Below, one piece after another: positions 1 through 64,000 of a stretch of 64,000 nt of DNA. Each line of letters begins with the position of its first letter. The first letter of the stretch is position 1. Under the pieces are notes generated by a model. The model made no database searches and had not been told where the DNA came from. It worked only from the letters and a program-made list of their open reading frames with translations. The stretch is from an uncultured virus (IMG/VR IMGVR_UViG_3300008627_000683) (Duplodnaviria > Heunggongvirae > Uroviricota > Caudoviricetes). The translations under genes were made by a program, and so were the position numbers. Location of the stretch: the IMG/VR virus record IMGVR_UViG_3300008627_000683, positions 1 to 64,000 of that record. One strand, written 5' to 3'.

Positions 1-108
1 CTGAATCGCAGCATAGTGTTGAGTAGCATCGACCCATGTCTGTCTCATGCTACCCGCAATGTTACGATAGATGATATGGTATCGCTTGTTAGTGGCTTTC
101 AATTTCAT
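1..108 (-). CDS. hypothetical protein, partial (runs off window)
   Basis: ATG at 108 overlaps the stop of the upstream ORF (TAATG); frame MKLKATNKRYHIIYRN... stays open to the window edge. Confidence 0.55.
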   Translation of the reverse strand, partial: MKLKATNKRYHIIYRNIAGSMRQTWVDATQHYAAIQ

Positions 109-416
109 TATACGGCTCCCTGGACAACACGGTCCCAGTAGGTGTCATGTAAAACATTCTCACGGAGTCCACGCTCGAGCATCTCGTCCTCGTCCATGTC
201 CAACTCATATCGGACTACCTCATAACGGGGCTCTTCCCCACCGTTTAAGTCACGGTCGAAGCGGGCCATCCGTTCAGCGTGGGTAGCGCCGGCATCGCAG
301 TCAATAATACGAAAGTATGACTGGCTACTGTGGATGTCTTTAAAATCCACAAGGTAGAAGTAGTAACCTTTGGGGTGGTCCTCTGTGGACTGGTTGAACG
401 TGTTGAGAGTTTTCAT
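108..416 (-). CDS. hypothetical early phage protein
   Basis: 102 aa ORF directly downstream of a sigma70-like promoter, purine-rich leader. Confidence 0.7.
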   Translation of the reverse strand: MKTLNTFNQSTEDHPKGYYFYLVDFKDIHSSQSYFRIIDCDAGATHAERMARFDRDLNGGEEPRYEVVRYELDMDEDEMLERGLRENVLHDTYWDRVVQGAV

Positions 417-447
417 CTGTTTCCCTGTTTCTTTAACCTATATATAC

Positions 448-476
448 ATTATATAGGATTATGGGAAAAATGTCAC
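448..476 (-). promoter_or_regulatory. sigma70-type early promoter
   Basis: GTGACA-17 nt-TATAAT on minus strand. Confidence 0.7.
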
Positions 477-490
477 GAAGAAAGTGTATC

Positions 491-586
491 TAAGTGCTTG
501 AAAAATAAGGGGAATTAAAAAAGTTGAAATTTTGAGAAAATCCTTTAAAATCAAGCATTTAAAAAGTCAATGATTTCAATGACTTA
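491..586. promoter_or_regulatory. cluster of IHF-like sites / inverted repeats
   Basis: AATCAAGCATTTA (549-561) matches WATCAANNNNTTR; near matches TTTCAATGACTTA (574-586) and, on minus, TTTCAAGCACTTA (491-503). Confidence 0.45.
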
Positions 587-603
587 GGGAAAATGGGGGA
601 TTT

Positions 604-1062
604 TTACCCAGAAACGGCTTTTTCAACTGCATCATCTATGTCTTTAGGACGATCTTTTAGTTTTTGAAAGATATTCTTTTTCTTTGCGGCTAGTGGCGTT
701 TCTTCGTCATCTTTGCCTGTTAGTTTTTTATAACCAGCATATCCAGCACCTGCAAGCGCCGCAAGACTCCGAGCGGCGCCCGCGGCGTCCACGCGGGCAA
801 GCGCCGCAAGACCCGCCACTAGTGGCCAGCCTTCGTATAATGAGCCTTCTTGAATTTGACGCCTAATAGTAGCAGGGTCTTTGCCTGCCAATAACATGCC
901 TTCTTTGCCTTTCATATCTAAAGCATTGTCAGTAGGCTTCCACTTTTTAGTTGGTTTTTTGTTATTGTGTGCTACGTGCGGATTAGCAACGGTAGCGATA
1001 TTACCACTACTAGTGGCTCTTGGTGTTGCGGCTTCAAAGATTTCAAATTCTTTAAGTCTCAT
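604..1062 (-). CDS. hypothetical protein, putative capsid-internal protein
   Basis: MRLKEFEIFEA N-terminus, late promoter 5 nt upstream, Ala/Gly-rich hydrophobic segment. Confidence 0.6.
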   Translation of the reverse strand: MRLKEFEIFEAATPRATSSGNIATVANPHVAHNNKKPTKKWKPTDNALDMKGKEGMLLAGKDPATIRRQIQEGSLYEGWPLVAGLAALARVDAAGAARSLAALAGAGYAGYKKLTGKDDEETPLAAKKKNIFQKLKDRPKDIDDAVEKAVSG

Positions 1063-1067
1063 ACTAT

Positions 1068-1075
1068 TATTTATA
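1068..1075 (-). promoter_or_regulatory. T4-like late promoter TATAAATA
   Basis: exact TATAAATA 5 nt before ATG 1062. Confidence 0.65.
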
Positions 1076-1077
1076 CT

Positions 1078-1416
1078 TTATAGGCGTTTATATAACCACT
1101 GTGAAATAGGAATATACGGATAGTCGTCCCAATCTGAGTACGGTGCGTCCTTTAGTTTCTCGTCTTTAGTTTCTTTTTTATCGTGTGTTTCTTTGTCTTT
1201 TTGTTGAGGAATATGTTGAGAATTACTAATCATTTCCCATTCCTCTTCTGTGTAAGGCATATGTGCTACTTCTTTTTTCTCTTGTGCCTCTGTACTTAAA
1301 TCACGAGTAAACCCACACTTTTTACAAACATAAATGCGATGGTCTATGATGTAACTACTATTTCCCTCACATTGCGAACATTGTATAAGTGTAGATTTTT
1401 TTTCGTTTTTAGCCAT
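1078..1416 (-). CDS. zinc-ribbon hypothetical protein
   Basis: CSQC...CKKC pairs. Confidence 0.6.
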   Translation of the reverse strand: MAKNEKKSTLIQCSQCEGNSSYIIDHRIYVCKKCGFTRDLSTEAQEKKEVAHMPYTEEEWEMISNSQHIPQQKDKETHDKKETKDEKLKDAPYSDWDDYPYIPISQWLYKRL

Positions 1417-1846
1417 TGTTTAAGACATGATGGTCAGGTAACTCATCTTGTGAGTCGCTCCACTTTCCAACATGTTCCGTTTTAAACTCATGCTCTCTGT
1501 CTAAATATTTCCATTCAAGTTTTACTAAACCGAATTCTTGCAATTTCTCAAAAACTTGAATAGGTTTAAATGGCCCGCAAGTATAAACATCTAATTGAAG
1601 CAATGCTGGGTTTGGTTCGTCCCAAATATGCATTGCAATATGGCTTGTTTCAATGATTGAAACAACTGTGATGCCTGCGTTTCCTTCTACTTTCACATAC
1701 TCACAATGTGGACCTGAAAGTAATTTCATATCGATAGTTTTAATTAAATCTATCATCCATTGTTTTGTTTTTTCTACATCGTTCTCATCAGGAGGATTTG
1801 ATACTTCCGCTCTAATGATTAAATGTTTATGAATTGGCAATGCCAT
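1409..1846 (-). CDS. speD: S-adenosylmethionine decarboxylase-family pyruvoyl proenzyme
   Basis: HLII, G-IT-V-IIETSHIAMH-W (self-cleavage Ser), LDVYTCG motifs; 145 aa. Confidence 0.85.
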   Translation of the reverse strand: MALPIHKHLIIRAEVSNPPDENDVEKTKQWMIDLIKTIDMKLLSGPHCEYVKVEGNAGITVVSIIETSHIAMHIWDEPNPALLQLDVYTCGPFKPIQVFEKLQEFGLVKLEWKYLDREHEFKTEHVGKWSDSQDELPDHHVLNNG

Positions 1847-1857
1847 TATAATAATTC

Positions 1858-2049
1858 CTATATTTTTGCTAATATTGCAATTAATAAGATAATAATTAAA
1901 AACAACTCAGCCGCTAGAATAGTATGATACCAAACCCAACGTGCTTTGTATACTTTCTTTTTGTTAAACGTTTCTTTAATTTCAGTAACAAAGCTAGTGT
2001 CTTTGGCTGGTTCTTTTTTGTTATTATCTTTTGCAAAAAATTGCTTCAT
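1858..2049 (-). CDS. small membrane protein
   Basis: C-terminal hydrophobic helix; TATAAATA 6 nt upstream. Confidence 0.6.
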   Translation of the reverse strand: MKQFFAKDNNKKEPAKDTSFVTEIKETFNKKKVYKARWVWYHTILAAELFLIIILLIAILAKI

Positions 2050-2079
2050 ATATGGTATTTATATAAAACAGTTTTTAGG

Positions 2080-3114
2080 TTAAGAATAGTCTTCTAATTC
2101 ACCGTTACGTTCTATTTCATTTGTAGCACAATGAACACCTGTATCCCAAAAGGTTGTTGCTTTCATGTCTACTGGAACACACGTTATGCCTTTTTTCTCT
2201 AATTTGTCGAATAAAGTAGGATATGTTCCTGTAAACAAAATTGTTTTTTCGTTAATACTTAAACTATTTAAATTAAAATAAGTTTCTTCTGTACATGTCT
2301 CTAAAAACTTATAAAACCATTGAGCAATTATTGGGTGGAATTTTTTATGGCGATGTTCATTCACTTTATGCCATGCTTCTTTTACATCGCCGAAGCCTTC
2401 TACATGAATCCTTTCCCATTTTGCAAAAAACGTAGGTAAACATTCAGAAGGTAAACTTGTTATTAATAGTCCTGGTCGAACAAGGAATAGTTGAGAATCT
2501 ATATGGCCATCTGTATCTAATAAATGAAACTTTGCTTTAGGATTAATAGATTTAATCCACTCCATATATAATTGCTTACCTAACTCATTACCCTCATTAG
2601 CAGAATCTTTAGATAATATGATATCATTGCCACATTTTAGTGAAAGTGTGGGTTCATATAAGGGTCTGCCTAAATCTATTTCTGGATCAAACTTATCATA
2701 GTCACCATCAAAAAATATATCATTAGTAGGTAATTCATATATATTATCAAAACTATATTGATTTAGAACATGATCACATGAATTTATACTAAAGCGGTCC
2801 CAGTCCATTGCATAATTTCCTTTATAAAGACTGTTTCCATATATAGTATACATATCTCTAACAGCTAACGGCGGTGTAGTAATTGATGTGCCGTTGTGAA
2901 ATGGATAATCTTGCACACTTCGATGTGTTTGAATATCATAACTAATGAGTACTTTTTCTAACTCATCTAACTCTTGTCTTGACTTGTTGATTATTTCAGT
3001 AAAATACTTTTCATATCTGTTTTTTAATTTTGTATAAGGAATAATACTTTCAGGATTTGGCAATGTGCCAATGATACAAGATTTTAATGGATTAAATTCC
3101 GCCCAAACACTCAT
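2080..3114 (-). CDS. amidinotransferase-family (pentein) protein
   Basis: VWAEFNPLK..IIG N-terminus, VRD, GHID and FWDTGVHCAT catalytic Asp/His/Cys motifs. Confidence 0.75.
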   Translation of the reverse strand: MSVWAEFNPLKSCIIGTLPNPESIIPYTKLKNRYEKYFTEIINKSRQELDELEKVLISYDIQTHRSVQDYPFHNGTSITTPPLAVRDMYTIYGNSLYKGNYAMDWDRFSINSCDHVLNQYSFDNIYELPTNDIFFDGDYDKFDPEIDLGRPLYEPTLSLKCGNDIILSKDSANEGNELGKQLYMEWIKSINPKAKFHLLDTDGHIDSQLFLVRPGLLITSLPSECLPTFFAKWERIHVEGFGDVKEAWHKVNEHRHKKFHPIIAQWFYKFLETCTEETYFNLNSLSINEKTILFTGTYPTLFDKLEKKGITCVPVDMKATTFWDTGVHCATNEIERNGELEDYS

Positions 3115-3130
3115 CAAATTTCCTAAATCT

Positions 3131-3559
3131 TTAATATATAAAAATAGATATTATAGTATAAAATACTATAAACAACATTACATAATTCAATAAACGACTT
3201 GATGAGTGTCGCTTTTGAGGATGTAGAAGACCTTGTCTTTCTTCCCACGTTGTGTTTGCTTCTAATACTTGTGTAAAGTGTTCTACTTTAAGTCTACCTT
3301 CTAATATAAATTTACCAATTGCTTCTTGCAACTCTATACGCACAGGAAAAGGAAGTTGCAACTTATTAGTTGGCATTAGTGAAAAATTACGTGACCACTT
3401 ATCCCAAGGATCACCTTGTACACCTACTTGACTGTGTGCATACATATAGGTTTGTTCGTCAGTATAATTTTGGACACTACTAACAACATTAATAAGTTGG
3501 CAATCTGTTAAACCTTGTACTATGACTTCTTGAGCATTGTCTGAGTATGTTGTTTTCAA
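3131..3559 (-). CDS. hypothetical protein with C-terminal TM helix
   Basis: 142 aa ORF coupled to the upstream stop. Confidence 0.6.
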   Translation of the reverse strand: MKTTYSDNAQEVIVQGLTDCQLINVVSSVQNYTDEQTYMYAHSQVGVQGDPWDKWSRNFSLMPTNKLQLPFPVRIELQEAIGKFILEGRLKVEHFTQVLEANTTWEERQGLLHPQKRHSSSRLLNYVMLFIVFYTIISIFIY

Positions 3560-3954
3560 TGGAATGCACCTTTAATTTTAAGTTCTTCAAGTTTTTCAGC
3601 GAACATTTCTTTATCTTCTATACTCATATCTTCCATGAGTTGCTTTTCTGTCATAAACTTTTTTATTACTTTGGTTCTTTCAGTGTTTTCATCAAAAGTT
3701 ATTTCTGCTTCACCAAAGTCTAACTCTTCCTTAGGAATACGTGGCATTATTTTTAAGAACAAAATATATAACTGCAAATAAGTTTTGGCATAGACATAAG
3801 ATTGCTTCATAGCCTGCTCTTCAATTGAGTCATCAGGATTTATTTTCATATCTTCTTTGTTGCCGGGGTTTTCATGTAACCAATCTTCAAACACCTCTGC
3901 TACATCTGCATAGAGGTCAAGTTCTTCAGCAGTTATTTTAATTTTATCACCCAT
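3556..3954 (-). CDS. hypothetical protein
   Basis: acidic ORF; TAAATA 5 nt upstream of ATG 3954. Confidence 0.6.
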   Translation of the reverse strand: MGDKIKITAEELDLYADVAEVFEDWLHENPGNKEDMKINPDDSIEEQAMKQSYVYAKTYLQLYILFLKIMPRIPKEELDFGEAEITFDENTERTKVIKKFMTEKQLMEDMSIEDKEMFAEKLEELKIKGAFH

Positions 3955-3970
3955 CATAGTATTTACCCTT

Positions 3971-4588
3971 TTATTCCCATGGCGTGATTATATCAAAGTC
4001 CAGTGACTTACCATCCGTGCTCATGTCTTGATTATCGATATATTCGCCATCGTAGTATATACCAGTGACGAGAATATCATCGTTAATTTCACATATATCA
4101 AAGTTAACTTTTGATGGATCAAACTTGCCTTCAATATCAATAGTGCCTTCGTAGAATGTACCTTTCTCAGTATGGATACCAGCAAGTGTATATTCTTTAG
4201 GCTTTGGCATGATTTCTTCTTCTTGTAGCATGTTTCCTTCTTCATCATAGTCTTCTACAAATTCGACAAGGCCCCCGTAATAGATATTGTCTAGTTCTTT
4301 GGCTTCCCAACCAATGCCATCCATTTCAACAATCTCAAGTTGGGCATGATCTCGAGACACGCCATATTCATGGCCGCGGTCATCATGCTCATACCAATTG
4401 CTTAATGTTGCGTATTTTGGAATTTTGATGTCAGGGTTTTCTTCAGCAAACCAGTCCGGACTACCTACATACTCGTAAAAGTAATCACTCATTTCGTCTG
4501 ATTGCCAAAACTCGGCGCACTTTTTGGTAATTTTACCAAGTACCACTTCGCCGCCGTAACCGGTTAATATAAATTTAATGTGTGCCAT
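3971..4588 (-). CDS. acidic hypothetical phage protein
   Basis: 205 aa ORF with AAGGA RBS and sigma70 promoter upstream. Confidence 0.7.
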   Translation of the reverse strand: MAHIKFILTGYGGEVVLGKITKKCAEFWQSDEMSDYFYEYVGSPDWFAEENPDIKIPKYATLSNWYEHDDRGHEYGVSRDHAQLEIVEMDGIGWEAKELDNIYYGGLVEFVEDYDEEGNMLQEEEIMPKPKEYTLAGIHTEKGTFYEGTIDIEGKFDPSKVNFDICEINDDILVTGIYYDGEYIDNQDMSTDGKSLDFDIITPWE

Positions 4589-4623
4589 AACTAATTTCCT
4601 TTAAGGTGATTAAAAGTACTATT

Positions 4624-4652
4624 AGTATAACATTATTTTGAGATCACGTCAA
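4624..4652 (-). promoter_or_regulatory. sigma70-type early promoter
   Basis: TTGACG-17-TATACT. Confidence 0.7.
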
Positions 4653-4677
4653 GATTAACGAGATTTTTTAAGAAGGG

Positions 4678-5016
4678 TTATTTTTCGCTTGGTTTGTGGG
4701 TCTTATAAGAATTTTCGTCTTTCACCAACGCCAAAATTAATTGATATTTTTCCCAGGCTTCTTGTAATGCTGGGTGTTTATCACGCAATCGTTGTTCATC
4801 AAAGTGTTGTTTACCTATATTCAATAAATCATCGTGAGATAGCCAACGTCCATGCTCTTTTGTTATTGGTGGTTCGTCGTCTGTTGGGACAAGTACTTCA
4901 GTAGTAGATCCCATGGGCACTCTTCTGGTGATAGTTCTCCCATTATCGGGAGTTTCATAGATATATTTTTCTTGTGTTTCTGATCGACGAAAGAGTGCCA
5001 CATGGAGCCCTACCAA
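4678..5016 (-). CDS. hypothetical phage protein
   Basis: YIYETPDNGRTI...HPALQEAWEKY; start uncertain. Confidence 0.6.
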   Translation of the reverse strand: MVGLHVALFRRSETQEKYIYETPDNGRTITRRVPMGSTTEVLVPTDDEPPITKEHGRWLSHDDLLNIGKQHFDEQRLRDKHPALQEAWEKYQLILALVKDENSYKTHKPSEK

Positions 5017-5022
5017 TTCTAA

Positions 5023-5619
5023 TTAGAATGAGACGTTTACATTAACGCCTGCTACAGACTCACTAGTTTCCCAATCACTGTCTAATGGCATTTCCCAGTA
5101 AGGTCTAATAGCAAAAGTTGGGGTCATAGCAATACTCCAGCCTACGCCTATAGTGGATCCTAGGAATGCGTCGGCCTCTTCCCAATCCCACCATAATCTT
5201 CCATATGCATCAATATCATATAAAGCAATGCGGGCTAAAACATCTGTATCCAATGCACTTTCATCAATGTTCCAATTTACTCTTGGAACAATGTTTAAAA
5301 TACTTAATTGCATACCTAAACCAGCACCAACTACATAATCTTTATCATCCGCATATTCGGCCCATGAACTCGCACTTAACGTGCCATTACCAATTCCGGC
5401 CGTAACTGAAAAACCAATATCAGTGTCACTATCAGAATAAGCAGAAAGCCTGTCATTACCGATTCTAAATTCATCCTTATCTGAATAGTTAGCACCTGAT
5501 TGGTCATAACTAACAAACCAGTCTGTTGCGCTAATACGAACGCTACTTTTTGATTCGGCTGCATTTGCTGTACTAAATGCAAAAAACGTTGCCATAATGG
5601 CGTACATCATATTTCTCAT
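5023..5619 (-). CDS. putative outer-membrane beta-barrel protein
   Basis: signal peptide (ANA|AE), amphipathic strands with aromatic residues, C-terminal VNVNVSF. Confidence 0.6.
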   Translation of the reverse strand: MRNMMYAIMATFFAFSTANAAESKSSVRISATDWFVSYDQSGANYSDKDEFRIGNDRLSAYSDSDTDIGFSVTAGIGNGTLSASSWAEYADDKDYVVGAGLGMQLSILNIVPRVNWNIDESALDTDVLARIALYDIDAYGRLWWDWEEADAFLGSTIGVGWSIAMTPTFAIRPYWEMPLDSDWETSESVAGVNVNVSF

Positions 5620-5710
5620 TAATATCTCCTTGTGTGAAATTTACATCTGGGCCTACTAATATATAGTCAAACATTAATATGTTAACCTAGAAACTGATTT
5701 AAGAAAAATA

Positions 5711-7780
5711 TTAACCAGTGCGTTTTGTGATCATTTCAGTGATATTAGCAGGGCACGGTGCGTAGTGACTAAACTCCATACTAAACTGACCACGGCCGCT
5801 CGTCATACCACGCAAGTCGCCAATATAGCCAAACATTTCACCAATTGGTGCTTCTGCCCAAATGCGTACCTTTTGTCCACTAACTTCTTGATTGCTAATC
5901 ATGCCGCGGCGTCTGTTAATGTCGCCAATAACGTCACCAACTTTATCCTCTGGAGCAATTACGTCAAGTTTCATGACAGGCTCTAGTAATTGTGGTCCTG
6001 CTTTAGGCATGGTTTGTCTAAAGCCACCTCGAGCCGCTAATTCAAACGCAATAGCACTTGAGTCAACTGCGTGTGAAGAACCGTCTGTTAATGTCACTTT
6101 AAAGTCTAACAACGGATAACCTGCTACAATGCCGTTATTAGCAGACTCTCTAAAACCTTTTTCAACAGCAGGCCAAAACTCTCTTGGCACATTACCACCG
6201 ACAACTTTTGATTCAAACTCAAAGCCGCCGCCTGATGGCAATGGCTCTATAGTATATTCAATATCACCAAACTGGCCAGAACCACCTGATTGCTTTTTAT
6301 GAACAAATTTGTCTTCCACTGTTTGTGTAATAGTTTCTCTGTATGCTACTTGTGGTTTACCAATACTTACTTCAATGCCATGGGTTCTTTTAAGAATGTC
6401 GCACTTAATGTCTAAGTGTAGTTCGCCCATACCCTTAAGAATAGTTTGCCCACTTTCTTGATCTGTTTCAACATGGAAGGACGGATCTTCAGCGACCATT
6501 TTACCAATAGCAGTTCCTAACTTATCCATGTCACCTTGTGTCTTTGGTTCAACAGCAATACTAATAACCGGGGCAGGGAATACCATTGGCTCTAGTACGG
6601 CGGGTTTATTTTTATCACACAGTGTATGACCTGTTTGTACAGTTTTCATACCAAGCAATGCAATAATATCGCCTGCTTGTGCAGAGTCCTTTTCTTCTCT
6701 ATTGTCGGCATGCATTTCTACAATACGGCCAACACGTTCGGACTTGCCTGTGCTACTGTTATAAATTGTATCACCTTTGTTAAGTTTGCCAGAGTAAATG
6801 CGTGTAAATGTCAATGCACCATACTTGTCGTCCATAATCTTAAACGCAAGTGCTCTTAGTGGTCTGTCATCATCAACAATAGCATGTTCACCTGTTTCAT
6901 TGCCTTCTAAGTCTACTTCTGGCTGTGGATCAACCTCAGTAGGATTAGGCAAATAATCAACCACGGCACTCAATACATTTTGTACGCCTTTATTTTTAAA
7001 TGAACTACCACAGAATGTTGGGAAGAAATCACAATTAATTGTACCCTTGCGAATACACTTTTTAAGATCTTCTTCGCTAATGCTGTCAGGATCCTCCATC
7101 CACTGCATCATTACATCGTCGTCTTGCTCTACAACTTGCTCTACCATTAGATCATAATATTCTTTGGCCTTGTCTGCCAAGTCTGCAGGAATGTCGCTAA
7201 TAGTGTAAGAAGTAGGATCTGCTGAATTTGACCAGGCCCATGCTTTTTGCGTAAGAATGTCTACAATGCCTACAAAATCATCTTCAGCACCAATTGGAAT
7301 AGCCATAATAACTGGTACTGCGTTTAAGCGATCTTTAATTTGCTCTACTACACGATAGAAATCTGCACCAACTCTATCCATTTTGTTAACGTAAATAACA
7401 CGGGCAACTTCACTGTCATTAGCATAACGCCAGTTTGTTTCGGATTGTGGTTCTACGCCTCCTACCGCGCAAAAAACACCAACGCCACCGTCTAATACTT
7501 TCAATGAGCGGTATACTTCAATTGTAAAGTCAACGTGTCCTGGTGTGTCAATAATGTTAAACTGGTGGTCATCCCAAAAGCATGTTGTAGCGGCTGACTG
7601 AATAGTAATACCGCGTTCCTGCTCTTGCTCCATAAAATCTGTAGTAGCGGCGCCGTCATGTACTTCGCCTATCTTATGGATTTTACCTGTTAGTTTTAAA
7701 ATGCGCTCTGTTGTTGTAGTTTTACCTGCATCAACGTGAGCGAAAATTCCTATGTTTCTATACTTTTGTAGATCTGACAT
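5711..7780 (-). CDS. fusA: translation elongation factor G
   Basis: 689 aa; [42 protein letters not shown]; domain V LLEP...GDINRRRG. Confidence 0.97.
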
Positions 7781-7807
7781 TCTTATTGCTCCAGCAAAAA
7801 TTTCTTA

Positions 7808-7854
7808 TATTTATAAGCAATAAGTATTGTACACTATTATTATGGTAATGTCAA
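7808..7854 (-). promoter_or_regulatory. tandem early (sigma70) and late promoters of fusA
   Basis: TTGACA-17-TACAAT (7826-7854) plus TATAAATA (7808-7815). Confidence 0.65.
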
Positions 7855-7858
7855 ATAA

Positions 7859-9490
7859 TTAGAAACCCCACCAATCACGTACTCCGGGATTAAATGACCC
7901 GCTGGTTGTTCCTGTTATTTTCTCAACTTGCCCATCGCTGTTAGGCACGGGAGTAGAACTGAAATATTTATACTTTATCCATTCTTTACATTTATGACCT
8001 CCAACAAAAATTTCTTGTTCATTATAAGCATCTAATTCTACTTTATATCCCCAGATATAAGCAATATAGTTTAGCACGTCTACAGTAGATTCGTTTGCTA
8101 ATTCTCTACCGCTTTTACCTCTGTATAAATGTAACAATAATGTTCTTTTATCATCATGATCAAAGTCTCTTACTTGTATATCTGGAATGCGATAGTTATA
8201 GTCATATTGTCTTGCTAATTCTTTGCGTATGCTCTTGTAACCAGCGTTGTTATGGATTGCTTTTACTTGATAATGTGGATCTTGCTTGCGGTCGCCAAGT
8301 TGGAACAATCTAAAATCACGTATAACTTTTGGAGATAAAAACTGTAGTATAAAACTCTCGTCCCTATAATTAGCAACGATGTCTAATGTAATCTCTTTCC
8401 AATTACCGCCAGCAACATCAGGAAACCATTCTTTATCTTCTTTTGTTGGCTCATCGCACATACGTTTAATGTCTTGAAAAATAGCAAAACCTAATGCATA
8501 TGGATTTATGCCACCATAATATGGTTTATCAAATGTAAGTTGGTTTAAAACGTTTGTGTGTAGTTTTAAAAACTCTAGCATACTTGCGTCACAAATCAAA
8601 CCTTTTTCATGTAAACGATTCATTGTATAATAATGCACAAAGCAAGCATATCCTTCGTTCATCACTTTTGTTTGTCCTTGCGGATAAAAATATTGTGCTA
8701 TCTTACGCACAATACGACATAATTCGCGTTGCCAATCTGTTAAATTAGGCGCGTTTTTTTCAAGGAAATATATAATGTTTTCTTCTGGTTTATCCAAATA
8801 AACATATTTTCTGTCTGTTTTCTTCTTTTCTTCCTTTTTACGTTTAATTACTGTTGTGTCCCATAACTCATTAACATGTTTGCGTAAGTATTCTGCCCTT
8901 TCACCCGCTTTCTCTGCCTCTGCATACGAATTAAGTTTTACTGGACGCTTATATTTGTTAATACCGTAATTACGAATAGAGTGTAATGCATCTAAAAATA
9001 GTTCTACTTCGTCTAATCCATATTTTTCTTCACACTTCTTAACAAAGTTTTTAGCAAATACAAGATAATCAATAATTGCTTCTGCGTTTGTCCATGTTTT
9101 AAACAAGTAGTTATTTTTAAAGAAATGGTTGTGGCCAAACGCGGCGTGAGCAATAACTAATGCTTGCGTGGTCATTGTATTCTCTTCCATGAGATAGTTT
9201 ATGCATGGATTACTATTAATAACGAGTTCGTATGCTAAACTAGTTCTACCTTTTCTGTATTGATTTTCATAATGTGACCATGCCTTACCATTGCTCCAAT
9301 GGTTATATGATAAGGGCATACCAATACTTGCATATGCATCTAACATTTGCTCAAACGTTACAACTTCAAGTTGGTTCGTGTAAGTATCGCAACCAAGTTC
9401 ATTAACTGCAATATCTTCGCAAGCATCGTAGATGTTACTTACAAGTTCAAAACTCCAATCATCTTGTTGTGTGAATAATAGTTTAGTCAT
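7859..9490 (-). CDS. spoVR: SpoVR/YcgB family protein
   Basis: GMP..Y.HWS.GK, LAYELVINSNP, AHAAFGHNHFFKNN, QTKVMNEG, NPYALGF motifs; follows yeaH. Confidence 0.93.
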   Translation of the reverse strand: MTKLLFTQQDDWSFELVSNIYDACEDIAVNELGCDTYTNQLEVVTFEQMLDAYASIGMPLSYNHWSNGKAWSHYENQYRKGRTSLAYELVINSNPCINYLMEENTMTTQALVIAHAAFGHNHFFKNNYLFKTWTNAEAIIDYLVFAKNFVKKCEEKYGLDEVELFLDALHSIRNYGINKYKRPVKLNSYAEAEKAGERAEYLRKHVNELWDTTVIKRKKEEKKKTDRKYVYLDKPEENIIYFLEKNAPNLTDWQRELCRIVRKIAQYFYPQGQTKVMNEGYACFVHYYTMNRLHEKGLICDASMLEFLKLHTNVLNQLTFDKPYYGGINPYALGFAIFQDIKRMCDEPTKEDKEWFPDVAGGNWKEITLDIVANYRDESFILQFLSPKVIRDFRLFQLGDRKQDPHYQVKAIHNNAGYKSIRKELARQYDYNYRIPDIQVRDFDHDDKRTLLLHLYRGKSGRELANESTVDVLNYIAYIWGYKVELDAYNEQEIFVGGHKCKEWIKYKYFSSTPVPNSDGQVEKITGTTSGSFNPGVRDWWGF

Positions 9491-10829
9491 CACTTTTATC
9501 CTTTGGTGTAAAAAACCTTCTAAAAACTGGATATATATCTTTGCTTTGATGAACTCTACCTAATTGTATATTCGACCATTCTTGTGATAACATATAATAT
9601 CTCTTTTCCATACCAGCGCCTGCTACATATTTCAAATCAGCATGTGTCTGACCTGCATTAGGAACAATGCATAAGAATGTAAAATATTGGCAAATAGGTA
9701 AAAGATCGTTGCGTAAAACTTCTGCTACTTTATCATTGTCTGTTGTAAAATTATCACCATCACTTGCCTGGCTAATATAAATGTTCCAGTGTTCTAAATC
9801 ATATCGCTTCTTAATAATTTCATGTGTTAATTCTAATGCTGAACTTACTACTGTGCCGCCACTTTCTTTGCTATTAAAGAATTCATCTTCTGTACATTCC
9901 TTAGCAACAGTATGGTGGCGTATAAACACAATGTCTACCAAGTCATACTTCATATTTAAAAACATATGTAGTAAAATAAAAAAGCGTTTTGCTAAATTCT
10001 TTTCACGTTCTTGCATTGATATTGATACATCTAAAATACAAAACATTACAGCCGCATTTTTAGGCTTTGGTACTTTAGAGAAGTTGTTAAACTTTAGATC
10101 AATTGGATCAATAAACGAGATAGCATTGTATCTTGCTCGTATGCGTTTTATCTCTTCCTCAATCTCTTGCAAACGTAGCCATTCTTGTGTTCTATGATCT
10201 TTGCCTGGTGGCAATGTAGCAAAAAACTCAAGTATTTTATCACGCTCTTCTAGTAGTTCGCGTAATTTTCTTCCCTTAGGCTTTTTAAGAGCCAAACGTC
10301 TGCCAATACTGCGTATCATGCTCTGTTCTAAATTTAGATTGTTTGGTGAGCCTTCATTTACATAACCTGCTCTTTCAACACTAAACTCTTCAATACTTTT
10401 CTTTTGTTTCTCTATTAAATCAGGAAGTTCTAAGTCTTCAAATAATATATCTAAAAATTCATCTTTGTTTATAGAGAATACAAAATCGTCTTCGCCATAT
10501 GCATCATCTGAACCTTCAGATCCGCCGCCGCCTCCTTGGCCACCCTGGGGTGGTTTGCGTATTTTATCGCCAGGAACATATTCTTTATTGCCGGGTAAGA
10601 CATAATCTTTTTCACCTGATTTAGGATCGTATTGGAATTGTGGTTCTTTAATACTTTTAGCAGGAACTTTGACGCGGCTGCCAGACTTTAGATCCTTGAT
10701 AGATCTGTTTTTAATAGTTTCGTCTAAGCTTTCCTTAATATACTTCTTTGACCGCTCAATGAAGCGTTGTCTATTGGAAAGATTCTTTCCCTTAGGATTT
10801 GAACGCCTGTCAATAATATGCTTGGCCAT
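9483..10829 (-). CDS. yeaH: YeaH/YhbH (DUF444) vWA-domain protein
   Basis: IIDRR.NPKGK..NRQRF, Gly-rich linker, MIDAS-like LDVSISM, ESGGTVVSSAL, QASDGDN. Confidence 0.93.
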   Translation of the reverse strand: MAKHIIDRRSNPKGKNLSNRQRFIERSKKYIKESLDETIKNRSIKDLKSGSRVKVPAKSIKEPQFQYDPKSGEKDYVLPGNKEYVPGDKIRKPPQGGQGGGGGSEGSDDAYGEDDFVFSINKDEFLDILFEDLELPDLIEKQKKSIEEFSVERAGYVNEGSPNNLNLEQSMIRSIGRRLALKKPKGRKLRELLEERDKILEFFATLPPGKDHRTQEWLRLQEIEEEIKRIRARYNAISFIDPIDLKFNNFSKVPKPKNAAVMFCILDVSISMQEREKNLAKRFFILLHMFLNMKYDLVDIVFIRHHTVAKECTEDEFFNSKESGGTVVSSALELTHEIIKKRYDLEHWNIYISQASDGDNFTTDNDKVAEVLRNDLLPICQYFTFLCIVPNAGQTHADLKYVAGAGMEKRYYMLSQEWSNIQLGRVHQSKDIYPVFRRFFTPKDKSDD

Positions 10830-10838
10830 GGTAAACCC

Positions 10839-12779
10839 TTAACTTGACTTCTGGGTTCTCATGTACCATTCAACAAGTCTACGAACTTGCCTATCAGTAT
10901 AACCTTTCTCTTCCATACGAGCAACAAAGTCATTGTGCTTTTGTTGGTCATCTTTGTTTTGCTTATTACCAAAGGAAATAATAGGTAGTAGTTCTTCTGT
11001 GGACGCAAACATTTTCTTTTCAATAATCTCGCGTAGTTTTTCATAACTCGACCACTTTGGATTCTTACCTTTGTTTTTTGCTTTTGCTCTCAATACAAAG
11101 TTGACTACTTCGCTACGGAAGTCTTTTGGATTAGCGATACCGGCTGGTTTCTCAATCTTCTCTAACTCCTCGTTTAGTACTTCGCGGCTAAACAAGTTGC
11201 CTGTGTCAGGATCTTTAAAGTCAATCTCTTGAATCCAGTGATCAGCGTATTCAATATAACGATCAAACAAGTTTTGTCCATAATCACTATAACTTTCTAA
11301 ATATGCTTTTTGTATTTCATTACCAATAAAGTCAGCATACTTTGGAGCCAACCATTCTTTAATAAAGTTTGTGAGCGTTTTTTCATTTTCCTCACCAAAC
11401 TGATCGCGTTTAATTGCTTGCTCTAGTACAAACATCAAATGTACTGGATCAGCCGCAATCTCGTTTGTGTCAAAGTTAAACACTTGTGACAGTATCTTAA
11501 ACGCAAAACGTGTTGATGAGCCAGACATGCCTTCGTCTACTCCCGCAACGTCTTTATATTCTTGTAGTGACTTTGCTTGTGGATCAGTGTCTTTTAAATT
11601 CTTGCCGTTATACACTTGCATTTTGGAAAACAAATTACTGTTTTCATGCTCACGCAGTCTACTTAAAATACTATACTGCGATAACATTTCAAGTGTTTGC
11701 GGGGCACATGGATGCTGTGCTAGTCCACTTGAGTCTAGCATCTTTTCGTAAATACTAATCTCTTCATCAATACGTAAGCAGTAAGGAACCTTAACAACAT
11801 ACACACGATCTAGGAACGCTTCGTTGTTTTTGTTGTTCTTAAATGACTGCCATTCTGATTCGTTACTATGTGCTAAAATTGTTCCACTAAACGGAATAGC
11901 ACTAATACCTTCTGTACCCATATAGTTGCCTTCCTGCGTAGCAGTTAGCAATGGGTGTAATACTTTGATTGGTGCTTTAAACATTTCAACAAATTCCATA
12001 AGGCCTTGGTTGCCTTTACATAATGCACCACTAAATGCGTATGAGTCTGGATCGTGTTGTGAGAAGTACTCAAGTTGACGAATATCTGTCTTACCAACCA
12101 ATGAACTAATGTCTTGGTTGTTTTCGTCACCTGGCTCTGTTTTTACTACAGCAATCTGTTTTAGTTTACTTGGCTGTAATTTTACTACTGTAAATTTAGT
12201 AATGTCACCATCAAATTCATCCAAGCGTTTAATTGCCCATGGGCTTAGTAAGCCAGTTAGGTAACGCTTTGATATTTTATATTCTTTCTCAATTTGCTCA
12301 CCATATTTCTCAGGAGAGAACAGAGACAACGGACTTTCAAAAACAGGGCTAATTACATCGCCTGCTTTTAGTACATAAATTGGATGTATTTCCATTAATT
12401 CTTTTAAACGTTCAGCAAGACTCGACTTGCCGCCGCCCACTGGGCCCAACAAATATAATATTTGTTTACGTTCTTCTAAGCCTTGTGCGGCATGTTTAAA
12501 AAATCCAACAATTCTTTCTACGGTATCTTCTAGTCCGTAAAAGTCTTTAAATGCTGGATATACTCGTAATGTTCTGTTCAGGAAGATGCGTGACAACCGT
12601 GGATCTTCCGAAGTATCTATATGCTCTGGGTCCCCAATGGCAGCTAACATTCGTTCTGCTGATGTAGCATATGCGAGTGGGTCCTTCTTACATAGATTTA
12701 GATACTCTTCAAGTGTGAACTCTTGCTCTTTATATGATTGGTAATCTGCAGAGAACTCCTTTAATAGTTTGCTTGCCAT
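10839..12779 (-). CDS. prkA: PrkA/YeaG AAA+ serine protein kinase
   Basis: Walker A GPVGGGKS, TEPGDENNQDISSLVGK, EFVEMFKAP, HSNESEW, IANPKDFR. Confidence 0.96.
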   Translation of the reverse strand: MASKLLKEFSADYQSYKEQEFTLEEYLNLCKKDPLAYATSAERMLAAIGDPEHIDTSEDPRLSRIFLNRTLRVYPAFKDFYGLEDTVERIVGFFKHAAQGLEERKQILYLLGPVGGGKSSLAERLKELMEIHPIYVLKAGDVISPVFESPLSLFSPEKYGEQIEKEYKISKRYLTGLLSPWAIKRLDEFDGDITKFTVVKLQPSKLKQIAVVKTEPGDENNQDISSLVGKTDIRQLEYFSQHDPDSYAFSGALCKGNQGLMEFVEMFKAPIKVLHPLLTATQEGNYMGTEGISAIPFSGTILAHSNESEWQSFKNNKNNEAFLDRVYVVKVPYCLRIDEEISIYEKMLDSSGLAQHPCAPQTLEMLSQYSILSRLREHENSNLFSKMQVYNGKNLKDTDPQAKSLQEYKDVAGVDEGMSGSSTRFAFKILSQVFNFDTNEIAADPVHLMFVLEQAIKRDQFGEENEKTLTNFIKEWLAPKYADFIGNEIQKAYLESYSDYGQNLFDRYIEYADHWIQEIDFKDPDTGNLFSREVLNEELEKIEKPAGIANPKDFRSEVVNFVLRAKAKNKGKNPKWSSYEKLREIIEKKMFASTEELLPIISFGNKQNKDDQQKHNDFVARMEEKGYTDRQVRRLVEWYMRTQKSS

Positions 12780-12884
12780 AATCTTTGCTCCTGTGCTTTA
12801 TGGTTCTTTACTATATTTAGCGTTTTTTATTACGGTAATAAACGCATAATAAATACAAGTACACGTTCGTGATATATCATTGCA

Positions 12885-14333
12885 ATGATTACATTTATAT
12901 TTGAGCCAGATATTCCTTCAAACCAGAAAGAAGAAAAAGAGGTTAAAGCAGGTGGCGCTCCGATTATTTCAAACGGAGCGGGGATAGATAAACATTCATC
13001 GTTACCGTACAGTATTATTTCTAATGCTGTTAGACCCGCCACCTTTAAAGATGCTATCAATAACACTGAAGGTATGCAAGCAAAGTCTCTTAAAGAAGTT
13101 GATTTATCAGCTGACGATATCTATATATACCCCATTTTTACAACAGAATTCTTAAGCGTATTTGGTTATACACATGAATATGAATCAAAATATAAATTTT
13201 TAGATCCTGTAAGAGTAATAATACCATCTATTTTCGAGTTTTTGCCAGATTCTATTATTGACAAAGCAAGAAAAAAGGAATTGTATATTGCTGTTATGTC
13301 AATTTGTGAAGGGAAGTCTTATTATTCTGGCTGGGATTATGTTAAGTTTTCTTGTAACATGCACGGAATTTCTGAATCGCAAATTATACCTGTGTTGTGT
13401 GGTGAGCATAGTGAATATAAAGATGATGTCTTAAATTTTCGCAAAGACTATATACATTTAAATTATTATGCATTGGAGCTCAGTTATAAAATAAAAAAAG
13501 GCTATGAAACTATATTAAACACATTATCAAATGAAAAAAAGAAGCATTTTATTTGTCTTAATTCACAAATAAAACCACATAGATATCACTTAGTGTCAAA
13601 TATTTTTAATAACGATTTAATAAATTATGGATATATATCTTGCCAAAATTATGAAAGTCATGTAAACAATTTTTCACAAATTGAAGGAATCTATCAAATG
13701 AGAGAAGTATTAAGACAAGATGGCGCTAATATTTCTGAATTTTTACAATTTTATTCCACCTTACCTTACACTGTAGATAGTATCAATCAAAACAATTACA
13801 CTAATGCATTGCATTCTTCATGGAATCATGATTCAAAATTATATGACCTTAATATTAACAAGGCCTGTGATATTACTAGTAATCAAATTGATGCTTATTA
13901 TAAAGCTGCTGTAATTGATGTTATAACAGAAACAGCATTAATAGATCACGATATTAAATTTTTAACTGAAAAAACATTTAAAGCAATTATGTATAAAATG
14001 CCTTTTATTATATCCGGAGATAAAGGAAACAATAAAGAACTATTACGACATGGTTTTAAGTTATATGACATGCTCTTTGATTATACATTTGACGATTATG
14101 ATTCATACGTTGATAGAAACAATGCTATCACGAAACAACTTAAAAAGTATTGTGATATGCCACTTAAAGACTTCGTCAATAGAGTACAACAAGATGATGT
14201 TCAGAAAGTAATAGAACATAATTTTACAATGCTAAAAAATAATAATGTGTGGCAGAACTTTGCTAACGACTTGGTGCGACAGCTACTGGGGCATAATAAT
14301 GTATGGCTAAACTTTGATAATGATTTATACTGA
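12885..14333 (+). CDS. putative glycosyltransferase-like protein (GT10/exostosin-like C-terminus)
   Basis: FICLN..KPHR, ITETA...FLTEKTFKAI..KMPFII.G, GFKLYD.LFDYTFD. Confidence 0.5.
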   Translation: MITFIFEPDIPSNQKEEKEVKAGGAPIISNGAGIDKHSSLPYSIISNAVRPATFKDAINNTEGMQAKSLKEVDLSADDIYIYPIFTTEFLSVFGYTHEYESKYKFLDPVRVIIPSIFEFLPDSIIDKARKKELYIAVMSICEGKSYYSGWDYVKFSCNMHGISESQIIPVLCGEHSEYKDDVLNFRKDYIHLNYYALELSYKIKKGYETILNTLSNEKKKHFICLNSQIKPHRYHLVSNIFNNDLINYGYISCQNYESHVNNFSQIEGIYQMREVLRQDGANISEFLQFYSTLPYTVDSINQNNYTNALHSSWNHDSKLYDLNINKACDITSNQIDAYYKAAVIDVITETALIDHDIKFLTEKTFKAIMYKMPFIISGDKGNNKELLRHGFKLYDMLFDYTFDDYDSYVDRNNAITKQLKKYCDMPLKDFVNRVQQDDVQKVIEHNFTMLKNNNVWQNFANDLVRQLLGHNNVWLNFDNDLY

Positions 14334-14344
14334 ACTCTAACCAG

Positions 14345-15664
14345 TTAGTAATAGATTTTATATATTTCTCTTACGTCATATTCAGGGTGATGTTTTTGTA
14401 GTATTTCTAGAGCGTTTCGAATTCTACTATAATCATTTTCTTTATTGAATGTAAAGTTTTTCAAAGATTCAATTAGATTTTTTATTTGTTCAATATCATC
14501 GCTGTAAAAACAACTACTTTTCTTCAGTGTGTGTTCAATTTTCTCTCTGCAATTTTGGACGACATCATAGGGAACTAATCGCAAGTTAAAATCACTGCTA
14601 TCTACCATTTGAACAAGCCCTGCTATACGCACTCTCTTATGCATAGGTATTTTTTTATTTTTTAGATCCATAAAAGAAAGTAGTTCATCTAAATATGGCA
14701 ACGTTAACGCTGTTATAACTATATTAAACGAAACTGGAGTATGATCGCATTCTAGGCCAATCTGTAAATATTGATCAATATTTTTTTCTAGTTTTGTCCA
14801 TTTTACAGGATATCTCTGTAATTCAATCGCCGGGCCTACACTATCAATACTTAATACTAACATAACAAGTTTAAAATGCTTGATGATTTCAATGAATCTA
14901 GGATGAATCATTGTCGTATTTGTAGTTATTACTAATTCTATATTTTTACTGTGATCGCATTCTATCAAATATTCTAAAAATTTTAAATTTTCTAATATTA
15001 TAGTGGGTTCGCCGCCACTTAAATACAATCGAGTAATATTGCTTATTCTTTTTTCTCCAATAATATTTTTTAATCCTATTTTTGAAGGCCAATTATATTT
15101 TTTAAGTTTTTTAGAAGTTCTACTCGCACCCGCGTATTCATTGTCAGGCCTGCCTGTTTCAGAAAGATCATATTTAAATTGGCTTAAATCATCAACGCCT
15201 AGTCTATTAAAAAATCTTCCATAGGTAATACTATAATCACTATTACAAATTTTACATGCCAAGTTACATGTATTTCCAGACTGTATTTGATAAAAATAAG
15301 GATAGCTATCGTCTAATATAAAATTATTTTTAACACTTTTATCAACAACGTCTTGTATGTGAGGATAGCTATCCTCCGCACCAAGCGCCGCCTGGCGAAC
15401 ACTCCACATGCCACGTTCTTCAGAGTCCCAGCAATTCTGACATTCAGGTGCCTTAACTCCATTATATAGATTTTCTCGAAGTTTAAGCATCCTTTTGGAA
15501 TTCCACGCATCATTTAAAGTATGTGTGTTTATGTTATAGTGATTTCCGTTCTCATCCAAGTGGGCATACTCTTTATCGTTACTCGAGGCACAACAAAATT
15601 TTATATCACCATTGGTTTCTATTTCTTGATGGGCCCAGGGATAAGTGCAAAGTGGTTTATTCAT
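14345..15664 (-). CDS. radical SAM protein with N-terminal twitch/SPASM-like domain
   Basis: LC.YPW, CC, C..CW; CNLACKIC; GGEP; SIDS.G...QRYP..W. Confidence 0.85.
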   Translation of the reverse strand: MNKPLCTYPWAHQEIETNGDIKFCCASSNDKEYAHLDENGNHYNINTHTLNDAWNSKRMLKLRENLYNGVKAPECQNCWDSEERGMWSVRQAALGAEDSYPHIQDVVDKSVKNNFILDDSYPYFYQIQSGNTCNLACKICNSDYSITYGRFFNRLGVDDLSQFKYDLSETGRPDNEYAGASRTSKKLKKYNWPSKIGLKNIIGEKRISNITRLYLSGGEPTIILENLKFLEYLIECDHSKNIELVITTNTTMIHPRFIEIIKHFKLVMLVLSIDSVGPAIELQRYPVKWTKLEKNIDQYLQIGLECDHTPVSFNIVITALTLPYLDELLSFMDLKNKKIPMHKRVRIAGLVQMVDSSDFNLRLVPYDVVQNCREKIEHTLKKSSCFYSDDIEQIKNLIESLKNFTFNKENDYSRIRNALEILQKHHPEYDVREIYKIYY

Positions 15665-16301
15665 TATCTTGTATTTTAGATTGGACAAATCTATCTAACC
15701 CTTCGTATGTGTCGTACAGCACATAACGCCACGAATCAAACTCTGCCGGATGTGGATATTCTTCTGGCTTTATAAAAATAAAAGTAATATTATAAAAATG
15801 TTTAAACAATAACTCAAACTGTTTTATCCATTTTTCTGGATTACGTGGTCCTTGCTTTTCGTTTCTATAATGTTCTGTATTTAGATATATGTTATTAGCA
15901 TACTTTTGGTTTTTTCCCTTGCCATAAAAGTCGTAACCCAACAACATAATAACATCTGCTTCTTCTTTTATAGCAGTATAAACAGCATACAATCCACTGC
16001 TCCAATTAATAGGTTGTTGGTATGTTTCTAAACCAAAATAAGGAAGATCGGGCAACACTCTTACTTTATCTTTTGCTAAGTAGTGCGCCCAATCCTTACG
16101 GGTGTAAAAGTTAGAGCGTAAGTGAACGCCATTACTGACTGCTTCTCTTGCCCTAAACTTATTACAGCATATCAAATTGTCAACGTGATTGTCTCGCCAA
16201 ATCGCGCCGCATCCGTATAACGGTCCTATGTCGCGCAACTTTTGTAAATCATAACTTTTGCGTGTCTCACCATTGCCAATACAATATGCTATTTTTTTCA
16301 T
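15657..16301 (-). CDS. DUF115/MptE-like (Maf/sialyltransferase-like fold) protein
   Basis: IGNGETR, YGCGAIWRD, WSSG..A, LLGYDF, NNIY. Confidence 0.55.
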   Translation of the reverse strand: MKKIAYCIGNGETRKSYDLQKLRDIGPLYGCGAIWRDNHVDNLICCNKFRAREAVSNGVHLRSNFYTRKDWAHYLAKDKVRVLPDLPYFGLETYQQPINWSSGLYAVYTAIKEEADVIMLLGYDFYGKGKNQKYANNIYLNTEHYRNEKQGPRNPEKWIKQFELLFKHFYNITFIFIKPEEYPHPAEFDSWRYVLYDTYEGLDRFVQSKIQDNE

Positions 16302-16326
16302 CTGGTAATTACCTTTAAATATTTAT

Positions 16327-16707
16327 ATGAGCGAAGTAACATCCCCAGAAGAAGCAGTAGAAAAAGCAGAAAAAACAGCAACAAGTATCGAAGAACTACT
16401 TCTGAATACTAGTTTAGATGCTACTGAATTTTTATTACCTTGGATTGCAATCCTAGTCAGCGTAATTGCGGCATTAATGGTCAAGGACTGGACTGTTGCT
16501 ATTGTTCGTGGTATACGTTTTAAAATGAGTCCTACTTTTAATCCGGGCGACTTGGTATTACTAGAAGGTGAAGAAGCAGTTATTATATCTATAGGACTTA
16601 TTAGAACTATATTTGAACGAACTGAAAATGGCGCCACTGTTTGGCGTTATGTTCCGAACGAAAGACTTGCGTTTTTAAAACTAGAGAAAGTAGTTAGACC
16701 TGCCTAA
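16327..16707 (+). CDS. minimal MscS-like mechanosensitive channel domain protein
   Basis: TM helix then F.PGD.V...G.EA.I.SIG...T.F and YVPN, the MscS beta-domain pattern. Confidence 0.65.
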   Translation: MSEVTSPEEAVEKAEKTATSIEELLLNTSLDATEFLLPWIAILVSVIAALMVKDWTVAIVRGIRFKMSPTFNPGDLVLLEGEEAVIISIGLIRTIFERTENGATVWRYVPNERLAFLKLEKVVRPA

Positions 16708-16931
16708 GGCTTTATATAATCAAAATAAGAAGAACGTTCTTCTTCTAATTGTCTATTTTTATTATAATGACTATAAACATTATCTAACACACTTTTATGG
16801 CCCAGGCAAGTGACACCATCAATTGGTAAATCACCGCAACTCATCTTAAAGAATTTAATTGCATCTGCATGAGTTTTTGCTGATGTCACATATAGCGTAG
16901 TACCAGATTTTACTTCAAATTGATATTCCAT
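16704..16931 (-). CDS. hypothetical protein
   Basis: 75 aa; TAAATA 5 nt upstream. Confidence 0.55.
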   Translation of the reverse strand: MEYQFEVKSGTTLYVTSAKTHADAIKFFKMSCGDLPIDGVTCLGHKSVLDNVYSHYNKNRQLEEERSSYFDYIKP

Positions 16932-16949
16932 AGAAGTATTTAAGTATGG

Positions 16950-18032
16950 CTAGTCAAAAGTACCAACAAATCCGAAAAAGATTCTATTTTGATAAAAATC
17001 ATCAGTTGTGGTATAGGTATAGTCCATTACAAAGTCTAATGAATTATTATTAGTTTCACTTTCAAGTAAATTAAATGTTCTTCTTGTACCATACATTTGA
17101 TAATTGTCTGTCAAATCCATTCTCAATTCAAAATCATAATTGGTATGTAGATAGTAGGCACCAAATGCAATCAAAGCAACACCTACAACTGCCATGGCAG
17201 TTTCAGCATCTTTGTTTTTCTTCTCAGGCACTTCTTCTGCACCACAAAACGTAATACTTCTGCCGTTACCTGTGCCTATTGCGCCCGCCGCACATGCCGC
17301 ATCACCTAATGCTCTAGCGTTCGCTGATCTACTTTCAAATGAATACTCGGACGCAACAACTGGTTTACCAGTTACTGCAATTGCATGAGCCACCATGGCC
17401 TTTACTTGTTCTGCTGTCTTACCGAAACCTGTCTGTAGAAATACATAGTCTGCATTTGCAAAGTATGCCGGTTTAACGCCCGGCGTTAAATGCACACCAA
17501 CAGGTTTATTTGTTTTACTTTTTAGATGTGCGACTAGTGCCTGTACTTGCGCGGCACTCCAATACTCATCACATTCTAGGCAAGTAACATATCCTGTGAC
17601 TTTGTCATCAAATCTAGCAACCATATTACTAAAGTGTGCCTTCTGGGCCTCCATGGATTGATTTGTGATAGAAGGACTATCATCAGGTGTCAACCATAGA
17701 ACTGGTTTAAGTCCCATGTTATTAAGTTCATCTAGTCTTGTTTCCCAATCGGGTCGAGGACTGATGGCATTGAGATTATAACCACCGCCATTGTCTCCAC
17801 CGTTTCTGGTGTAGAGATAGATGTGAGTATCGCCGTTTGCTTTGGCGGCATTTCGCATACCAGCCTTATTGGCATTGGGGTGAAGATAATTAAGTGTCAT
17901 CCACTTACTATCTAACATCAAAAAACTGGCACTGTGGCCATGTAGTGAATATGCAGGGTCGTATGCATATGTATTGGAAACGCCTAATACCACTAGTATA
18001 AACGCAACCAATGTTGCAATATACTTTTTCAT
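16950..18032 (-). CDS. secreted/membrane-anchored glycoside hydrolase-like (clan GH-A TIM barrel)
   Basis: signal peptide; GLKPVLWL, CLECDEY, TGKPVVASEY; TM helix near residue 280. Confidence 0.45.
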   Translation of the reverse strand: MKKYIATLVAFILVVLGVSNTYAYDPAYSLHGHSASFLMLDSKWMTLNYLHPNANKAGMRNAAKANGDTHIYLYTRNGGDNGGGYNLNAISPRPDWETRLDELNNMGLKPVLWLTPDDSPSITNQSMEAQKAHFSNMVARFDDKVTGYVTCLECDEYWSAAQVQALVAHLKSKTNKPVGVHLTPGVKPAYFANADYVFLQTGFGKTAEQVKAMVAHAIAVTGKPVVASEYSFESRSANARALGDAACAAGAIGTGNGRSITFCGAEEVPEKKNKDAETAMAVVGVALIAFGAYYLHTNYDFELRMDLTDNYQMYGTRRTFNLLESETNNNSLDFVMDYTYTTTDDFYQNRIFFGFVGTFD

Positions 18033-18155
18033 ATAAGAATCCTTGTCGATATTATTATGACTTAATTGAGATTCTTAATAATTGATAAAGTCTGTATAAT
18101 TTATAATAGTATGTTATTATTTAAGTAAAATTTCACAAAGAATAATATACGCATA

Positions 18156-19088
18156 TTATCCTTTAAATTTTGGACATGGATGTATCGTGCCAAACTCACC
18201 CCAAATACCTGGCTCGCCTGTGCCAATGCAAACCCAACCTATAGGTTTGCCCTGTCTTGGCTCAAGGTTCCAAACAATTTCGCCACGTACATGATAACCA
18301 GAGTCTGGTTGAATTTTAGAGGATGACATCGTAGTTTGTGCAAATTTAATATCACCGCGCACTTCTAATTTAGTGCTAGGATCAATAGTGCCAATGCCTA
18401 CATTGCCGTCAGGTGTGATAGTTAGATGGGATTGTTTTTCGGTAGTCATAGCATCTGTGCCCAGATGCATTTTTTCTTTTCTTGCAGTACCTATGTAGCC
18501 TTCACCTTTTTTGCCGTCAATAAAAAGTTCTGCGCCACCTTGTGTAATAACATGTAAAGTAGCGGCGGGCTCTGATGTATTAATACCAATTCTTTGGTCT
18601 GTTGCATTTACCATGAACGTACCATAACCAGCAGAAAGATTGCCCATTACACCAAGTTTTTCCAAATTACCTACACTTCTTAAATTACTATATACAATAC
18701 TTGGTCCCAATTCATTGCGAGATAAGACCTTATCTGCACCCATGTGAATAAAGTTGCCTTTGCCTAAGTGTAAGTCAGTTTCAAATTCGTTTGATGAAAA
18801 AACATAATGTAAATTTTGTACAGTAAGTTTATTACTGACCGTCATCGTTCGTACATTAATATCTGATGCATCAATGTCTGTTACATAAATGCTGTCTACA
18901 CTTAAACCGTCGTTATCTAAATGTAAAACTTGCTGTGTTGCTTCATCTCTAATACCAGTACTAGAAAAATCGGTAATTGTTCCGCCTTTAATATAATCAC
19001 CTGATAAATCATCTTCAGAAAATTTTAAATAATTTACTGTAATTAAATCCGGATGTATTAATGTTTCTAAAGATGCAATGCTTCCCAT
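18156..19088 (-). CDS. tail fibre/structural protein
   Basis: RIGINTSEP and GNVGIGTIDP..KLEVRG repeats; C-terminal GEIVWN...GWVC. Confidence 0.65.
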   Translation of the reverse strand: MGSIASLETLIHPDLITVNYLKFSEDDLSGDYIKGGTITDFSSTGIRDEATQQVLHLDNDGLSVDSIYVTDIDASDINVRTMTVSNKLTVQNLHYVFSSNEFETDLHLGKGNFIHMGADKVLSRNELGPSIVYSNLRSVGNLEKLGVMGNLSAGYGTFMVNATDQRIGINTSEPAATLHVITQGGAELFIDGKKGEGYIGTARKEKMHLGTDAMTTEKQSHLTITPDGNVGIGTIDPSTKLEVRGDIKFAQTTMSSSKIQPDSGYHVRGEIVWNLEPRQGKPIGWVCIGTGEPGIWGEFGTIHPCPKFKG

Positions 19089-19098
19089 AATTTATTCC

Positions 19099-19869
19099 TC
19101 ATCGAGTTATAGATATAATATATTGATTCTCACTACTATACATTGGCTTGTAAATAAGTTTTTTATGTACAACAAAATTGTTCCAGCCCAGTGATGCTGT
19201 ATGATAAGCAAGTTGCTTAAAGAACATTGCTTGGCGATCTACTGGTTCAAATGAATTTAATTCATTCGTAGTTTGATTAATAACGTATGCATAATGACGC
19301 CATTTCTTTCTATCTTCTTGATTCCATTTTCTATTGTTAATAAAGATAAATTCGGAATCATCATTTCTTAGATAAAATGGATCTGCGAATAATTTACTGT
19401 TAAATTTGATATTTTTATAATCCATTAGCGTAGTTAACAATATTCCATCATCATTAAGTAACGTTAGTGAGTCTTGTAGTTGTGAATGTTGGTCGTCTTC
19501 ACTAGTAGAAAATGTATAATACTGATCTAGTGCTAATACACAATCATATTTTTCAATATCTTCATCCATATGGAACTTCATACTAAATGTGTCTAATGGT
19601 GCATTATGGTTGGTAATAGTAACATCATATGCTTCACACAATGCGTTAGCATAATCTATGGCATCAGGATCATCTGAAATATAGCTGACATCGTAACCAC
19701 TGGTGGCGAAATCGACCAAGGAACAATGCCAATTCAAACTAATAATTTTTTTAGGACTAACATTACTTTCTTCAAATGCTTTAAGAATAGTTTCTGTTTT
19801 ACGATTAATTATTTTTTGAATCTTGTCTTTATTAATTAACGTTTTCGCTAAATTATAGAAATCTTTCAA
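19099..19869 (-). CDS. class I SAM-methyltransferase-like (degenerate) protein
   Basis: KYDCVLAL and LNDDGILL motifs; motif I degenerate; TTG start. Confidence 0.45.
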   Translation of the reverse strand: MKDFYNLAKTLINKDKIQKIINRKTETILKAFEESNVSPKKIISLNWHCSLVDFATSGYDVSYISDDPDAIDYANALCEAYDVTITNHNAPLDTFSMKFHMDEDIEKYDCVLALDQYYTFSTSEDDQHSQLQDSLTLLNDDGILLTTLMDYKNIKFNSKLFADPFYLRNDDSEFIFINNRKWNQEDRKKWRHYAYVINQTTNELNSFEPVDRQAMFFKQLAYHTASLGWNNFVVHKKLIYKPMYSSENQYIISITR

Positions 19870-20029
19870 AAGTGTCTCCGGTAAATCTTAATAATAGTTA
19901 AAGTAATTTCTTTATGGTATTTATACAAAATTCCGCAGAAATACGCTATAAGTTTAGCCGTTAAAATACTTTTAGGTTATGAAGTCGTGCAGAAACCCAT
20001 ATAACAAATTGTTATATAGTGTAATTAAT

Positions 20030-20230
20030 TTAGGATTGTTCGCCAGTAGAGATGAATTCTAAACCGGCATATCTACCAACGTATGTTTTATCAACAGGAG
20101 TTTTTCTATATAGCTTAATAGGAACGTCTGTTCCATGAATAGCCACCTCAAGTATTTTATCGCTTTTACGTAAAATATCTGCTGGAACCTTTTGATTGTT
20201 GTCAGTACAAGTTAATTCAGTTGTTTTCAT
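20030..20230 (-). CDS. hypothetical protein
   Basis: 66 aa, ATGA-coupled to upstream gene. Confidence 0.6.
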   Translation of the reverse strand: MKTTELTCTDNNQKVPADILRKSDKILEVAIHGTDVPIKLYRKTPVDKTYVGRYAGLEFISTGEQS

Positions 20231-20988
20231 TTAAGTAATTTATTTATAAACTCCTGTTCTATATAGTTTGCATAATCTTTATGTGCTTCGGGACCAAAAT
20301 GTTGCCATTTGTCCGATTTATGACCTAAGGCCACTGACTTACGAGTGAAAGCAATGGATGGATCATAGGGATCATTAAACAACCATGCGTCATTATTCCA
20401 GTTATTTTTAAAGAATTCGTTTACATTAAAAACCTCGTGTAAATGTAAAAACATGTGCTTAAAGTTTCTTTTAGTTAACCAATCACTAAATTCTTTAAAG
20501 TAGTATTGAAACTCTAGAGTTCTAGATTGAAATATTATGTTGCCTGTTTCCTTATGGTCATTTAATAGTCTATTTGTATAGTTAGACCACATCATGCTAA
20601 GTGTAATCCATTCAGCACTTTTGTCATGCCAGCGTATTTTATCAAAATTGGGAGGAAGCACACTTTCGCGAAAATTATACTGGTATAACGGTTCGCCACA
20701 TATTTGATGCCATACTCCATCTGCATACCATTCGGTACGTTCAACTGTTGACCACCCTATTAGAACTATAGTATTTTCAGGGTCTTTATCTCTTAGAAAT
20801 TCTTTACTAGTGCGAATAATTCTGTTGTTACTACATCCAGCAACGGATTCATTTATATAGTCTAGATTATGTTTTTTTGCTAGTAATCCAGCAAATGATA
20901 CTTCAGGCTGAAACATTATAGATTCTTCACTGTTTGGATGTTGGTAAGTTGCCGCAAGATGGCTGTCGCCGTTAGTGTATAAAAGCAT
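20227..20988 (-). CDS. SGNH/GDSL hydrolase-like protein
   Basis: NGDSH block I, GCSN, GWS...R.E, C-terminal DKWQH. Confidence 0.65.
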   Translation of the reverse strand: MLLYTNGDSHLAATYQHPNSEESIMFQPEVSFAGLLAKKHNLDYINESVAGCSNNRIIRTSKEFLRDKDPENTIVLIGWSTVERTEWYADGVWHQICGEPLYQYNFRESVLPPNFDKIRWHDKSAEWITLSMMWSNYTNRLLNDHKETGNIIFQSRTLEFQYYFKEFSDWLTKRNFKHMFLHLHEVFNVNEFFKNNWNNDAWLFNDPYDPSIAFTRKSVALGHKSDKWQHFGPEAHKDYANYIEQEFINKLLK

Positions 20989-21006
20989 TATTTACAAGTC
21001 AATATG

Positions 21007-21465
21007 TTAATTAACATAATCATCAAATAAACCATGTATTACATCAACAGCATTTTGAAAATCGTTAAACACCCAATTTGCCTTCGCTTTAATAAGTGGA
21101 TGGTTAGCGAGATATTCATCATCTGTGACGACAATAAGAGGTTTTCTTAAGCCAATTGCCCAACCAATTTCAATAATTGTGCCATATGACGGTCTACGGT
21201 TATTTAGTTCTTTTGGCAAAAATGCTAATACTAAGTCACATGTTTCTGTGTCATACCAATTTTTAGCGGCAATTGCTCCGGGAGCATTAAATCTTGGGTC
21301 ATTTCCAGGACCATATGTTTCTCCTTGCATTGGCTCACAACGCAACGGAGAAATTCCAATAATATTAGGATTTAGTTTTTCACTAACTTCATTTCGCCAG
21401 TCGTTCGCTTCGCCGTAAGTGCATTCCGCAATCGGGCCTGCGAGATAGATGTATTTTTTAGTCAT
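21007..21465 (-). CDS. nucleoside 2-deoxyribosyltransferase-family protein
   Basis: IYLAGP, CDLVLA, SYGTIIEIGWA..LRKP. Confidence 0.85.
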   Translation of the reverse strand: MTKKYIYLAGPIAECTYGEANDWRNEVSEKLNPNIIGISPLRCEPMQGETYGPGNDPRFNAPGAIAAKNWYDTETCDLVLAFLPKELNNRRPSYGTIIEIGWAIGLRKPLIVVTDDEYLANHPLIKAKANWVFNDFQNAVDVIHGLFDDYVN

Positions 21466-21471
21466 AACACA

Positions 21472-21500
21472 ATTTTATACTATGTTACTAAGAAAGTCAA
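21472..21500 (-). promoter_or_regulatory. sigma70-type promoter (leaderless geometry)
   Basis: TTGACT-17-TAAAAT with the ATG (21465) starting 7 nt after the -10 box. Confidence 0.6.
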
Positions 21501-21510
21501 GTATATTGTT

Positions 21511-22143
21511 CTAGTCTGCTAAACCTGCGGCCTTAAGGAATAACTCGTCGTTAAAACGTGGGTTGTCTTGTCTAAACAAGGTTACCAAACGATCAGCAAA
21601 GTCCATTCTTGCATTAAGGTCTGTAATTTCTTGCAACATACTTGCAAATAGTTCATAATGCTTGCGTGAAAATGCTTCGTCTAGTTGTTGATCAGAAGTT
21701 TCATCAACTTCTTCAACACTTTCTGATGTTGCTAACATAGCACGTTGAACGGCTGGGTGCTCTGATAAGCCTGGAGCAATACCTTCAATTGCTTCTATTG
21801 CGTCTGTTAAGTTGCCACCTTTATAACGTGGATCATTTAAAATACCAAAAGCCATTCTAATTTGTTTTTCTGTGAACTCGCCATCTTCTCTTTCATACTT
21901 GGATTTATGGAGTGTTCCATGGTCTGTGTCTTCTTCTTCACTGCTTACAAGTTTATATTCACTCGCTGGGCGATCATCAAAGTCATCAACACTTACCCAT
22001 GCTTCTTCTAACTCGTCATCTTCTTCTAATGCTTCGAGTTCTTCTAGAGTAAGTTCTTCTTCAACCTCGTCCTCTGCAATAACATCTGCAGGCTTTGGTT
22101 GGTTAATTAAGTCTAGTGTTGTTAAAATGCTTCTCATATCCAT
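21511..22143 (-). CDS. acidic hypothetical protein, putative head-core protein
   Basis: MDMRSILTTLD start, many LEE/VDE/LDE sites, C-terminal DNPRFN..LF..AAG. Confidence 0.55.
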   Translation of the reverse strand: MDMRSILTTLDLINQPKPADVIAEDEVEEELTLEELEALEEDDELEEAWVSVDDFDDRPASEYKLVSSEEEDTDHGTLHKSKYEREDGEFTEKQIRMAFGILNDPRYKGGNLTDAIEAIEGIAPGLSEHPAVQRAMLATSESVEEVDETSDQQLDEAFSRKHYELFASMLQEITDLNARMDFADRLVTLFRQDNPRFNDELFLKAAGLAD

Positions 22144-22200
22144 AGTAATGTTTCCATCGTAAAGTTAATAAAGTACTATTGTATTTATGTAAATATTAAT

Positions 22201-23088
22201 ATGAACGATGATTTAAAAAAAGTCCGTAAAATGGATTTAGATGTACTAGACAAATTTCTACTAGAAAAAACAGATTATTCTAATGTAAAACCATTAAATT
22301 TAAAGTTTGATGTTATTTTTATGAGTTATTATGAAAAAGATGCTGATAAAAACTTTGAAACTTTAAAAAAACTAGTACCAAATGCAAAAAGAGTAAATGG
22401 CGTTACGGGCATACTCAATGCTTATAACGCATGTAGGGAATTGTCCGAAACAAAATTTTATTATATTGTCGAAGGAGACAATATTATATGTAATGATTTT
22501 GACTTTAAACTTCCTATTCAATGGTATAAAAACGTTTTGTACCATAATATTCGTGATCAAAAAGAAAATTCTATTCCGGTTGACATAGAAACAATTTATC
22601 CAAATTTATCAGTTATGTGGGATACAGTAAATCCTATTAACGGAGAAATTTTACCACACAGTCCAATAGGCTTTACATATAAATCTAATAAACCATATAT
22701 ATATTATCCAAAAGCTACCGCAGCTGATACATTTAAAGCGTCCGGAGTTCCTGTACGACGAATCGGAAGTATTGATGCATTTAATTCTTCTCCTTACGAT
22801 GCATGGAAGGCAGGCTTTAGAATAGGAAATAGACTTACTTATCAAATACTAAATATGAAGACACCCAAGCACGATACACTTTACCAAGAAGAAAGATTGC
22901 ACCATTGGGAAAGCGTAGGTTATGATCGTTATAACGGTAAATATTGCATAGAAGGTGTTAAGTTAGGAATGTCGTTAGCCTTGAAGGACGATAATTGGTG
23001 GCTAAAATATAGAGAGACGTCACAAAATTTTAATAATTTAAAAAATATTTTTAAAAAAGAGTATGGAACAGAGTATCACAATAACTGA
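22201..23088 (+). CDS. glycosyltransferase-like protein
   Basis: IFMSY.E..AD, RV.GV.GI..A, YIVEGDN (DxD-like), AWKAGFR. Confidence 0.55.
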   Translation: MNDDLKKVRKMDLDVLDKFLLEKTDYSNVKPLNLKFDVIFMSYYEKDADKNFETLKKLVPNAKRVNGVTGILNAYNACRELSETKFYYIVEGDNIICNDFDFKLPIQWYKNVLYHNIRDQKENSIPVDIETIYPNLSVMWDTVNPINGEILPHSPIGFTYKSNKPYIYYPKATAADTFKASGVPVRRIGSIDAFNSSPYDAWKAGFRIGNRLTYQILNMKTPKHDTLYQEERLHHWESVGYDRYNGKYCIEGVKLGMSLALKDDNWWLKYRETSQNFNNLKNIFKKEYGTEYHNN

Positions 23089-23395
23089 ATCAGCACTAGC
23101 ACAACTACTAGTGATTGCAAACAAAAACGAAGTATCCGACGTTAGATACTTTTTAGATGGCGGCGGATGTTCCGGGTTGCTTGGTAAATGGGCAATTGGA
23201 ACAGGTAAAGAGGAAAGCGATATTACTTTTGATCTAGGCGAAAGTAAAGAACTTCTAATAGATAGTTTAACAGCATCATATATGAAAGATGCTACTATAG
23301 ATTATACTGGTGATTTTATGCCTGCTTTTAAAGTAACAATACCAGACACTAATTCATGCGGTTGTGGCGAATCTTTTCAGATGCCTAATAATTAG
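23063..23395 (+). CDS. iscA: HesB/IscA Fe-S cluster carrier
   Basis: ITITESA, GGGCSG, IDY, SCGCGESF. Confidence 0.88.
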   Translation: MEQSITITESALAQLLVIANKNEVSDVRYFLDGGGCSGLLGKWAIGTGKEESDITFDLGESKELLIDSLTASYMKDATIDYTGDFMPAFKVTIPDTNSCGCGESFQMPNN

Positions 23396-24051
23396 ACTGT
23401 AAATCTTTCCGCACTTTTATTAATAATTAAATTATAAATTTCTTCCCAATTTTTTGCTAAGGGAATGTCACCTTCATAGTCCATATTATGCCCGTGTTCG
23501 AATATAACGCTGTTAAGTCCTAAACGTTTTCCTACTTCTGCATTTTTTACTTTATCTTCGATCCACCAGCATTGTGTATTTCTGTACGGCGATAGTGCTT
23601 CATCTTTGTCGGCACCAGTATCTAGACAAATAACTTTCTCAAATGCTGTTTCACCAAACAGTTTTGCCAAGTTTCTCTCACGTAGTTTACCTGCGTATGG
23701 ATCTGTGCTTAGTGATGTAATAGCATGGAAAACATAACCGTGCTGTTCATGTAATTTCTTAACATAGTGAACAGAGTCACGCGAGGGCGGCAAAAATCCA
23801 ATTGACGCACTTTCATTAAAACTTGATGTGAGTCGTTTGCCTTGTTCTGGTGTAATGCTAAAACGTTTAGCAATACCATATATTTGTTTGTGTTCTTTTA
23901 TAGGAGTGTGTCCGTGTTTTTCCATCCATACGTGAAAAGCAAACTCCCAATCTAGTAAAACGCCATCTACGTCTGTTAGTATTATTTTGTCTTTTATCAT
24001 GTCTTTGTATTGTTCATAAGTTTTTATATTATATGTGGATATTGTAGTCAC
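23392..24051 (-). CDS. HAD-family 5'-nucleotidase-like (T4 gp30.2-like)
   Basis: LTDVDGVLLDW, ITSL, WIEDK..N motifs; start may be at 24000. Confidence 0.8.
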   Translation of the reverse strand: MTTISTYNIKTYEQYKDMIKDKIILTDVDGVLLDWEFAFHVWMEKHGHTPIKEHKQIYGIAKRFSITPEQGKRLTSSFNESASIGFLPPSRDSVHYVKKLHEQHGYVFHAITSLSTDPYAGKLRERNLAKLFGETAFEKVICLDTGADKDEALSPYRNTQCWWIEDKVKNAEVGKRLGLNSVIFEHGHNMDYEGDIPLAKNWEEIYNLIINKSAERFTV

Positions 24052-24248
24052 TATTCACTAGAAGGCTTTGCTGTGGTTTTAAACCAGCCAGTCCCTTTAA
24101 GAACAAAGTTAGATTGTGATATTATTTTTTTAAGTGTTTCTTGAGAGCAATGTGGGCAAAACTTTAATGGCTCATCATTTATTTTTTGCATGACTTCTAC
24201 CATCATTTCACATACTTCATTTGTGCATTTATATTCGTATATTGGCAT
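24051..24248 (-). CDS. FmdB-family zinc-ribbon protein
   Basis: MPIYEYKC...CPHC...FVLKGTGWF. Confidence 0.88.
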   Translation of the reverse strand: MPIYEYKCTNEVCEMMVEVMQKINDEPLKFCPHCSQETLKKIISQSNFVLKGTGWFKTTAKPSSE

Positions 24249-24250
24249 AT

Positions 24251-24547
24251 TTAAATATCCAAATCTTGATCATCCAATATTGATTCAATATGTGGTGATA
24301 CTGTTTTATAATCAGCGATTTCCATTAAAAGCGCATCATCTTTAACCATATATATATAGGCTATACTATTTGGATTTCTCTTTCGCATAACTTTTTCAAG
24401 CCACACTATTTTATTTGATTCTGCAACCTTTCTTTCTTCGCCTTTTGAAATGATATGCCAAAGTCTTACTGGCTTCCAAGCAAACCAAATATGCCATTCT
24501 TGTAATCTTATACGCTTTTCATCCCTGGTTTCTTTTGTCCAATGCAT
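24251..24547 (-). CDS. hypothetical phage protein
   Basis: WH.WFAW.PV...WLE.V.R motif. Confidence 0.6.
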   Translation of the reverse strand: MHWTKETRDEKRIRLQEWHIWFAWKPVRLWHIISKGEERKVAESNKIVWLEKVMRKRNPNSIAYIYMVKDDALLMEIADYKTVSPHIESILDDQDLDI

Positions 24548-24559
24548 TGTTGAGATTTC

Positions 24560-25351
24560 CTATGCAAACTGTTCTCCATATTCATCAATTGATTCAAAAT
24601 CATGCTCATTTGCTAACATCGCATTTCCATATTCAATAACCATTAACTTACATGCTTTGCGTTTGTTTTCATTACGCAATGCATGGAATTGACCCAATGG
24701 AATATAAAAATGTTGATGAGCGTCTAAATCACGTGATTTAATATTTCCTAATGTTTCTTCCCATGCATAGTCTACTATACATTGACCACCCATAACAAAC
24801 CAAAATTCACTTTTTCTCATATGGCGCCCAAAAGTCATTTGATGTTTGGGTTCCAAACTTACTTCTTTTACTCTACAATTACTATCTTGATATACAACAT
24901 TATAATAACCATAATCCGTATAACACATACCAAATTTATAATTACGAATCAATTGACTAGATGAAGTCTTCTTTTCAAAACCACCAACGCCAAAAATAAA
25001 CTCAACGTCTGCTATTGCTTGTTCAGGAACATTGGTGGTGTCTCTGTCACCCCCGTTGGCAAAAACAATTGTATCATTTGGATAATGTTCCTTTATTTTT
25101 TCTAATGCATGGATGGCAGTATTGTCTTTGTCATTAAATCCAACTACATCGTCTACTACTGAAAGACTATTAAGAATAAGTGCCCTCTCTTCAAAAAGCA
25201 TAAATGATCTACCTTTTTTACGAGAAAGCCACTTGTCACTGTTTAAAGCCACGATAAGTTTGTCGCCAAGTTTTTTGGCCTCATTAAATAATGCAATGTG
25301 CCCTTTATGAATCGGATCAAATCCGCCTGAGACTACTACTATCGTCGCCAT
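24560..25351 (-). CDS. cytidylyltransferase (RfaE-like) fused to cupin (type II mannose-6-P isomerase-like)
   Basis: SGGFDPIHKGH, LNSD.WL.RKKG, FANGGDR, KTSSS; cupin H...SEFWFV...H.L.N. Confidence 0.85.
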   Translation of the reverse strand: MATIVVVSGGFDPIHKGHIALFNEAKKLGDKLIVALNSDKWLSRKKGRSFMLFEERALILNSLSVVDDVVGFNDKDNTAIHALEKIKEHYPNDTIVFANGGDRDTTNVPEQAIADVEFIFGVGGFEKKTSSSQLIRNYKFGMCYTDYGYYNVVYQDSNCRVKEVSLEPKHQMTFGRHMRKSEFWFVMGGQCIVDYAWEETLGNIKSRDLDAHQHFYIPLGQFHALRNENKRKACKLMVIEYGNAMLANEHDFESIDEYGEQFA

Positions 25352-25388
25352 ATTAATATTTATTCGTAATCTATTTTACTGTACTATA

Positions 25389-25417
25389 ATTATATATTAC
25401 ATTACGGTCATTGTCAA
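25389..25417 (-). promoter_or_regulatory. sigma70-type promoter
   Basis: TTGACA-17-TATAAT. Confidence 0.7.
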
Positions 25418-26436
25418 GAAATAGCGTATTTGTTTAGATTGCGCTCGAATTCGCTCAAACGTTTATATATTGAACGCAATTCTGTAATTGTTGTCCAGTT
25501 ATGCAAGAATAATGCAAACCCACCATGTACTTTCTGGAACGCATTTGACACTTGCACTACTACACCTAATAATACAGCACCAGTAAACAAACTTGGACCT
25601 ACGATTAAGTAAGGCACAATAACCATTGCTTGATCATACATAATCATCCATGTGTCAAAATATCCATAGTGTAAGTACAAACGTTGATAGTTGAAACGTA
25701 TGCCTGTGAATAAACTTGCTAATGTTTCTGGTTGTGCATAGTTTACTTTGTCATCTTCACCAAACACTAAATCCTTTCTAAATGCGGCTTCGACACGTTG
25801 ATTGTTATATTCAAGTCCGGGCAGTTTAATACCTACAAACCATGAAATAACCAACCCGCCTATAGATACAAATAATGCTACCCATACAAGTGAGCCAGGA
25901 ATGTCGCTAAAGAATGGAATAGTAACTGAAGAACTTAACCCCCACAGCACTGGAATAAACGCAACGAGTGTCATTAACGCCCGCACAACTTGCAATCCCA
26001 AACTTTCTACAATTCTAGCAAACCGATTGCAGTCCTCTTGAATACGCTGTGATGCACCTTCAATTTCTTCTTCAACATTGCGCCAACGCGGAATGTAGTC
26101 AAAGGTCATTGCCTCTCGCCAACGGAGTCCGTATATGCGTGTAAACCACCCAGTGAGCACCGCTAACAGCACATATGGAAATGCTAATACAGCAAATGAG
26201 GGATCACCATCACTAAAATATTGTAAGCCTAGTAATTTTTCATAAAATAAAGAAATGCCTTCACTGGCATTATTTTTATATTCACCAGACTTTTGTAGTA
26301 AGTCATAAAATCCACCATACCATGTGTTTATCGCTACTGTTAATTGAACTTGTAACCATAACGATATAACTAATAGAGAGCCACCGCCATAAGCCCATAG
26401 TGCCCATTTCTTAGTTTTATAAAATGCTTTTATCAT
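25414..26436 (-). CDS. sbmA: SbmA/BacA peptide transporter
   Basis: WYGGFYDLLQ, WREAM, IEGASQRIQED, LPGLEYNNQRVEAAFRK.LV.GED, NY.RLY.HY.YF, EL.SIYKRL..FE. Confidence 0.9.
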   Translation of the reverse strand: MIKAFYKTKKWALWAYGGGSLLVISLWLQVQLTVAINTWYGGFYDLLQKSGEYKNNASEGISLFYEKLLGLQYFSDGDPSFAVLAFPYVLLAVLTGWFTRIYGLRWREAMTFDYIPRWRNVEEEIEGASQRIQEDCNRFARIVESLGLQVVRALMTLVAFIPVLWGLSSSVTIPFFSDIPGSLVWVALFVSIGGLVISWFVGIKLPGLEYNNQRVEAAFRKDLVFGEDDKVNYAQPETLASLFTGIRFNYQRLYLHYGYFDTWMIMYDQAMVIVPYLIVGPSLFTGAVLLGVVVQVSNAFQKVHGGFALFLHNWTTITELRSIYKRLSEFERNLNKYAIS

Positions 26437-26678
26437 TTATTTTTGTGCCGATAAATTAAAGTGTCCATTAATTGAACTATGATTGATAGATCATGATTAA
26501 AATCTTCATTATCAGTATCAATACCGCTTTCTGCTAAAACATCGAGTGTCTTAATTAACCAACGATCAGATACTGTTTTAGTAAATTCATCATCGAAAAT
26601 TTTATGTAGGAAATTTCCGTCAATATTGGTTTCGTCTATTTTCTTTCCTTTAATATCAACGACGTTGTCATCACTCAT
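26433..26678 (-). CDS. hypothetical protein
   Basis: MSDDNVVDIK start overlapping the upstream stop. Confidence 0.55.
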   Translation of the reverse strand: MSDDNVVDIKGKKIDETNIDGNFLHKIFDDEFTKTVSDRWLIKTLDVLAESGIDTDNEDFNHDLSIIVQLMDTLIYRHKNK

Positions 26679-27024
26679 CTGGCCAGTCCCTGTATAATGC
26701 GTGTTGGATATCATCTGCTACAAATTGATTGAACGACTTATGTTTTTCATCAACCTTGCCTTCCACTTCATCTAAAACATAGCGATCAGGCCTGGCAACG
26801 CGATGGAAAGCTGACTCCAATTGCGACATGTCTGTTGTTTCAATCATAATATGCCATTCTGGCAAATCTTGTATACTGCGAAATCCTAACTTACAACGTG
26901 TAATACGATATGATTCGATTTTATTTTCTTCTTTGAGTTGATTAAGGAAACTTTTAATATTGTCGACAAATTCTTCGTCGGTAATATCACCTTCAATATT
27001 TGCCCAGACGTGATAGATATCCAT
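26671..27024 (-). CDS. DUF6614-like protein
   Basis: YHVW, YRITR.KLGF, EWHIMIE, ALYRDWPD; TAAGTA 5 nt upstream. Confidence 0.55.
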   Translation of the reverse strand: MDIYHVWANIEGDITDEEFVDNIKSFLNQLKEENKIESYRITRCKLGFRSIQDLPEWHIMIETTDMSQLESAFHRVARPDRYVLDEVEGKVDEKHKSFNQFVADDIQHALYRDWPDE

Positions 27025-27053
27025 AATAATACTTATGCATAAAGAATTTATGT

Positions 27054-27473
27054 TTAATTTAAATTGAAATTGTTACATACATTATGTTCTTCACAATCTT
27101 TAATAGAATTTTTAGCAACGTCTATTGCTTTTTCTAGCATTGCGAACCAATGTTCAGCGTCGATATAACCAACCCATCTTACAATTTCTCGCTTTTTTTC
27201 TTCGTCCCATATAAAGAACGTAGGAGTGGCATAAAGTTTTTTTATTTTGCCGTCACGATAGTATTGAATATAATCTAAGTTTTCAATAATACCATGTGTA
27301 ATGTTAATTTCTATCAAAGGAAGATACGAATCTAATTCTGGAGTATAGAGTGGCTGTACTTGTGCCTGCCATGCGCGACACGACGGACACCAATCTGCTT
27401 CTACAACAAATAGTTGTAAACTATACGCTGTTGTTGGTATTAATAATAACAAGAATAATAATAATTTTCTCAT
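27054..27473 (-). CDS. exported thioredoxin-fold protein (SoxS-like)
   Basis: signal peptide, WCPSC, TPTF cis-Pro motif. Confidence 0.75.
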   Translation of the reverse strand: MRKLLLFLLLLIPTTAYSLQLFVVEADWCPSCRAWQAQVQPLYTPELDSYLPLIEINITHGIIENLDYIQYYRDGKIKKLYATPTFFIWDEEKKREIVRWVGYIDAEHWFAMLEKAIDVAKNSIKDCEEHNVCNNFNLN

Positions 27474-27503
27474 ACTGTATTTATTATTTAATAAATATTG
27501 ATT

Positions 27504-27737
27504 ATGGACGATGGCATAATAGACTTTGACAAAATATTGAAGTTAAAGAAGAAAAAACAACAAGAAATTGAAGAACTTCGTACAAGAATTAAAGAATTAA
27601 ACAACAACAAATTTTGGATTGAAAAGGAAATTCAAATAGCCGAGTTTCTCATTTTTTCTATAGAAAAAGAAATTGCGCCCGGGGCAGTTGTAGCTGCATT
27701 AATCGAAAATGAGTTGAGAGATCTTGATGAAGAATAA
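27504..27737 (+). CDS. coiled-coil hypothetical protein
   Basis: heptad-like K/E pattern; TAAATA 6 nt upstream. Confidence 0.6.
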   Translation: MDDGIIDFDKILKLKKKKQQEIEELRTRIKELNNNKFWIEKEIQIAEFLIFSIEKEIAPGAVVAALIENELRDLDEE

Positions 27738-28311
27738 TATAGCATTTGTACTAGGGAATGGCACAAGTAGACAAGCGATATCTTTAGACAGTTTAAAAGA
27801 AAATGGAATAGTCTATGGATGTAATGCATTGTATAGAGAGTTCACTCCACATCATCTTGTCGCCGTTAATCCTGAAATGATATTTGAAATTAATAAGGCA
27901 AAATATAAAGGAGCAACCTACTTTGAAAATCCACACGGCTGGAGTTCTGGACCTACAGCATTGTGGTTAGCAAGTAACATTGGACATACCACCATCTACA
28001 TATTAGGATTTGACTTTACTGGTTTAAACGGAAAAATTAATAATATATATGCCGGCACACCAAACTATCTAGACACTGATTCTGAAGAAGTGTATTATGG
28101 TAACTGGTTAAAACATACTGCTGAAGTTATAGAAGAGTTCCCACAAATAGATTATATTAGAATTAAAAACAACAATTATAATCCTGAAAAATTATCTATA
28201 CTTAGTAATTACAATGAAGAGGAAATAAGTATGTTTGCAAAAAGAATAAACTTAGCAAATGATATCGGCCAAATTCATCAGGTATTACGAACTAAAAAAG
28301 TTTTTAATTAG
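27727..28311 (+). CDS. DUF115/MptE-like protein (paralog of 15657-16301)
   Basis: LGNGTSR, YGCNALYR, WSSGPTA, LGFDF, NNIYAGT. Confidence 0.55.
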   Translation: MKNNIAFVLGNGTSRQAISLDSLKENGIVYGCNALYREFTPHHLVAVNPEMIFEINKAKYKGATYFENPHGWSSGPTALWLASNIGHTTIYILGFDFTGLNGKINNIYAGTPNYLDTDSEEVYYGNWLKHTAEVIEEFPQIDYIRIKNNNYNPEKLSILSNYNEEEISMFAKRINLANDIGQIHQVLRTKKVFN

Positions 28312-28795
28312 CGGGGTTTGAAAGGAAACGATCTTTTTCTAGGCCATACTTGTCTAATATATAGTAATATAAATCTACATATTTTTCATAATGCAGTATT
28401 TCGTAATCTCTGCCGCGCCCATCTTGCGATCGTTCTAGCCATGTTTCTGGATTTGCTGATCCTTTTGACCTGTTAATAGAAGAACATGCCGGAACATGAT
28501 TTTCCGAATCATTAGCAAACTCTACCCAAAGTTCTTTTGGTAATCCTAACTCACATGCTTCTTTTAAACTTACAACATGGTCAATGTCAATACCGTCGCA
28601 TAGTGGATGAACGCCTCGTTCATAGCCTGTATACCAACCATGTGTTGCATCACTTGAGTAGGATCGAAAGTTAAATTGTTCTCTAACGTTAGTACAACCT
28701 TCAACACACGCAACCGCATTAATGCTTGCGTATGTTAGTAAGCCTAATAACCCTAATACTAATATAACATTTTTAATAATATTTCTTGTTATCAT
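28304..28795 (-). CDS. exported HNH/DUF1524-type nuclease
   Basis: signal peptide; DIDHVV.LKEA, FAND..N, NRSKG. Confidence 0.7.
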   Translation of the reverse strand: MITRNIIKNVILVLGLLGLLTYASINAVACVEGCTNVREQFNFRSYSSDATHGWYTGYERGVHPLCDGIDIDHVVSLKEACELGLPKELWVEFANDSENHVPACSSINRSKGSANPETWLERSQDGRGRDYEILHYEKYVDLYYYILDKYGLEKDRFLSNPAN

Positions 28796-29577
28796 GAATA
28801 CATACTTCCATATAAATCTAAATAAGGTACTAACACATTTTTACACCAGTCACAATGACCTTCATAACTCGGATGCATCCCGTCTTCATAGAGGGTAATA
28901 TTTTTATCTATAGACCATTGCAGTATGCTTTTTTCTAGAGGTATTACTTTAATATTAGAATATCTATGTAAAAAATCCAATGTTTGTGGGTACATCTCGT
29001 CTTTGTATTCTCCATACCAATCCCAACCAAAATATAATATTATTTCTTTGACCGTATTAGACCATAAGCCTATATTAACAAGCGTTTCTTGCAAATGATA
29101 AATTGTTCGGGTAAGGCAGCCAAATTTCATTTCATAATGAAATCTTTGATTGTTTGCTCTAATACTTATTGCTTTCCTGTTAAAAATACTCCATTCTTCT
29201 TCAGTATAACTTTTTAGTTTATTGTGATAGAACCACATCCAATCCCAGTCAGGTTTCTTCTCAACGTCGTCTTCCCCATATTTAAGACCATGAAACTCTA
29301 CATCTTGATCGTCATTCAATAGATAAAAAAGTCTATCTGGCGCTGTTAACTGCCAAAGTAGTGTGGTATCTTTATTAATTAAATTTTTTGCATAAAGATT
29401 AGATAATCTATGGTGTTGTAAATAATTGTCTCCACCGCCTTGTGAAATATGTTTAATATCTAAACTATAGGTACCATTTAAATAGTGCACATAGCCGTGC
29501 TGTTGAGTTAAACTACATCCTGTTAAACTACATCCTAAAGCAACATATTTGTAAGGCGTTTCTTCTTTCGTTTCCAT
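28792..29577 (-). CDS. SGNH hydrolase-like protein
   Basis: LGCSLT (duplicated), GGDN, WQLT..DR, DGMHP; TAAATA 5 nt upstream of ATG 29577. Confidence 0.6.
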   Translation of the reverse strand: METKEETPYKYVALGCSLTGCSLTQQHGYVHYLNGTYSLDIKHISQGGGDNYLQHHRLSNLYAKNLINKDTTLLWQLTAPDRLFYLLNDDQDVEFHGLKYGEDDVEKKPDWDWMWFYHNKLKSYTEEEWSIFNRKAISIRANNQRFHYEMKFGCLTRTIYHLQETLVNIGLWSNTVKEIILYFGWDWYGEYKDEMYPQTLDFLHRYSNIKVIPLEKSILQWSIDKNITLYEDGMHPSYEGHCDWCKNVLVPYLDLYGSMYS

Positions 29578-29589
29578 ACACATATTTAG

Positions 29590-29847
29590 TGGGGGCGACT
29601 TTGTTAAGAAGGTGTCGCCCCCGAAACCCCCTACGCGACCGCTAATTAGGCGGCTAATGCGTAATCGTAATAATCGTCATTTGCAATTATATAGTTTGCT
29701 GTTTTTTAATATGGAACTGCTCCCATATGTCGTCCATTTATCCTCTTCACCCTGTCGAAACTGTGTCACCCCCGTAAAAAATTTGGTGGAGGTGCCGGGC
29801 ACTGCCCCCGGGTCCAGAATGCGTACTTTCAACTTCATACGACAATC
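29590..29847 (-). ncRNA. ssrA: circularly permuted (two-piece) tmRNA
   Basis: acceptor piece ends GGACCCGGGGGCAGTGCCCGGCACCTCCACCA (CCA at 29786-29784), 10-nt spacer, coding piece starts GGGGGTG (29773) giving a G3:U70 Ala stem; tag ORF 29684-29646 ANDDYYDYALAA*; terminal GC hairpin 29591-29622; outer ends approximate. Confidence 0.93.
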
Positions 29848-29852
29848 AAAAT

Positions 29853-29860
29853 TATTTATA
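29853..29860 (-). promoter_or_regulatory. late promoter of tmRNA
   Basis: exact TATAAATA immediately upstream of the acceptor piece. Confidence 0.65.
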
Positions 29861-29897
29861 TAGGTGTAGAAGAATAAAGGAATACCTGAGCATTCCT

Positions 29898-30071
29898 TTA
29901 TTTAATTTTCTTTTCTTCAAACCAGACGTGTTTTCTTAAAACTGGATCGTATTTCTTTTTACGTAGTTTTTCAGGATTGCGTCCGTTTTTAGTAGTAGTA
30001 TAATAGTAGCCAGTGCCTTCTGTTGACACTAGTTTAACTATTCTAATTGATTTACTAGTAGGATAAGACAT
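29898..30071 (-). CDS. rpmG: 50S ribosomal protein bL33 (Zn-free type)
   Basis: translated by hand, 57 aa: [57 protein letters not shown]. Confidence 0.95.
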
Positions 30072-30403
30072 TAGTATTGATTTTTTGTTGTGTTGTCGGC
30101 AAACGCATGATTGTCAATAACATGTTCTTTTGCTTTTTCATTTGTCATTTCATCAGATGTTTCCGGAATAAAAGGAACATCAAGATTTGTGTAAGTGTTA
30201 TACCAACGTGATGATGGGCCCCATGTTGCGGGCCCGCAATCGAAATATGGTGTTTCAGTGTACCTATGTGTTTCTTTGAGTATTTGTTTTGAATTTGATT
30301 CTTGCAGATCTTTACAAAATGCGTAAAAAGTTTCTGCTTTTTCAACATCGCCTTCTGCAAGTTTGAGACACTCTAATTTTAAAGTTGAGTCATCCATAAT
30401 CAA
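30071..30403 (-). CDS. hypothetical protein
   Basis: [15 protein letters not shown] motif; stop overlaps the rpmG start. Confidence 0.6.
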
Positions 30404-30411
30404 ATCCTATA

Positions 30412-30579
30412 TTAGTCTTGCCAAATTCTCCATGCACCGTAAATAATAGCGGCCCATGCAATCCAAGTAACTAGTGGTGAAAATAATAGTGCAAGAACAC
30501 CAACACCTACTAGTACTGTGCCATCCCAAGTTGATCTTTCTGACCATTTTGCTTTGGCCCAATCAATTAAATTAAACAT
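30412..30579 (-). CDS. small membrane protein (55 aa)
   Basis: hand-translated MFNLIDWAKAKWSERSTWDGTVLVGVGVLALLFSPLVTWIAWAAIIYGAWRIWQD; AGGAG RBS. Confidence 0.7.
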   Translation of the reverse strand: MFNLIDWAKAKWSERSTWDGTVLVGVGVLALLFSPLVTWIAWAAIIYGAWRIWQD

Positions 30580-30602
30580 AATAAGCTCCTTTAAAATATA
30601 AG

Positions 30603-30902
30603 TTATTTATCCGCTTCTACTTTAACTTGTAGCGGATAATTATTATTTCGTGCCAAAAGTGTCACTTCAATACCGTGTTGTTCAGCAATTTCATATGGCA
30701 AAATAGCAACAATAGCAGAACCTTCTGCATCTACTTTATATGTTAGTTCTTGTGCTTCTTCTAATGTGTGGCTAAACACAGTCATAAGAACATTAACAAC
30801 AAAGTCCATTGGTGTTACATCATCATTGATGAATATAACTTTATACAATGATGGCTCTTTTAAATCTAATTGCTTTTTAATCTTGGTTGCAGTATCAGAC
30901 AT
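30603..30902 (-). CDS. clpS: ATP-dependent Clp protease adaptor ClpS
   Basis: P.LYKVIFINDDVTPMDFVV.VL..VF, G.A....PYEIAE, YPL. Confidence 0.93.
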   Translation of the reverse strand: MSDTATKIKKQLDLKEPSLYKVIFINDDVTPMDFVVNVLMTVFSHTLEEAQELTYKVDAEGSAIVAILPYEIAEQHGIEVTLLARNNNYPLQVKVEADK

Positions 30903-31465
30903 TAATTATCCTTTTCGTAATCTTTCTTAATATTTTTATCTACAAAGTCTTTTAGTCTATATATTTTATATCTTGCGCCTTCTCGAGTTTGTCCACTTTG
31001 CCCTCGCTCCAGCATACCCTCTAAAAATTCAATAACTAGTGGGTTTCCTTTTTTCTTTGCTTCTCTTCCACGTTTAAGTTCTTCTTGCATTTCTCGTGAG
31101 AAAGGTATTTTATATAAACGAGTATTTCTCTCTCCTAAATGTTGCACCCATATTTCTATTACATGCCCTTGTCGTTGTCCATCAAGTAGCACAACTTTTC
31201 CTGAAGGGTATGTAGGAAGTGCATATCCTAGAAAATTATTTAACTTCACTATTGTACTATAGAATAAGAAAAAAATCAATGGAATTGTTAAAAACTTTAT
31301 ATAAAACTTAGCTGGTGTTTTTAGTAATGCGTATAATACTAATATTGCTAATACTAGCATGGCACCCAATTGTAAACCAAACTCGTATATAATATTATAC
31401 CAGTCTGATAAAACGATTTCATCCGTAGTATAATCAGTAAAATCTATTATTTCTTTCTCTGACAT
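30902..31465 (-). CDS. membrane protein (third gene of MotA-like triplet)
   Basis: two N-terminal TM helices, LGY..P, R.YKIPFS. Confidence 0.6.
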   Translation of the reverse strand: MSEKEIIDFTDYTTDEIVLSDWYNIIYEFGLQLGAMLVLAILVLYALLKTPAKFYIKFLTIPLIFFLFYSTIVKLNNFLGYALPTYPSGKVVLLDGQRQGHVIEIWVQHLGERNTRLYKIPFSREMQEELKRGREAKKKGNPLVIEFLEGMLERGQSGQTREGARYKIYRLKDFVDKNIKKDYEKDN

Positions 31466-31467
31466 AA

Positions 31468-32298
31468 CTAATTAGTTCCCTCTTGTTGCCATTTTCTCAA
31501 TTGAGTTGTCATTCCATCCCATAGACTAGGATCATATGTATCACCAATTGCCATAGGATGATTGCCATTATCGTCTTCAAAGTGTGTTAACCCATCTGTA
31601 TATACAAATGGTGTCGGATGATTATTAACGTATTCTATAGAATATGTATAACTTTGGGTACCGTCTGGGGTTGCGATTCCATTCTCTCTTTGTACAACTG
31701 TAAAGTTAAATGCAGTAACTTCTTCGCCAGTTTCTGTCATTTCAAATTTGGCAGTAGTAATTTCTTTAAACGGATTTACTCTTACTAATTCAACTGTTAC
31801 AGGTATTGGATATTTGGGAGGATTTGGAGATATGTCCTCAGGATTATCTGCTCCCGTGTATCCGGAAAGTCTTGACCGATGTGCATAATAGTGTACATTA
31901 ACTGTCCATTCACCTGGAATCCAGCCACGTATAGTAGCAACTTCAACATTTTCATCTACTGCTACTATAGTGCCGTCTGCTAACATAAGTGTATCGTTTG
32001 CCGCGCCCAAATCATCTCTATCTAAATGCATTAAGCCTGATGTGCGCGATTTAAAACTAACAACATTACCTTCAGGATCTTTTACCCACAAGTCAATATC
32101 ACTGTAATTGCCAACTTCCCAAGTCAATGTAATAATTAGTTCAGACTTAGGGTCTATTTTTTTATTCGTAGGTATAGGAGGTTGTATTAGCAAAAAAGAG
32201 ATAACAAACAGAAATACGAAACCTACTAATGTATTAAAAAGTAGATCAGTAAATCCTAGTCCTGAAAATTTTGATCGCTCACGCTTTCCTGTGGTCAT
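31468..32298 (-). CDS. MotB/ExbD-like TM anchor fused to YfaP/DUF2135-like Ig domain
   Basis: single TM with conserved Asp (GFTDLLFNTL); ITLTW..SDIDLWVKDP.G, LDRDD.G, PGEWTVNVHYY. Confidence 0.6.
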   Translation of the reverse strand: MTTGKRERSKFSGLGFTDLLFNTLVGFVFLFVISFLLIQPPIPTNKKIDPKSELIITLTWEVGNYSDIDLWVKDPEGNVVSFKSRTSGLMHLDRDDLGAANDTLMLADGTIVAVDENVEVATIRGWIPGEWTVNVHYYAHRSRLSGYTGADNPEDISPNPPKYPIPVTVELVRVNPFKEITTAKFEMTETGEEVTAFNFTVVQRENGIATPDGTQSYTYSIEYVNNHPTPFVYTDGLTHFEDDNGNHPMAIGDTYDPSLWDGMTTQLRKWQQEGTN

Positions 32299-32749
32299 AT
32301 TCTAAGTTTATCAATTGAAGTTTTGAAAGTAACGAACACGTTAAACCCACCAATGTAGTAGTTAATGCTGTACTCATACCAGCAGCCATGTCGCGAATGA
32401 CTTCTTTTGCCTGTCCGATGTTTGATAAATCTAGATCGTTAAACGAGCCACCAAGCATTATAATAAATCCAGTTACTGTTCCAATTAGTCCTAGTGATAC
32501 CATCGACTCGGCGAAGAACCAAGATACTTCTATAGATCTAAAGTTTAATGGTTTGCGTTTAGAAACTTTGTATGTTTGTAACCCTATATTGGCTGTTACG
32601 CCTGTAAACAATGCTATAATAAAGAAACTAATTTTTGTTTGGTCTAAATACCAAAGAGTACGCCACATATCAAAATAATATAATACTGCGGCACTACATG
32701 CTATTACGCAGGTCAATAACCACCACTTTAAGAAACTATTAGACTTCAT
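32279..32749 (-). CDS. MotA/TolQ/ExbB proton-channel family protein
   Basis: SLGLIGTVTGFI and GMSTALTTTLVGL signatures; TAAATA 5 nt upstream of ATG 32749. Confidence 0.85.
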   Translation of the reverse strand: MKSNSFLKWWLLTCVIACSAAVLYYFDMWRTLWYLDQTKISFFIIALFTGVTANIGLQTYKVSKRKPLNFRSIEVSWFFAESMVSLGLIGTVTGFIIMLGGSFNDLDLSNIGQAKEVIRDMAAGMSTALTTTLVGLTCSLLSKLQLINLEYDHRKA

Positions 32750-32792
32750 TAATATATTTATGTAAAAGAATATTATTATAAATATTTGTACC

Positions 32793-33860
32793 ATGCACGA
32801 CAAAAAGTTCTTTTGTATAGAGCCTTTCGTAAGTCTTTCTATAGTTAAAGAAGATCATATTTTTCCTTGTTGTCTTAATGAAGGGCAAAAAAGCACTCAA
32901 AAAGATGACCTATGGAACGATCCTTATCTTGAAAATATACGAAAACAAATTCTAAACAACGAAGTTCCTGAAGAATGTCGCGCCTGTGTTGAACAAGAAA
33001 AGTTTGGTCGATATAGCAGACGATTACATTCTAATGATGTTTGGTTAGAACAACACGGCAATTTTGAAGATGCTCTTGAAAATGATGCTCCGTATAAGTT
33101 AGATTTTTGGACTGGAAACTTGTGTAATTTGGCTTGTAGTACTTGTACATATACAAATAGTTCATCATGGTTTACACTTCTTAAAAAAGCAGATAAAGCA
33201 GGAAAAACTGATTTACGTTATAAAGGAAACTATGTAAGTAATTTAGATTACTCTTATGAATTTAAAAAAGAAGATATTCCGAATATTGACTTTAAAAATA
33301 TGGAAAATATACACTTCAACGGCGGTGAACCCTTGCTAACAGATTCACACTTTAAAATTTTAAATTTAATTCCGCCAGAACAAAGAAAGGATGTTTATGT
33401 CATTTATAACACAAACGGTACCGTCAGAATAGATTTAGAAGATGAAAAATGGAGTATTTTCAAAGAATACAAAAGTGTCGATATGTGTTTTAGTATAGAT
33501 GGCATTGAAGAAACATTTAATTATGTTAGATGGCCTGCTAAATGGGAAGAAGTACAAAGCAACATTGATCTATGGGCTGAATATTGTTATGGAAAATATG
33601 ATGACTGCCACTTTGAAATGAGTGTAAACATGGTAAAAACTCCGCACAATTATACAACGTTTGATAATGCCGTTAAATATGTCACTGATCGTTGGTTTAC
33701 CAAACTTATTGCGATTCGAAACGCAAGCATTGATGAATATGTGTTTACTACTAATGATCATTCTTTTATGGATTGGTCAGACGCACAATTTGAAGAATAC
33801 ACAAAGACAGAAGAATTTTTCTTGCAAACAAAAAATTTAGAAACACTACGAAATCTTTGA
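32793..33860 (+). CDS. radical SAM protein (twitch/SPASM N-terminus)
   Basis: FCIEPF, PCC, C..C; CNLACSTC; GGEP; YNTNGT; SIDG...YVRWP..W. Confidence 0.85.
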   Translation: MHDKKFFCIEPFVSLSIVKEDHIFPCCLNEGQKSTQKDDLWNDPYLENIRKQILNNEVPEECRACVEQEKFGRYSRRLHSNDVWLEQHGNFEDALENDAPYKLDFWTGNLCNLACSTCTYTNSSSWFTLLKKADKAGKTDLRYKGNYVSNLDYSYEFKKEDIPNIDFKNMENIHFNGGEPLLTDSHFKILNLIPPEQRKDVYVIYNTNGTVRIDLEDEKWSIFKEYKSVDMCFSIDGIEETFNYVRWPAKWEEVQSNIDLWAEYCYGKYDDCHFEMSVNMVKTPHNYTTFDNAVKYVTDRWFTKLIAIRNASIDEYVFTTNDHSFMDWSDAQFEEYTKTEEFFLQTKNLETLRNL

Positions 33861-33869
33861 TAAATATTA

Positions 33870-33898
33870 TTGACATATTAAAGCAAAGATGCTATAAT
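33870..33898 (+). promoter_or_regulatory. consensus sigma70 promoter of hsp20
   Basis: TTGACA-17-TATAAT with extended -10 TG; late box TAAATA at 33861-33866. Confidence 0.75.
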
Positions 33899-33964
33899 AT
33901 GTAATATAAGTGCTCAATTGGGAGGCTTATAACTTTACTCGCTTAATATAAGGAGGAACTTAAA

Positions 33965-34399
33965 ATGACAGAGTATAGAATCACATCTGGGAATCTAATC
34001 CCAACACTTAACCGACACATGGTAGGCTTCGATCGTCTCTTTGGCGATATGGACAGATTGTTTACAAGGGGCCAAGCACCATCTTACCCACCTTACAACA
34101 TCGAAAAACTTAGCGATACAGAATATGTTATCACTATCGCTGTCGCTGGTTTTGATCAAGGTGATCTTTCAGTAACCGTTGACAACGGCGTTCTTAATGT
34201 CTCAGGACACAAAGAAGATTCAGATAAGCAAACATGGTTACACAAGGGCATCGCTACACGCGACTTCCAACGCTCTTGGAACCTTGCTGAATTTGTTAAG
34301 GTTGTCTCAGCAGAGTGTAAAAACGGTATGCTTGAAGTTCGTTTGGTTCAAGAAGTTCCTGAAACCGCTAAACCCAAGGAAATTGAGATTAAATTTTAA
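33965..34399 (+). CDS. ibpA: small heat-shock protein Hsp20/IbpA
   Basis: VGFDRLF, SYPPYNIEK, AVAGF, LHKGIA.R.F, NGML.V.L...VPE..KP..I.I. Confidence 0.93.
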   Translation: MTEYRITSGNLIPTLNRHMVGFDRLFGDMDRLFTRGQAPSYPPYNIEKLSDTEYVITIAVAGFDQGDLSVTVDNGVLNVSGHKEDSDKQTWLHKGIATRDFQRSWNLAEFVKVVSAECKNGMLEVRLVQEVPETAKPKEIEIKF

Positions 34400-34415
34400 T
34401 CTTTTTAGGGAGGAG

Positions 34416-34448
34416 ATGGAAGTGGGGGCAGTTTGCCCCCATTTTCAT
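34416..34448. terminator. hairpin terminator between convergent hsp20 and rpsU
   Basis: ATGGAAGTGGGGGCA-GTT-TGCCCCCATTTTCAT. Confidence 0.7.
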
Positions 34449-34470
34449 AGCAAATTTTGTATCTTAGTCG

Positions 34471-34782
34471 TTAGTATAATCTATTTTTACTAGGTATTCT
34501 TTCTGCTTGCTCTTTAAGATGCCGCTTGCGGGCAACGTCTCTTGCTCTTTTTCTTTTAATACTTGGCTTTTCATAATGTTCGCGGGCTTTTAGTTCTTGC
34601 AATTTGCCGTCGTTGTCTATTTTCTTCTTAAGTTTACGTATTGCCTTTTCAACATTTCCGTCATTAACCCAAACTCTGAGTCCTGTAATTTTTACTGGAG
34701 CCCGTTTATCTTTTTGTTTGAATGGCGCTCTTCTATTATTATTCCATTTTGTATTTCTATTATTCCAAGTTTGTGCCATCAT
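34471..34782 (-). CDS. rpsU: 30S ribosomal protein bS21 with N-terminal extension
   Basis: V.V.DGNVEKAIRKLKKK...L.ELK.REHYEKPS.KRKR. Confidence 0.93.
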   Translation of the reverse strand: MMAQTWNNRNTKWNNNRRAPFKQKDKRAPVKITGLRVWVNDGNVEKAIRKLKKKIDNDGKLQELKAREHYEKPSIKRKRARDVARKRHLKEQAERIPSKNRLY

Positions 34783-35168
34783 TCCTCCAAGTATTGTAGT
34801 GGCTCTATAATATTTTTTATTCTGTTTTTATTTAATAAACTATATGATTCTGCGATACTATCATCGCAAAAGTAATAGCAGTTATTTTTATTTAACATCC
34901 ATCCAAACACGTGAGCAATAATATGATTGTATCGTAAATCAATTATTATGATATCTGATTGTTGCGTAGTATTAAGCAACCAATCTATATTGTCATTCAT
35001 AACCGGATCATAGATACATAAACTAACATCTAAATCTACATGTTTTAGTGTATTTAAAATTTCTCTTTGATCTTCTAAACCACATGCCGCAATTAATATG
35101 TTTAATGCTGATCCGTAATATTTGTCAGGTGGAGTTATAAGTGTAATTGTGTTATTCGCCGAGGACAT
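34779..35168 (-). CDS. hypothetical phage protein
   Basis: ITLITPPD...DWLL motif; coupled to neighbours. Confidence 0.65.
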   Translation of the reverse strand: MSSANNTITLITPPDKYYGSALNILIAACGLEDQREILNTLKHVDLDVSLCIYDPVMNDNIDWLLNTTQQSDIIIIDLRYNHIIAHVFGWMLNKNNCYYFCDDSIAESYSLLNKNRIKNIIEPLQYLEE

Positions 35169-37092
35169 CTTTACGTTTTAAGGTTGTTTGTAAGTATTCT
35201 TGTTCTTCTTCTGTAAACTCTGTAACACTTACACCATTATTTACACGTGACATTAAGTCGTCGATCTGTTTTTGACTTAATTTCTTTTGTTTGTCAGACT
35301 TGTTTAATTCTTTCTTAAGTTTTTCTATTTCTTTTTCTAACTTTTTAACTTTTTTAGTATCTTCTTTATGTACCACAAATGGTTTGCCTTCTAACTGTTC
35401 CTTTTCTACTACTTTCTTTTCTACAATTTTCTCTACAATAACTTCAACAGGAACTTCTTTAATCACTTCCTTTTCAACTATTACCTCTACTGGCACTTCC
35501 TTCTCAACCAGTTTCTCAACCTCTACTATCTTTTCAACTTCAACAGGAACTTCCTTTTCTACTATCTTCTCAACCTCTACTATCTTTTCTACAACCTTCT
35601 CTACTTCAACAGGAACTTCCTTCTCAACTAGTTTCTCAACTTCTACAATTTTCTCTACAACTTTCTCTACTTCGACAGGAACTTCCTTTTCTACTATCTT
35701 CTCAACCTCTACTATTTTCTCTACGACTTTTAGCTGATCAGTCTTTTTTTTACTAGCAGGTGGTTCTGTAGGTGGTGTTGGTTTTCGTGGTTTATCTGTG
35801 CGGAATCTTATTAGTGTCATATTACCAGCAATAACTAACAATACTGCTAATGGATCAAATACAAATATAATAACAATAATAACCCATCTTACAGCATCTT
35901 CCAGTAAGTCAGTCGTAATATCATTGCCATATATTAAACCAGCAATGTACTTAATTGGGCCCACTTCTGCTTCTAATTCTCTTACTTGGCTTGCTAACAC
36001 AAAACGTTCTTCATTTAATGTGTCTATTTGTGTATAATAGTTTTCAATTTCTATCTCTAACTCTTTTACTTTGCCTTCTACTTCGTCTGCTTTAACGCCC
36101 ATTTGCTCTTGTAATGATTTAATTTCATTATTAGCGGCGGTAATTTCTGCTTGTGTTTGCTGTCTTAACTCATCAATCTTTTGCTGATGTGGTTTAACTT
36201 TATTAGTGTAGTCTGCTCTTAATGCTGTTATTTGTTTTTGAACATCATCTGATACATCAATCTCTTTTTGTCGCAGTTCATTAATTTCGTTTTCAATTTC
36301 TCTAATTTGTGCGGCAAGTTCATCTCTGCGTGGTTGCTGTTCTTTTCTTAATTCTCTACCTTTTTCAACCCAATCTGTAATATTACCCCACGCACTTTTT
36401 TCTACACCTTTGTCTGTATATGCTTTAACATCAGTGTCTAATTGTGCTATTGTTTGATTAACACGCTCGATGGCTTGTTGTTTTACTACAACATCTTCTT
36501 GAACACGAGATTGTGCTACTTTAATGCGTTCTTCTTCTACGTCAATATTGTTTTCTAACTGCTCACGTAATGACTGTATCTGTGCTTCTTCTTGTGCTAT
36601 TAAACTGCTGACTCTATTCCAAGCACCATCACGTATTTGCTCTTGCTGTTCTATTGCTCTTGCTATATTTGTATTGTGTTGTCCTGTATCATTACTTTCT
36701 AATCTAGTAATTTTTTCTTTAGTAACATTTACTCTGCCATTATAGCGAGCAATTTTTTCATCAATACGTTCTACTTGTGCTTGTGCTTGTCCTGCGCCAG
36801 TAGTTTGTTCTACGTGGGCCTTGGATAAAAAGCCAAAGATACCCATAGAGGTAATAAACATTAGCACAACAACCGCAAGAGTAAGATAATACTTTAAAAA
36901 TTTAGGTATGTTGAACCAAAACTGGTAGAGCCACGAGGCAGTTACTAACTTACCTACTTCAAGAACCGCCCCCATAATAGCAATGGGTACAGCCGCGGCG
37001 GCAAATATAGCCATTAATCCTATAATGCTATAATATGCGGCAACGGCACTGATAGACAGCGCCGTCAATAGTACAAATAATGCAAAACCCAT
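35152..37092 (-). CDS. membrane-anchored coiled-coil protein with VEK/VPVE repeats
   Basis: 3 N-terminal TMs (LEVGKLV, ITSMGIFGFLSKAH), long coiled coil, EVGPIKYIA, FVFDPLAV TM, repeat tail. Confidence 0.8.
   Translation of the reverse strand: MGFALFVLLTALSISAVAAYYSIIGLMAIFAAAAVPIAIMGAVLEVGKLVTASWLYQFWFNIPKFLKYYLTLAVVVLMFITSMGIFGFLSKAHVEQTTGAGQAQAQVERIDEKIARYNGRVNVTKEKITRLESNDTGQHNTNIARAIEQQEQIRDGAWNRVSSLIAQEEAQIQSLREQLENNIDVEEERIKVAQSRVQEDVVVKQQAIERVNQTIAQLDTDVKAYTDKGVEKSAWGNITDWVEKGRELRKEQQPRRDELAAQIREIENEINELRQKEIDVSDDVQKQITALRADYTNKVKPHQQKIDELRQQTQAEITAANNEIKSLQEQMGVKADEVEGKVKELEIEIENYYTQIDTLNEERFVLASQVRELEAEVGPIKYIAGLIYGNDITTDLLEDAVRWVIIVIIFVFDPLAVLLVIAGNMTLIRFRTDKPRKPTPPTEPPASKKKTDQLKVVEKIVEVEKIVEKEVPVEVEKVVEKIVEVEKLVEKEVPVEVEKVVEKIVEVEKIVEKEVPVEVEKIVEVEKLVEKEVPVEVIVEKEVIKEVPVEVIVEKIVEKKVVEKEQLEGKPFVVHKEDTKKVKKLEKEIEKLKKELNKSDKQKKLSQKQIDDLMSRVNNGVSVTEFTEEEQEYLQTTLKRKDVLGE
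35400..35730 (-). repeat. coding tandem repeats (VEKIVEVEK.VEKEVPVE)n
   Basis: degenerate repeats visible in DNA and protein. Confidence 0.85.
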
Positions 37093-37192
37093 TGTACTAG
37101 TATTTATTGTTATATATAAACTTTATAACCACTAATTTTGCTGTAAATATGGGTAACCACACCGAGTGTGGTTATATTATGGAGGTATTATA

Positions 37193-37408
37193 ATGATAAA
37201 GGCTCTTTTAAGCGCAGCTTTATTACTAGGTCTTTCTGGAATCGCATCTGCAGAAGGTCGTGATGTAGCTTGGGAGAATTTCCAAGGAACAGTCGGCACT
37301 CCTGGCCCTTGCGAAGTTCTAGTAAATGATAAAGGTAAACCATATGTTTGTTGGACTATCTTTCCAGGACCTGGTGCAGAAGGCTCCGGAGAAGATTACC
37401 GCAAGTAA
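37193..37408 (+). CDS. small secreted protein
   Basis: GGAGG RBS, signal peptide MIKALL...ASA|E, two Cys; late box at 37144 followed by hairpin 37154-37174. Confidence 0.7.
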   Translation: MIKALLSAALLLGLSGIASAEGRDVAWENFQGTVGTPGPCEVLVNDKGKPYVCWTIFPGPGAEGSGEDYRK

Positions 37409-37430
37409 ACATTAATTTATTTCTATTATA

Positions 37431-37491
37431 GGAGAAGGGCGTACGGAATGGTTTTGCTATTAGCAGGATTACCGGCGCCCTTTTTCACTCC
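37431..37491. terminator. long imperfect hairpin between convergent genes
   Basis: AAGGGCG...CGCCCTT followed by a T-run; inner TGCTA-T-TAGCA. Confidence 0.5.
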
Positions 37492-37492
37492 A

Positions 37493-38338
37493 TTAATTAT
37501 TATACATTTCCATAGCACGAATAAAACGTGTCATACCAATGCCACCGCCTACTCTTGGAAAGAAGTCCATTGCTAAAAAGTCTTCCAACTCTTTTTCAAC
37601 TCTTTCTCTACCAAACGTATCAAATAGTATATTAGCATAACCGCCGTCACTAATAGTATGGAACATATGTTTCATTTGTTCTTTATCTGTAGCACGTTCT
37701 GCTGATCCAATTGTTTCTTGTCCAGCAATAATAACATCAATCTTTGCCGCAGTTTCGCCATCGTCGTTTTGTTTCATGTTCCAAAATGGACTTGTGTAGT
37801 TTGGAAAGTTTTTAATCATTGCTACACGGCCATTAAAGTTTTGGCACATTTTTTCTTCATGCTCGTGTTCTAATTCTTTAACGCCGTAAATATCACACCA
37901 TTCTAAATAATCTTTAGCAACAATGTTTTCGCCATCGGACCATGTTAAGTAGTCCATAAGTTCGCGTTCCATCTTCTCTAAATCTAAAATAGTTCCTGGA
38001 AACTCAAACTCAAACATTGGAAATATTAGTTCATGTCTACCAGCTACCGGATTTGGCTCTTGCCTATAGGAGGTGGAAATACAAAAAAACCCCGGAACGT
38101 CGGGGCGTGTTAGTAATTCATGTTCGAGCCACATTTGGCCCGTTTGTGGCAGGGGCCATAGTTGCCCTGCGTAATTATAGGTCGCTATTGTTGTTGGATC
38201 TTCGCATGCCGCTAGTATGCTTAATCTATTTTGTGTGTGTACTTCTAAGAATCCTTTAGCCATAAAAAAAGACCTTAATAGGTCTGCGGCTTGTGTAAAG
38301 TGTTGTGGATTGATAAGTTGTGTCATTGTTTTCTCCAT
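37493..38338 (-). CDS. class IIb aminoacyl-tRNA synthetase catalytic-domain-only protein (AsnRS-like)
   Basis: motif 1 LRSFF..KGFLEV, LPQTGQMWLE, motif 2 SYRQE...RH...FPMFEFE, ETIGSAER, motif 3 GGGIG.TR; no anticodon domain (281 aa). Confidence 0.8.
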   Translation of the reverse strand: MEKTMTQLINPQHFTQAADLLRSFFMAKGFLEVHTQNRLSILAACEDPTTIATYNYAGQLWPLPQTGQMWLEHELLTRPDVPGFFCISTSYRQEPNPVAGRHELIFPMFEFEFPGTILDLEKMERELMDYLTWSDGENIVAKDYLEWCDIYGVKELEHEHEEKMCQNFNGRVAMIKNFPNYTSPFWNMKQNDDGETAAKIDVIIAGQETIGSAERATDKEQMKHMFHTISDGGYANILFDTFGRERVEKELEDFLAMDFFPRVGGGIGMTRFIRAMEMYNN

Positions 38339-38421
38339 TCAAAATTTTTTTAGGCCTGTTGCCTAAACTGTTTCTATTTATATAAATAGTATAAAATAGA
38401 TACTATATATGGAGTAATAAT

Positions 38422-38682
38422 ATGGCAGCAAACGGAATTTCAACACTAGGAACAAGACAAGCAAGGCAAGATGCAAAACTTAATATTGCTGAAGCCAAGC
38501 GACAAGGTAAGGTTGTGGCAACTGATGGCACAATCACTGGCGCGGCTGATCCATCTAAACCATATTATAGAACTTTAAATACATTAGACAAGAATTTACT
38601 TCCTAATCCATATAACGGAAACAATGTCGCTCCGGATGATGGAGCAAGTGCGCCTTTAACTTCTGGTAGGCCCTGGACTTAA
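38422..38682 (+). CDS. hypothetical (likely virion) protein
   Basis: GGAG RBS, TATAAATA upstream, MAANGISTL...GRPW. Confidence 0.7.
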   Translation: MAANGISTLGTRQARQDAKLNIAEAKRQGKVVATDGTITGAADPSKPYYRTLNTLDKNLLPNPYNGNNVAPDDGASAPLTSGRPWT

Positions 38683-39275
38683 TACTTGTCTCGGAAGTCT
38701 GAAGGATTATTTTTATCATAGTCATATGCGCGACTATGCTTTTCTAATTTACCAACAGTTTTACTAGCATAATCCTTGGCAATGCCAAGTTCTTTAACTC
38801 TATCTGCCACTGCTCTAGCAACGGCTACTTGGTCCGCTGTTGGTGGATTTGCTTTGGAGGATGATAAGAAGCCTGACAGTAGATTAGCAACATCATCATC
38901 AAATTGCCCTACTACGTCTCTTAAAATATGAAGTAATAACGCAGTAGCGCCGGCTTCTTTTGAAATTAATGCAGGACTTTTGCCTGGTTTTAGGTTTGTT
39001 GTTTTAATTCGACTAATCATATCACTAACATCACGGCCTGCTTTGGTCTGTTGTGTTTCATAATCAGGAATAGACATACCAGTTTGTTTAATAAATTTAT
39101 CATTTACTTCAGTGGCTTGGTTGTTTAACTCTTCGGCGTCTGCTACCTTGCCTTTTTCTTCAAGTTCGCCAGCTTTATCAATTAATTTATTAAATAATTT
39201 AACTTGTCGCTTAAGAATTGCCTGTTTTGCTTTTTCGGCTGCTTTGCTTTCTTGTAGTATGTCTGTAATTTTCAT
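38679..39275 (-). CDS. hypothetical, putative capsid-internal protein
   Basis: MKITDILQES start. Confidence 0.6.
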   Translation of the reverse strand: MKITDILQESKAAEKAKQAILKRQVKLFNKLIDKAGELEEKGKVADAEELNNQATEVNDKFIKQTGMSIPDYETQQTKAGRDVSDMISRIKTTNLKPGKSPALISKEAGATALLLHILRDVVGQFDDDVANLLSGFLSSSKANPPTADQVAVARAVADRVKELGIAKDYASKTVGKLEKHSRAYDYDKNNPSDFRDKY

Positions 39276-39276
39276 T

Positions 39277-39906
39277 TTACTTTCTAGCGTTTAACATCTC
39301 ATCACTCATATCACCTATTGTACCACTAGGCTTTTTCGTTTTCTTTGCAACAGATTTTGGTTGTCTTTGGTTAAACTTATCTTGGGCAGCTTTGCTTGTT
39401 GCAGTACCTGCTACGCTTGAAGTTGAAGCACGTGGTAGTACGCTTCTTGCTCTTTTTGGTGTGCTTGTTGCAGTACCTGCTACGCTTGAAGTTGAAGCAC
39501 GTGGTAGTACGCTTCTTGCTCTTTTTGGTGTGCTTGTTTTTGCTTTTGCACTACCAAATTCGCCGGCGGCGTCAGCAGTTTGTCCTACTTTAACATTTTT
39601 GTTAACTATAGCTGATTTCTTTGCTTTTGCTACTGGTGTACCAGCAAACTCACCTGCATCCATTGGTGTTGGTGTTTTATCAGCGCCCGTTCCGCCAAAT
39701 GCGTCTAAGCCAACATTTCTTTCTCTTTGGGCGGCAACATTTGTATCTCTTGCTAGTGAGCCTGCGGCAATTTTACCAATTGTGCCTCCTACTTTTTCAT
39801 CTTGTCCTTTATTTAATTCTGCTTTATTTTTCTGAACATATTGCTTCACTTTAGCAGTTGCGTCTGATGTGTTTTTTTTGCCAAATACGAATTCATCAAT
39901 TCTCAT
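39277..39906 (-). CDS. low-complexity repeat protein, putative capsid-internal
   Basis: MRIDEF start, A/K/T-rich, 23-aa exact repeat. Confidence 0.6.
   Translation of the reverse strand: MRIDEFVFGKKNTSDATAKVKQYVQKNKAELNKGQDEKVGGTIGKIAAGSLARDTNVAAQRERNVGLDAFGGTGADKTPTPMDAGEFAGTPVAKAKKSAIVNKNVKVGQTADAAGEFGSAKAKTSTPKRARSVLPRASTSSVAGTATSTPKRARSVLPRASTSSVAGTATSKAAQDKFNQRQPKSVAKKTKKPSGTIGDMSDEMLNARK
39393..39538. repeat. 69-bp exact tandem duplication
   Basis: copies start at 39393 and 39462, 8-bp partial at 39531. Confidence 0.9.
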
Positions 39907-39918
39907 AATAATTATTCC

Positions 39919-40728
39919 TTATTTTCTATCGTCGTCACTTCGAAAAGCGTTTTGAGATGTTGAAGTATTTGGATTTTTCCAGGATTTCTTACGTTTACCA
40001 TCTCTTACAACAACATCTGAACCTGCTTTACGTGTATCAGGTGATGGTTCAAACAAGTTTCTAAGATCACCGTGTGGGTATTTTAGACGTCTACCATCAG
40101 GTGCCTTATAAGGATATTGTTTATCTAAAGCCATATCTCGCGCCGTTCTCTTAGAACCTTGGGACGTTTTATATTCGCTGTCTTTCATACCGGCATTAGC
40201 CTTGATACGAGCAATAGTATCGTCCAATACACTTGGATCTCCCGCATAGGCTTCTTGATCGCCGGATCCTGCGTCTTGTACCGCACTTGGATCTCCCGCA
40301 TAGGCTTCTTGATCTGTTTTTGCTACTGCTGTTCCAGGTGGCGGAGTATTTGGTAATTTGACCGCTACTGCTGTTCCAGGTGGTGGAGTATTTGGTCCTT
40401 TGGCCGCTACTGCTGTTCCAGGTGGTGGAGTATTTGGTAGTGGTGCTTTCTTTGTTTTTGCTCCTGGTGTACCAGCAAACTCACCTGCATCCATTGGTGT
40501 TGATGCTTGATCTGTTTTTGCTACAGCACTTGTAGTTGGGTCGCCTTCGCGAGCTCTTCTTGCTCTGTGCCCGTGCCTGATTTTGTCTGCTATTGGGTCT
40601 GTAGTAAACTTCTTTTTAAGCCAGCCCAATAGACCTCCAGACTGCGTTTCGTCCGAGGAACCACTTTTTTGCGGCCATCTTTCCATAATGAGTTCATCAT
40701 TCTCTTTAATAATATCTAAAATTTTCAT
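39919..40728 (-). CDS. low-complexity repeat protein, putative capsid-internal
   Basis: MKILDIIKEN start; PNTPPPGTAVA x3; DQEAYAGDPS x2. Confidence 0.6.
   Translation of the reverse strand: MKILDIIKENDELIMERWPQKSGSSDETQSGGLLGWLKKKFTTDPIADKIRHGHRARRAREGDPTTSAVAKTDQASTPMDAGEFAGTPGAKTKKAPLPNTPPPGTAVAAKGPNTPPPGTAVAVKLPNTPPPGTAVAKTDQEAYAGDPSAVQDAGSGDQEAYAGDPSVLDDTIARIKANAGMKDSEYKTSQGSKRTARDMALDKQYPYKAPDGRRLKYPHGDLRNLFEPSPDTRKAGSDVVVRDGKRKKSWKNPNTSTSQNAFRSDDDRK
40230..40438. repeat. coding tandem repeats
   Basis: 3x GCTACTGCTGTTCCAGGTGG(T/C)GGAGTATTTGGT with 39-bp period; 2x CACTTGGATCTCCCGCATAGGCTTCTTGATC. Confidence 0.85.
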
Positions 40729-40825
40729 AATTATGAAATCCTGTAAATAATGTTTTATATATTTATACGTTAGAGTATTATTTTACATATTCTTTTTTAT
40801 TATTCAGGTGGTGAAGGGAAAGTAA

Positions 40826-42538
40826 TTAGGATGTATGCGGTGATATTTTATTAGTCGACGGCACACCTACAGCATTTTGTAATGCTTCTTCAAACTGGCC
40901 TGAATCTGCCAAAGCCTTAGCAGAGCCTTGCAATACTCCATTCAACGCAGCTTTTATTTTAGGATCTTGGAATTTTTGCGGAAGCGACTCGACAAAACTA
41001 GTCATTGATTGAATATTTTCTACTACTTTTGGTCCTTCAGACAACGGCAGACTCAATTTTTCCCAGTTTGCAGTTTCTTTTTCCATTATGCCCTGTAATT
41101 TTGCCGCGGCGCTTGCTACACCACTTGATGATACAGATTCAATAGCATCTGGAAGTAACATGTTCAGTGTAGCATTTAATGACATCTGATTTGCCGCTGT
41201 GTTAGCAATCGTTACACCGGCCGCACCAGGCCCTTCTAAATCCTCTGCGCTGTCGTCTGCAGATGACGTTACTTCAGACCAATCTCCAGTCAGTGCTTGC
41301 CCAACGTAATCAATTGGTGATCCTGCTCCCAAACCAGTTAACGCATTTTGATATTCTTGCAATGCTTGTTCAAAAGGACTCAACGTAGTAGTGCCGTCTG
41401 CGTTAACAGTTGATCCCATAACTGTTCCCATTACGTCATCAAATTTCATTTCACCATTTGTACCTGAACCACCGCCAAATTGGCTTGCTAATTCAGTCGC
41501 CGAATCACTTGAAACTTTACTAGTTCCACTCGGAAATCCTGTATTTGCTGGTATATTATCAAATCCTGAAACCACATCTCCTAGATCGGCTATGACTCCG
41601 TTAGATAATGCACCAAAATCTCCAGCAAAATCGCTAACATAATTGCTGAATTCCGAGGTACCAATAGCACCACCTGATGCTTTTTTAAAATCCAAAAACT
41701 GCGAGCCATCAGTAATGCCTGACGCTTTAGTTGTTCCTAAAACTGCTTTCATTTCTGATATGCCTGTCGGTGTGTTAACTTTTTGTAATATACTTGTTGC
41801 TTGGCTGTCTGTTAAAGTATCTAAATCAATACCGCTATCACGAACAGCATTTGAAACTACAGGAGATACCAATGCTGATTCTAACAAAGATGCAGAACTT
41901 TGATCTAGTGGTAATCCAGCCAATGTGCCAAGTTGTGATGCGGCATTTGCAAATCCAGCGCCTGCTGTTCCAGAACCAGAAGCCATTTGAGCAAATTGCC
42001 CTGCTACTTTACCAAGTTCTGAAGAAACTGTTTCTTTTGCACCTTGCACAGCGTTATGCATTACATCTGCAGATTGTGCTACAGCAGATTCTATCTGTGC
42101 AAAATTTTCTGTAAATTTTGATAAATCATCTGGTATAAGTTTTTTTACATGATTTTCAACAGATTCTATTAATGTAGAACTACCTAACGATGCCTGCATA
42201 TTATCGGGAACCATTCCACAATCTGCTCCTAATTGATGAATTGCGTTAGCGTGTGTTTGAGCACAACCAAACATTCCTGCTTCTTGCCCAGTTGCTTCAA
42301 CGTTAGCCAAATTCCCTATCATTGTAGTAGTAACGGCTATTTTTGATTTAATACCATCAATAAGTGCCTGTGTAGACGCTGGCATTTGTATTGCTCTGTT
42401 AGGATCGCCGATCGGCTTCAACATTTCCTTTAAGGCTTCTGTTCCTAAACAATTGTCGCCAGTCTGACATCCGCCGGCATCTGCCGCCGCCTTTTCTTTT
42501 TCTCTTTGTTGATTAAAGTCCGGTAGTAAAAAAGACAT
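40826..42538 (-). CDS. putative virion (baseplate/tail-associated) protein
   Basis: 570 aa, Ala/Gly/Ser-rich, starts 1 nt after the PAAR stop. Confidence 0.5.
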   Translation of the reverse strand: MSFLLPDFNQQREKEKAAADAGGCQTGDNCLGTEALKEMLKPIGDPNRAIQMPASTQALIDGIKSKIAVTTTMIGNLANVEATGQEAGMFGCAQTHANAIHQLGADCGMVPDNMQASLGSSTLIESVENHVKKLIPDDLSKFTENFAQIESAVAQSADVMHNAVQGAKETVSSELGKVAGQFAQMASGSGTAGAGFANAASQLGTLAGLPLDQSSASLLESALVSPVVSNAVRDSGIDLDTLTDSQATSILQKVNTPTGISEMKAVLGTTKASGITDGSQFLDFKKASGGAIGTSEFSNYVSDFAGDFGALSNGVIADLGDVVSGFDNIPANTGFPSGTSKVSSDSATELASQFGGGSGTNGEMKFDDVMGTVMGSTVNADGTTTLSPFEQALQEYQNALTGLGAGSPIDYVGQALTGDWSEVTSSADDSAEDLEGPGAAGVTIANTAANQMSLNATLNMLLPDAIESVSSSGVASAAAKLQGIMEKETANWEKLSLPLSEGPKVVENIQSMTSFVESLPQKFQDPKIKAALNGVLQGSAKALADSGQFEEALQNAVGVPSTNKISPHTS

Positions 42539-42539
42539 A

Positions 42540-42830
42540 TTATGAACCTACTATAACATCAGGACTACCTACTGCCCTAGGGTGTCCGCATGTATCTATA
42601 TCAACATCAGTTCTTAATGCTGGTTTACCTTCAATAATAACTGATTCACATGTAGAAACGGTTAACGCACTACAATGCGATCCTGGATTCGGGCACGGAG
42701 CGTGGGGCGTCACTGACATGTCAGGAACACCTGCTTTCCTTCCGTTTATAAGAACAGACTTTGCACCACCAGTCGCAATGCCACCGGCCGTGTTAGGATC
42801 TTTTTCTCTTTGTGCTTTCCAACCTGACAT
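42540..42830 (-). CDS. PAAR-domain tail spike tip protein
   Basis: SVLINGRKA, PHAPC...HC, SVIIEGKPA, DTCGH...GSPDV; TATAAATA 5 nt upstream. Confidence 0.9.
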   Translation of the reverse strand: MSGWKAQREKDPNTAGGIATGGAKSVLINGRKAGVPDMSVTPHAPCPNPGSHCSALTVSTCESVIIEGKPALRTDVDIDTCGHPRAVGSPDVIVGS

Positions 42831-42864
42831 ATAGTTATTTATAACGTATTATAATAACTATTTA

Positions 42865-43155
42865 TTATCCCACACTAATGCCAGTTGTTCCTTGGATATA
42901 TTGATCTGCCATTGGCTTTACTGTTTTGCCGATAACCATACAATGGGATTTGTCTAGTGTGACAGTAGAATCTAACTCCATAGTAAACATAAACTGAGAA
43001 ATTCCGACCCCTTGCGGGCCCATTTGTAGAGACATAGGTTTTTCTATTGTGATATGAGTTTCAGTTTCGTCACTAAATCTACCAATAACTTCTTCACCAG
43101 ATGTTAATTTAATTGAGATAACATCATTCTTTTTATAATTGACTTCTAATAACAT
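42865..43155 (-). CDS. Sm-like fold phage protein
   Basis: IKLTSGEEVIG...Y.QGTTGI pattern. Confidence 0.6.
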   Translation of the reverse strand: MLLEVNYKKNDVISIKLTSGEEVIGRFSDETETHITIEKPMSLQMGPQGVGISQFMFTMELDSTVTLDKSHCMVIGKTVKPMADQYIQGTTGISVG

Positions 43156-43753
43156 TTGTACTTTCCTTGAATATTTTTATTGCACTAGTGCATATTAATA
43201 AAGCAATACCTCCGCCTATAACGATATCTGGAATATTGCTTTGTGTAAACATTACCAATAATCCTGCTATAATAATACCAACACTTGATAATGCATCATT
43301 TCTACAACATATATAAGCACTCTTAAGATTAATATCTTTGTTTCTATAATATAACAATATTACTGCTGATATAATATTTCCTATTAATACAAAAATACCT
43401 ACATAAGTTATAGGGTGTGGATCAGGAACATATCCCGTCATAATGTTATTAAGGACATATACTAATGCCATAATACCAAACGCAAACATTATTATTGATT
43501 TGACTAACGCTAGTTTGGCTTTTGTTTTTACTGCTGATCCTATAACAACTATACTACTTCCTAATATAAGTGCATCGCCTATATTATGAGCACTATCACT
43601 TAATAAACTTACTGAATGAGACAATATACCATAATATAACTCTAATCCAAACATAAGTGCATTGATTAAAAAGCATATGATTAGTGCGTTGCGTTCACAG
43701 GCTTGGCATTGATCGACTGGCCGGCACGTATCATCGAGACATAAACGAAACAT
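43133..43753 (-). CDS. cation diffusion facilitator (TM domain only)
   Basis: SVSLLSDSAHNIGD, INLKSA...RNDALS, PD; several TMs. Confidence 0.85.
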   Translation of the reverse strand: MFRLCLDDTCRPVDQCQACERNALIICFLINALMFGLELYYGILSHSVSLLSDSAHNIGDALILGSSIVVIGSAVKTKAKLALVKSIIMFAFGIMALVYVLNNIMTGYVPDPHPITYVGIFVLIGNIISAVILLYYRNKDINLKSAYICCRNDALSSVGIIIAGLLVMFTQSNIPDIVIGGGIALLICTSAIKIFKESTNVIRSQL

Positions 43754-43986
43754 TATGCAACAAGATCATCAATGGGGTGTGCAATTAATCCGTGAAATCC
43801 GCCTTTAATTAATGTATCGTCTTTATAAATCTGAGGAACAGTTCTAAAACCCTGGCCCAGGATCCATTGCTTTGCTTCTTCGTTTGTATCTAAACTAACT
43901 TCTTTATATTCAATATTGTTTTCTTCTAAATACTTCTTTGCACTAACACAAAAACCACACGTATCTTTACTATATACAGTAATCAT
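43753..43986 (-). CDS. glutaredoxin
   Basis: VYSKDTCGFC, RTVPQI, GG. Confidence 0.92.
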   Translation of the reverse strand: MITVYSKDTCGFCVSAKKYLEENNIEYKEVSLDTNEEAKQWILGQGFRTVPQIYKDDTLIKGGFHGLIAHPIDDLVA

Positions 43987-45071
43987 TTATTTAAATACTC
44001 CTTTAAAATTATTGGTTCTTCTCTATTTGGAAAGTAATCTTGTTTCTCTCCTTCTCTATATAAATCTAACGTTAAGCAATGCAAGCCGCCATCCCAGAAA
44101 TAACAATGTCTCCATGGTACATGTACGGGTTCCATTTTATGCTTTTTTAAAAAATCTAATAGATTTTTATTTGTCATACTACTAACACACACATGGCGCT
44201 CATCTAATACTAAAACGTTAACGTCAAATACACTTTCCTCAACATACCCTACCCATTCATCTAACCAGGTATTAACATAATTTGCAAATTCTGGATTTGA
44301 AACCGCTTCAGGATGCCACCATTTACCGTTTGTTTTCTGTTTCCAATTAAAAAAATCTCGAATTTTTTCCCAAGATTCATTTTCTATATAACATACATCC
44401 CAATTTGGAAAGGTTTCATTATAGTCTTGAAAATCAAATACGCTTATAATAGCACCAGGCTTTATTGGATGAAAACATCCATCACTGTGAGAATATGGAT
44501 TATCTAATACATTTATTCGAGTATCTGCAAACATTCTTTTTAAGCCTGCCCAGGGCATACAGCATGTATAATTTATATAAGCATCTTTTCCTAGTAAAAA
44601 GACATTTGCACTTGTAGGAGGGTGTTTTTCTATGGAAAAATTTTCTATTTTTAAATAATCATCCGACTCATTTTGAAAATCAAACATATTATGCAATTTA
44701 TATCCGTTTGACTTGAGTCCATTTGTTATATTTAGATTATCAGCATAATTAGTCCATAGTTTATTTCCTATTACTATTTGATTATCTCTTGGTTGTAATG
44801 CATTTCTAGGGATTTTTACTTCACCTACTTCATTAATATAATTTTCAATTCTATCGGATTTATCAGATGTAGGACGAATAACTTCGCATCCAAAATCTTT
44901 TAAAATTTTTTCATAATTTGATAAGTCTTCGAGTGTTTCTTCTGCAATTCTTTGCAAAGGGTTTCTAACTTTTGCATCTTTGATATTTTCAAAGAAGTCC
45001 GGCCCCCACACGGTGCCAAGCATTACTTTTTTAAGCGGATCCCATTTATTCCAGATGTTACACTCTTTCAT
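43983..45071 (-). CDS. amidinotransferase-family protein
   Basis: NKWDPLKKVMLG, PRD, HSDG, FWDGGLHCLTLD. Confidence 0.78.
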   Translation of the reverse strand: MKECNIWNKWDPLKKVMLGTVWGPDFFENIKDAKVRNPLQRIAEETLEDLSNYEKILKDFGCEVIRPTSDKSDRIENYINEVGEVKIPRNALQPRDNQIVIGNKLWTNYADNLNITNGLKSNGYKLHNMFDFQNESDDYLKIENFSIEKHPPTSANVFLLGKDAYINYTCCMPWAGLKRMFADTRINVLDNPYSHSDGCFHPIKPGAIISVFDFQDYNETFPNWDVCYIENESWEKIRDFFNWKQKTNGKWWHPEAVSNPEFANYVNTWLDEWVGYVEESVFDVNVLVLDERHVCVSSMTNKNLLDFLKKHKMEPVHVPWRHCYFWDGGLHCLTLDLYREGEKQDYFPNREEPIILKEYLNK

Positions 45072-45084
45072 TAATAAGGCGCCT

Positions 45085-46998
45085 TTAGATTCCACATCCA
45101 CCCGCCACACATGCTAGTTCTTGTGAACTGGTGGTCATATCTTGTTCTTCATATTCACTTAGCAATCCCCAATCAACATCTTTGGGCATTTTGGCTAATA
45201 ACTCTTTATACTCTTCTTCTGAGCAATCTTGATATGGTGCTTGTCTGTAAGTATGATCGTTAAATGGCAAGAATGAAACTCCTGACATCATATCAAAGTT
45301 GTTATATACCCATGCACCTACTTCCATCCATTCTGTTTCTTTTACACTAATGGTTACTGATGGTTTGTGTTCGCACCAGTGTTCTTGATATACTTTCCAT
45401 AACTCTAGTTGCTCAATAGCGGTCATGTCTTTACGGTATACACCGTTTTTAGGACCTTTAACTGGGAATGAGAAAACATAAGTATGGTTTGGTTTTGTCA
45501 CATCATCTTCACAAGGAAACCCTGCTTCCTTCATCATCTTAGCAAGTGGATCCTTCTTATCAGCACGAATAGTTCTAATATAATAAGGATTGTGTCTTGC
45601 GTGAATGCCACTTGCACTATCAACTAGTTGACTAACCGTGCCACTTGGTTTTACACAAGTAATAGCGGCTGATTGAGCAATACCTAACTTTGAAGCAATT
45701 TCTTTGTTTGTTGCAACTGCTACTTGTTTAAGTTCTGATAATAATTCCTCAATACCTTTCTTCTTGCCATTCGTAAAAGCATTATCCATAATGCCCGTCA
45801 ATGAAACGCCTAATAGTCTTTCTTCTTGGCAGTTATTTTCCCAACGCTTGTTAAGGTATTTAAAGTTAGTAAGTGTTGATTGGAATGTGCCTAAAATTGT
45901 AGCATTGATAACTTTGTTCTTTAAAGATTCGAGTGTGTCTTCTGGACGAACAACAACTTCAGATAAATTACAAAATTCTTCAGATCTTAAAATAATTTCA
46001 CTGCAAGGATTGGTGCCAAAGTTATGCTCTGGATCTCTACGTCCACTTGAAGCGGCAACCTTTTGTGCGGCTTCTCTATTAAAGATACCACGCTCGCCTG
46101 ATTTGGAATCATATAATGCTTTCCACTCTTCCATAAAAATACCTACATCTGGTCTTTCTGTATAACAAGCGGAATTGTTTGCTAACGCACGTTGAGTATT
46201 GTTTTCCCACCATTGACCTGCTTTAGCATGTCTCATTCTGTCATCACTTAGGTTGGATAATGAGATAAGTGCTGAGCGGCGAACGCCACCAACTACAACA
46301 ATTTCAGCAATCTTACATGTAATGTCGTGACACTCAAGTGATGTTAGTTTACGGCCCGCGGCGTTTTTAAATATATCTATACAAAATCTAAACAAATCTT
46401 CCAATGGCTCTGGGCCAGAAGCACGACCGCCAAATGTTTTTAATGGTGCGCCTGCTGGGCGAACTCTTGACAAATCCCACTGAGGAATTTGTCCACCATA
46501 TAGCAAATGGATAAGTTCTTTAAGTGCCTTTGCCCATCCAAGTTTAGAGTCACTTACCACGATTGTAGTTTCAGTATCATGAAAATCATCTGCAACTCTA
46601 GGCATCTCGTTAACCATTTGTCTTTCAACACTAAACCCAACGCCTGTTCCATTCATTAAAATATATAAAATCTCATCAAATGCTCTTGGTGTTTCGATAG
46701 CAACAAATGAACAATTATATCCTGCGATGTTTTCACGTGATAGTGCTTCACCTGCTGTCATAAGACAACGCATTGAAGGCATTATGTCTAAATTTAGAAC
46801 AGCATCTTTTAATTGTGTTTTAAGTCCAGTGGGTAATTTGTATTCACATTGCTGTTTTAAATGTTCTTCGAAAAAGTCGAAGTATCTGCTAACTGTTTCT
46901 TCCCATGTTTCTCTGCGTTTAACATCATATCTGTAACGAGAGTATCTTGATAAGTGAATATACTGCTGATATAGAGTGGGTAATTGATGGGCCGCCAT
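45085..46998 (-). CDS. nrdJ: class II (B12-dependent) ribonucleotide reductase
   Basis: GYNCSF, GTGVGFSV, GGVRRSALIS, GTNPCSEI, FCNLSE, CVKPSGTVS, C-terminal ACVAGGC; no nrdB adjacent. Confidence 0.93.
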   Translation of the reverse strand: MAAHQLPTLYQQYIHLSRYSRYRYDVKRRETWEETVSRYFDFFEEHLKQQCEYKLPTGLKTQLKDAVLNLDIMPSMRCLMTAGEALSRENIAGYNCSFVAIETPRAFDEILYILMNGTGVGFSVERQMVNEMPRVADDFHDTETTIVVSDSKLGWAKALKELIHLLYGGQIPQWDLSRVRPAGAPLKTFGGRASGPEPLEDLFRFCIDIFKNAAGRKLTSLECHDITCKIAEIVVVGGVRRSALISLSNLSDDRMRHAKAGQWWENNTQRALANNSACYTERPDVGIFMEEWKALYDSKSGERGIFNREAAQKVAASSGRRDPEHNFGTNPCSEIILRSEEFCNLSEVVVRPEDTLESLKNKVINATILGTFQSTLTNFKYLNKRWENNCQEERLLGVSLTGIMDNAFTNGKKKGIEELLSELKQVAVATNKEIASKLGIAQSAAITCVKPSGTVSQLVDSASGIHARHNPYYIRTIRADKKDPLAKMMKEAGFPCEDDVTKPNHTYVFSFPVKGPKNGVYRKDMTAIEQLELWKVYQEHWCEHKPSVTISVKETEWMEVGAWVYNNFDMMSGVSFLPFNDHTYRQAPYQDCSEEEYKELLAKMPKDVDWGLLSEYEEQDMTTSSQELACVAGGCGI

Positions 46999-47025
46999 TT
47001 ATTGATTCCTTTATTCTGTTATAAC

Positions 47026-47054
47026 ATTATACAACAAAAGTGCTAAGATGTCAC
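47026..47054 (-). promoter_or_regulatory. sigma70-type promoter of nrdJ
   Basis: GTGACA-17-TATAAT with TG extension. Confidence 0.65.
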
Positions 47055-47164
47055 GAATTTTTGTATTAATAATGTATATATCGTAATCACGATATTAAAT
47101 GTATTTAAATGGTCTGTTAGAAAATTATGTAGGTAGTTAAACGTGTTTCTAGGTACACTATAGG

Positions 47165-48997
47165 CTATGAATGTAAATATTCTATATAATATACAAGTGT
47201 TGCGGCCGAACCAGTACTGGTAGTAGTATATCGCATTGTTGCTGTACCAGCACTGTGCGTTACTGTAAATGTAACACCAGTTGCTCCAGTTTGAGTAATA
47301 GAATCTGTTACAGTAGAAGCACCTGATTTAATTGCTATGCTAAGTTCGCCAACTTGTGATTCAGTACCTCTTGTTATACTATAATACATTTTTACATATT
47401 TAACTTCCGACTCAAGGAAAGTAATACCAGTAGACGTGGCTGTTTGATTGTCTAGTAATGACAGTTGATTACTAATAGTATGCTCTCTTCTACCAAATAA
47501 TTCCTTAGTGTCAGGTATTAATACATATCCGTCAGCGTGATTTAGTTGCACTCTGTCATATGTGCCAACATCACCATCTGTTCTACCAAATTTATCTGAT
47601 ATACTTGTGCAATCTGAAACGTTTACGGAGTTAAAATTAATAACATCAGCAACAGCACTAGCAGTAGCATCTGCGTTGCCGTTATTGGCCACGTCAACAA
47701 ATGTATTGCCTATAGAATAAATTCCTTGTGCGCGATCAACATCAATTGCTTCATAATCAATATCACGGAATAAAGAACTTGTAATTTTAATACTGTGTGG
47801 GCCTGTGCCTGATGCGGTTGTCTCACCTAACCAAAAACCTTTATACATTGTATCAAAGTTACAGTTATGGAATGATAATCCTTCGATAGCATCATTGGAA
47901 TAAACACCAAGTGGAACACCCTGGAACGAACAAGCATTAAAAACTAAGTTTCTTGTTCTTAGTGCGAGTGTTTCAGATATATTAAAACCGGCCGGTCTGT
48001 CACTACTATTCAATCCATCAGTACTGTTATATGTGCCAACAAATGCTACATCTTCAAAATAAGAATTTAATGTAGAATCAATTTGAATACAGTCTTGAAT
48101 TAAATGTGTTGAATCAGTAGTTTTAATAGTCATACCTCTAATCACAATATTTTGCGGTTGGGTTGCACTATTATTACCAATATTTGGAGCGGCTTGGCCT
48201 TTGGAGTCAACTGTACGTATAACGCAACTATCATGCCCTGCCGTTTTACTTGACGTAATAGACACGCTGGCAGTTGAATAGCCGGCACCACCACTTACTT
48301 GTGTAAATGATGTAATTGCGCCGTCTGTTATATTTGCTGTAAATGATGCACCAGCACCATCACCTGTAATTGTTACAACAGGGGCAGTAGCATAACCAGC
48401 GCCTGGTGTGGCAACAGTTAATGAACTTACTGCGCCGGCAGTGATAGTCGCTGTGGCTGTTGCATTGGTTTGTGTCTCTTCATATTGTATAATTGTTTTT
48501 CCAGAGCCATCACCGTATAATGTCGCCCAAGTAGGAACTTCTATAGGTGCAGTGACTTTATATACACCTGCAGGGAAATATAAACTTCTGCGGGCCTTTT
48601 GTGTTGTGTCTCTAACAAACAGTTGGTATATTGCTCTTGCAATCGCCGCAGTATCATCTACTGTGCCGTTGCCACTGGCACCAAAGTCCATTATACTTAC
48701 GTGGTCATCAAGTCTATCTTGCAATGTTCTAACAATAGGAGCTCCCGCCGTTGCGCCGGTATCTACTGTTGCGCTTGCATTGCCTTCATAAGTAAAATTG
48801 ATGAGACCTGCTAAATCACTGTGTTCTGTTAGAATTGCTGTATTGCCAACTACAGGTGCACCAGCACTTAACGGCCCATTACCGATGTATAATTCTCTTG
48901 TGTTGGTTACCCAACCCAATTCAGCATGTGATAACTGTGGAAGATTTTCTGCTAACCCTCTACGATGTTGAATTCTAGAAATTTGTACAATTGCCAT
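47165..48997 (-). CDS. tailspike/virion protein with pectate-lyase-like beta helix
   Basis: MAIVQISRIQHRRG..ELG...LYIGNG N-terminus; V...DFGA.GNG..DDTAAI, LYFPAGVY; G.GY..AP.VTI repeats. Confidence 0.8.
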   Translation of the reverse strand: MAIVQISRIQHRRGLAENLPQLSHAELGWVTNTRELYIGNGPLSAGAPVVGNTAILTEHSDLAGLINFTYEGNASATVDTGATAGAPIVRTLQDRLDDHVSIMDFGASGNGTVDDTAAIARAIYQLFVRDTTQKARRSLYFPAGVYKVTAPIEVPTWATLYGDGSGKTIIQYEETQTNATATATITAGAVSSLTVATPGAGYATAPVVTITGDGAGASFTANITDGAITSFTQVSGGAGYSTASVSITSSKTAGHDSCVIRTVDSKGQAAPNIGNNSATQPQNIVIRGMTIKTTDSTHLIQDCIQIDSTLNSYFEDVAFVGTYNSTDGLNSSDRPAGFNISETLALRTRNLVFNACSFQGVPLGVYSNDAIEGLSFHNCNFDTMYKGFWLGETTASGTGPHSIKITSSLFRDIDYEAIDVDRAQGIYSIGNTFVDVANNGNADATASAVADVINFNSVNVSDCTSISDKFGRTDGDVGTYDRVQLNHADGYVLIPDTKELFGRREHTISNQLSLLDNQTATSTGITFLESEVKYVKMYYSITRGTESQVGELSIAIKSGASTVTDSITQTGATGVTFTVTHSAGTATMRYTTTSTGSAATLVYYIEYLHS

Positions 48998-49012
48998 ATG
49001 TATATTTATACT

Positions 49013-50452
49013 TTAGGCATTATAATCACAGTTGCTACAAGCAGAGGCACACATATTTAAATTACCACAATCACCGTAGTCGGCATTTAGAGTCTGTAGA
49101 AACCTATTCTCTGTTGTATTTGGAGTCCATGTATTTGCTATTGTGTCAAAAAATCCTGTTTTGAATACTTCTTCTATACCACCATATTTTAGAGCATTGT
49201 TAGCATCGTTTTTAAAACCAAAAGTTAATAACAATTCTCTCAGATCGTAAGTGTACTCATTTGCAATTCTTGTGTGATTATGACCCATCATACAACACGG
49301 ATAAACAAAGCCGTCTGCTGTAATAAAAACTTTAGATTCTGTTACAGCCATGCAATTTATTTTTCTATTACTGTGCTTTTTACTCGATGGTAAACCTCTC
49401 AGAACTTTATTGACATCAACGTTGTCATATTCTTCAATATTGGTCACTTTCCATAGCGAATCTTTAACCCAAATAAATTTTTCTGCTTCTTCTTCCCATG
49501 ATTTATTTTGACTAACATATTTTTCTTGTGCGATTTTTAAAAATGATGTATATTCTTTTATATTAATTTGATCAATTTGGTTATCATCTTCACTAACAAA
49601 CATATGTGCCTTATATTTTTTTGCAATATTGTATACAGGACCCTTTCCGTGTTTTTGGATAGCCTTTTTAAAAAGATCAGACAATGTTTCATTTACTTCA
49701 TAAAGCATTGCATCTAAATATGGATATGATATTTTTATATCTGTTTGTTCTTCATTATTTTTGATGTTTTCTGTTTGATCAGTTAAGTATCTGTCATAAT
49801 CTTCTAAGCCTTCCGCACCTTGAAGTTGACCAACATATTCTCCTTTACTGGTATATACTGGAGTATCTTCTGGCCTATCCGTATTGATAATTTCTATTTT
49901 TGCAAAATTATATTCTTTGGCAAGTTCTTTAACATCTTCAAATTGATGTTGATTATGTTTAAAAAGTATAAACTGTAAAATAGCATTTCCACCTGCGTCT
50001 ATAAATGCTTTTGCGTTTTCTAAAACTTTTTTAAGATTTGTGTTTTGTCTATAATAAGAATGTACTTCTTGCGTTGTGCCATCTACTGCAAACCATATTT
50101 TCATATTTTTATACTTTGCAAAATTTGCCCAATAATCAGTACTATGCATTCCGCCGTTGGTATTAATTTCAATTATAATATCATTATTACAGGAATAAAG
50201 ATAATCTACCATTTGAGGTAGATTAGGATTTACTTGGGCGTCTCCAACATTTCCACAAAATATAACACGTTCTAAGTTGGATACCAGTTTTGATGTTAAT
50301 AAAAATTTAAACTCATCTAGCGACATGTGTTTTTGATAGGTGCCTGCTAGTTCTCCATATCCATAATATGCTCTACTACAGGCAGGGCATGCCGCGTTAC
50401 ACTTTTCGGTTATTTCAATTTGTACACTAGTAATATCTTTATATCTATACAT
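49013..50452 (-). CDS. radical SAM protein with C-terminal SPASM
   Basis: CNAACPAC, CGNVGD, NTNGG, FAVDG; DG.VYPCC; C...C. Confidence 0.85.
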   Translation of the reverse strand: MYRYKDITSVQIEITEKCNAACPACSRAYYGYGELAGTYQKHMSLDEFKFLLTSKLVSNLERVIFCGNVGDAQVNPNLPQMVDYLYSCNNDIIIEINTNGGMHSTDYWANFAKYKNMKIWFAVDGTTQEVHSYYRQNTNLKKVLENAKAFIDAGGNAILQFILFKHNQHQFEDVKELAKEYNFAKIEIINTDRPEDTPVYTSKGEYVGQLQGAEGLEDYDRYLTDQTENIKNNEEQTDIKISYPYLDAMLYEVNETLSDLFKKAIQKHGKGPVYNIAKKYKAHMFVSEDDNQIDQINIKEYTSFLKIAQEKYVSQNKSWEEEAEKFIWVKDSLWKVTNIEEYDNVDVNKVLRGLPSSKKHSNRKINCMAVTESKVFITADGFVYPCCMMGHNHTRIANEYTYDLRELLLTFGFKNDANNALKYGGIEEVFKTGFFDTIANTWTPNTTENRFLQTLNADYGDCGNLNMCASACSNCDYNA

Positions 50453-51131
50453 CCAAATTATAATATTGAGCAACGCGTCTGTTCCATTCGTTAGCTGCGT
50501 TCTCAAACTCCTTGCCTTCGATAACAAACTCTTGATAATTTAAGTCTTTAGAGCACATTAACACAACCCCGGTTTTAATGTCTGTACCAAACATTTCATT
50601 GTGTGCTTGTGCGTATGCGGCTAACTGGCAAAAATAGTTGCTAATCCATTCTTTTTTCTTAGGTTTATTAGTTTGCTTAAAGTCAAGTATTGCTAAGTTA
50701 CCTTTCCAAAGTCCTACACAATCTGTTGTGCCTGCGTATAATCCTTCATAGTATAGCGAGACTTCTGTACCATATATTTCGCTAACTTTCCTAAGTCCTT
50801 CGGCAATAATAACATTTGACATGTTGTATGCTTTTTGGTGTATGACATTACTGCCAACTTTGCGTTCATGGCTCTCAATATATAATTCTAAATTTTTATG
50901 CATTAGTGTGCCGACATTTGCGGCTTCTGTACTAATTTGCTGTGCTTGCGTTTCGCCAACACGCTTTTTCCAGTTTGCTAATGCTTCTCTTTCTTGTTGG
51001 GATTTAGTCGCGTCTAATATAGTTGTAACGCTAGGAACTGCTGATCCATCAGGTAATTGATACTTGCGTTTTCTATCTATAGTCGTAACACGTTTTAATT
51101 CGTTGTAATCGTATTTTTCCAGTAATATCAT
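50445..51131 (-). CDS. PD-(D/E)XK exonuclease
   Basis: PSVTTIL, GT.MH...E, YAGTTD, DFKQ, Y..QL.AYA. Confidence 0.88.
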   Translation of the reverse strand: MILLEKYDYNELKRVTTIDRKRKYQLPDGSAVPSVTTILDATKSQQEREALANWKKRVGETQAQQISTEAANVGTLMHKNLELYIESHERKVGSNVIHQKAYNMSNVIIAEGLRKVSEIYGTEVSLYYEGLYAGTTDCVGLWKGNLAILDFKQTNKPKKKEWISNYFCQLAAYAQAHNEMFGTDIKTGVVLMCSKDLNYQEFVIEGKEFENAANEWNRRVAQYYNLDV

Positions 51132-51137
51132 GTATAT

Positions 51138-51166
51138 ATTATAATTGATTTAAATTTAGATGTCAA
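51138..51166 (-). promoter_or_regulatory. consensus sigma70 promoter (leaderless geometry)
   Basis: TTGACA-17-TATAAT, ATG (51131) begins 7 nt after the -10 box. Confidence 0.75.
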
Positions 51167-51179
51167 GATTTATTCCGCA

Positions 51180-53060
51180 TTAACCTATACGTCTGGCTGG
51201 ATTATTCACCGTAAAAGAAGTATTACCAACTGTGACACTTACTGCTGGCTCATACCCATCACCTGGTTTTGGAAAACGGTAGTGTCCACGATTGCCATTG
51301 TTAAATCCTGTAAATACACCAGTATCTCCGCCCACAATAACAGTTGTTTTGGCATATTTGGAAGGCAACACTACAACAAGCTTATTATCTTTTTCAGATT
51401 TTGGTTTCCAAACTGCTCCAGCTCCCAAAGCACTGAATGAATGAATCCCTATAAAAGTTGTAATAGATCCGCCGTTGCCGCCGTCCTTGTCGCCGACTGA
51501 AGCCCAAGCACTTGCTTTATCATGATTCAAAGTAATATTACCGGCAGTAACTGTCACTGACGATAACTTACTAGTGACTGGCCAACTAGATACATTGTGA
51601 TGTAACCAAGATGCACCGACCATACCACTTGATTGTGATGATGTTGTCGATCCGCCCGGTGCAGGCCAAGTAACTTTAATTAAGTTAGATCTTTCGTTAA
51701 CATTTCTTTCGCTTCCCCGCGCTAAACCAGATACCATAAAATAGAGTGTTTCTCCTGTGCTTGGAGACCAAGACGCCAATGGCGGCTGTTTTATATGGTC
51801 ACCATTTACGGCTTTTCGTGATTTAGTTACTTGTCCCGGGCGCATCCATTCCCACGTGGCTGCATACCAATGGCCACTTAAATTAACAAATACCCATGGA
51901 TTTGCGGCGACCGGTACACCATTAATAGTGACAGTGCCTCCGACGGGGATCTCGTCTATCAACGAGCCACCAGTTAACAGTTTTCCTGTTGGACTAAATG
52001 TTGTTACGTTAGATACATCTTGGACTGTGCCATCTCCACTGTTTATAATGCCAGGCACTCTTGCGAAATCATTATCTACTTCCGTACGGAATAAACCAAT
52101 TCCTGATAATTGTCCCATTGAATTATCAATGTTTCCTGCCATAGTATTGATTAAACCCATTACTGCGTTAAGGGCACCATTCGTATCGCCTGGATCTGCA
52201 AAGTCGTATGATCCGCCGCTTATATCTGTATTTAAATCTTCATACAGGTAATTCTCTGTTCCCATTGCTTGGCCGGCAGGTCTCATTACTACTTGTCCAT
52301 TTCCTTTATCACCTAAGCCAAAAAAGTTTATCTTTGTTTGTGGGTGTATTGGCTCAGTTAATCCTTCGACTGGCGCAAGGACTCCACTAGTACTTTGTGT
52401 TAAAGCTTCGCCTGACCTTTCTTTAGGCCCCACTGGCCCCATTTGGTCAGGTTTGCCTATAACTAGTGTATCATCTATTATTGAGATATGATCTAATATC
52501 GTATTATTCCAATTAATTACCCATTTAATAGGTTCAGTTACTCTTGCATCAAACCAATTTCCAGGATGTATTTGGTATCCTAGTTTTCGAAAATGAGTAA
52601 GAACAGCATTAATTTGTTTGTGTCTTTGGAAAATCTGTGGTTCTTTTTCTTTTATAGCGGCCATAAGTTCTGGCATTGTCATATCTTGGGCATCAGGAAT
52701 CTCCATAATGGAAGTGAAAGGATCACCTGTCCATGCCGCGCCATATTGAAATATTTCTTCAAGTAAAAACCAATGGCCATATGTATACTTGCCAGCCATC
52801 ACTGGGCCAGTATCTACTACTGCCCTAACATTTCCTGCTTCTGACGATGTTTTAAGAACTTGATTAATGAACTGTACTTCTTGCTTTACAGATGCATCGC
52901 CTAATATTGTTCTACTGCGTAACGTAGTCGCAGGCGGTGTTTCAGTATTATCTCCAGTAGTACCTACAGCCGGATCATATGTATACCGTATAGTTGTAGG
53001 AGTTCCATACGCTCCGGTTGAGACTTCATCAGTATCATCAGTATTATTATCGTCAGTCAT
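51180..53060 (-). CDS. putative virion structural protein
   Basis: 626 aa, G/T/V-rich beta-type C-terminus; TATAAATA 5 nt upstream. Confidence 0.55.
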   Translation of the reverse strand: MTDDNNTDDTDEVSTGAYGTPTTIRYTYDPAVGTTGDNTETPPATTLRSRTILGDASVKQEVQFINQVLKTSSEAGNVRAVVDTGPVMAGKYTYGHWFLLEEIFQYGAAWTGDPFTSIMEIPDAQDMTMPELMAAIKEKEPQIFQRHKQINAVLTHFRKLGYQIHPGNWFDARVTEPIKWVINWNNTILDHISIIDDTLVIGKPDQMGPVGPKERSGEALTQSTSGVLAPVEGLTEPIHPQTKINFFGLGDKGNGQVVMRPAGQAMGTENYLYEDLNTDISGGSYDFADPGDTNGALNAVMGLINTMAGNIDNSMGQLSGIGLFRTEVDNDFARVPGIINSGDGTVQDVSNVTTFSPTGKLLTGGSLIDEIPVGGTVTINGVPVAANPWVFVNLSGHWYAATWEWMRPGQVTKSRKAVNGDHIKQPPLASWSPSTGETLYFMVSGLARGSERNVNERSNLIKVTWPAPGGSTTSSQSSGMVGASWLHHNVSSWPVTSKLSSVTVTAGNITLNHDKASAWASVGDKDGGNGGSITTFIGIHSFSALGAGAVWKPKSEKDNKLVVVLPSKYAKTTVIVGGDTGVFTGFNNGNRGHYRFPKPGDGYEPAVSVTVGNTSFTVNNPARRIG

Positions 53061-53068
53061 AATAATAT

Positions 53069-53620
53069 TTATAATAGTTTTAGTTTTGTAAGATACAACT
53101 GTAAATCTTTATCATTAACACCTTTAACAGTGCTAGCTGCCTTATGTAAAGCTACTCCAGAATTATCTCCTCGTTTTTTATATTGTATATAATACTTTGC
53201 CGCCAACTTATATGCCTTATTTTTTATTGCTGTCATTAGTTTACCTTCATCAAGTTCCAATTCAGCATATTTGTTATTCATTACCGCAGGCTTTAATTTA
53301 AACCCTGGGTCTGGTATAATTATTTCATATTTGTCTGTAGTTTTTGTTGATGTTTCTTTAGGCATACCATCTTTTTTTAATTGTTGAAAACTGTTTTTAC
53401 TTAATTGTTTTACCCAATTTTTTTGTTTCTTACCTTTGGGATTAGTCCAAATCAATTGAAATATTTTCTTTTTAGTAGCTCCAGCTCCCAGGCGATACTC
53501 TCTTTCTTCTCCTTCATCAAGTCCATGCCATTCTTTAAATGTTTTAACACCCATTGCGTTTTGCACAGTTCTAAACAGTGTTAAAGCATCTTTACTATTA
53601 GCAAATTCGAAAAGTCTCAT
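53069..53620 (-). CDS. hypothetical, putative capsid-internal protein
   Basis: MRLFEF start coupled to upstream stop; two LDE|G sites. Confidence 0.6.
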   Translation of the reverse strand: MRLFEFANSKDALTLFRTVQNAMGVKTFKEWHGLDEGEEREYRLGAGATKKKIFQLIWTNPKGKKQKNWVKQLSKNSFQQLKKDGMPKETSTKTTDKYEIIIPDPGFKLKPAVMNNKYAELELDEGKLMTAIKNKAYKLAAKYYIQYKKRGDNSGVALHKAASTVKGVNDKDLQLYLTKLKLL

Positions 53621-53985
53621 TACCAAGAAATTTCCCAATAAAATGTATCATTTGTTGTGGTGTTTTTCTTTCTAACAATTGTGTACTTTTTATTGGTAAA
53701 ATGACTCATTACTTCTGACATTTGTTCAGATCGTAGTGTGCTTTCTGTATTACCTTTCCATACACTATAAAACGCTTCACCTGTTGCGTCATCATTTGTC
53801 ATTGGGCTACCTGTAACTACTGTGCCATTAATAGTAACTGTGGTTGTATCAGTTGCCGTTGTTGACAAAGCGTTACTAGCAACAGCGGCTAATACACGTA
53901 ATTCTAGTATTAATATTTCTTGAGCAATTAACTGATTATCTTGTCCGCGATCTCTTGCGTGGGATGCCGTTGGAAAATATGCCAT
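53620..53985 (-). CDS. putative structural protein
   Basis: 121 aa ending F.W.ISW. Confidence 0.6.
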   Translation of the reverse strand: MAYFPTASHARDRGQDNQLIAQEILILELRVLAAVASNALSTTATDTTTVTINGTVVTGSPMTNDDATGEAFYSVWKGNTESTLRSEQMSEVMSHFTNKKYTIVRKKNTTTNDTFYWEISW

Positions 53986-53988
53986 AAT

Positions 53989-54369
53989 TTATGTTCTCTT
54001 CTTCAATGCTCTTTTAGCCATACTGTCAACTTTGTTTTGACTTGGCTCATCAATATTTGCTTCATCCGAAACATCTACTTCTAATTCTTCTTCTGTGTTT
54101 AATGTAATGAAATCTTTATCGAAGTTTTTAATTAAATTTTGGACTCCGGGGTCCATATCATAAATTTGTTTAAAACCATCAAAATCTATAACATGCCCTA
54201 AGTTTCTCATAGTATGAACTAATTCTACAAAACTTATTTCATTATCACCTATTTCTGCTGAATTATCTGCACTTTTAAGTTCGTGATTTAATACGGTAAT
54301 CAACGCTTCGACCATGTCGTCGTCTACAGGTCCTTGCTCCGTCAAATTTAAAATTTCAGCAAATCGCAT
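53989..54369 (-). CDS. hypothetical, putative head protein
   Basis: MRFAEILNLTE start; V.SMAKRA C-terminus. Confidence 0.6.
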   Translation of the reverse strand: MRFAEILNLTEQGPVDDDMVEALITVLNHELKSADNSAEIGDNEISFVELVHTMRNLGHVIDFDGFKQIYDMDPGVQNLIKNFDKDFITLNTEEELEVDVSDEANIDEPSQNKVDSMAKRALKKRT

Positions 54370-54370
54370 A

Positions 54371-55519
54371 TTACTCGCGCTCTTCTCTTCCTTCTGGCTC
54401 TTCTGCGCCAGCCGCTACATCAGCAGTTGAAAACTCTTCTTCACCTGGAATTTCTTCACCTGGAATTTCTTCAACATCAGCACCCATTTGCTCTACAGGT
54501 TGTTCTTCACCTGTAATGATTCTGCTTGCTTGTGCTAATGTTTCACGTCCTTGTCCATTTGTATCAACCAAATTGTCTAATGTAGGAAGGGCAATGTTAG
54601 CATATGCTTCGCTCATCTCGGAGCCTAATTCATCACGCATTGCATCTAACAATGGTGGTAAATCTTCGTTGCGTAGTTTGCTTAAATCATCAACTGCTTT
54701 TTGTACTCTATCTACAACATCTTTAGATGCTAGTAGTAGTTCTGCTTGGTCTTCTTGACTTTCGTACAATGCGCGTAATCTTTCTGAAATCTCTACCTCT
54801 GTTGATTCTAAGCCAAGTTGTTTCTTTGCTCTTTTATCAATATTTTTTAGTAGTTGCACATTAGCCATGCCTGATCGCATAATGTCATCTAAAATATTAA
54901 TTAGAGGAAGGAATGTTTTAACATATATAGCAGGAACAGACTTGCCATTCATAGCCATTTCAATAGCAGTTTTCGCTCGCACCATGTTTTGACCGCCAAC
55001 TAGAATACGAAGTGCTTGCATACCTTTAGGATCAAATGTATATCTGTCGTCTTTCTCTTTCTTTTCTGAAATTTCTTCTTCATTTACATCTTCCGGACAA
55101 GGTTTCTTTTTCTTCATCTTACCTGCCGCTTCTTTTACTTTTGCTTTCTTTTTGCCTGGTCTTGCTTTCTTTTTGCCTGGTCCTGCACCAAATCCAGCAT
55201 CGGCAGTACTGCCTTGGTTTGGAATTTTTTCTGCATCTGCGGCCTTTTCATTTTCAGGACTAAATTCTAACAACTCTTCAATATGCTTTTCTAAATTTTC
55301 TTTAATAAAGATCTTTGCTAGATATGATTTTGAGTTATGCAAATTGTGCCTATCTTCTGATAAGCGTTGCTTTTTAATCTCTTCATTTACTGTTAGGAGT
55401 AATTTTTGTGTATGATCTAGGTCCAATTTAGTAATGTCTACCTTTACACCAAAGGCATTTTGGACACTATTGCTTAATTCTCCTGCTGTTTGTGTTGTAT
55501 TTAAATCTGTTAAATTCAT
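54371..55519 (-). CDS. putative prohead core/scaffold-like protein
   Basis: helical, Glu-rich, many (L/I/V)xE sites, EEIPG repeat. Confidence 0.45.
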   Translation of the reverse strand: MNLTDLNTTQTAGELSNSVQNAFGVKVDITKLDLDHTQKLLLTVNEEIKKQRLSEDRHNLHNSKSYLAKIFIKENLEKHIEELLEFSPENEKAADAEKIPNQGSTADAGFGAGPGKKKARPGKKKAKVKEAAGKMKKKKPCPEDVNEEEISEKKEKDDRYTFDPKGMQALRILVGGQNMVRAKTAIEMAMNGKSVPAIYVKTFLPLINILDDIMRSGMANVQLLKNIDKRAKKQLGLESTEVEISERLRALYESQEDQAELLLASKDVVDRVQKAVDDLSKLRNEDLPPLLDAMRDELGSEMSEAYANIALPTLDNLVDTNGQGRETLAQASRIITGEEQPVEQMGADVEEIPGEEIPGEEEFSTADVAAGAEEPEGREERE

Positions 55520-55564
55520 AATATGTTTCCAAATCTGTAATATAAAATAAGTTATTCGTATTTA

Positions 55565-56044
55565 TTAAAAAACGCAATTATAATATAGTTGCGTTAAGTT
55601 GTCTTTTGCCTCTTGGGCATTCCAAACGTAGGTTTTAACTCTAGATTCTATAAAATCTACTTTAAACCAATCGCTTTCTTCAGCATAATACTTAATTTTT
55701 TCTTTGGATATTAATAATTTTTCAACTGCATTGCCATATTTTATATCGCTCTCGAGTACTTGCTTATATTTTACTTGATCACCATTATTATGAAAAACAG
55801 CCAGCATAATAGCAGCCTTTTTTGTGTATATATTTTTCTCGATAATTGAATAACCTTTGTTATATCCTTTCTTAAGAACATATCCATTTTGTGTTTTTCT
55901 AATTCGAATATCGCCTACTTTTATGCCTTTATTAAGTTTTTTAATTTTTAAATAATGTAATCTTCCATGCTTTTCTAACTTCTCCATCATGTCGTCATAC
56001 ATGTCCGAAAAAGTCGCATCGATTTTTTTCTTAGATTGGTTCAT
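55565..56044 (-). CDS. hypothetical protein
   Basis: 159 aa; TAAATA 5 nt upstream. Confidence 0.65.
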   Translation of the reverse strand: MNQSKKKIDATFSDMYDDMMEKLEKHGRLHYLKIKKLNKGIKVGDIRIRKTQNGYVLKKGYNKGYSIIEKNIYTKKAAIMLAVFHNNGDQVKYKQVLESDIKYGNAVEKLLISKEKIKYYAEESDWFKVDFIESRVKTYVWNAQEAKDNLTQLYYNCVF

Positions 56045-56080
56045 ACTAATATTTAACCGTATACGGTTGTTTAAAAAATA

Positions 56081-56917
56081 TTATTGGTCAGCAATCATGT
56101 TAACAATTGTTTTACCACGATTACCAACTTGATTGTACCACTTACTATTTTGTAGTTCTTTTGCGGCAGTTTTCCAATCACCTTTTTCGGCCGCCGCGGA
56201 AAATTTTGGCCATGTCTTGTGCCAATTTGGACCCATATTATAAGCCAAATCAACCATCGCTTGTTTGCGTCTTTGGTCCGCTAAATTATAACCAGGTGTT
56301 GTTCTTGCACCCTTTACATGATGCTCAAAGTCTTTGTCAAACATTTCGTCTGCTTGTTGGTCTGTAATGCCTTTGGAAAAGTCTTCGCCAGGCTTAACTA
56401 AGTGTCCATAACCAATTGTGTCCTTGCCAACTGTGTCTTTATAAACTTTTAAGCGTTTGCCTTCGTGATGCTTAATCATACTCTTAAGAGCATTTACATC
56501 ACCAAATTCTTTGTCATATGGATCTTGTTCGATTGTTTGTGTTATTTGTGTTTTTGTTTGTAGATCAGGCTGTGGTGTATTTTGATCAATTGAATGTATG
56601 CCACTTGCCGCCAATGCTCCAGCGGCCGCAACACTGGCCGCAGTTTTTTTGAGATCTTCGTTCAATATATCTTTATATAATGACACTTTTATTTGAGACT
56701 CATCTAGTTTAAAGTTGCGTATATACGCTATCTTACCTTCAACTTTTACACGTTTAAGAATATCCTTCTTAACTAAGCCATCAGCAATCCACTGCTCATG
56801 CTCATTTAGATCTCTTTTAAATACTCTCTTATCAGTGTATTTTAACAGATAATCACTCTCTTGTAAATTAACGTAAACTAAACTTACATTTGGATTCTGT
56901 ATTTGTGCAAATCTCAT
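56081..56917 (-). CDS. GH24 (T4-type) lysozyme with N-terminal extension
   Basis: HEG.RL.VY.DT.G..TIGYGH (E/D/T triad), D.AYNMG, A.EL..SKWY.QV..R. Confidence 0.9.
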   Translation of the reverse strand: MRFAQIQNPNVSLVYVNLQESDYLLKYTDKRVFKRDLNEHEQWIADGLVKKDILKRVKVEGKIAYIRNFKLDESQIKVSLYKDILNEDLKKTAASVAAAGALAASGIHSIDQNTPQPDLQTKTQITQTIEQDPYDKEFGDVNALKSMIKHHEGKRLKVYKDTVGKDTIGYGHLVKPGEDFSKGITDQQADEMFDKDFEHHVKGARTTPGYNLADQRRKQAMVDLAYNMGPNWHKTWPKFSAAAEKGDWKTAAKELQNSKWYNQVGNRGKTIVNMIADQ

Positions 56918-56926
56918 TTCTTTTTC

Positions 56927-57379
56927 CTAATTTATTTTGTTCAACTCATACTGCACCATGTCGCCTTGGTCTTCAACGTATGCGTTATAGCCTAACTGTC
57001 TAGCAAACTTTTGTACCATTCTAGAATAAAGGTTTGTTCTGCTTGGGTTGTCGCCTATATCTCCTTTTTCACCGGAAAAAAATATCATTTCGGGACTACG
57101 TTCTTTAATAAACTTTTTTATAGCGTGTAAAACTGTAGCAAATATTTTATAAGCATCGCCTTCACCTGATACATCTTGACTATGATTTCTATGAAACTCT
57201 ACTTGATATTCCCCGTTCCCTTCATGATTGAACATAATAAGCAGTGGTGTGTCGTCAGGTAAGTTGGCAAATGCTCGCATGCCGCCATGGGGGCCCGGGC
57301 CCTGGAAGCCATCCGTTTCACCTGTCCATGATAGAGGATAAGGTTGGTCAAATGTTTCAAACAGTTCTGCTATTTTCAT
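56927..57379 (-). CDS. hypothetical, putative capsid-internal protein
   Basis: MKIAELFET start; GEGDA.KIFATV...SR..LY.RMV motif. Confidence 0.6.
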   Translation of the reverse strand: MKIAELFETFDQPYPLSWTGETDGFQGPGPHGGMRAFANLPDDTPLLIMFNHEGNGEYQVEFHRNHSQDVSGEGDAYKIFATVLHAIKKFIKERSPEMIFFSGEKGDIGDNPSRTNLYSRMVQKFARQLGYNAYVEDQGDMVQYELNKIN

Positions 57380-57909
57380 TTCTTACCGCCTTTCATGTTA
57401 AAGTTCTCGCTTAGGTATTCGTCTAGAGCATCTTCACCAGTTGGACTAATTGCCCAAGCACCATCGCCACCATAAATTAAACCTGAGCCATCTAGTTCAT
57501 CATATAATCTGCTCATAGCAGGTGTAAGACTGTGTGAATCTTCTTCAAAGTCCATACCTAATTCGTCTGCTGTGGCTATTGCTTTTAACAATAGCATGCC
57601 GCCGTGTCCTTTATTACGAAACTCTGGGAATATTTCTGCAAAGTTACGCACATTATCTTCGTTGCGTGTATGTGTATATTGTCCTGCGTGTTTACCGTCT
57701 ACGTATAAATCTACAGTAAAACCATTTTTTTGTTTGGTTACGCGAAACTGCTTACCGTCAACAAAGCTTTCGTTTGTAAGTAATTTTGGCTTTCCGCTAC
57801 CAAGTCCTAACTTTTTAACATTAGCATATTCGCTTCCAATTGGAGCGTCTTTTGTGGCATTTTGTTTTGTAATAATGCCTACTGCTTCAGTTAATTCTGC
57901 AATTTTCAT
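57376..57909 (-). CDS. GNAT-fold acetyltransferase-like protein
   Basis: PEFRNKGHG..LL acetyl-CoA motif A; MKIAELTEA start; TATAAATA 4 nt upstream. Confidence 0.6.
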   Translation of the reverse strand: MKIAELTEAVGIITKQNATKDAPIGSEYANVKKLGLGSGKPKLLTNESFVDGKQFRVTKQKNGFTVDLYVDGKHAGQYTHTRNEDNVRNFAEIFPEFRNKGHGGMLLLKAIATADELGMDFEEDSHSLTPAMSRLYDELDGSGLIYGGDGAWAISPTGEDALDEYLSENFNMKGGKK

Positions 57910-57916
57910 ACTGTAT

Positions 57917-58507
57917 TTATAGGTTATTGTTAGCTAACCAAGCAGTATATATACTCCGATAATAACTTTCTATCTCAATAACATCTAACAACTTTCCATT
58001 AACTATATCTTCTAGTTTAATAATATTATCAGTGTGCTGTTTAATTAGGTGAGAGAAATGTATATACATTTCTGCATATTGTTTTATAGTTGTAGCGTCA
58101 CATACTTGGGTCATTTCTTCCCACGTGTGGGGGCGATGTAACTGTTTAAATCGCTCTGCGGCCCACATTGCTATGTCAAAGTCATCGACAGTAATACCTA
58201 TGAAGTCGTGTTTTCGTTCAATATGGTAGGCCAAATCATGACTTGGAATACTACCATAATATTTTGCAATTTCTATTAGGTAATGATCTTTCTCACTATT
58301 ATTTTTAAATAAATGGGGTTTTTTAAGTCTACTACGATCTTTTGATAACCTGATTCTATTAGAATCAGACCTGATTCTATTAGAATCAGACCTGATATCA
58401 GACCTGATTCTATTCTTATTAATTTTGCCATTGCATGAATCATATAGCATAGTAATAAGATCACCGCATGATCCGCCCATGTAAACTATAAGGAATAAGT
58501 CTTTCAT
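57917..58507 (-). CDS. hypothetical (sulfotransferase/P-loop-like) protein
   Basis: Y.GGSCGD.I N-terminus, SH, I.LEDI; probable start MKDLF at 58507. Confidence 0.45.
   Translation of the reverse strand: MKDLFLIVYMGGSCGDLITMLYDSCNGKINKNRIRSDIRSDSNRIRSDSNRIRLSKDRSRLKKPHLFKNNSEKDHYLIEIAKYYGSIPSHDLAYHIERKHDFIGITVDDFDIAMWAAERFKQLHRPHTWEEMTQVCDATTIKQYAEMYIHFSHLIKQHTDNIIKLEDIVNGKLLDVIEIESYYRSIYTAWLANNNL
58348..58414. repeat. tandem palindromic 21-bp repeats
   Basis: ACCTGATTCTATTAGAATCAG x2, ACCTGATATCAG, ACCTGATTCTATT. Confidence 0.9.
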
Positions 58508-58643
58508 TAATTGATTTATGATTGGGTGTGGCGTTTTGTTTTGTAACGAGTTCTGCTTTACCTTTACTATACTGCTCGTCATACCATTTACGTAAATTTT
58601 CTAGAATACGTAAATCTTCTGTAAGTAATTCGTTTATTAACAT
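58461..58643 (-). CDS. short hypothetical protein, possibly truncated
   Basis: MLINELLTED start like its neighbours; overlaps next gene by 47 nt. Confidence 0.45.
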   Translation of the reverse strand: MLINELLTEDLRILENLRKWYDEQYSKGKAELVTKQNATPNHKSINERLIPYSLHGRIMR

Positions 58644-58652
58644 TATTTTTTC

Positions 58653-59159
58653 TTATTTATTGGTCAGACTAACACTTTCTACATTTAATGAAATATCACG
58701 TCTATCTAATTTATTAATTTCTCTAGACTTTTCTCCGATTCCTCTTTCTTGTGCAAAACTAATCTTGGGCGTGCCATCTTGGTTGACGTCATCAATATAA
58801 TAATTTGCTATGAGAAACTCCTTGGTACTGGGATTGTCCGCACTAGGATCTTGTGTCGCGACTACGCGAGAAGGACTTTTAGATACTACAAACCAAAGCT
58901 CTGCCACGTCTGTTAATTTTGGTATTACCGTAAACTGTTGGCCCGGCACCATACCGCGCACTATTTGTTTTTGTTCCGCTTCCGACTTTTTCTTCATTAA
59001 AGTGGGGCCATTGGGATTATCTAGATCAATACGTTTATCTCTAAGATCTATACTAGTCTCTGTACTATCACCCGCATTAGAAGCCAGCGGCAAGGTTGTG
59101 CCTCGAACAGGTCCAGAAATTTGATATACTGCTTCTGTAAATAATTCTTCTAGCTTCAT
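58653..59159 (-). CDS. hypothetical, putative capsid-internal protein
   Basis: MKLEELFTEA start, ATGA coupling. Confidence 0.6.
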   Translation of the reverse strand: MKLEELFTEAVYQISGPVRGTTLPLASNAGDSTETSIDLRDKRIDLDNPNGPTLMKKKSEAEQKQIVRGMVPGQQFTVIPKLTDVAELWFVVSKSPSRVVATQDPSADNPSTKEFLIANYYIDDVNQDGTPKISFAQERGIGEKSREINKLDRRDISLNVESVSLTNK

Positions 59160-59437
59160 TTGGAGGCCTTATTTAACCGTTGTTTCATAATGCTTGCCGG
59201 ATTAGTTCTTTTTGTTCTAGCAGATTTTCTCGCAATTCTTGCTCCTAACTTTGCTTTAGTCATACGTAATTTAAAACGCTTTTTGATATCTGGAGCCGCA
59301 AAACATTGGGCAGGTTTGGACACAATGCGTCCTTTTCTTCTGCCGCCGGTGCAACGATACTTTCGAACTAATTTATTTCCTTGGCGTTGCCATGCCATTT
59401 TTGTTTCGTTTATGCCAAAGAGTTCTTCTAAATACAT
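59156..59437 (-). CDS. basic protein, T4 gp68-like prohead core candidate
   Basis: MYLEELFGINE then very Arg/Lys-rich body (RKYRC..G.RKGRIV). Confidence 0.5.
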   Translation of the reverse strand: MYLEELFGINETKMAWQRQGNKLVRKYRCTGGRRKGRIVSKPAQCFAAPDIKKRFKLRMTKAKLGARIARKSARTKRTNPASIMKQRLNKASK

Positions 59438-60666
59438 TATAATGTATTTAGTAATTTTGCTACGTCTTTTTCAATTACACTGTAAGATACGTTAGCAAGA
59501 ACAAAACTAAAAAAATCACCATTATGGGCGCTGTCTCTTGCAAGAAGTTTAAGATGCATATTTGGAAGTTTGCAGTTAGAGTCAACGCCTTCAAAATAAT
59601 CGTCGTATAATCCGCTAGTTATACCTTTATATATTTTCACCATTGCTTTTTTTAAATTTCTAGAATCATACCCAATAACATTTTTTTGTGTTTTAATTAC
59701 TAAGTAATCCATCATAGCCTCTTCTTGGGCAATGACATTTATAAACGATCTGTTGTCTTTGTCTAAAACATATTCTCGTGTATTAATAAATTTAAGGTAA
59801 TACATTAAATTCCGTATACCAGACGAACAGGTATACGCCTTGCATAATTCAGTAAATAACCCATTAAACTGTTGAAAATTAGCAAAGGAATAAAATATTA
59901 TATTGTTATATTCACACAAATCACGAACTATCGAAAAATTCTTACAAAAGTTTTGATATCGTGTTTGTATATCAAGACTACCGGTGTTTGCGTAATCTAT
60001 AACAGCCCTGTTGTAAATTGCTAAAAATTCTTCACCCGGCACCAATGTGTATGTGCCGTGTTCAATTACATTTTCAAATAAATCAATAAATTCAGAATTT
60101 ATTGATAGTAACGAATTGATTCCTATATCATACCTTCTCCAGGCCGGAGGTACCCACAGCACAATATTTGGTTTTATAATATCAATTAATTGATATAATT
60201 GTACTGTATTTAAATCTGAACTAGCACCAGGTGTACCAAGGTTAAAAACTTCAACGTCATTGGTATTAAATTGAGCAGATATTAATTTTTTGAGTTGTTC
60301 TGCCCAAGTGCTACTATCGTCTATTCCTAAACCAAATGCGTGACTGCATCCAATGGTTACTATTTTTAATTTTGCATCTGAATTAAAGCTAGGACCGCGA
60401 TATCCGTGTGCATTTAAGGTATACTTGACTGTTTTGCCTTTCCAATACGGATTTATTATTTTTTTATCGTACTCAAAAAAATCAAACTCATAAGTTCGTG
60501 AAGGATTTAATATATAATTATTATAAATCTCATAACCGTATATATTATTTGGACCTGAAAAGTCTTCACCTTCTGGAAATAACGGCGGTTTAGATAAAGC
60601 TGATAATTCAGGATCCCAAAATCCCTTCGTCCACTTTGAAGTGCTACGATATTCTTCGTAATTCAT
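59437..60666 (-). CDS. SGNH hydrolase-like protein
   Basis: N..GYRG..F, IGCSHAFGLG, NLG.PGAS.D, ARD..H.G. Confidence 0.7.
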   Translation of the reverse strand: MNYEEYRSTSKWTKGFWDPELSALSKPPLFPEGEDFSGPNNIYGYEIYNNYILNPSRTYEFDFFEYDKKIINPYWKGKTVKYTLNAHGYRGPSFNSDAKLKIVTIGCSHAFGLGIDDSSTWAEQLKKLISAQFNTNDVEVFNLGTPGASSDLNTVQLYQLIDIIKPNIVLWVPPAWRRYDIGINSLLSINSEFIDLFENVIEHGTYTLVPGEEFLAIYNRAVIDYANTGSLDIQTRYQNFCKNFSIVRDLCEYNNIIFYSFANFQQFNGLFTELCKAYTCSSGIRNLMYYLKFINTREYVLDKDNRSFINVIAQEEAMMDYLVIKTQKNVIGYDSRNLKKAMVKIYKGITSGLYDDYFEGVDSNCKLPNMHLKLLARDSAHNGDFFSFVLANVSYSVIEKDVAKLLNTL

Positions 60667-60678
60667 ATACGATACTTA

Positions 60679-60927
60679 TTATTGAATGGTTAATAGATAG
60701 ATCAATGCTGAAAATAGTGCGGTGATAATGGAGCCACTAAGGACCCACATAGATTTGTATTTGTTTTTTTCTTGGACTAGCAAGTTATGCCTAATCTCAT
60801 CGAGTTGCTGTTCAATGACAGTCAAACGACTTTCGATTCGTTCCATATTCTCCTCCAGGTACCCGTATCTCTCTGAGCAAATCTCAACGTGTGCCTCAAG
60901 GCTCTGCCTTTCAATTTCTGATGGCAT
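60679..60927 (-). CDS. coiled-coil plus C-terminal TM protein (holin/XhlA-like candidate)
   Basis: LEAHV.IC.ERY, heptads, single C-terminal TM; AGGAG RBS. Confidence 0.55.
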   Translation of the reverse strand: MPSEIERQSLEAHVEICSERYGYLEENMERIESRLTVIEQQLDEIRHNLLVQEKNKYKSMWVLSGSIITALFSALIYLLTIQ

Positions 60928-60952
60928 AACAACTCCTAAAATGTGTAATAAT

Positions 60953-61030
60953 GCCTACCGCCCGCCCTGTATTATATGTGCCTTTTATATGCCTCTTCAT
61001 TTCGCCTAAAATGAGCCTAAGTCTTTGCCT
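60953..61030 (-). promoter_or_regulatory. AGGC repeat array in 5' leader
   Basis: GCCT on + at 60953, 60980, 60991, 61004, 61015, 61027, downstream of late box TAAATA (61038-61043). Confidence 0.5.
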
Positions 61031-61054
61031 AGTACTGTATTTACTCAAAAATTT

Positions 61055-61606
61055 CTAGAAATTAACTAATAGTTTATCGGAGGAAGTAATATAAATGTTT
61101 TTAATTTTAGGGTTTAAAGCATTCCAAACGGGGGTTTTTATTTTAGCAGTTTCTGTTAAATTTAAAATAACTGGAACGTTTGTTAGATCTTTCATTAATC
61201 CAGATGCAGGTATGGCTTCTTCGCCTCGCTCTAGATATAATCCAGGTTGTTCAACAGTAAAGGAAGTAGTCCAAAAAACATGTTTTCCTTTAAATGAAGA
61301 TCCAAAATTTAAAGCTTTGATGTCGTCTACTGAATATTTTTGGGGTTTTTCGATATACATAGGATTGCCGCGTAAACTAATAGTTTGAATTAAAGTTTCT
61401 AAATTACTTTGTTGTCCTCTACTTTTATTCCAAGACTTTTCATTATTAACCAATTGATTAATGTCATCTACAAAAGCAGGGGCGTCAGGTCTGTATTGTG
61501 CTACAAGGCCAGTTTGTGATATATCAATTAAAGTATGTATTGTCAAAAACTCACCAACACCTGAACCAAATCTGCCGCCGGCGGCTAATCCTTTTTCTCT
61601 TGCCAT
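61055..61606 (-). CDS. putative structural protein
   Basis: TLIDISQTG...QQSNLETL.Q.ISLR..P motif; late box upstream. Confidence 0.6.
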   Translation of the reverse strand: MAREKGLAAGGRFGSGVGEFLTIHTLIDISQTGLVAQYRPDAPAFVDDINQLVNNEKSWNKSRGQQSNLETLIQTISLRGNPMYIEKPQKYSVDDIKALNFGSSFKGKHVFWTTSFTVEQPGLYLERGEEAIPASGLMKDLTNVPVILNLTETAKIKTPVWNALNPKIKNIYITSSDKLLVNF

Positions 61607-61659
61607 TTGTATACCTATAATATGCTACTATTATATTTAGTATAGATTATTTAGCCAAA

Positions 61660-61686
61660 TAAAAAGCGGAATGTTACCATTCCGCT
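61660..61686 (-). terminator. rho-independent terminator
   Basis: AGCGGAATG-GTAA-CATTCCGCT then T-run on minus. Confidence 0.8.
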
Positions 61687-61709
61687 GTTTTATTATATAA
61701 TATATTAAA

Positions 61710-62081
61710 TTATAGAACGTATGTTTTTGCTGTTACTGTTGCTGATGCAAAGTTTACAGAATCAACTGTACCCAAAGCAATTAAAACATCTTCTAAGTGA
61801 GCGGCCAATGTTTCACTGGCTGAGCCATCATATGTGTCTGTACCGTATTCACCCTCGACACAAACTGAAATATTGTTGTCTGCACTATGTAGTGCGCCAA
61901 TAATTACAATGTTAAAGCCTGCGCCTTGAATTGCATCCATGGCGGCTGCTACTGCTGATGTTGGGCCTAGCTTTCCTGAAACATCTGCGCCAAAATCAAT
62001 ATCTAAGTGTGCTAATGTTTTACCTAGAAAATTGGTGCTAAGACCAAATGATGCAGGTACTGTTCTTGTTACTGAAGCCAT
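61710..62081 (-). CDS. putative abundant virion (capsid decoration-like) protein
   Basis: own late box, AGGAG RBS and terminator; Ala/Gly/Thr-rich. Confidence 0.55.
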   Translation of the reverse strand: MASVTRTVPASFGLSTNFLGKTLAHLDIDFGADVSGKLGPTSAVAAAMDAIQGAGFNIVIIGALHSADNNISVCVEGEYGTDTYDGSASETLAAHLEDVLIALGTVDSVNFASATVTAKTYVL

Positions 62082-62136
62082 TTTAAATCTCCTAATCTAG
62101 CGTTGTTATCTTTATTTATATACAAAAATACAAAAT

Positions 62137-62166
62137 AAAAAAGCGGGATATTTCTATCCCGCTTTT
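62137..62166 (-). terminator. rho-independent terminator
   Basis: AAAAGCGGGATA-GAAA-TATCCCGCTTTTTT on minus. Confidence 0.8.
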
Positions 62167-62219
62167 CTTGGAATCATTTGTTTCTAGCAATGCTAAAAAC
62201 TGTGATTTTACGCTAATAA

Positions 62220-62549
62220 TTAAGCTAAGCTAACACCTGTGATTGTTTTGACACTTAGTGTTTGTGCGGCAATTGCGTCTAGACGTGCTTCTAGTGCTGT
62301 CCATACTGCGCCTGAACCGGCTGCAATGTGAGCGTGTGCGCCTGAAAGACCTACTACGAAGCCAGCGGCTGTAACTGTGCCTACGAACTCAACTGTACCG
62401 TGCTGTGCAATTGCTTCTAGTGCTAGTTGTGCATCTGTATCTGTTGTAAAGTCGCCACCTGTTGAACATACCCATGTAATGTCACGAACACCTGCGTACT
62501 CTGAATTATCTTGTGCTGTTGAATAAGCTGGATTTGTATAACCTGCCAT
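62220..62549 (-). CDS. putative abundant virion protein
   Basis: late box, AGGAG RBS, terminator; Ala-rich. Confidence 0.55.
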   Translation of the reverse strand: MAGYTNPAYSTAQDNSEYAGVRDITWVCSTGGDFTTDTDAQLALEAIAQHGTVEFVGTVTAAGFVVGLSGAHAHIAAGSGAVWTALEARLDAIAAQTLSVKTITGVSLA

Positions 62550-62649
62550 TTTTCTAATCTCCTATATCTTGTAATGTATAGATTTCTCTATACCGTTAAT
62601 ATTATTTATATCTAATTAGAAAAAATAAACTACGCTATTTCATTGCATA

Positions 62650-63339
62650 TTATTTATTGGCTAGCCACTTTCCTATTCCTTTGCCTACCACATAACCACC
62701 GGCTGTCGCTAGTGCAATTTTTGCTGGTGTACTAATGCCTGTTTTTTCTGGATCTTTAGCACTTTTATCTTCATATCCACCCTTACGCATAAATCCTTCA
62801 TATGGGCCGCGTAAATCACTTTTAGGTGTTTTGGCCCTCAATGCCTGTAACAATCTAGTAGTACCTTGCTTGCGCTCAGTACCATATAATCTATTCCAAT
62901 CACTTAACAATCTTCTTACAGCACTATACTGCCCATTTCTAATACCTAAATTACGCTCTAAACTCATTAAAAATTGTTTGTCGAAGTTCGGATTAGCCTT
63001 ACCTTGTGCCACATCTCTGAGATACCTTTTAAATTGTAATAAAGGCATACTTGCCCTACCAACTGGGCCAATTTGATTTGCGTATCTTTCTGGATTACTA
63101 AAAACAGCTACCCAGTTGTGTAAATCTGTTGCTGTTGATCTAATATTACTGAAATCTTGATATTGCAAAGTTTTTCTAGCATATTCTGATGCCTGCGCGG
63201 CTGTGCTGGGATCAAATCGCATTGCCTGCAATGATAATACCGTCAAGTAAATACTTTCTGCCACTTGTTCAGCACTAAGATTCAAACCACGCTGGGTGCG
63301 TAGTGCTCGTGCTTCTGTTAAATCTTTAATAAAACCCAT
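62650..63339 (-). CDS. hypothetical, putative virion protein
   Basis: MGFIKDLTEA start (TGATG coupling); C-terminal glycine-zipper-like helix. Confidence 0.6.
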   Translation of the reverse strand: MGFIKDLTEARALRTQRGLNLSAEQVAESIYLTVLSLQAMRFDPSTAAQASEYARKTLQYQDFSNIRSTATDLHNWVAVFSNPERYANQIGPVGRASMPLLQFKRYLRDVAQGKANPNFDKQFLMSLERNLGIRNGQYSAVRRLLSDWNRLYGTERKQGTTRLLQALRAKTPKSDLRGPYEGFMRKGGYEDKSAKDPEKTGISTPAKIALATAGGYVVGKGIGKWLANK

Positions 63340-64000
63340 CAACCCCACTCCTTTTGACTTAAAAAGTTTCTTCTTGAAAACTCCATTCTATCTACTAATT
63401 TTACGGCATTACCTATTCTATCAATTGCTACAAAACCCTCGGGGTCTGCTACCTCGTAGCCGCCATCTGTTTTATAAAATGTTCCAATACCTTCTACTTT
63501 GTTTAATTTGTTTACTAAGATCATTTTAATCTGTACGATTTGTTTATATATGCCAAGTATTGCTAATAATGTATTACTGTTATCTTCGATAAACTGTTTG
63601 TTTGCTTCTATTTTTTGTACACGCGCCTGTCCTGCAGGCCCTTCAATACCAGTTTTTAGTTTATCAATTTCGGCTTGCATACGATCATCATAATAGTTAA
63701 TAAAGTCTTGCAAGAAATTTGTAGCATTGGATACTTGTCCTTCTCCTTGGCGAATCTTTTCGTTAATAAAGATGGGAATATATTTCATAAACTCTTCATT
63801 TTTCAACATTGTGTTGAATTTTGAGGCATTTGTTTTAGATAAAATATCACTCATCTTCTCAACACCGCGCCTTACAGAATCTGTTTCTCTTGCAGTTAAT
63901 GTAGCAACGCCTGTTAAATCTTTATACGTAGCATCATCCATCCAAACTTTTTTGTTACCTTCTGGTGCTATTACACCATATTGTGTTTGCATGTCACTAA
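63339..64000 (-). CDS. DUF6267-like T4-family phage protein, partial
   Basis: C-terminal PEGFVAIDR.GNAVKLVDRMEFSR.NF; 5' end outside the window. Confidence 0.6.
   Translation of the reverse strand, partial: SDMQTQYGVIAPEGNKKVWMDDATYKDLTGVATLTARETDSVRRGVEKMSDILSKTNASKFNTMLKNEEFMKYIPIFINEKIRQGEGQVSNATNFLQDFINYYDDRMQAEIDKLKTGIEGPAGQARVQKIEANKQFIEDNSNTLLAILGIYKQIVQIKMILVNKLNKVEGIGTFYKTDGGYEVADPEGFVAIDRIGNAVKLVDRMEFSRRNFLSQKEWG

Follow-up and report, generated by a model that had tools for sequence, protein, structure and literature searches.

The window, a 64,000-nucleotide stretch of DNA from an uncultured member of the Caudoviricetes, carries on its minus strand an EF-G gene that is preceded by two candidate promoters and by genes of the SpoVR, YeaH and PrkA families. 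The features are as follows:

5711..7780, minus strand: EF-G coding sequence, 689 aa, ATG start, non-str-operon EFG I type
7789..7792, minus strand: GGAG, Shine-Dalgarno-like, 8 nt 5' of the EF-G ATG
7808..7815, minus strand: TATAAATA, candidate T4-type gp55-dependent late promoter, 27 nt 5' of the ATG
7826..7854, minus strand: TTGACA-17 nt-TACAAT, candidate sigma70-type early promoter, 11/12 positions
7859..9493, minus strand: SpoVR-family gene, directly upstream of EF-G (Pfam SpoVR, 2.8e-155)
9483..10829, minus strand: DUF444/YeaH-family gene (Pfam DUF444, 3.1e-152)
10839..12779, minus strand: PrkA/YeaG-family gene (Pfam AAA_PrkA, 1.1e-173, plus the PrkA C-terminal domain)

The gene and its product

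An earlier note on this DNA had claimed a 689-residue EF-G with every G motif and domain, and the open reading frame, Pfam, the NCBIfam model TIGR00484 and a motif check all bear this out; the N-terminus it quoted was likewise found in the translation. All five EF-G domains (G with G', II, III, IV and V) scored far over the Pfam cut-off, as GTP_EFTU (residues 6-279), GTP_EFTU_D2/EF-G_D2, EFG_III (401-475), EFG_IV (476-594) and EFG_C (597-681). Against TIGR00484, the EF-G equivalog, the protein scored 952.7 bits (cut-off 659.4), and since its residues 3-687 align with positions 6-688 of the 691 in the model it is full length. The motifs read AHVDAGKT (G1), RGITI (G2), DTPGH (G3), NKMD (G4) and GSSFKNKG (G5), and both loop motifs of domain IV were found, the second being SSHAVDSS. 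In the consensus of 20 phage-clade rows G1 to G5 are unaltered and the domain IV loops show conservative changes only, with a first-loop consensus, HKKQTGGAGQF, that differs from the EF-G of the window. The nearest solved structures, 6not and 4fn5, are ordinary EF-Gs.

Several other assignments were tried and rejected. EF-G2/EFG II paralogs, including the EF-G2 of Bacteroides, provide an extra EF-G for particular physiological conditions. The phage protein scored below the cut-off for EF-G2/EFG II (NF009377, 473.7 vs 890), for Bacteroides EF-G2 (NF058620, 468.7 vs 1000) and for a tetracycline ribosomal protection protein (NF012153, 376.3 bits vs 775), and NCBIfam scores were also under the cut-off for RF3, LepA and TypA. 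Sub-groups of EFG II, as the text of Margus et al. describes them, alter the G2 motif, whereas the phage EF-G keeps the canonical RGITI (PMC3150367).

Relationship to cellular EF-Gs

The gene does not stand in the canonical fusA order rpsL-rpsG-fusA-tuf. SpoVR lies upstream and an unassigned 198-aa ORF downstream; the absence of an rpsL/rpsG/tuf context was read correctly from the sequence. The kinship with non-str-operon paralogs, which the earlier note had suggested from the N-terminus and proposed to check by a subfamily phylogeny, was confirmed by our trees. A careful tree (47 rows, LG+C20 PMSF) unites the phage EF-Gs in a single clade (support 100/99), whose sister is made up of cellular non-str paralogs (98/93), and paralogs and phage copies together are split from the str-operon copies at 100/100; a quick tree of 119 rows gave an identical topology. 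Members of the sister clade are non-str-operon EF-G paralogs of Gammaproteobacteria, Verrucomicrobiota and Cyanobacteria, and it is among such paralogs that the nearest cellular proteins, at 70-75% identity, are found. Identity to str-operon EF-Gs is 46-55%, a long way from near-identity to a host copy, and inside the phage clade it averages 83% and never falls below 76%. Among 80 cellular relatives of the phage EF-G, none has S7 upstream on the same strand, and in eight of them str genes occur close by but on the other strand. As a control, a second EF-G copy (48-55% identical) was located in 5/5 genomes behind S12/S7 and before EF-Tu or S10.

Selection on the gene is strong. Among phage EF-G copies dN/dS is 0.05-0.14, all computable pairs being at or below 0.142; the EF-G of the window compared with that of locus L008 gave 0.049 (dS 0.89), and L005 compared with L009 gave 0.117 (dS 0.42). 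These values, and a GC3 of 0.31 that has drifted to the phage level, argue that the EF-G is old and selected in phages and is not contamination.

Non-str-operon copies of EFG I are known in Gammaproteobacteria and Cyanobacteria (Margus 2011, PMC3150367). Like the phage gene, those covered in the text of that study have canonical G motifs, lie outside the str operon and point to lateral spread; the match is to the non-str EFG I type. The phage EF-Gs differ in forming a clade of their own that is not nested in any bacterial group and in adjoining PrkA-YeaH-SpoVR, an arrangement seen in none of the 80 cellular loci.

Residence in a T4-like phage

The claim that the gene resides in a phage was upheld by a larger contig. 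The window is the reverse complement of the end of G001, all 15,675 of 15,675 overlapping bases being identical, and G001 is a 201,690-bp contig of a T4-like jumbo myophage of which the EF-G contig forms one end. This contig encodes a portal, prohead protease, major head protein, sheath, tube, baseplate wedge and large terminase, together with gp32-, UvsX-, UvsY- and gp46/47-like proteins and a gp55-like late sigma factor. A relative, G003, measures 322,647 bp, is rated 90% complete and carries a terminase; both thus exceed 200 kb. Thirteen IMG/VR contigs show the EF-G with the same gene neighbourhood. Contigs holding members of the phage clade reach at most 255 kb, which was counted against host DNA. 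A search for near-identity to any GenBank phage was negative, the best tblastn match being 52.9% and DNA matches at most 72% over short parts.

Each of five related phage contigs has exactly one gene with a GTP_EFTU domain, the EF-G itself. Genes for RRF and SmpB and a second GTP_EFTU gene were absent from 5/5 of these contigs, a search made alongside for a hibernation-related gene was also negative, and no tRNA genes were found in the 201.7 kb of G001; because the contigs are 5-90% complete, the absence of partner genes is certain only for the sequence seen. The phage does carry a two-piece tmRNA, which matches the alpha-proteobacterial and permuted models of Rfam. As similar tmRNAs are described, in the text of PMC9004378, in marine myophages of non-alphaproteobacterial hosts, the tmRNA type was not used to name a host. 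A cluster look-up for 10 proteins of the phage clade gave no organism names.

Phage EF-G genes are already known, and the present gene is a new example and not a new kind. Huge phages were reported in 2020 to encode EF-G, EF-Tu and EF-Ts, for which the authors, in the text of that report, propose an upkeep of translation efficiency (Al-Shayeb et al. 2020, PMC7162821), and the discovery is accordingly modest. The likeness extends to a full-length EF-G in a phage of more than 200 kb, to other translation genes alongside (here the tmRNA) and to the same proposed role in efficient translation. The EF-Gs of LR745206, LR756501-4 and LR756508 are, however, 45-49% identical to the present one and fall outside the paralog clade, and are for this reason regarded as separate acquisitions. 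In contrast to the huge phages, the present phage is T4-like and marine, its size is about 320 kb as judged by the 90%-complete relative, and it is without tRNAs in 201.7 kb and without RRF, SmpB and EF-Tu in the sequence seen. No description of this T4-like marine EF-G was found in the literature searched; the supplementary tables of PMC7162821 could include relatives.

Expression signals

The earlier note had also claimed an early and a late promoter upstream of the gene; both motifs are there as candidates. The hexamers of the putative early promoter lie at 7854..7849 (TTGACA) and 7831..7826 (TACAAT), and TTGACA begins 5 nt past the SpoVR stop codon. Although this was the best of 30 promoter-like sites in a 9-kb scan, shuffled sequences gave 31.7 sites (sd 5.0), so a single sigma70-like site is weak evidence alone. 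The comparison with relatives is more telling, as an identical -35, a -10 of the form TAnAAT and the 17-nt spacer are kept in L002, L008, L005, L009 and L146 while the spacer and flank sequences have diverged. The type TTGACA-N17-TAnnnT also precedes the td, gp47-like, gp32-like, exonuclease and Hsp20 genes of the phage. The late motif before EF-G is TATAAATA in L002, L005, L009 and L146 and AATAAATA in L008, so that (N)ATAAATA and TTGACA-17-TACAAT are conserved together 5' of EF-G in five distinct related sequences; a GGAGCA block is common to L002, L008, L005 and L009.

In the programme of phage T4, sigma70 early promoters are followed by gp55-dependent late promoters of the sequence TATAAATA. 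The present locus resembles it in having a sigma70-like -35/-10, then TATAAATA at a distance suited to a promoter, and in belonging to a phage with a gp55-like sigma factor, and differs from it in the AATAAATA of one relative. The same two promoter classes have been used for annotating marine T4-like myophages, as the text of PMC9004378 describes. The gp55-like sigma factor gene (phrog_12791, 8.9e-79; phrog_234, 1.3e-22) is itself preceded by TTGACT-17-TATAAT, which would fit an early-to-late cascade.

Genome-wide counts point the same way. The window has 18 copies of TATAAATA (11.9 expected, sd 3.2; a count of 18 is reached in 6 of 100 shuffles), of which 16 are on the coding strand. Of the 32 copies in the 201.7-kb phage, 21 fall between genes, although non-coding sequence makes up only 4.8% of the genome. 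Ranked against words of the same composition in sense-oriented upstream regions, TATAAATA comes first of 56, with 20 copies against a mean of 5.5 (sd 4.1), and its sense to antisense ratio in these regions is 20:4. Of the 18 intergenic copies that lie no more than 100 nt from a start, four are separated from the predicted start codon by only 5-6 nt, a distance too short for a promoter of that gene; the word may therefore have more than one meaning, or these starts are miscalled. By the comparative and genome-wide tests both candidate motifs before EF-G exceed chance, and given their conservation, the gp55-like sigma factor and the enrichment of TATAAATA, both promoters are plausible.

The promoter block is not universal, however, as in L013, L014, L123 and L151 EF-G follows the end of an AlgH-like gene by 1-4 nt, leaving no promoter gap. 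In a search of RNA runs, ten runs held 5-15% of the sampled sequence words; four marine RNA runs compared with the EF-G region gave only pieces of about 29-89 nt at 95-99% identity with flanks unlike the phage, which by their sequence are conserved EF-G stretches of other organisms. Expression throughout infection, as had been suggested, is a possible reading of the motifs.

Role of the phage EF-G

Taken together, we consider it probable that this is a genuine, functional phage EF-G gene, derived from a single old acquisition, held by purifying selection and encoding a translocase that acts on host ribosomes. The most likely role, as far as it can be read from the gene, would be to sustain translation on these ribosomes. 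An ancestor of a lineage of marine T4-like jumbo myophages (about 200-320 kb) probably gained the EF-G once, long ago, and the lineage has retained it under strong purifying selection. We infer from its intact domains that the protein would bind host 70S ribosomes, hydrolyse GTP by its G domain and drive tRNA-mRNA translocation by domain IV; because the phage encodes no RRF, it would probably split ribosomes with the RRF of the host. Such a factor may add to, or replace, the host EF-G pool while the cell is reprogrammed, to the presumed benefit of the phage. In the sub-lineage of the window, where EF-G appears to have a promoter block of its own, early expression would come from a host-sigma70-type promoter and late expression from TATAAATA as read by the phage gp55-like sigma factor. 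The proposal of the earlier note that the gene may sustain elongation or recycling is reasonable and agrees with what has been proposed for the elongation factors of huge phages (PMC7162821).

A comparable case is Pseudomonas aeruginosa, in which two EFG I-type EF-Gs can divide the work, the non-str EF-G1B being the active translocase and the str copy EF-G1A appearing, in the text of the report, to act in recycling (Palmer 2013, PMC3832671). The pair is a model for the usefulness of a second EF-G, although EF-G1A and EF-G1B are recent duplicates (84% identical), whereas the phage EF-G is about 50% identical to the str type.

The gene neighbourhood suggests that the role might be more specific than general elongation support. 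In 13/13 viral loci EF-G is preceded, on its own strand, by PrkA, DUF444/YeaH and SpoVR, with PrkA 75-100% identical across these loci; the linkage is present in 0/80 cellular genome loci and 1/80 metagenome loci, the one being the phage-type L146. The linkage persists despite EF-G identity down to 78%, saturated dS and differing downstream genes; in some viral loci as many as four further genes intervene. Three GenBank huge phages (LR745206, LR756502 and LR756504) combine a PrkA (60-63% identical) with an EF-G (48-49%, outside the clade), the two lying far apart in these genomes, which adds one more independent co-occurrence. The cellular homologues of the module (yeaG-yeaH-ycgB) are, we assume, tied to starvation and stationary phase. 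It is thus conceivable that the EF-G acts with PrkA-YeaH-SpoVR for translation in starved, slow-growing marine hosts. There it might set idle ribosomes to work again, or recycle them, together with host RRF, and the PrkA module might at the same time reset the starvation physiology of the host. We hold this to be unlikely, if the best of the alternatives. With its own promoter block, EF-G is not simply the last gene of a PrkA-YeaH-SpoVR operon, synteny among related phages can last without functional coupling, and the phage contigs yielded no RRF or hibernation-related gene. The function of PrkA, YeaH and SpoVR is itself unsettled. Furthermore, phage RsoM2USA has PrkA and SpoVR, and a term search of the paper's text gave no mention of an elongation factor (PMC8504454).

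A bolder form of this idea, which we put forward as speculation and rate as somewhat less likely still, is that PrkA-YeaH-SpoVR and EF-G make up a conserved "starved-host takeover" cassette and that phages have perhaps been spreaders of the second EF-G. If true, the PrkA module would reset the starvation programme of the host, and EF-G made early and late would drive the ribosomes of nutrient-limited marine bacteria at rates chosen by the phage. As the phage EF-G branch reaches back as far as the cellular non-str paralogs taken together, phages may have been a reservoir or vehicle of the second EF-G for Gammaproteobacteria, Verrucomicrobiota and Cyanobacteria.

It could also be proposed that the host EF-G is switched off by a defence system, a toxin or the phage itself, and that the divergent phage EF-G is insensitive and replaces it. 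Apart from its distance from the str-operon EF-Gs, the phage clade has 13 positions fixed differently from the cellular paralogs, five of them in residues 184-234, which we take to be the G' subdomain. Of all parts of EF-G, G' is generally the one least conserved, and none of these substitutions touches a catalytic motif. In one variant of this proposal a phage kinase inactivates the host EF-G, as with the T7 kinase, which is cited in the text of PMC6375957 as phosphorylating EF-G, and a putative kinase of the PrkA family is always nearby. The kinase status of PrkA is debated, however, and no EF-G-directed defence system or toxin was met in a search that was not systematic. The bypass of host defences that the earlier note had offered found no support, nor was anything seen that speaks against it, and replacement as a whole seems to us improbable.

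That the gene is cellular contamination, a product of chimeric assembly or a decaying passenger without a phage role is so improbable as to be refuted as far as sequence can show, even though viromes can carry cellular DNA (PMC3877843) and the GenBank "phage" records whose EF-G is about 50% identical mostly resemble host DNA (a Salmonella record carries the full str operon), because the same neighbourhood recurs on 13 viral contigs from different assemblies, EF-G and T4-like core genes share one 201.7-kb contig, the nearest cellular identity is about 75%, and GC3 and dN/dS are those of a gene settled in phages.

Implications for phage translation

A translocase that would sustain translation on host ribosomes is the preferred reading. 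Phage elongation factors have so far been listed from metagenomes, and this lineage offers a clean case for testing, with a single intact and strongly selected EF-G, unaccompanied by RRF, EF-Tu or tRNAs, in a type of phage whose transcription logic is understood. We know of no biochemical data for this branch of EF-G, even in bacteria. The linkage to PrkA-YeaH-SpoVR provides a handle on the function of the second EF-G and on that of the PrkA module at once. If the phage EF-G does translocate on host ribosomes, it would mean that one rate-limiting core elongation factor can be provided to good effect by a virus.

Characteristics of the phage EF-G

The EF-G gene occupies positions 5711..7780 of the minus strand as a single uninterrupted frame of 689 codons, starting with ATG and preceded by GGAG 8 nt 5' of it. 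The earlier note had described a full-length 689-aa EF-G with all G motifs and domains, and this description was confirmed by the ORF, Pfam, TIGR00484 and a motif check. Pfam returned a complete EF-G architecture (GTP_EFTU at 6-279, domain 2, EFG_III, EFG_IV and EFG_C), and the NCBIfam equivalog TIGR00484, 'elongation factor G', scored 952.7 bits against a cut-off of 659.4 with the full length covered. NCBIfam scores for EF-G2/EFG II, Bacteroides EF-G2, tetracycline protection proteins, RF3, LepA and TypA were below the respective cut-offs. The motifs AHVDAGKT (G1), RGITI (G2), DTPGH (G3), NKMD (G4) and GSSFKNKG (G5) are present, as are both domain IV loop motifs; in a consensus of 20 non-redundant phage-clade members G1-G5 are identical and the domain IV loops carry conservative changes. 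Thirteen residues are fixed differently in the phage proteins and cellular paralogs, none in the catalytic motifs and five at residues 184-234, which we take to be the G' subdomain, contacting L7/L12. Such differences are compatible with tuning to a host ribosome, though G' is variable anyway.

Relationship to cellular EF-G

In a collection of 5.8 billion proteins, EF-Gs more than 76% identical to the phage protein came from metagenomes, on contigs no longer than 255 kb. The nearest named cellular proteins (70-76% identical) came from Opitutales and Akkermansiaceae (Verrucomicrobiota), Methylococcales and Pseudomonadales such as Porticoccaceae (Gammaproteobacteria), and filamentous Cyanobacteria, with further relatives in single Bacteroidota, Myxococcota and Chloroflexota bins. 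S7 was found upstream on the same strand in none of the 80 cellular genome loci; S12, S7 and EF-Tu were absent from the fetched stretch in 72, and the other eight had str genes on the opposite strand. In all five genomes examined whole, Pfam placed a second EF-G between S12/S7 on one side and EF-Tu or S10 on the other; its identity to the phage protein is 48-55%. An EFG I type gene outside the str operon, laterally acquired in Gammaproteobacteria and Cyanobacteria, is described in excerpts of Margus et al. 2011 (PMC3150367), and the cellular relatives of the phage EF-G match the description given there. The earlier note's comparison of the N-terminus with secondary, non-str EF-Gs is therefore borne out.

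At five loci from Porticoccaceae/SAR92-type bacteria and Marinobacterium (L055, L067, L089, L090, L091) the non-str EF-G adjoins the str operon on the opposite strand, and both EF-G types are neighbours. EF-Tu flanks the other side in four of these (not L067), placing the paralog between the str-type fusA and tuf.

A quick tree of 119 rows was built after removing 43 rows with 96% identity or more to a retained one, and leaving out the window-identical viral loci L002-L004 and L006 and the duplicates L098-L102; a careful tree used 47 rows (LG+C20+F+G4 PMSF, 1000 ultrafast bootstraps). Both trees united all EF-Gs of viral contigs and the metagenome proteins more than 76% identical in one clade (100/99). 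In both, this clade was sister to that of all sampled cellular non-str paralogs (98/93), a 'sister to all' placement that could in part be an attraction artefact, since a long outgroup branch determines the root and the phage proteins derive from A+T-rich genomes. A long branch (100/100) splits the phage and non-str proteins from the str-operon copies. Published huge-phage EF-Gs (LR7565xx, 45-49% identical) fell outside the phage and non-str group in the quick tree and are therefore separate acquisitions. Mean identity is 83% within the phage clade (minimum 76%) versus 79% among cellular paralogs of several phyla, and the gene is therefore old in phages.

The phage genome

The window's record, an IMG/VR virus contig (77,365 bp), is identical in reverse complement to the final 77 kb of G001, which measures 201,690 bp. 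When the remaining 124 kb of G001 were scanned against PHROGs with 90 ORFs of 110 aa or longer, structural and packaging matches (portal, prohead protease, major head protein, tail sheath, tail tube, baseplate wedge and hub, head closure, large terminase) were found together with replication and recombination matches (gp32-like SSB, UvsX, UvsY, gp46/47-like nuclease, helicase) and a 'sigma factor for late transcription' (phrog_12791, 8.9e-79; phrog_234, 1.3e-22). By gene content, the phage is a jumbo myophage, distantly T4-like. One relative, a contig of 322,647 bp with a completeness rating of 90%, shares its terminase type and encodes an EF-G that is 81% identical.

Besides EF-G, one further gene for translation was found:

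29588..29882, minus strand: permuted (two-piece) tmRNA (ARAGORN, Rfam)

It scored 121.8 bits with tmRNA_permuted and 83.7 bits with alpha_tmRNA, and ARAGORN gave ANDDYYDYALAA as its tag peptide; two-piece tmRNAs are known in marine T4-like myophages, according to excerpts of PMC9004378. No tRNA genes were found in the 201.7 kb of G001, and no RRF, SmpB or second GTP_EFTU-domain gene in five contigs including the 90%-complete one. The phage EF-G would therefore have to use host ribosomes, host RRF and host EF-Tu.

Several further features were observed. At window 1..420, the window's record and the contigs behind L002, L003, L004 and L006, five in all and assembled separately, stop at one and the same point, 5,710 bases past EF-G; these last ~420 bases are by eye G+C-richer than the rest, hold two short minus-strand ORFs, and may represent a genome end, a repeat or an assembly-breaking mobile insert. 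Within the structural region, the minus strand of G001:C1:36740-51550 is one open frame of 4,936 codons. Radical-SAM-like genes are unusually many for one phage, with at least 10 PHROG matches including six among seven consecutive ORFs scanned, and viral locus L014 has two shortly 3' of EF-G. These and other host-like genes include:

14345..15688: radical-SAM-like
32793..33860: radical-SAM-like
49013..50527: radical-SAM-like
L115:871-9707: radical-SAM-like
L119:6709-7662: radical-SAM-like
1409..1846: S-adenosylmethionine decarboxylase-like
33965..34399: Hsp20
45085..46998: ribonucleotide reductase
24560..25351: heptose-phosphate adenylyltransferase-like

Linkage to PrkA-YeaH-SpoVR

EF-G is preceded on its own strand by three genes:

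10839..12779, minus strand: PrkA
9483..10829, minus strand: DUF444/YeaH
7859..9493, minus strand: SpoVR

Each of the 13 viral loci (L002-L014) has all three 5' of EF-G, directly adjoining it in nine; in four of the nine (L009-L012), PrkA and YeaH are separated by a NUMOD3 homing-endonuclease-like ORF. L005 and L007 have one additional ORF between SpoVR and EF-G, and L013 and L014 have four (Glu/Leu/Phe/Val-dehydrogenase-like, Rv2179c-like exoribonuclease, AIR-synthase-related or small ORF, AlgH-like). Genes 3' of EF-G are not conserved across the clade. PrkA, YeaH or SpoVR occurred within the fetched flanks of none of the 80 cellular genome loci, and among 80 metagenome loci only phage-type L146 had the linkage. 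GenBank phages with the same PrkA type were Ralstonia phage RsoM2USA and three related 634-642-kb huge phages, the latter three with an EF-G of unrelated lineage elsewhere in the genome. As read from these gene maps, the linkage is real and, as a gene arrangement, phage-specific. It could be taken to mean a starvation-specific role of EF-G coupled to the PrkA module, which we consider unlikely.

Directly 3' of EF-G (5023..5619, minus strand) is a 198-aa ORF with no Pfam or PHROG match, a hydrophobic signal-like N-terminus and a C-terminal end ...VNVNVSF, presumably resembling a small outer-membrane beta-barrel protein; homologues (cluster 3) follow EF-G in several relatives. The contigs behind L013 and L014 are 45-48 kb and rated 5-6% complete by CheckV, which would imply very large genomes. 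Near EF-G they have the four additional genes named above and, downstream, MlaC; the two contigs may come from another, larger group of phages that has the PrkA...EF-G arrangement in common.

Candidate promoters

After the SpoVR stop, the minus strand reads in order:

7854..7849, minus strand: TTGACA, followed by 17 nt
7831..7826, minus strand: TACAAT, followed by 10 nt
7815..7808, minus strand: TATAAATA, followed by 27 nt including GGAG, then ATG

Promoter-like sites in the 9-kb region numbered 30 versus 31.7 in shuffles, the EF-G site being the sole 11-of-12 match, and the window held 18 copies of TATAAATA versus 11.9 (sd 3.2), with 6 of 100 shuffles as high. Considered alone, the motifs at EF-G are thus weak evidence for promoters. 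The case is lifted above that level by conservation, by genome-wide behaviour in G001 and by the encoded gp55-like sigma factor. The four distinct viral sequences with a spacer upstream of EF-G (L002, L008, L005 and L009) and metagenome locus L146 share an identical -35, a -10 of the form TAnAAT and 17-nt spacing; TATAAATA is the late element in all five except L008, which has AATAAATA, and GGAGCA is conserved while spacer and flanks diverge. In L005/L007 a different ORF lies upstream and the block is still with EF-G.

G001 has 32 copies of TATAAATA, 21 of them in the non-coding 4.8% of the genome. In sense-oriented upstream regions the word ranked first of 56 of the same composition (20 versus a mean of 5.5, sd 4.1; next best 13), with a sense:antisense ratio of 20:4. 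Among 18 intergenic sites at most 100 nt from a start, 11 lie at 18-53 nt, some before structural-gene blocks, and four, at just 5-6 nt, cannot act as promoters for the gene in question. Strict TTGACA-N16-18-TAnnnT sites number 18. Nine of them are intergenic and precede the genes for thymidylate synthase, gp47-like and gp32-like proteins, exonuclease, Hsp20 and EF-G, a pattern that fits early genes. The gp55-like gene is preceded by TTGACT-17-TATAAT, and a tandem of sigma70-like site and NATAAATA occurs at three of 20 relaxed intergenic sites, namely those of EF-G, the gp55-like gene and one further gene. At L013, L014, L123 and L151 the end of an AlgH-like gene is separated from EF-G by 1-4 nt. 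Early and late promoters, as earlier proposed, are therefore retained as a well-supported prediction from conserved, enriched motifs, for the part of the clade that has the dual block.

Role of the phage EF-G

The gene probably encodes an active EF-G, which host RNA polymerase would transcribe early and gp55 would direct late, and which would add to or replace the host EF-G pool; such supplementation or replacement has already been voiced for huge phages, and EF-G in phages >200 kb published, in excerpts of PMC7162821. That the protein substitutes for a host EF-G inactivated by defence or by the phage itself appears quite improbable, and the earlier suggestion that it bypasses host defences, which belongs here, found no direct support. 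Contamination or a passenger gene can be dismissed: dN/dS (Nei-Gojobori) is 0.049 for the window against L008 (dS 0.89), 0.117 for L005 against L009 (dS 0.42) and at most 0.142 across all pairs with computable dS, GC3 is 0.31 and overall GC 0.417 versus 0.359 for the window, and on these values EF-G is a selected resident gene, neither contamination nor a decaying passenger.

A literature search, conducted without the supplementary tables of PMC7162821, found no paper describing this EF-G lineage of T4-like marine jumbo phages. What is new is that these phages have a separate, old and monophyletic EF-G lineage, which can be assigned to the non-str EFG I branch, with a conserved candidate dual-promoter block and strict linkage to PrkA-YeaH-SpoVR.

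Follow-up and report, generated by a model that had tools for sequence, protein, structure and literature searches.

The three adjacent minus-strand genes g1, g2 and g3 of a marine jumbo phage (record IMGVR_UViG_3300008627_000683) may encode an uncharacterised ion-driven envelope machine of the MotAB/ExbBD type with a third, adaptor-like subunit. The probability of this reading is put at about one half. As part of the same joint explanation, and with the same probability, the trio would belong to a virus-type lineage within a module that resides in proteobacterial chromosomes as well. To our knowledge, 5:2 ion-driven motors fall into few characterised functional classes (flagellar, Ton, Tol, gliding/T9SS, Zorya). 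The trio would extend this short list by one, with an A subunit smaller than any other seen here, a novel kind of B-subunit head and a third partner that is new as well.

Literature searches found no paper on the trio, and neither DUF2135 nor YfaP occurs in the papers listed by one of them. Passages of PMC12505986 give a classification of non-flagellar MotAB relatives and mention DUF appendages; the g1-g2-g3 architecture is not described in these passages. The source-given names seen for the trio proteins are all either 'hypothetical protein' or labels from automatic gene calling.

The window is the whole stretch of DNA that was analysed (64,000 nt). The features are given with their coordinates in the window and their strand.

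32279..32749, minus strand: g1, minimal 4-TM protein of the MotA/TolQ/ExbB family, 'short' type (156 aa, PF01618).
31468..32298, minus strand: g2, B-like subunit (276 aa) with a conserved membrane Asp18 and a TerD/DUF2135-like sandwich.
30902..31465, minus strand: g3, TM-hairpin protein (187 aa), assigned from its AF2 model, a positive-inside pattern and lysozyme-fused relatives.
30603..30902, minus strand: ClpS gene (PF02617, E 3.2e-27).
32750..32803, minus strand: short intergenic stretch common to g1 and the divergent radical-SAM gene, read from the sequence.
32820-33845, plus strand: divergent radical-SAM gene, beyond the g1 upstream region.

Gene layout and the region upstream of g1

The three co-oriented ORFs announced by an earlier note on this DNA are found, tightly packed, on the minus strand. 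g1 and g2 overlap by 20 nt, g2 and g3 are separated by 2 nt, and g3 and the ClpS gene overlap by 1 nt; these last two genes probably belong to one transcription unit. The start of g1 is set at ATG 32749 because its homologues begin there; the mechanical ORF call starts upstream of this preferred codon, at TTG 32803. Metatranscriptome contigs from four libraries, which come from a relative 90-99% identical, span g1, g2 and g3 and cross the g1/g2, g2/g3 and g3/ClpS junctions; they are proof neither of transcription nor of a single transcript. The radical-SAM gene is almost devoid of cover by RNA-library contigs, an observation that carries no weight as a result. The DNA of the trio region gave no match when searched against a phage collection.

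The same note had placed the module under a late box, and this part of it did not hold. An exact match to the T4-type late box is absent from 32750..32803 on the module strand, which lacks an exact TATAAATA upstream of g1. The sole exact TATAAATA in this region lies on the plus strand (32777-32784), where it precedes the divergent radical-SAM gene. Enrichment of TATAAATA across the window is not significant (18 observed versus 11.9 +/- 3.2 expected; 6 of 100 shuffles equally high). On the module strand upstream of g1, CATAAATA stands directly against the ATG, and a sigma-70-like 10/12 match is found at 32803-32775.

Features of the three proteins

The assignment of g1 to the MotA/TolQ/ExbB proteins, proposed from the letters, is confirmed by PF01618 MotA_ExbB, which it matches above the Pfam gathering cut-off (25.9 bits versus 22.9; E 8.8e-6). 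This family is also matched by the counterparts from Rhizobium phages and bacteria; a PHROGs search with g1 gave no match. Among solved structures, the g1 family profile matches MotA 8gqy best (E 4.4e-4), TolQ (5.5e-4), and also PomA and ExbB. Its motifs GLxGTVxG and ALxTTxxGL align with those that the chains of TolQ and MotA show in solved 5:2 complexes. Eight residues (G87, G90, G94, G124, A128, T132, G135, L136) are invariant in 46 sequences of the family; in the same set, conservation of T91 and T131 reaches at least 90%. The Thr residues of the two motifs are taken here to be proton/ion-path positions. Most bacterial copies carry a cytoplasmic insert, which phage-type g1 lacks. All characterised A subunits have a cytoplasmic domain, whereas g1 has none.

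g2 has a single TM helix (model residues 12-38), which contains GFTDLLF. The residue announced as the Asp typical of MotB/ExbD/TolR helices, Asp18, is indeed conserved: of 80 aligned relatives, 3 have a gap at this position, and all 77 ungapped rows have D. The N-terminal tail (K+R 2.29 versus D+E 0.86) predicts an N-in orientation. After the helix come a 15-residue linker, a predicted periplasmic beta-sandwich (about 54-225) and a C-terminal extension that is clade-specific. hhalign of g2 against E. coli TolR (E 0.38) and ExbD (E 0.15) is not significant; a local alignment, also non-significant, places Asp18 on ExbD Asp25. None of ExbD, TolR and MotB is significantly similar to g2 in sequence, so the label 'B subunit' is based on position, topology and one residue.

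In the AF2 model of g2 (pLDDT 80), the best match of the sandwich to solved folds is TerD (2qz7_B: Z 9.5, rmsd 3.6 over 129 residues; 2kxt: Z 8.9; next row: Z 5.8). The match covers residues ~53-240, and Foldseek gives E 5.9e-4 to 6.9e-4 against TerD structures. The description of this domain as YfaP/DUF2135-like stands in part. It is consistent with hhalign against E. coli YfaP (probability 68%, E 4.8e-5, 74 columns, YfaP residues 140-216) and with one ESM Atlas structural neighbour that bears PF09906 on the aligned part. The best solved folds are TerD proteins, and a Pfam search with g2 finds no family at E<=0.1, the TerD and DUF2135 models included. In keeping with the claim that the domain is not OmpA-like, an OmpA-like domain was not found, and neither an OmpA chain nor a TolR chain is among the fold matches listed. 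The sandwich probably binds Ca2+, a prediction drawn from its likeness to the TerD fold and its conserved Asp motifs (DxD and LDRDD, both invariant). TerD proteins are soluble and cytoplasmic; g2 differs from them in that it is membrane-anchored, has a predicted periplasmic location and forms a gene pair with a MotA-like protein. With PHROGs, the only match of g2 is weak (family of unknown function, E 1.2e-3). Its profile gives only weak local matches among PDB sequences (adhesin repeat, E 1.6e-3; C-terminal jelly-roll of subtilisin, E 0.55-0.75), and these were not retained.

The third protein, described beforehand as a 2-TM protein, does show two TM helices in its AF2 model (residues 16-49 and 54-78; pLDDT 82). 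The hairpin is followed by a small beta-rich domain, predicted to be periplasmic, then by a low-complexity linker that varies among relatives and, at the C-terminus, by a conserved strand motif. The C-terminal part is placed in the periplasm because of the positive-inside pattern (inter-TM loop: K+R 2.2 versus D+E 0.07; N-tail: median of 4 aa) and of C-terminal fusions to a phage lysozyme. These fusions are found in 7 of 80 viral loci (PF00959 Phage_lysozyme, E 8.5e-49 and 3e-42), all from one clade, and in an 86-member viral cluster of the ESM Atlas. Since they are confined to one clade, the fusions in the viral loci may result from a single event. They point to peptidoglycan.

g3 matches neither Pfam nor PHROGs families, and its C-terminal region yielded no domain of the TonB_C or TolA type. 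Foldseek gives no fold match for its model (best E 0.1). All VIA fold rows lie on the helical hairpin (Z<=7.7) and none stands out; a TonB or TolA fold is not among the matches listed, which the hairpin filled, so that the soluble domain was barely sampled. The family is large: 3111 cluster representatives (50% identity) are found at E<=1e-3, an abundance that adds to its interest.

Distribution and neighbouring genes

The co-occurrence of the three genes was examined in 164 fetched loci: 158 carry g1-g2-g3 in the same order and on the same strand, and the other 6 are interrupted by contig ends. At least 381 viral contigs carry the trio, and in bacterial genomes it occupies at least 570 loci. 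Its carriers include SAR11- and SAR116-labelled genomes and their likely phages, and three types of Rhizobium phages, one of which has an HNH gene between g2 and g3. Named carriers are the Rhizobium phages RHph_N34, P10VF and 16-3 (its p040 matches g2) and the isolates Oceanobacter kriegii and Noviherbaspirillum pedocola. In bacteria the distribution is patchy: of 401 genomes sampled from one phylum, 17 have the trio. The bacterial copies sit among housekeeping genes, and phage genes are absent from their surroundings (81 proteins from 16 loci, plus 2 loci). The possibility that these copies are prophage remnants was rejected, as the flanking proteins scanned show no phage-type family. Relatives are found in many Proteobacteria, in chromosomal surroundings that are ordinary, so the module is neither restricted to phages nor their invention. 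The earlier idea of a phage-encoded, uncharacterised motor is thus retained as to its components (an A subunit of the MotA/ExbB type, its B-like partner and a third membrane protein, which strictly co-occur) and corrected as to its restriction to phages. Of the outcomes that the earlier note would have counted against the motor, a variable Asp and genes that do not travel together, neither was observed.

Neighbouring genes were counted in 80 viral and 80 bacterial loci. In viral loci, ClpS lies immediately downstream of g3 (20/80); ClpP (14/80, 8 of these within 39 nt), Hsp20 (21/80) and an M15 peptidase (6/80, just upstream) precede the trio. In bacterial loci, a YkuD L,D-transpeptidase is found upstream (15/80). 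As enzymes of the cell wall that recur close to the trio, this transpeptidase and the M15 peptidase favour a machine acting on the envelope. There is no universal fourth gene, the commonest neighbours being found in about 20/80 viral and 15/80 bacterial loci. The bacterial neighbours are heterogeneous, so no common pathway emerges. In the window, the neighbours of the trio are ClpS, tmRNA, Hsp20 and radical-SAM genes; a lysis cassette is not among them.

Proposed machine and alternative readings

Among the known systems closest to the trio are TolQ-TolR-TolA and ExbB-ExbD-TonB, 5:2 motors of the inner membrane whose third subunit transduces force. In these systems, as in the trio, the A subunit belongs to PF01618 and has the same two conserved TM motifs; the B subunit has an N-in helix with a membrane Asp and is encoded directly downstream; and a third membrane-anchored periplasmic protein of the operon carries a low-complexity linker. 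The trio differs from them by the four helices of phage-type g1, devoid of a cytoplasmic domain; by the TerD/DUF2135-like head of g2, whose similarity to ExbD/TolR is undetectable by Pfam and hhalign; and by the two-helix hairpin of g3, which replaces the single N-terminal TM of TonB/TolA and is not followed by their C-terminal domain. Against counting the trio as a machine of this kind speak the missing cytoplasmic domain of g1, the lack of significant B-subunit similarity in g2, the second TM helix of g3 and its lack of TonB/TolA similarity. The MotAB/PomAB stator has the four-TM topology and the Asp-bearing partner seen in g1/g2. Unlike it, g1 lacks the torque-generating cytoplasmic domain, neither a plug nor an OmpA-like peptidoglycan-binding domain was found in g2, and flagellar genes are not nearby.

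In the preferred reading, g1, g2 and g3 would form a single inner-membrane complex of the MotAB/ExbBD/TolQR kind, presumably with a 5:2 stoichiometry of its first two subunits. g1 would be the channel-forming A subunit, pared down to four helices. g2 would be the B subunit, with the ion-accepting Asp on its one helix; its TerD/DUF2135-type sandwich, probably Ca2+-binding and borne on a short linker, would replace the peptidoglycan-binding domain. g3, anchored by its hairpin with both ends in the periplasm, would take the role of TonB/TolA, the element worked upon by the ion flow. The work would most likely be done in the periplasm, on or close to peptidoglycan. The phage would co-express the trio with ClpS during infection, and a function of the host envelope would thereby be kept or altered. 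Prediction of a complex of g1, g2(1-230) and g3 (scored for g3 as partner, without controls) gave 0.09 and 0.04 versus a mark of 0.32, scores that speak neither for nor against the assembly.

A bolder version is only tentative. The trio would be a new class of ion-driven 5:2 envelope motors common to Proteobacteria and to marine and rhizobial phages; the MotA-like ring would turn a Ca2+-binding, TerD-capped B subunit, and the g3 arm would act on peptidoglycan. Phages would have taken the motor over, one lineage with its lysozyme joined to the arm, and would in this way make lysis or the remodelling of the wall depend on how energised the infected cell is.

Control of lysis is an unlikely alternative to the envelope machine. 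The g1/g2 channel would sense or dissipate the proton-motive force, and g3 would tether a fused or recruited muralytic activity until de-energisation, much as a signal-anchor-release endolysin works together with a pinholin. Protons leak through MotAB-type channels that are unplugged, and both the g3-lysozyme fusions and the M15 peptidase genes of the 6 viral loci fit this reading. In the 7 viral loci with fusions, g3 does resemble endolysins of the signal-anchor-release type, with a membrane anchor at the N-terminus and a GH24-type lysozyme after it. It differs from them in that the anchor is a two-helix hairpin with a conserved domain, is also found free of lysozyme, including in bacteria, and is always linked to g1/g2. 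A lysozyme or other enzyme domain is missing from g3 in 73/80 viral and 80/80 bacterial loci, and the housekeeping context of the bacterial copies and the neighbours found in the window, which do not form a lysis cassette, also argue against it.

A function other than that of a motor is likewise improbable. The MotA-like protein would be only a channel or scaffold, and the trio would either conduct or sense cations (Ca2+/H+) or act with Clp and Hsp20 as a quality-control factor for membrane proteins. This reading draws on the proteostasis neighbours of the viral loci (ClpS, ClpP, Hsp20), on the Ca2+-binding-type fold of the g2 domain and on the lack of a cytoplasmic interface for torque in g1. 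Against it, the periplasmic side is also where Ton and Tol motors act; ClpS and ClpP belong to the cytoplasm, whereas a periplasmic location is predicted for the soluble parts of g2 and g3; and the Clp/Hsp20 linkage is not seen in bacterial loci, so that it may be a synteny of one marine phage group.

A role in conflicts (Zorya-like defence, superinfection exclusion, or a phage decoy against host Zorya, Ton or Tol motors) is very unlikely: the presence of the module in phages and in hosts, its patchiness in bacteria and the best PADLOC matches of g1, which are ZorA models (E 6e-6 to 1.5e-2), would suit it, but these matches are confined to the common MotA-like TM core (g1 residues 79-155; model positions 110-186 of 683), NCBIfam ZorA_4 scores 19.4 bits (E 3.9e-4) versus a cut-off of 500, the long ZorA tail is absent from g1 (156 aa), g2 is not ZorB-like and matches no PADLOC or NCBIfam model, and g3 has no PADLOC match. 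As far as sequences tell, nothing favours a Zorya link beyond the weak matches in this core. No ZorC, ZorD or ZorE turned up in the PADLOC and NCBIfam scans, the first of which did not take in the neighbours; no recurrent nuclease or other effector gene was found beside the trio in the neighbour survey.

Culturable Rhizobium phages and bacterial isolates are among the carriers of the trio, which opens its function to direct tests; for structural studies, the copies from phages are conveniently compact.

Locus, gene layout and proposed reading

Three minus-strand membrane-protein genes are considered: g1 (MotA/ExbB-like), g2 (B-like) and g3 (transmembrane hairpin protein). The probability that they encode an inner-membrane complex of the MotAB/ExbBD/TolQR kind, with an A subunit, a B subunit and a third subunit, is put at about 0.5. 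The three genes described in the earlier note are present as tightly packed ORFs on the minus strand.

32279-32749, minus: g1, from ATG
31468-32298, minus: g2
30902-31465, minus: g3
30603-30902, minus (strand of g3): ClpS gene (PF02617, E 3.2e-27)
32793-33860, plus: radical-SAM-like protein gene (PHROG 1802), divergent from g1
33965-34399, plus: Hsp20, small heat-shock protein gene

The g1 and g2 reading frames share 20 nt, 2 nt separate g2 from g3, and g3 overlaps the ClpS gene by 1 nt. The mechanical g1 ORF opens at TTG 32803; homologues instead begin at ATG 32749. The "late box" that had been placed over the module is absent from its strand: the sole exact TATAAATA in the vicinity, at 32777-32784, belongs to the plus strand, ahead of the divergent radical-SAM gene. 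The module's strand carries CATAAATA directly adjoining the start codon and a sigma-70-like match (10/12). Over the whole window, exact TATAAATA occurs 18 times, 16 of them on the mostly coding minus strand, and the total shows no significant excess over shuffles; several sites are found close 5′ of ORF starts, e.g. 1068, 7808, 19918, 38375, 40760, 49003, 53066 and 57914. With an estimated completeness of 26% for the parent IMG/VR record (77 kb), this is probably a jumbo phage.

Sequence and structure of the three proteins

Judged by its sequence, g1 belongs to the MotA/TolQ/ExbB family. It matches PF01618 (MotA_ExbB; 25.9 bits vs a gathering score of 22.9), and ZorA models match it weakly, only within the common TM core. 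A family profile built from 46 sequences matches solved chains of 5:2 motors (MotA 8gqy, E 4.4e-4; TolQ 8odt, 5.5e-4; more weakly, PomA 0.04 and ExbB 0.08-0.11). In the profile alignment, GLxGTVxG and ALxTTxxGL of g1 fall on the equivalent motifs of TolQ and MotA, and T132 is invariant in the 46-sequence family. Phage g1 has four helices with short loops between them, whereas in most bacterial relatives an additional ~70-80 residues separate helix 2 from helix 3 and a tail extends the C-terminus (median protein length 235 aa in bacterial loci vs 160 aa in viral loci).

No family match was found for g2 in Pfam, NCBIfam or PADLOC. Its AlphaFold2 model (80-row alignment, pLDDT 80) comprises a helix (12-38), a 15-residue linker and a beta-sandwich (54-225). 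In a VIA fold search, the sandwich matches Ca2+-binding TerD proteins (Z 9.5, rmsd 3.6, 129 residues aligned; second TerD match, Z 8.9; following row, 5.8), as it does in Foldseek (E ~6e-4). The YfaP/DUF2135 likeness proposed in the earlier note lacks a Pfam match and receives modest support from a profile comparison with E. coli YfaP (probability 68%, E 4.8e-5, 74 columns) and from an ESM Atlas structural neighbour bearing PF09906 within the aligned part. Within the helix (GFTDLLF), position 18 is Asp in 77 of 80 rows and gapped in the remaining 3; the motifs DxD and LDRDD are invariant or almost so among relatives. The net positive charge of the N-tail suggests an N-in helix. By mode of working, g2 would be the counterpart of ExbD, TolR and MotB, yet it fails the sequence-family test of these proteins, and its periplasmic domain differs from theirs. 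Compared by profile, g2 shows no significant similarity to E. coli TolR (E 0.38) or ExbD (E 0.15); the short, non-significant ExbD alignment places Asp18 on ExbD Asp25.

g3 gave no match in family and fold searches. In its model (pLDDT 82), a helical hairpin (16-49 and 54-78) is followed by a small domain rich in beta structure and by a low-complexity linker that is poorly ordered and differs in length from one relative to another; a conserved C-terminal strand then rejoins the sheet. Both ends are predicted to be periplasmic because 56 relatives have a basic loop between the two helices (K+R 2.2, D+E 0.07) and an N-tail of very few residues (median 4 aa). Independently, this topology agrees with the presence of a phage lysozyme domain (PF00959, E 8.5e-49 and 3e-42) at the C-terminus of g3 in 7 of 80 viral loci, which all group in a single clade of the g2 tree. 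ESM Atlas holds a viral cluster of 86 such fusions. At 50% identity, the g3 family comprises 3111 representatives at E<=1e-3 and 2080 at 1e-10. The best g3-profile matches, proteins P0121 (374 aa) and P0125 (260 aa), have two matched stretches each and may be tandem or fused forms.

Conservation, neighbours and proposed function

A protein collection clustered at 90% contains 886 relatives of g2 at E<=1e-3, of which the 120 best all lack Pfam domains and informative names. Pattern scans gave at least 570 bacterial genome loci and at least 381 viral contigs. The loci analysed (best 80 bacterial, best 80 viral, 3 phage records and the window's locus) were picked by g2 similarity and include near-duplicates (134 distinct g2 sequences); in 158 of these 164 all three genes are on one strand in constant order, and in the 6 exceptions the missing gene lies beyond the contig end. 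A tblastn search of a phage collection gave 29 records, each a phage of Rhizobium or Sinorhizobium; together they represent several genome types. The order is kept in the 3 Rhizobium phage records inspected, one of which, RHph_X2_25 (L003), has an annotated HNH endonuclease gene (3565-4107) between the g2 and g3 homologues.

The bacterial copies are chromosomal. Their flanks in Oceanobacter kriegii and Noviherbaspirillum pedocola, and 81 flanking proteins (81 of 124 listed ORFs) from 16 further bacterial loci, are metabolic or housekeeping; no phage-type family was seen among those scanned. In an even sample of one phylum, g2 is found in 17 of 401 genomes (E<=1e-10), which marks the module as accessory. 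A quick maximum-likelihood g2 tree (LG+G4, SH-aLRT only, identical rows collapsed) has two groups (separating support 98): a genome-only clade of 43 rows, and a clade of 84 rows that takes in all 56 viral ones, the window, two Rhizobium phages and 25 rows from genomes (with labels such as SAR11, SAR116 and Desulfobacterales). Being unrooted, the tree does not show which way transfer went. Near-identical g2 in loci L035, L032, L043, L053, L042 and SAR116-labelled loci carries differing labels (SAR116, Rhodobacterales, Planktomarina, Cryomorphaceae), probably reflecting mis-binning, not recent transfer.

In the proposed complex, g1 would be a minimal A subunit. g2 would be the B subunit, its head a TerD/DUF2135-type sandwich, probably Ca2+-binding, kept close to the membrane. 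g3, which matches no known force transducer, would be a hairpin-anchored periplasmic third subunit filling the role of TonB and TolA. We infer 5:2 stoichiometry, ion-driven movement, Ca2+ binding and the target of the module.

No fourth gene accompanies the trio in all of the loci, viral (80) or bacterial (80). Cell-wall enzymes occur upstream: M15 peptidase (6/80 viral) and YkuD L,D-transpeptidase (15/80 bacterial). Together with the lysozyme fusions, they suggest that work is performed on or near peptidoglycan; that the trio is instead a lysis-control device is unlikely. Viral loci also have ClpS directly downstream (20/80), Hsp20 (21/80) and ClpP (14/80) upstream, and ribosomal protein S21 nearby (27/80); a non-motor channel, sensor or proteostasis factor is given the same low credence as lysis control. 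The radical-SAM family of the 32793 gene is the immediate divergent neighbour in 11 other viral loci. In bacterial loci, a vWA-FHA protein (10/80) and a ~240-aa, weakly DUF3108-like protein (9/80) recur downstream of the module; ter operons likewise combine TerD-domain and vWA proteins. A defence or counter-defence system is the least probable reading. A literature search found no description of this g1-g2-g3 architecture. Being abundant, uncharacterised and present in culturable systems, the trio is of real interest for the 5:2-motor and phage-host fields.

RNA-library contigs and other features of the window

In four metatranscriptome libraries, contigs of a relative with 90-99% identity overlie parts of g1, g2 and g3 and span the g1/g2, g2/g3 and g3/ClpS junctions; they attest presence in RNA libraries and are no proof of transcription or of a single transcript. 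The relative has an in-frame 6-nt deletion in g2. The deepest cover is over the Hsp20 gene.

5711-7780, minus: EF-G-like protein gene (PHROG 6880 'translation elongation factor', E 2.2e-125)
14345-15688, minus: radical-SAM-like protein gene (PHROG 14086)
29588-29882, minus: tmRNA, permuted, alphaproteobacterial type (ARAGORN tag peptide ANDDYYDYALAA; Rfam RF04321 121.8 bits, RF01849 83.7 bits)
29898-30071, minus: L33-like ORF (ribosomal protein L33), 57 aa, by eye only
34471-34782, minus: S21-like ORF
35152-37092, minus: 646-aa protein gene
49013-50527, minus: radical-SAM-like protein gene (PHROG 21308)

The type of the tmRNA hints at an alphaproteobacterial host. The S21-like ORF is named from the same-place ORF of locus L085 (g2 100% identical), which clusters with a PF01165-matching protein. 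The 646-aa protein, unmatched in PHROG at E<=1e-5, has hydrophobic segments at its N-terminus and internally, and also contains long stretches resembling coiled coils and a series of VEKIVEVEK/VEKEVPVEVEK repeats. Within ORF 30071-30403, the RNA-library relative has 250 other letters for 259 bases at 30142-30402; this variable cassette is flanked by the L33-like ORF and a membrane ORF of 55 aa.
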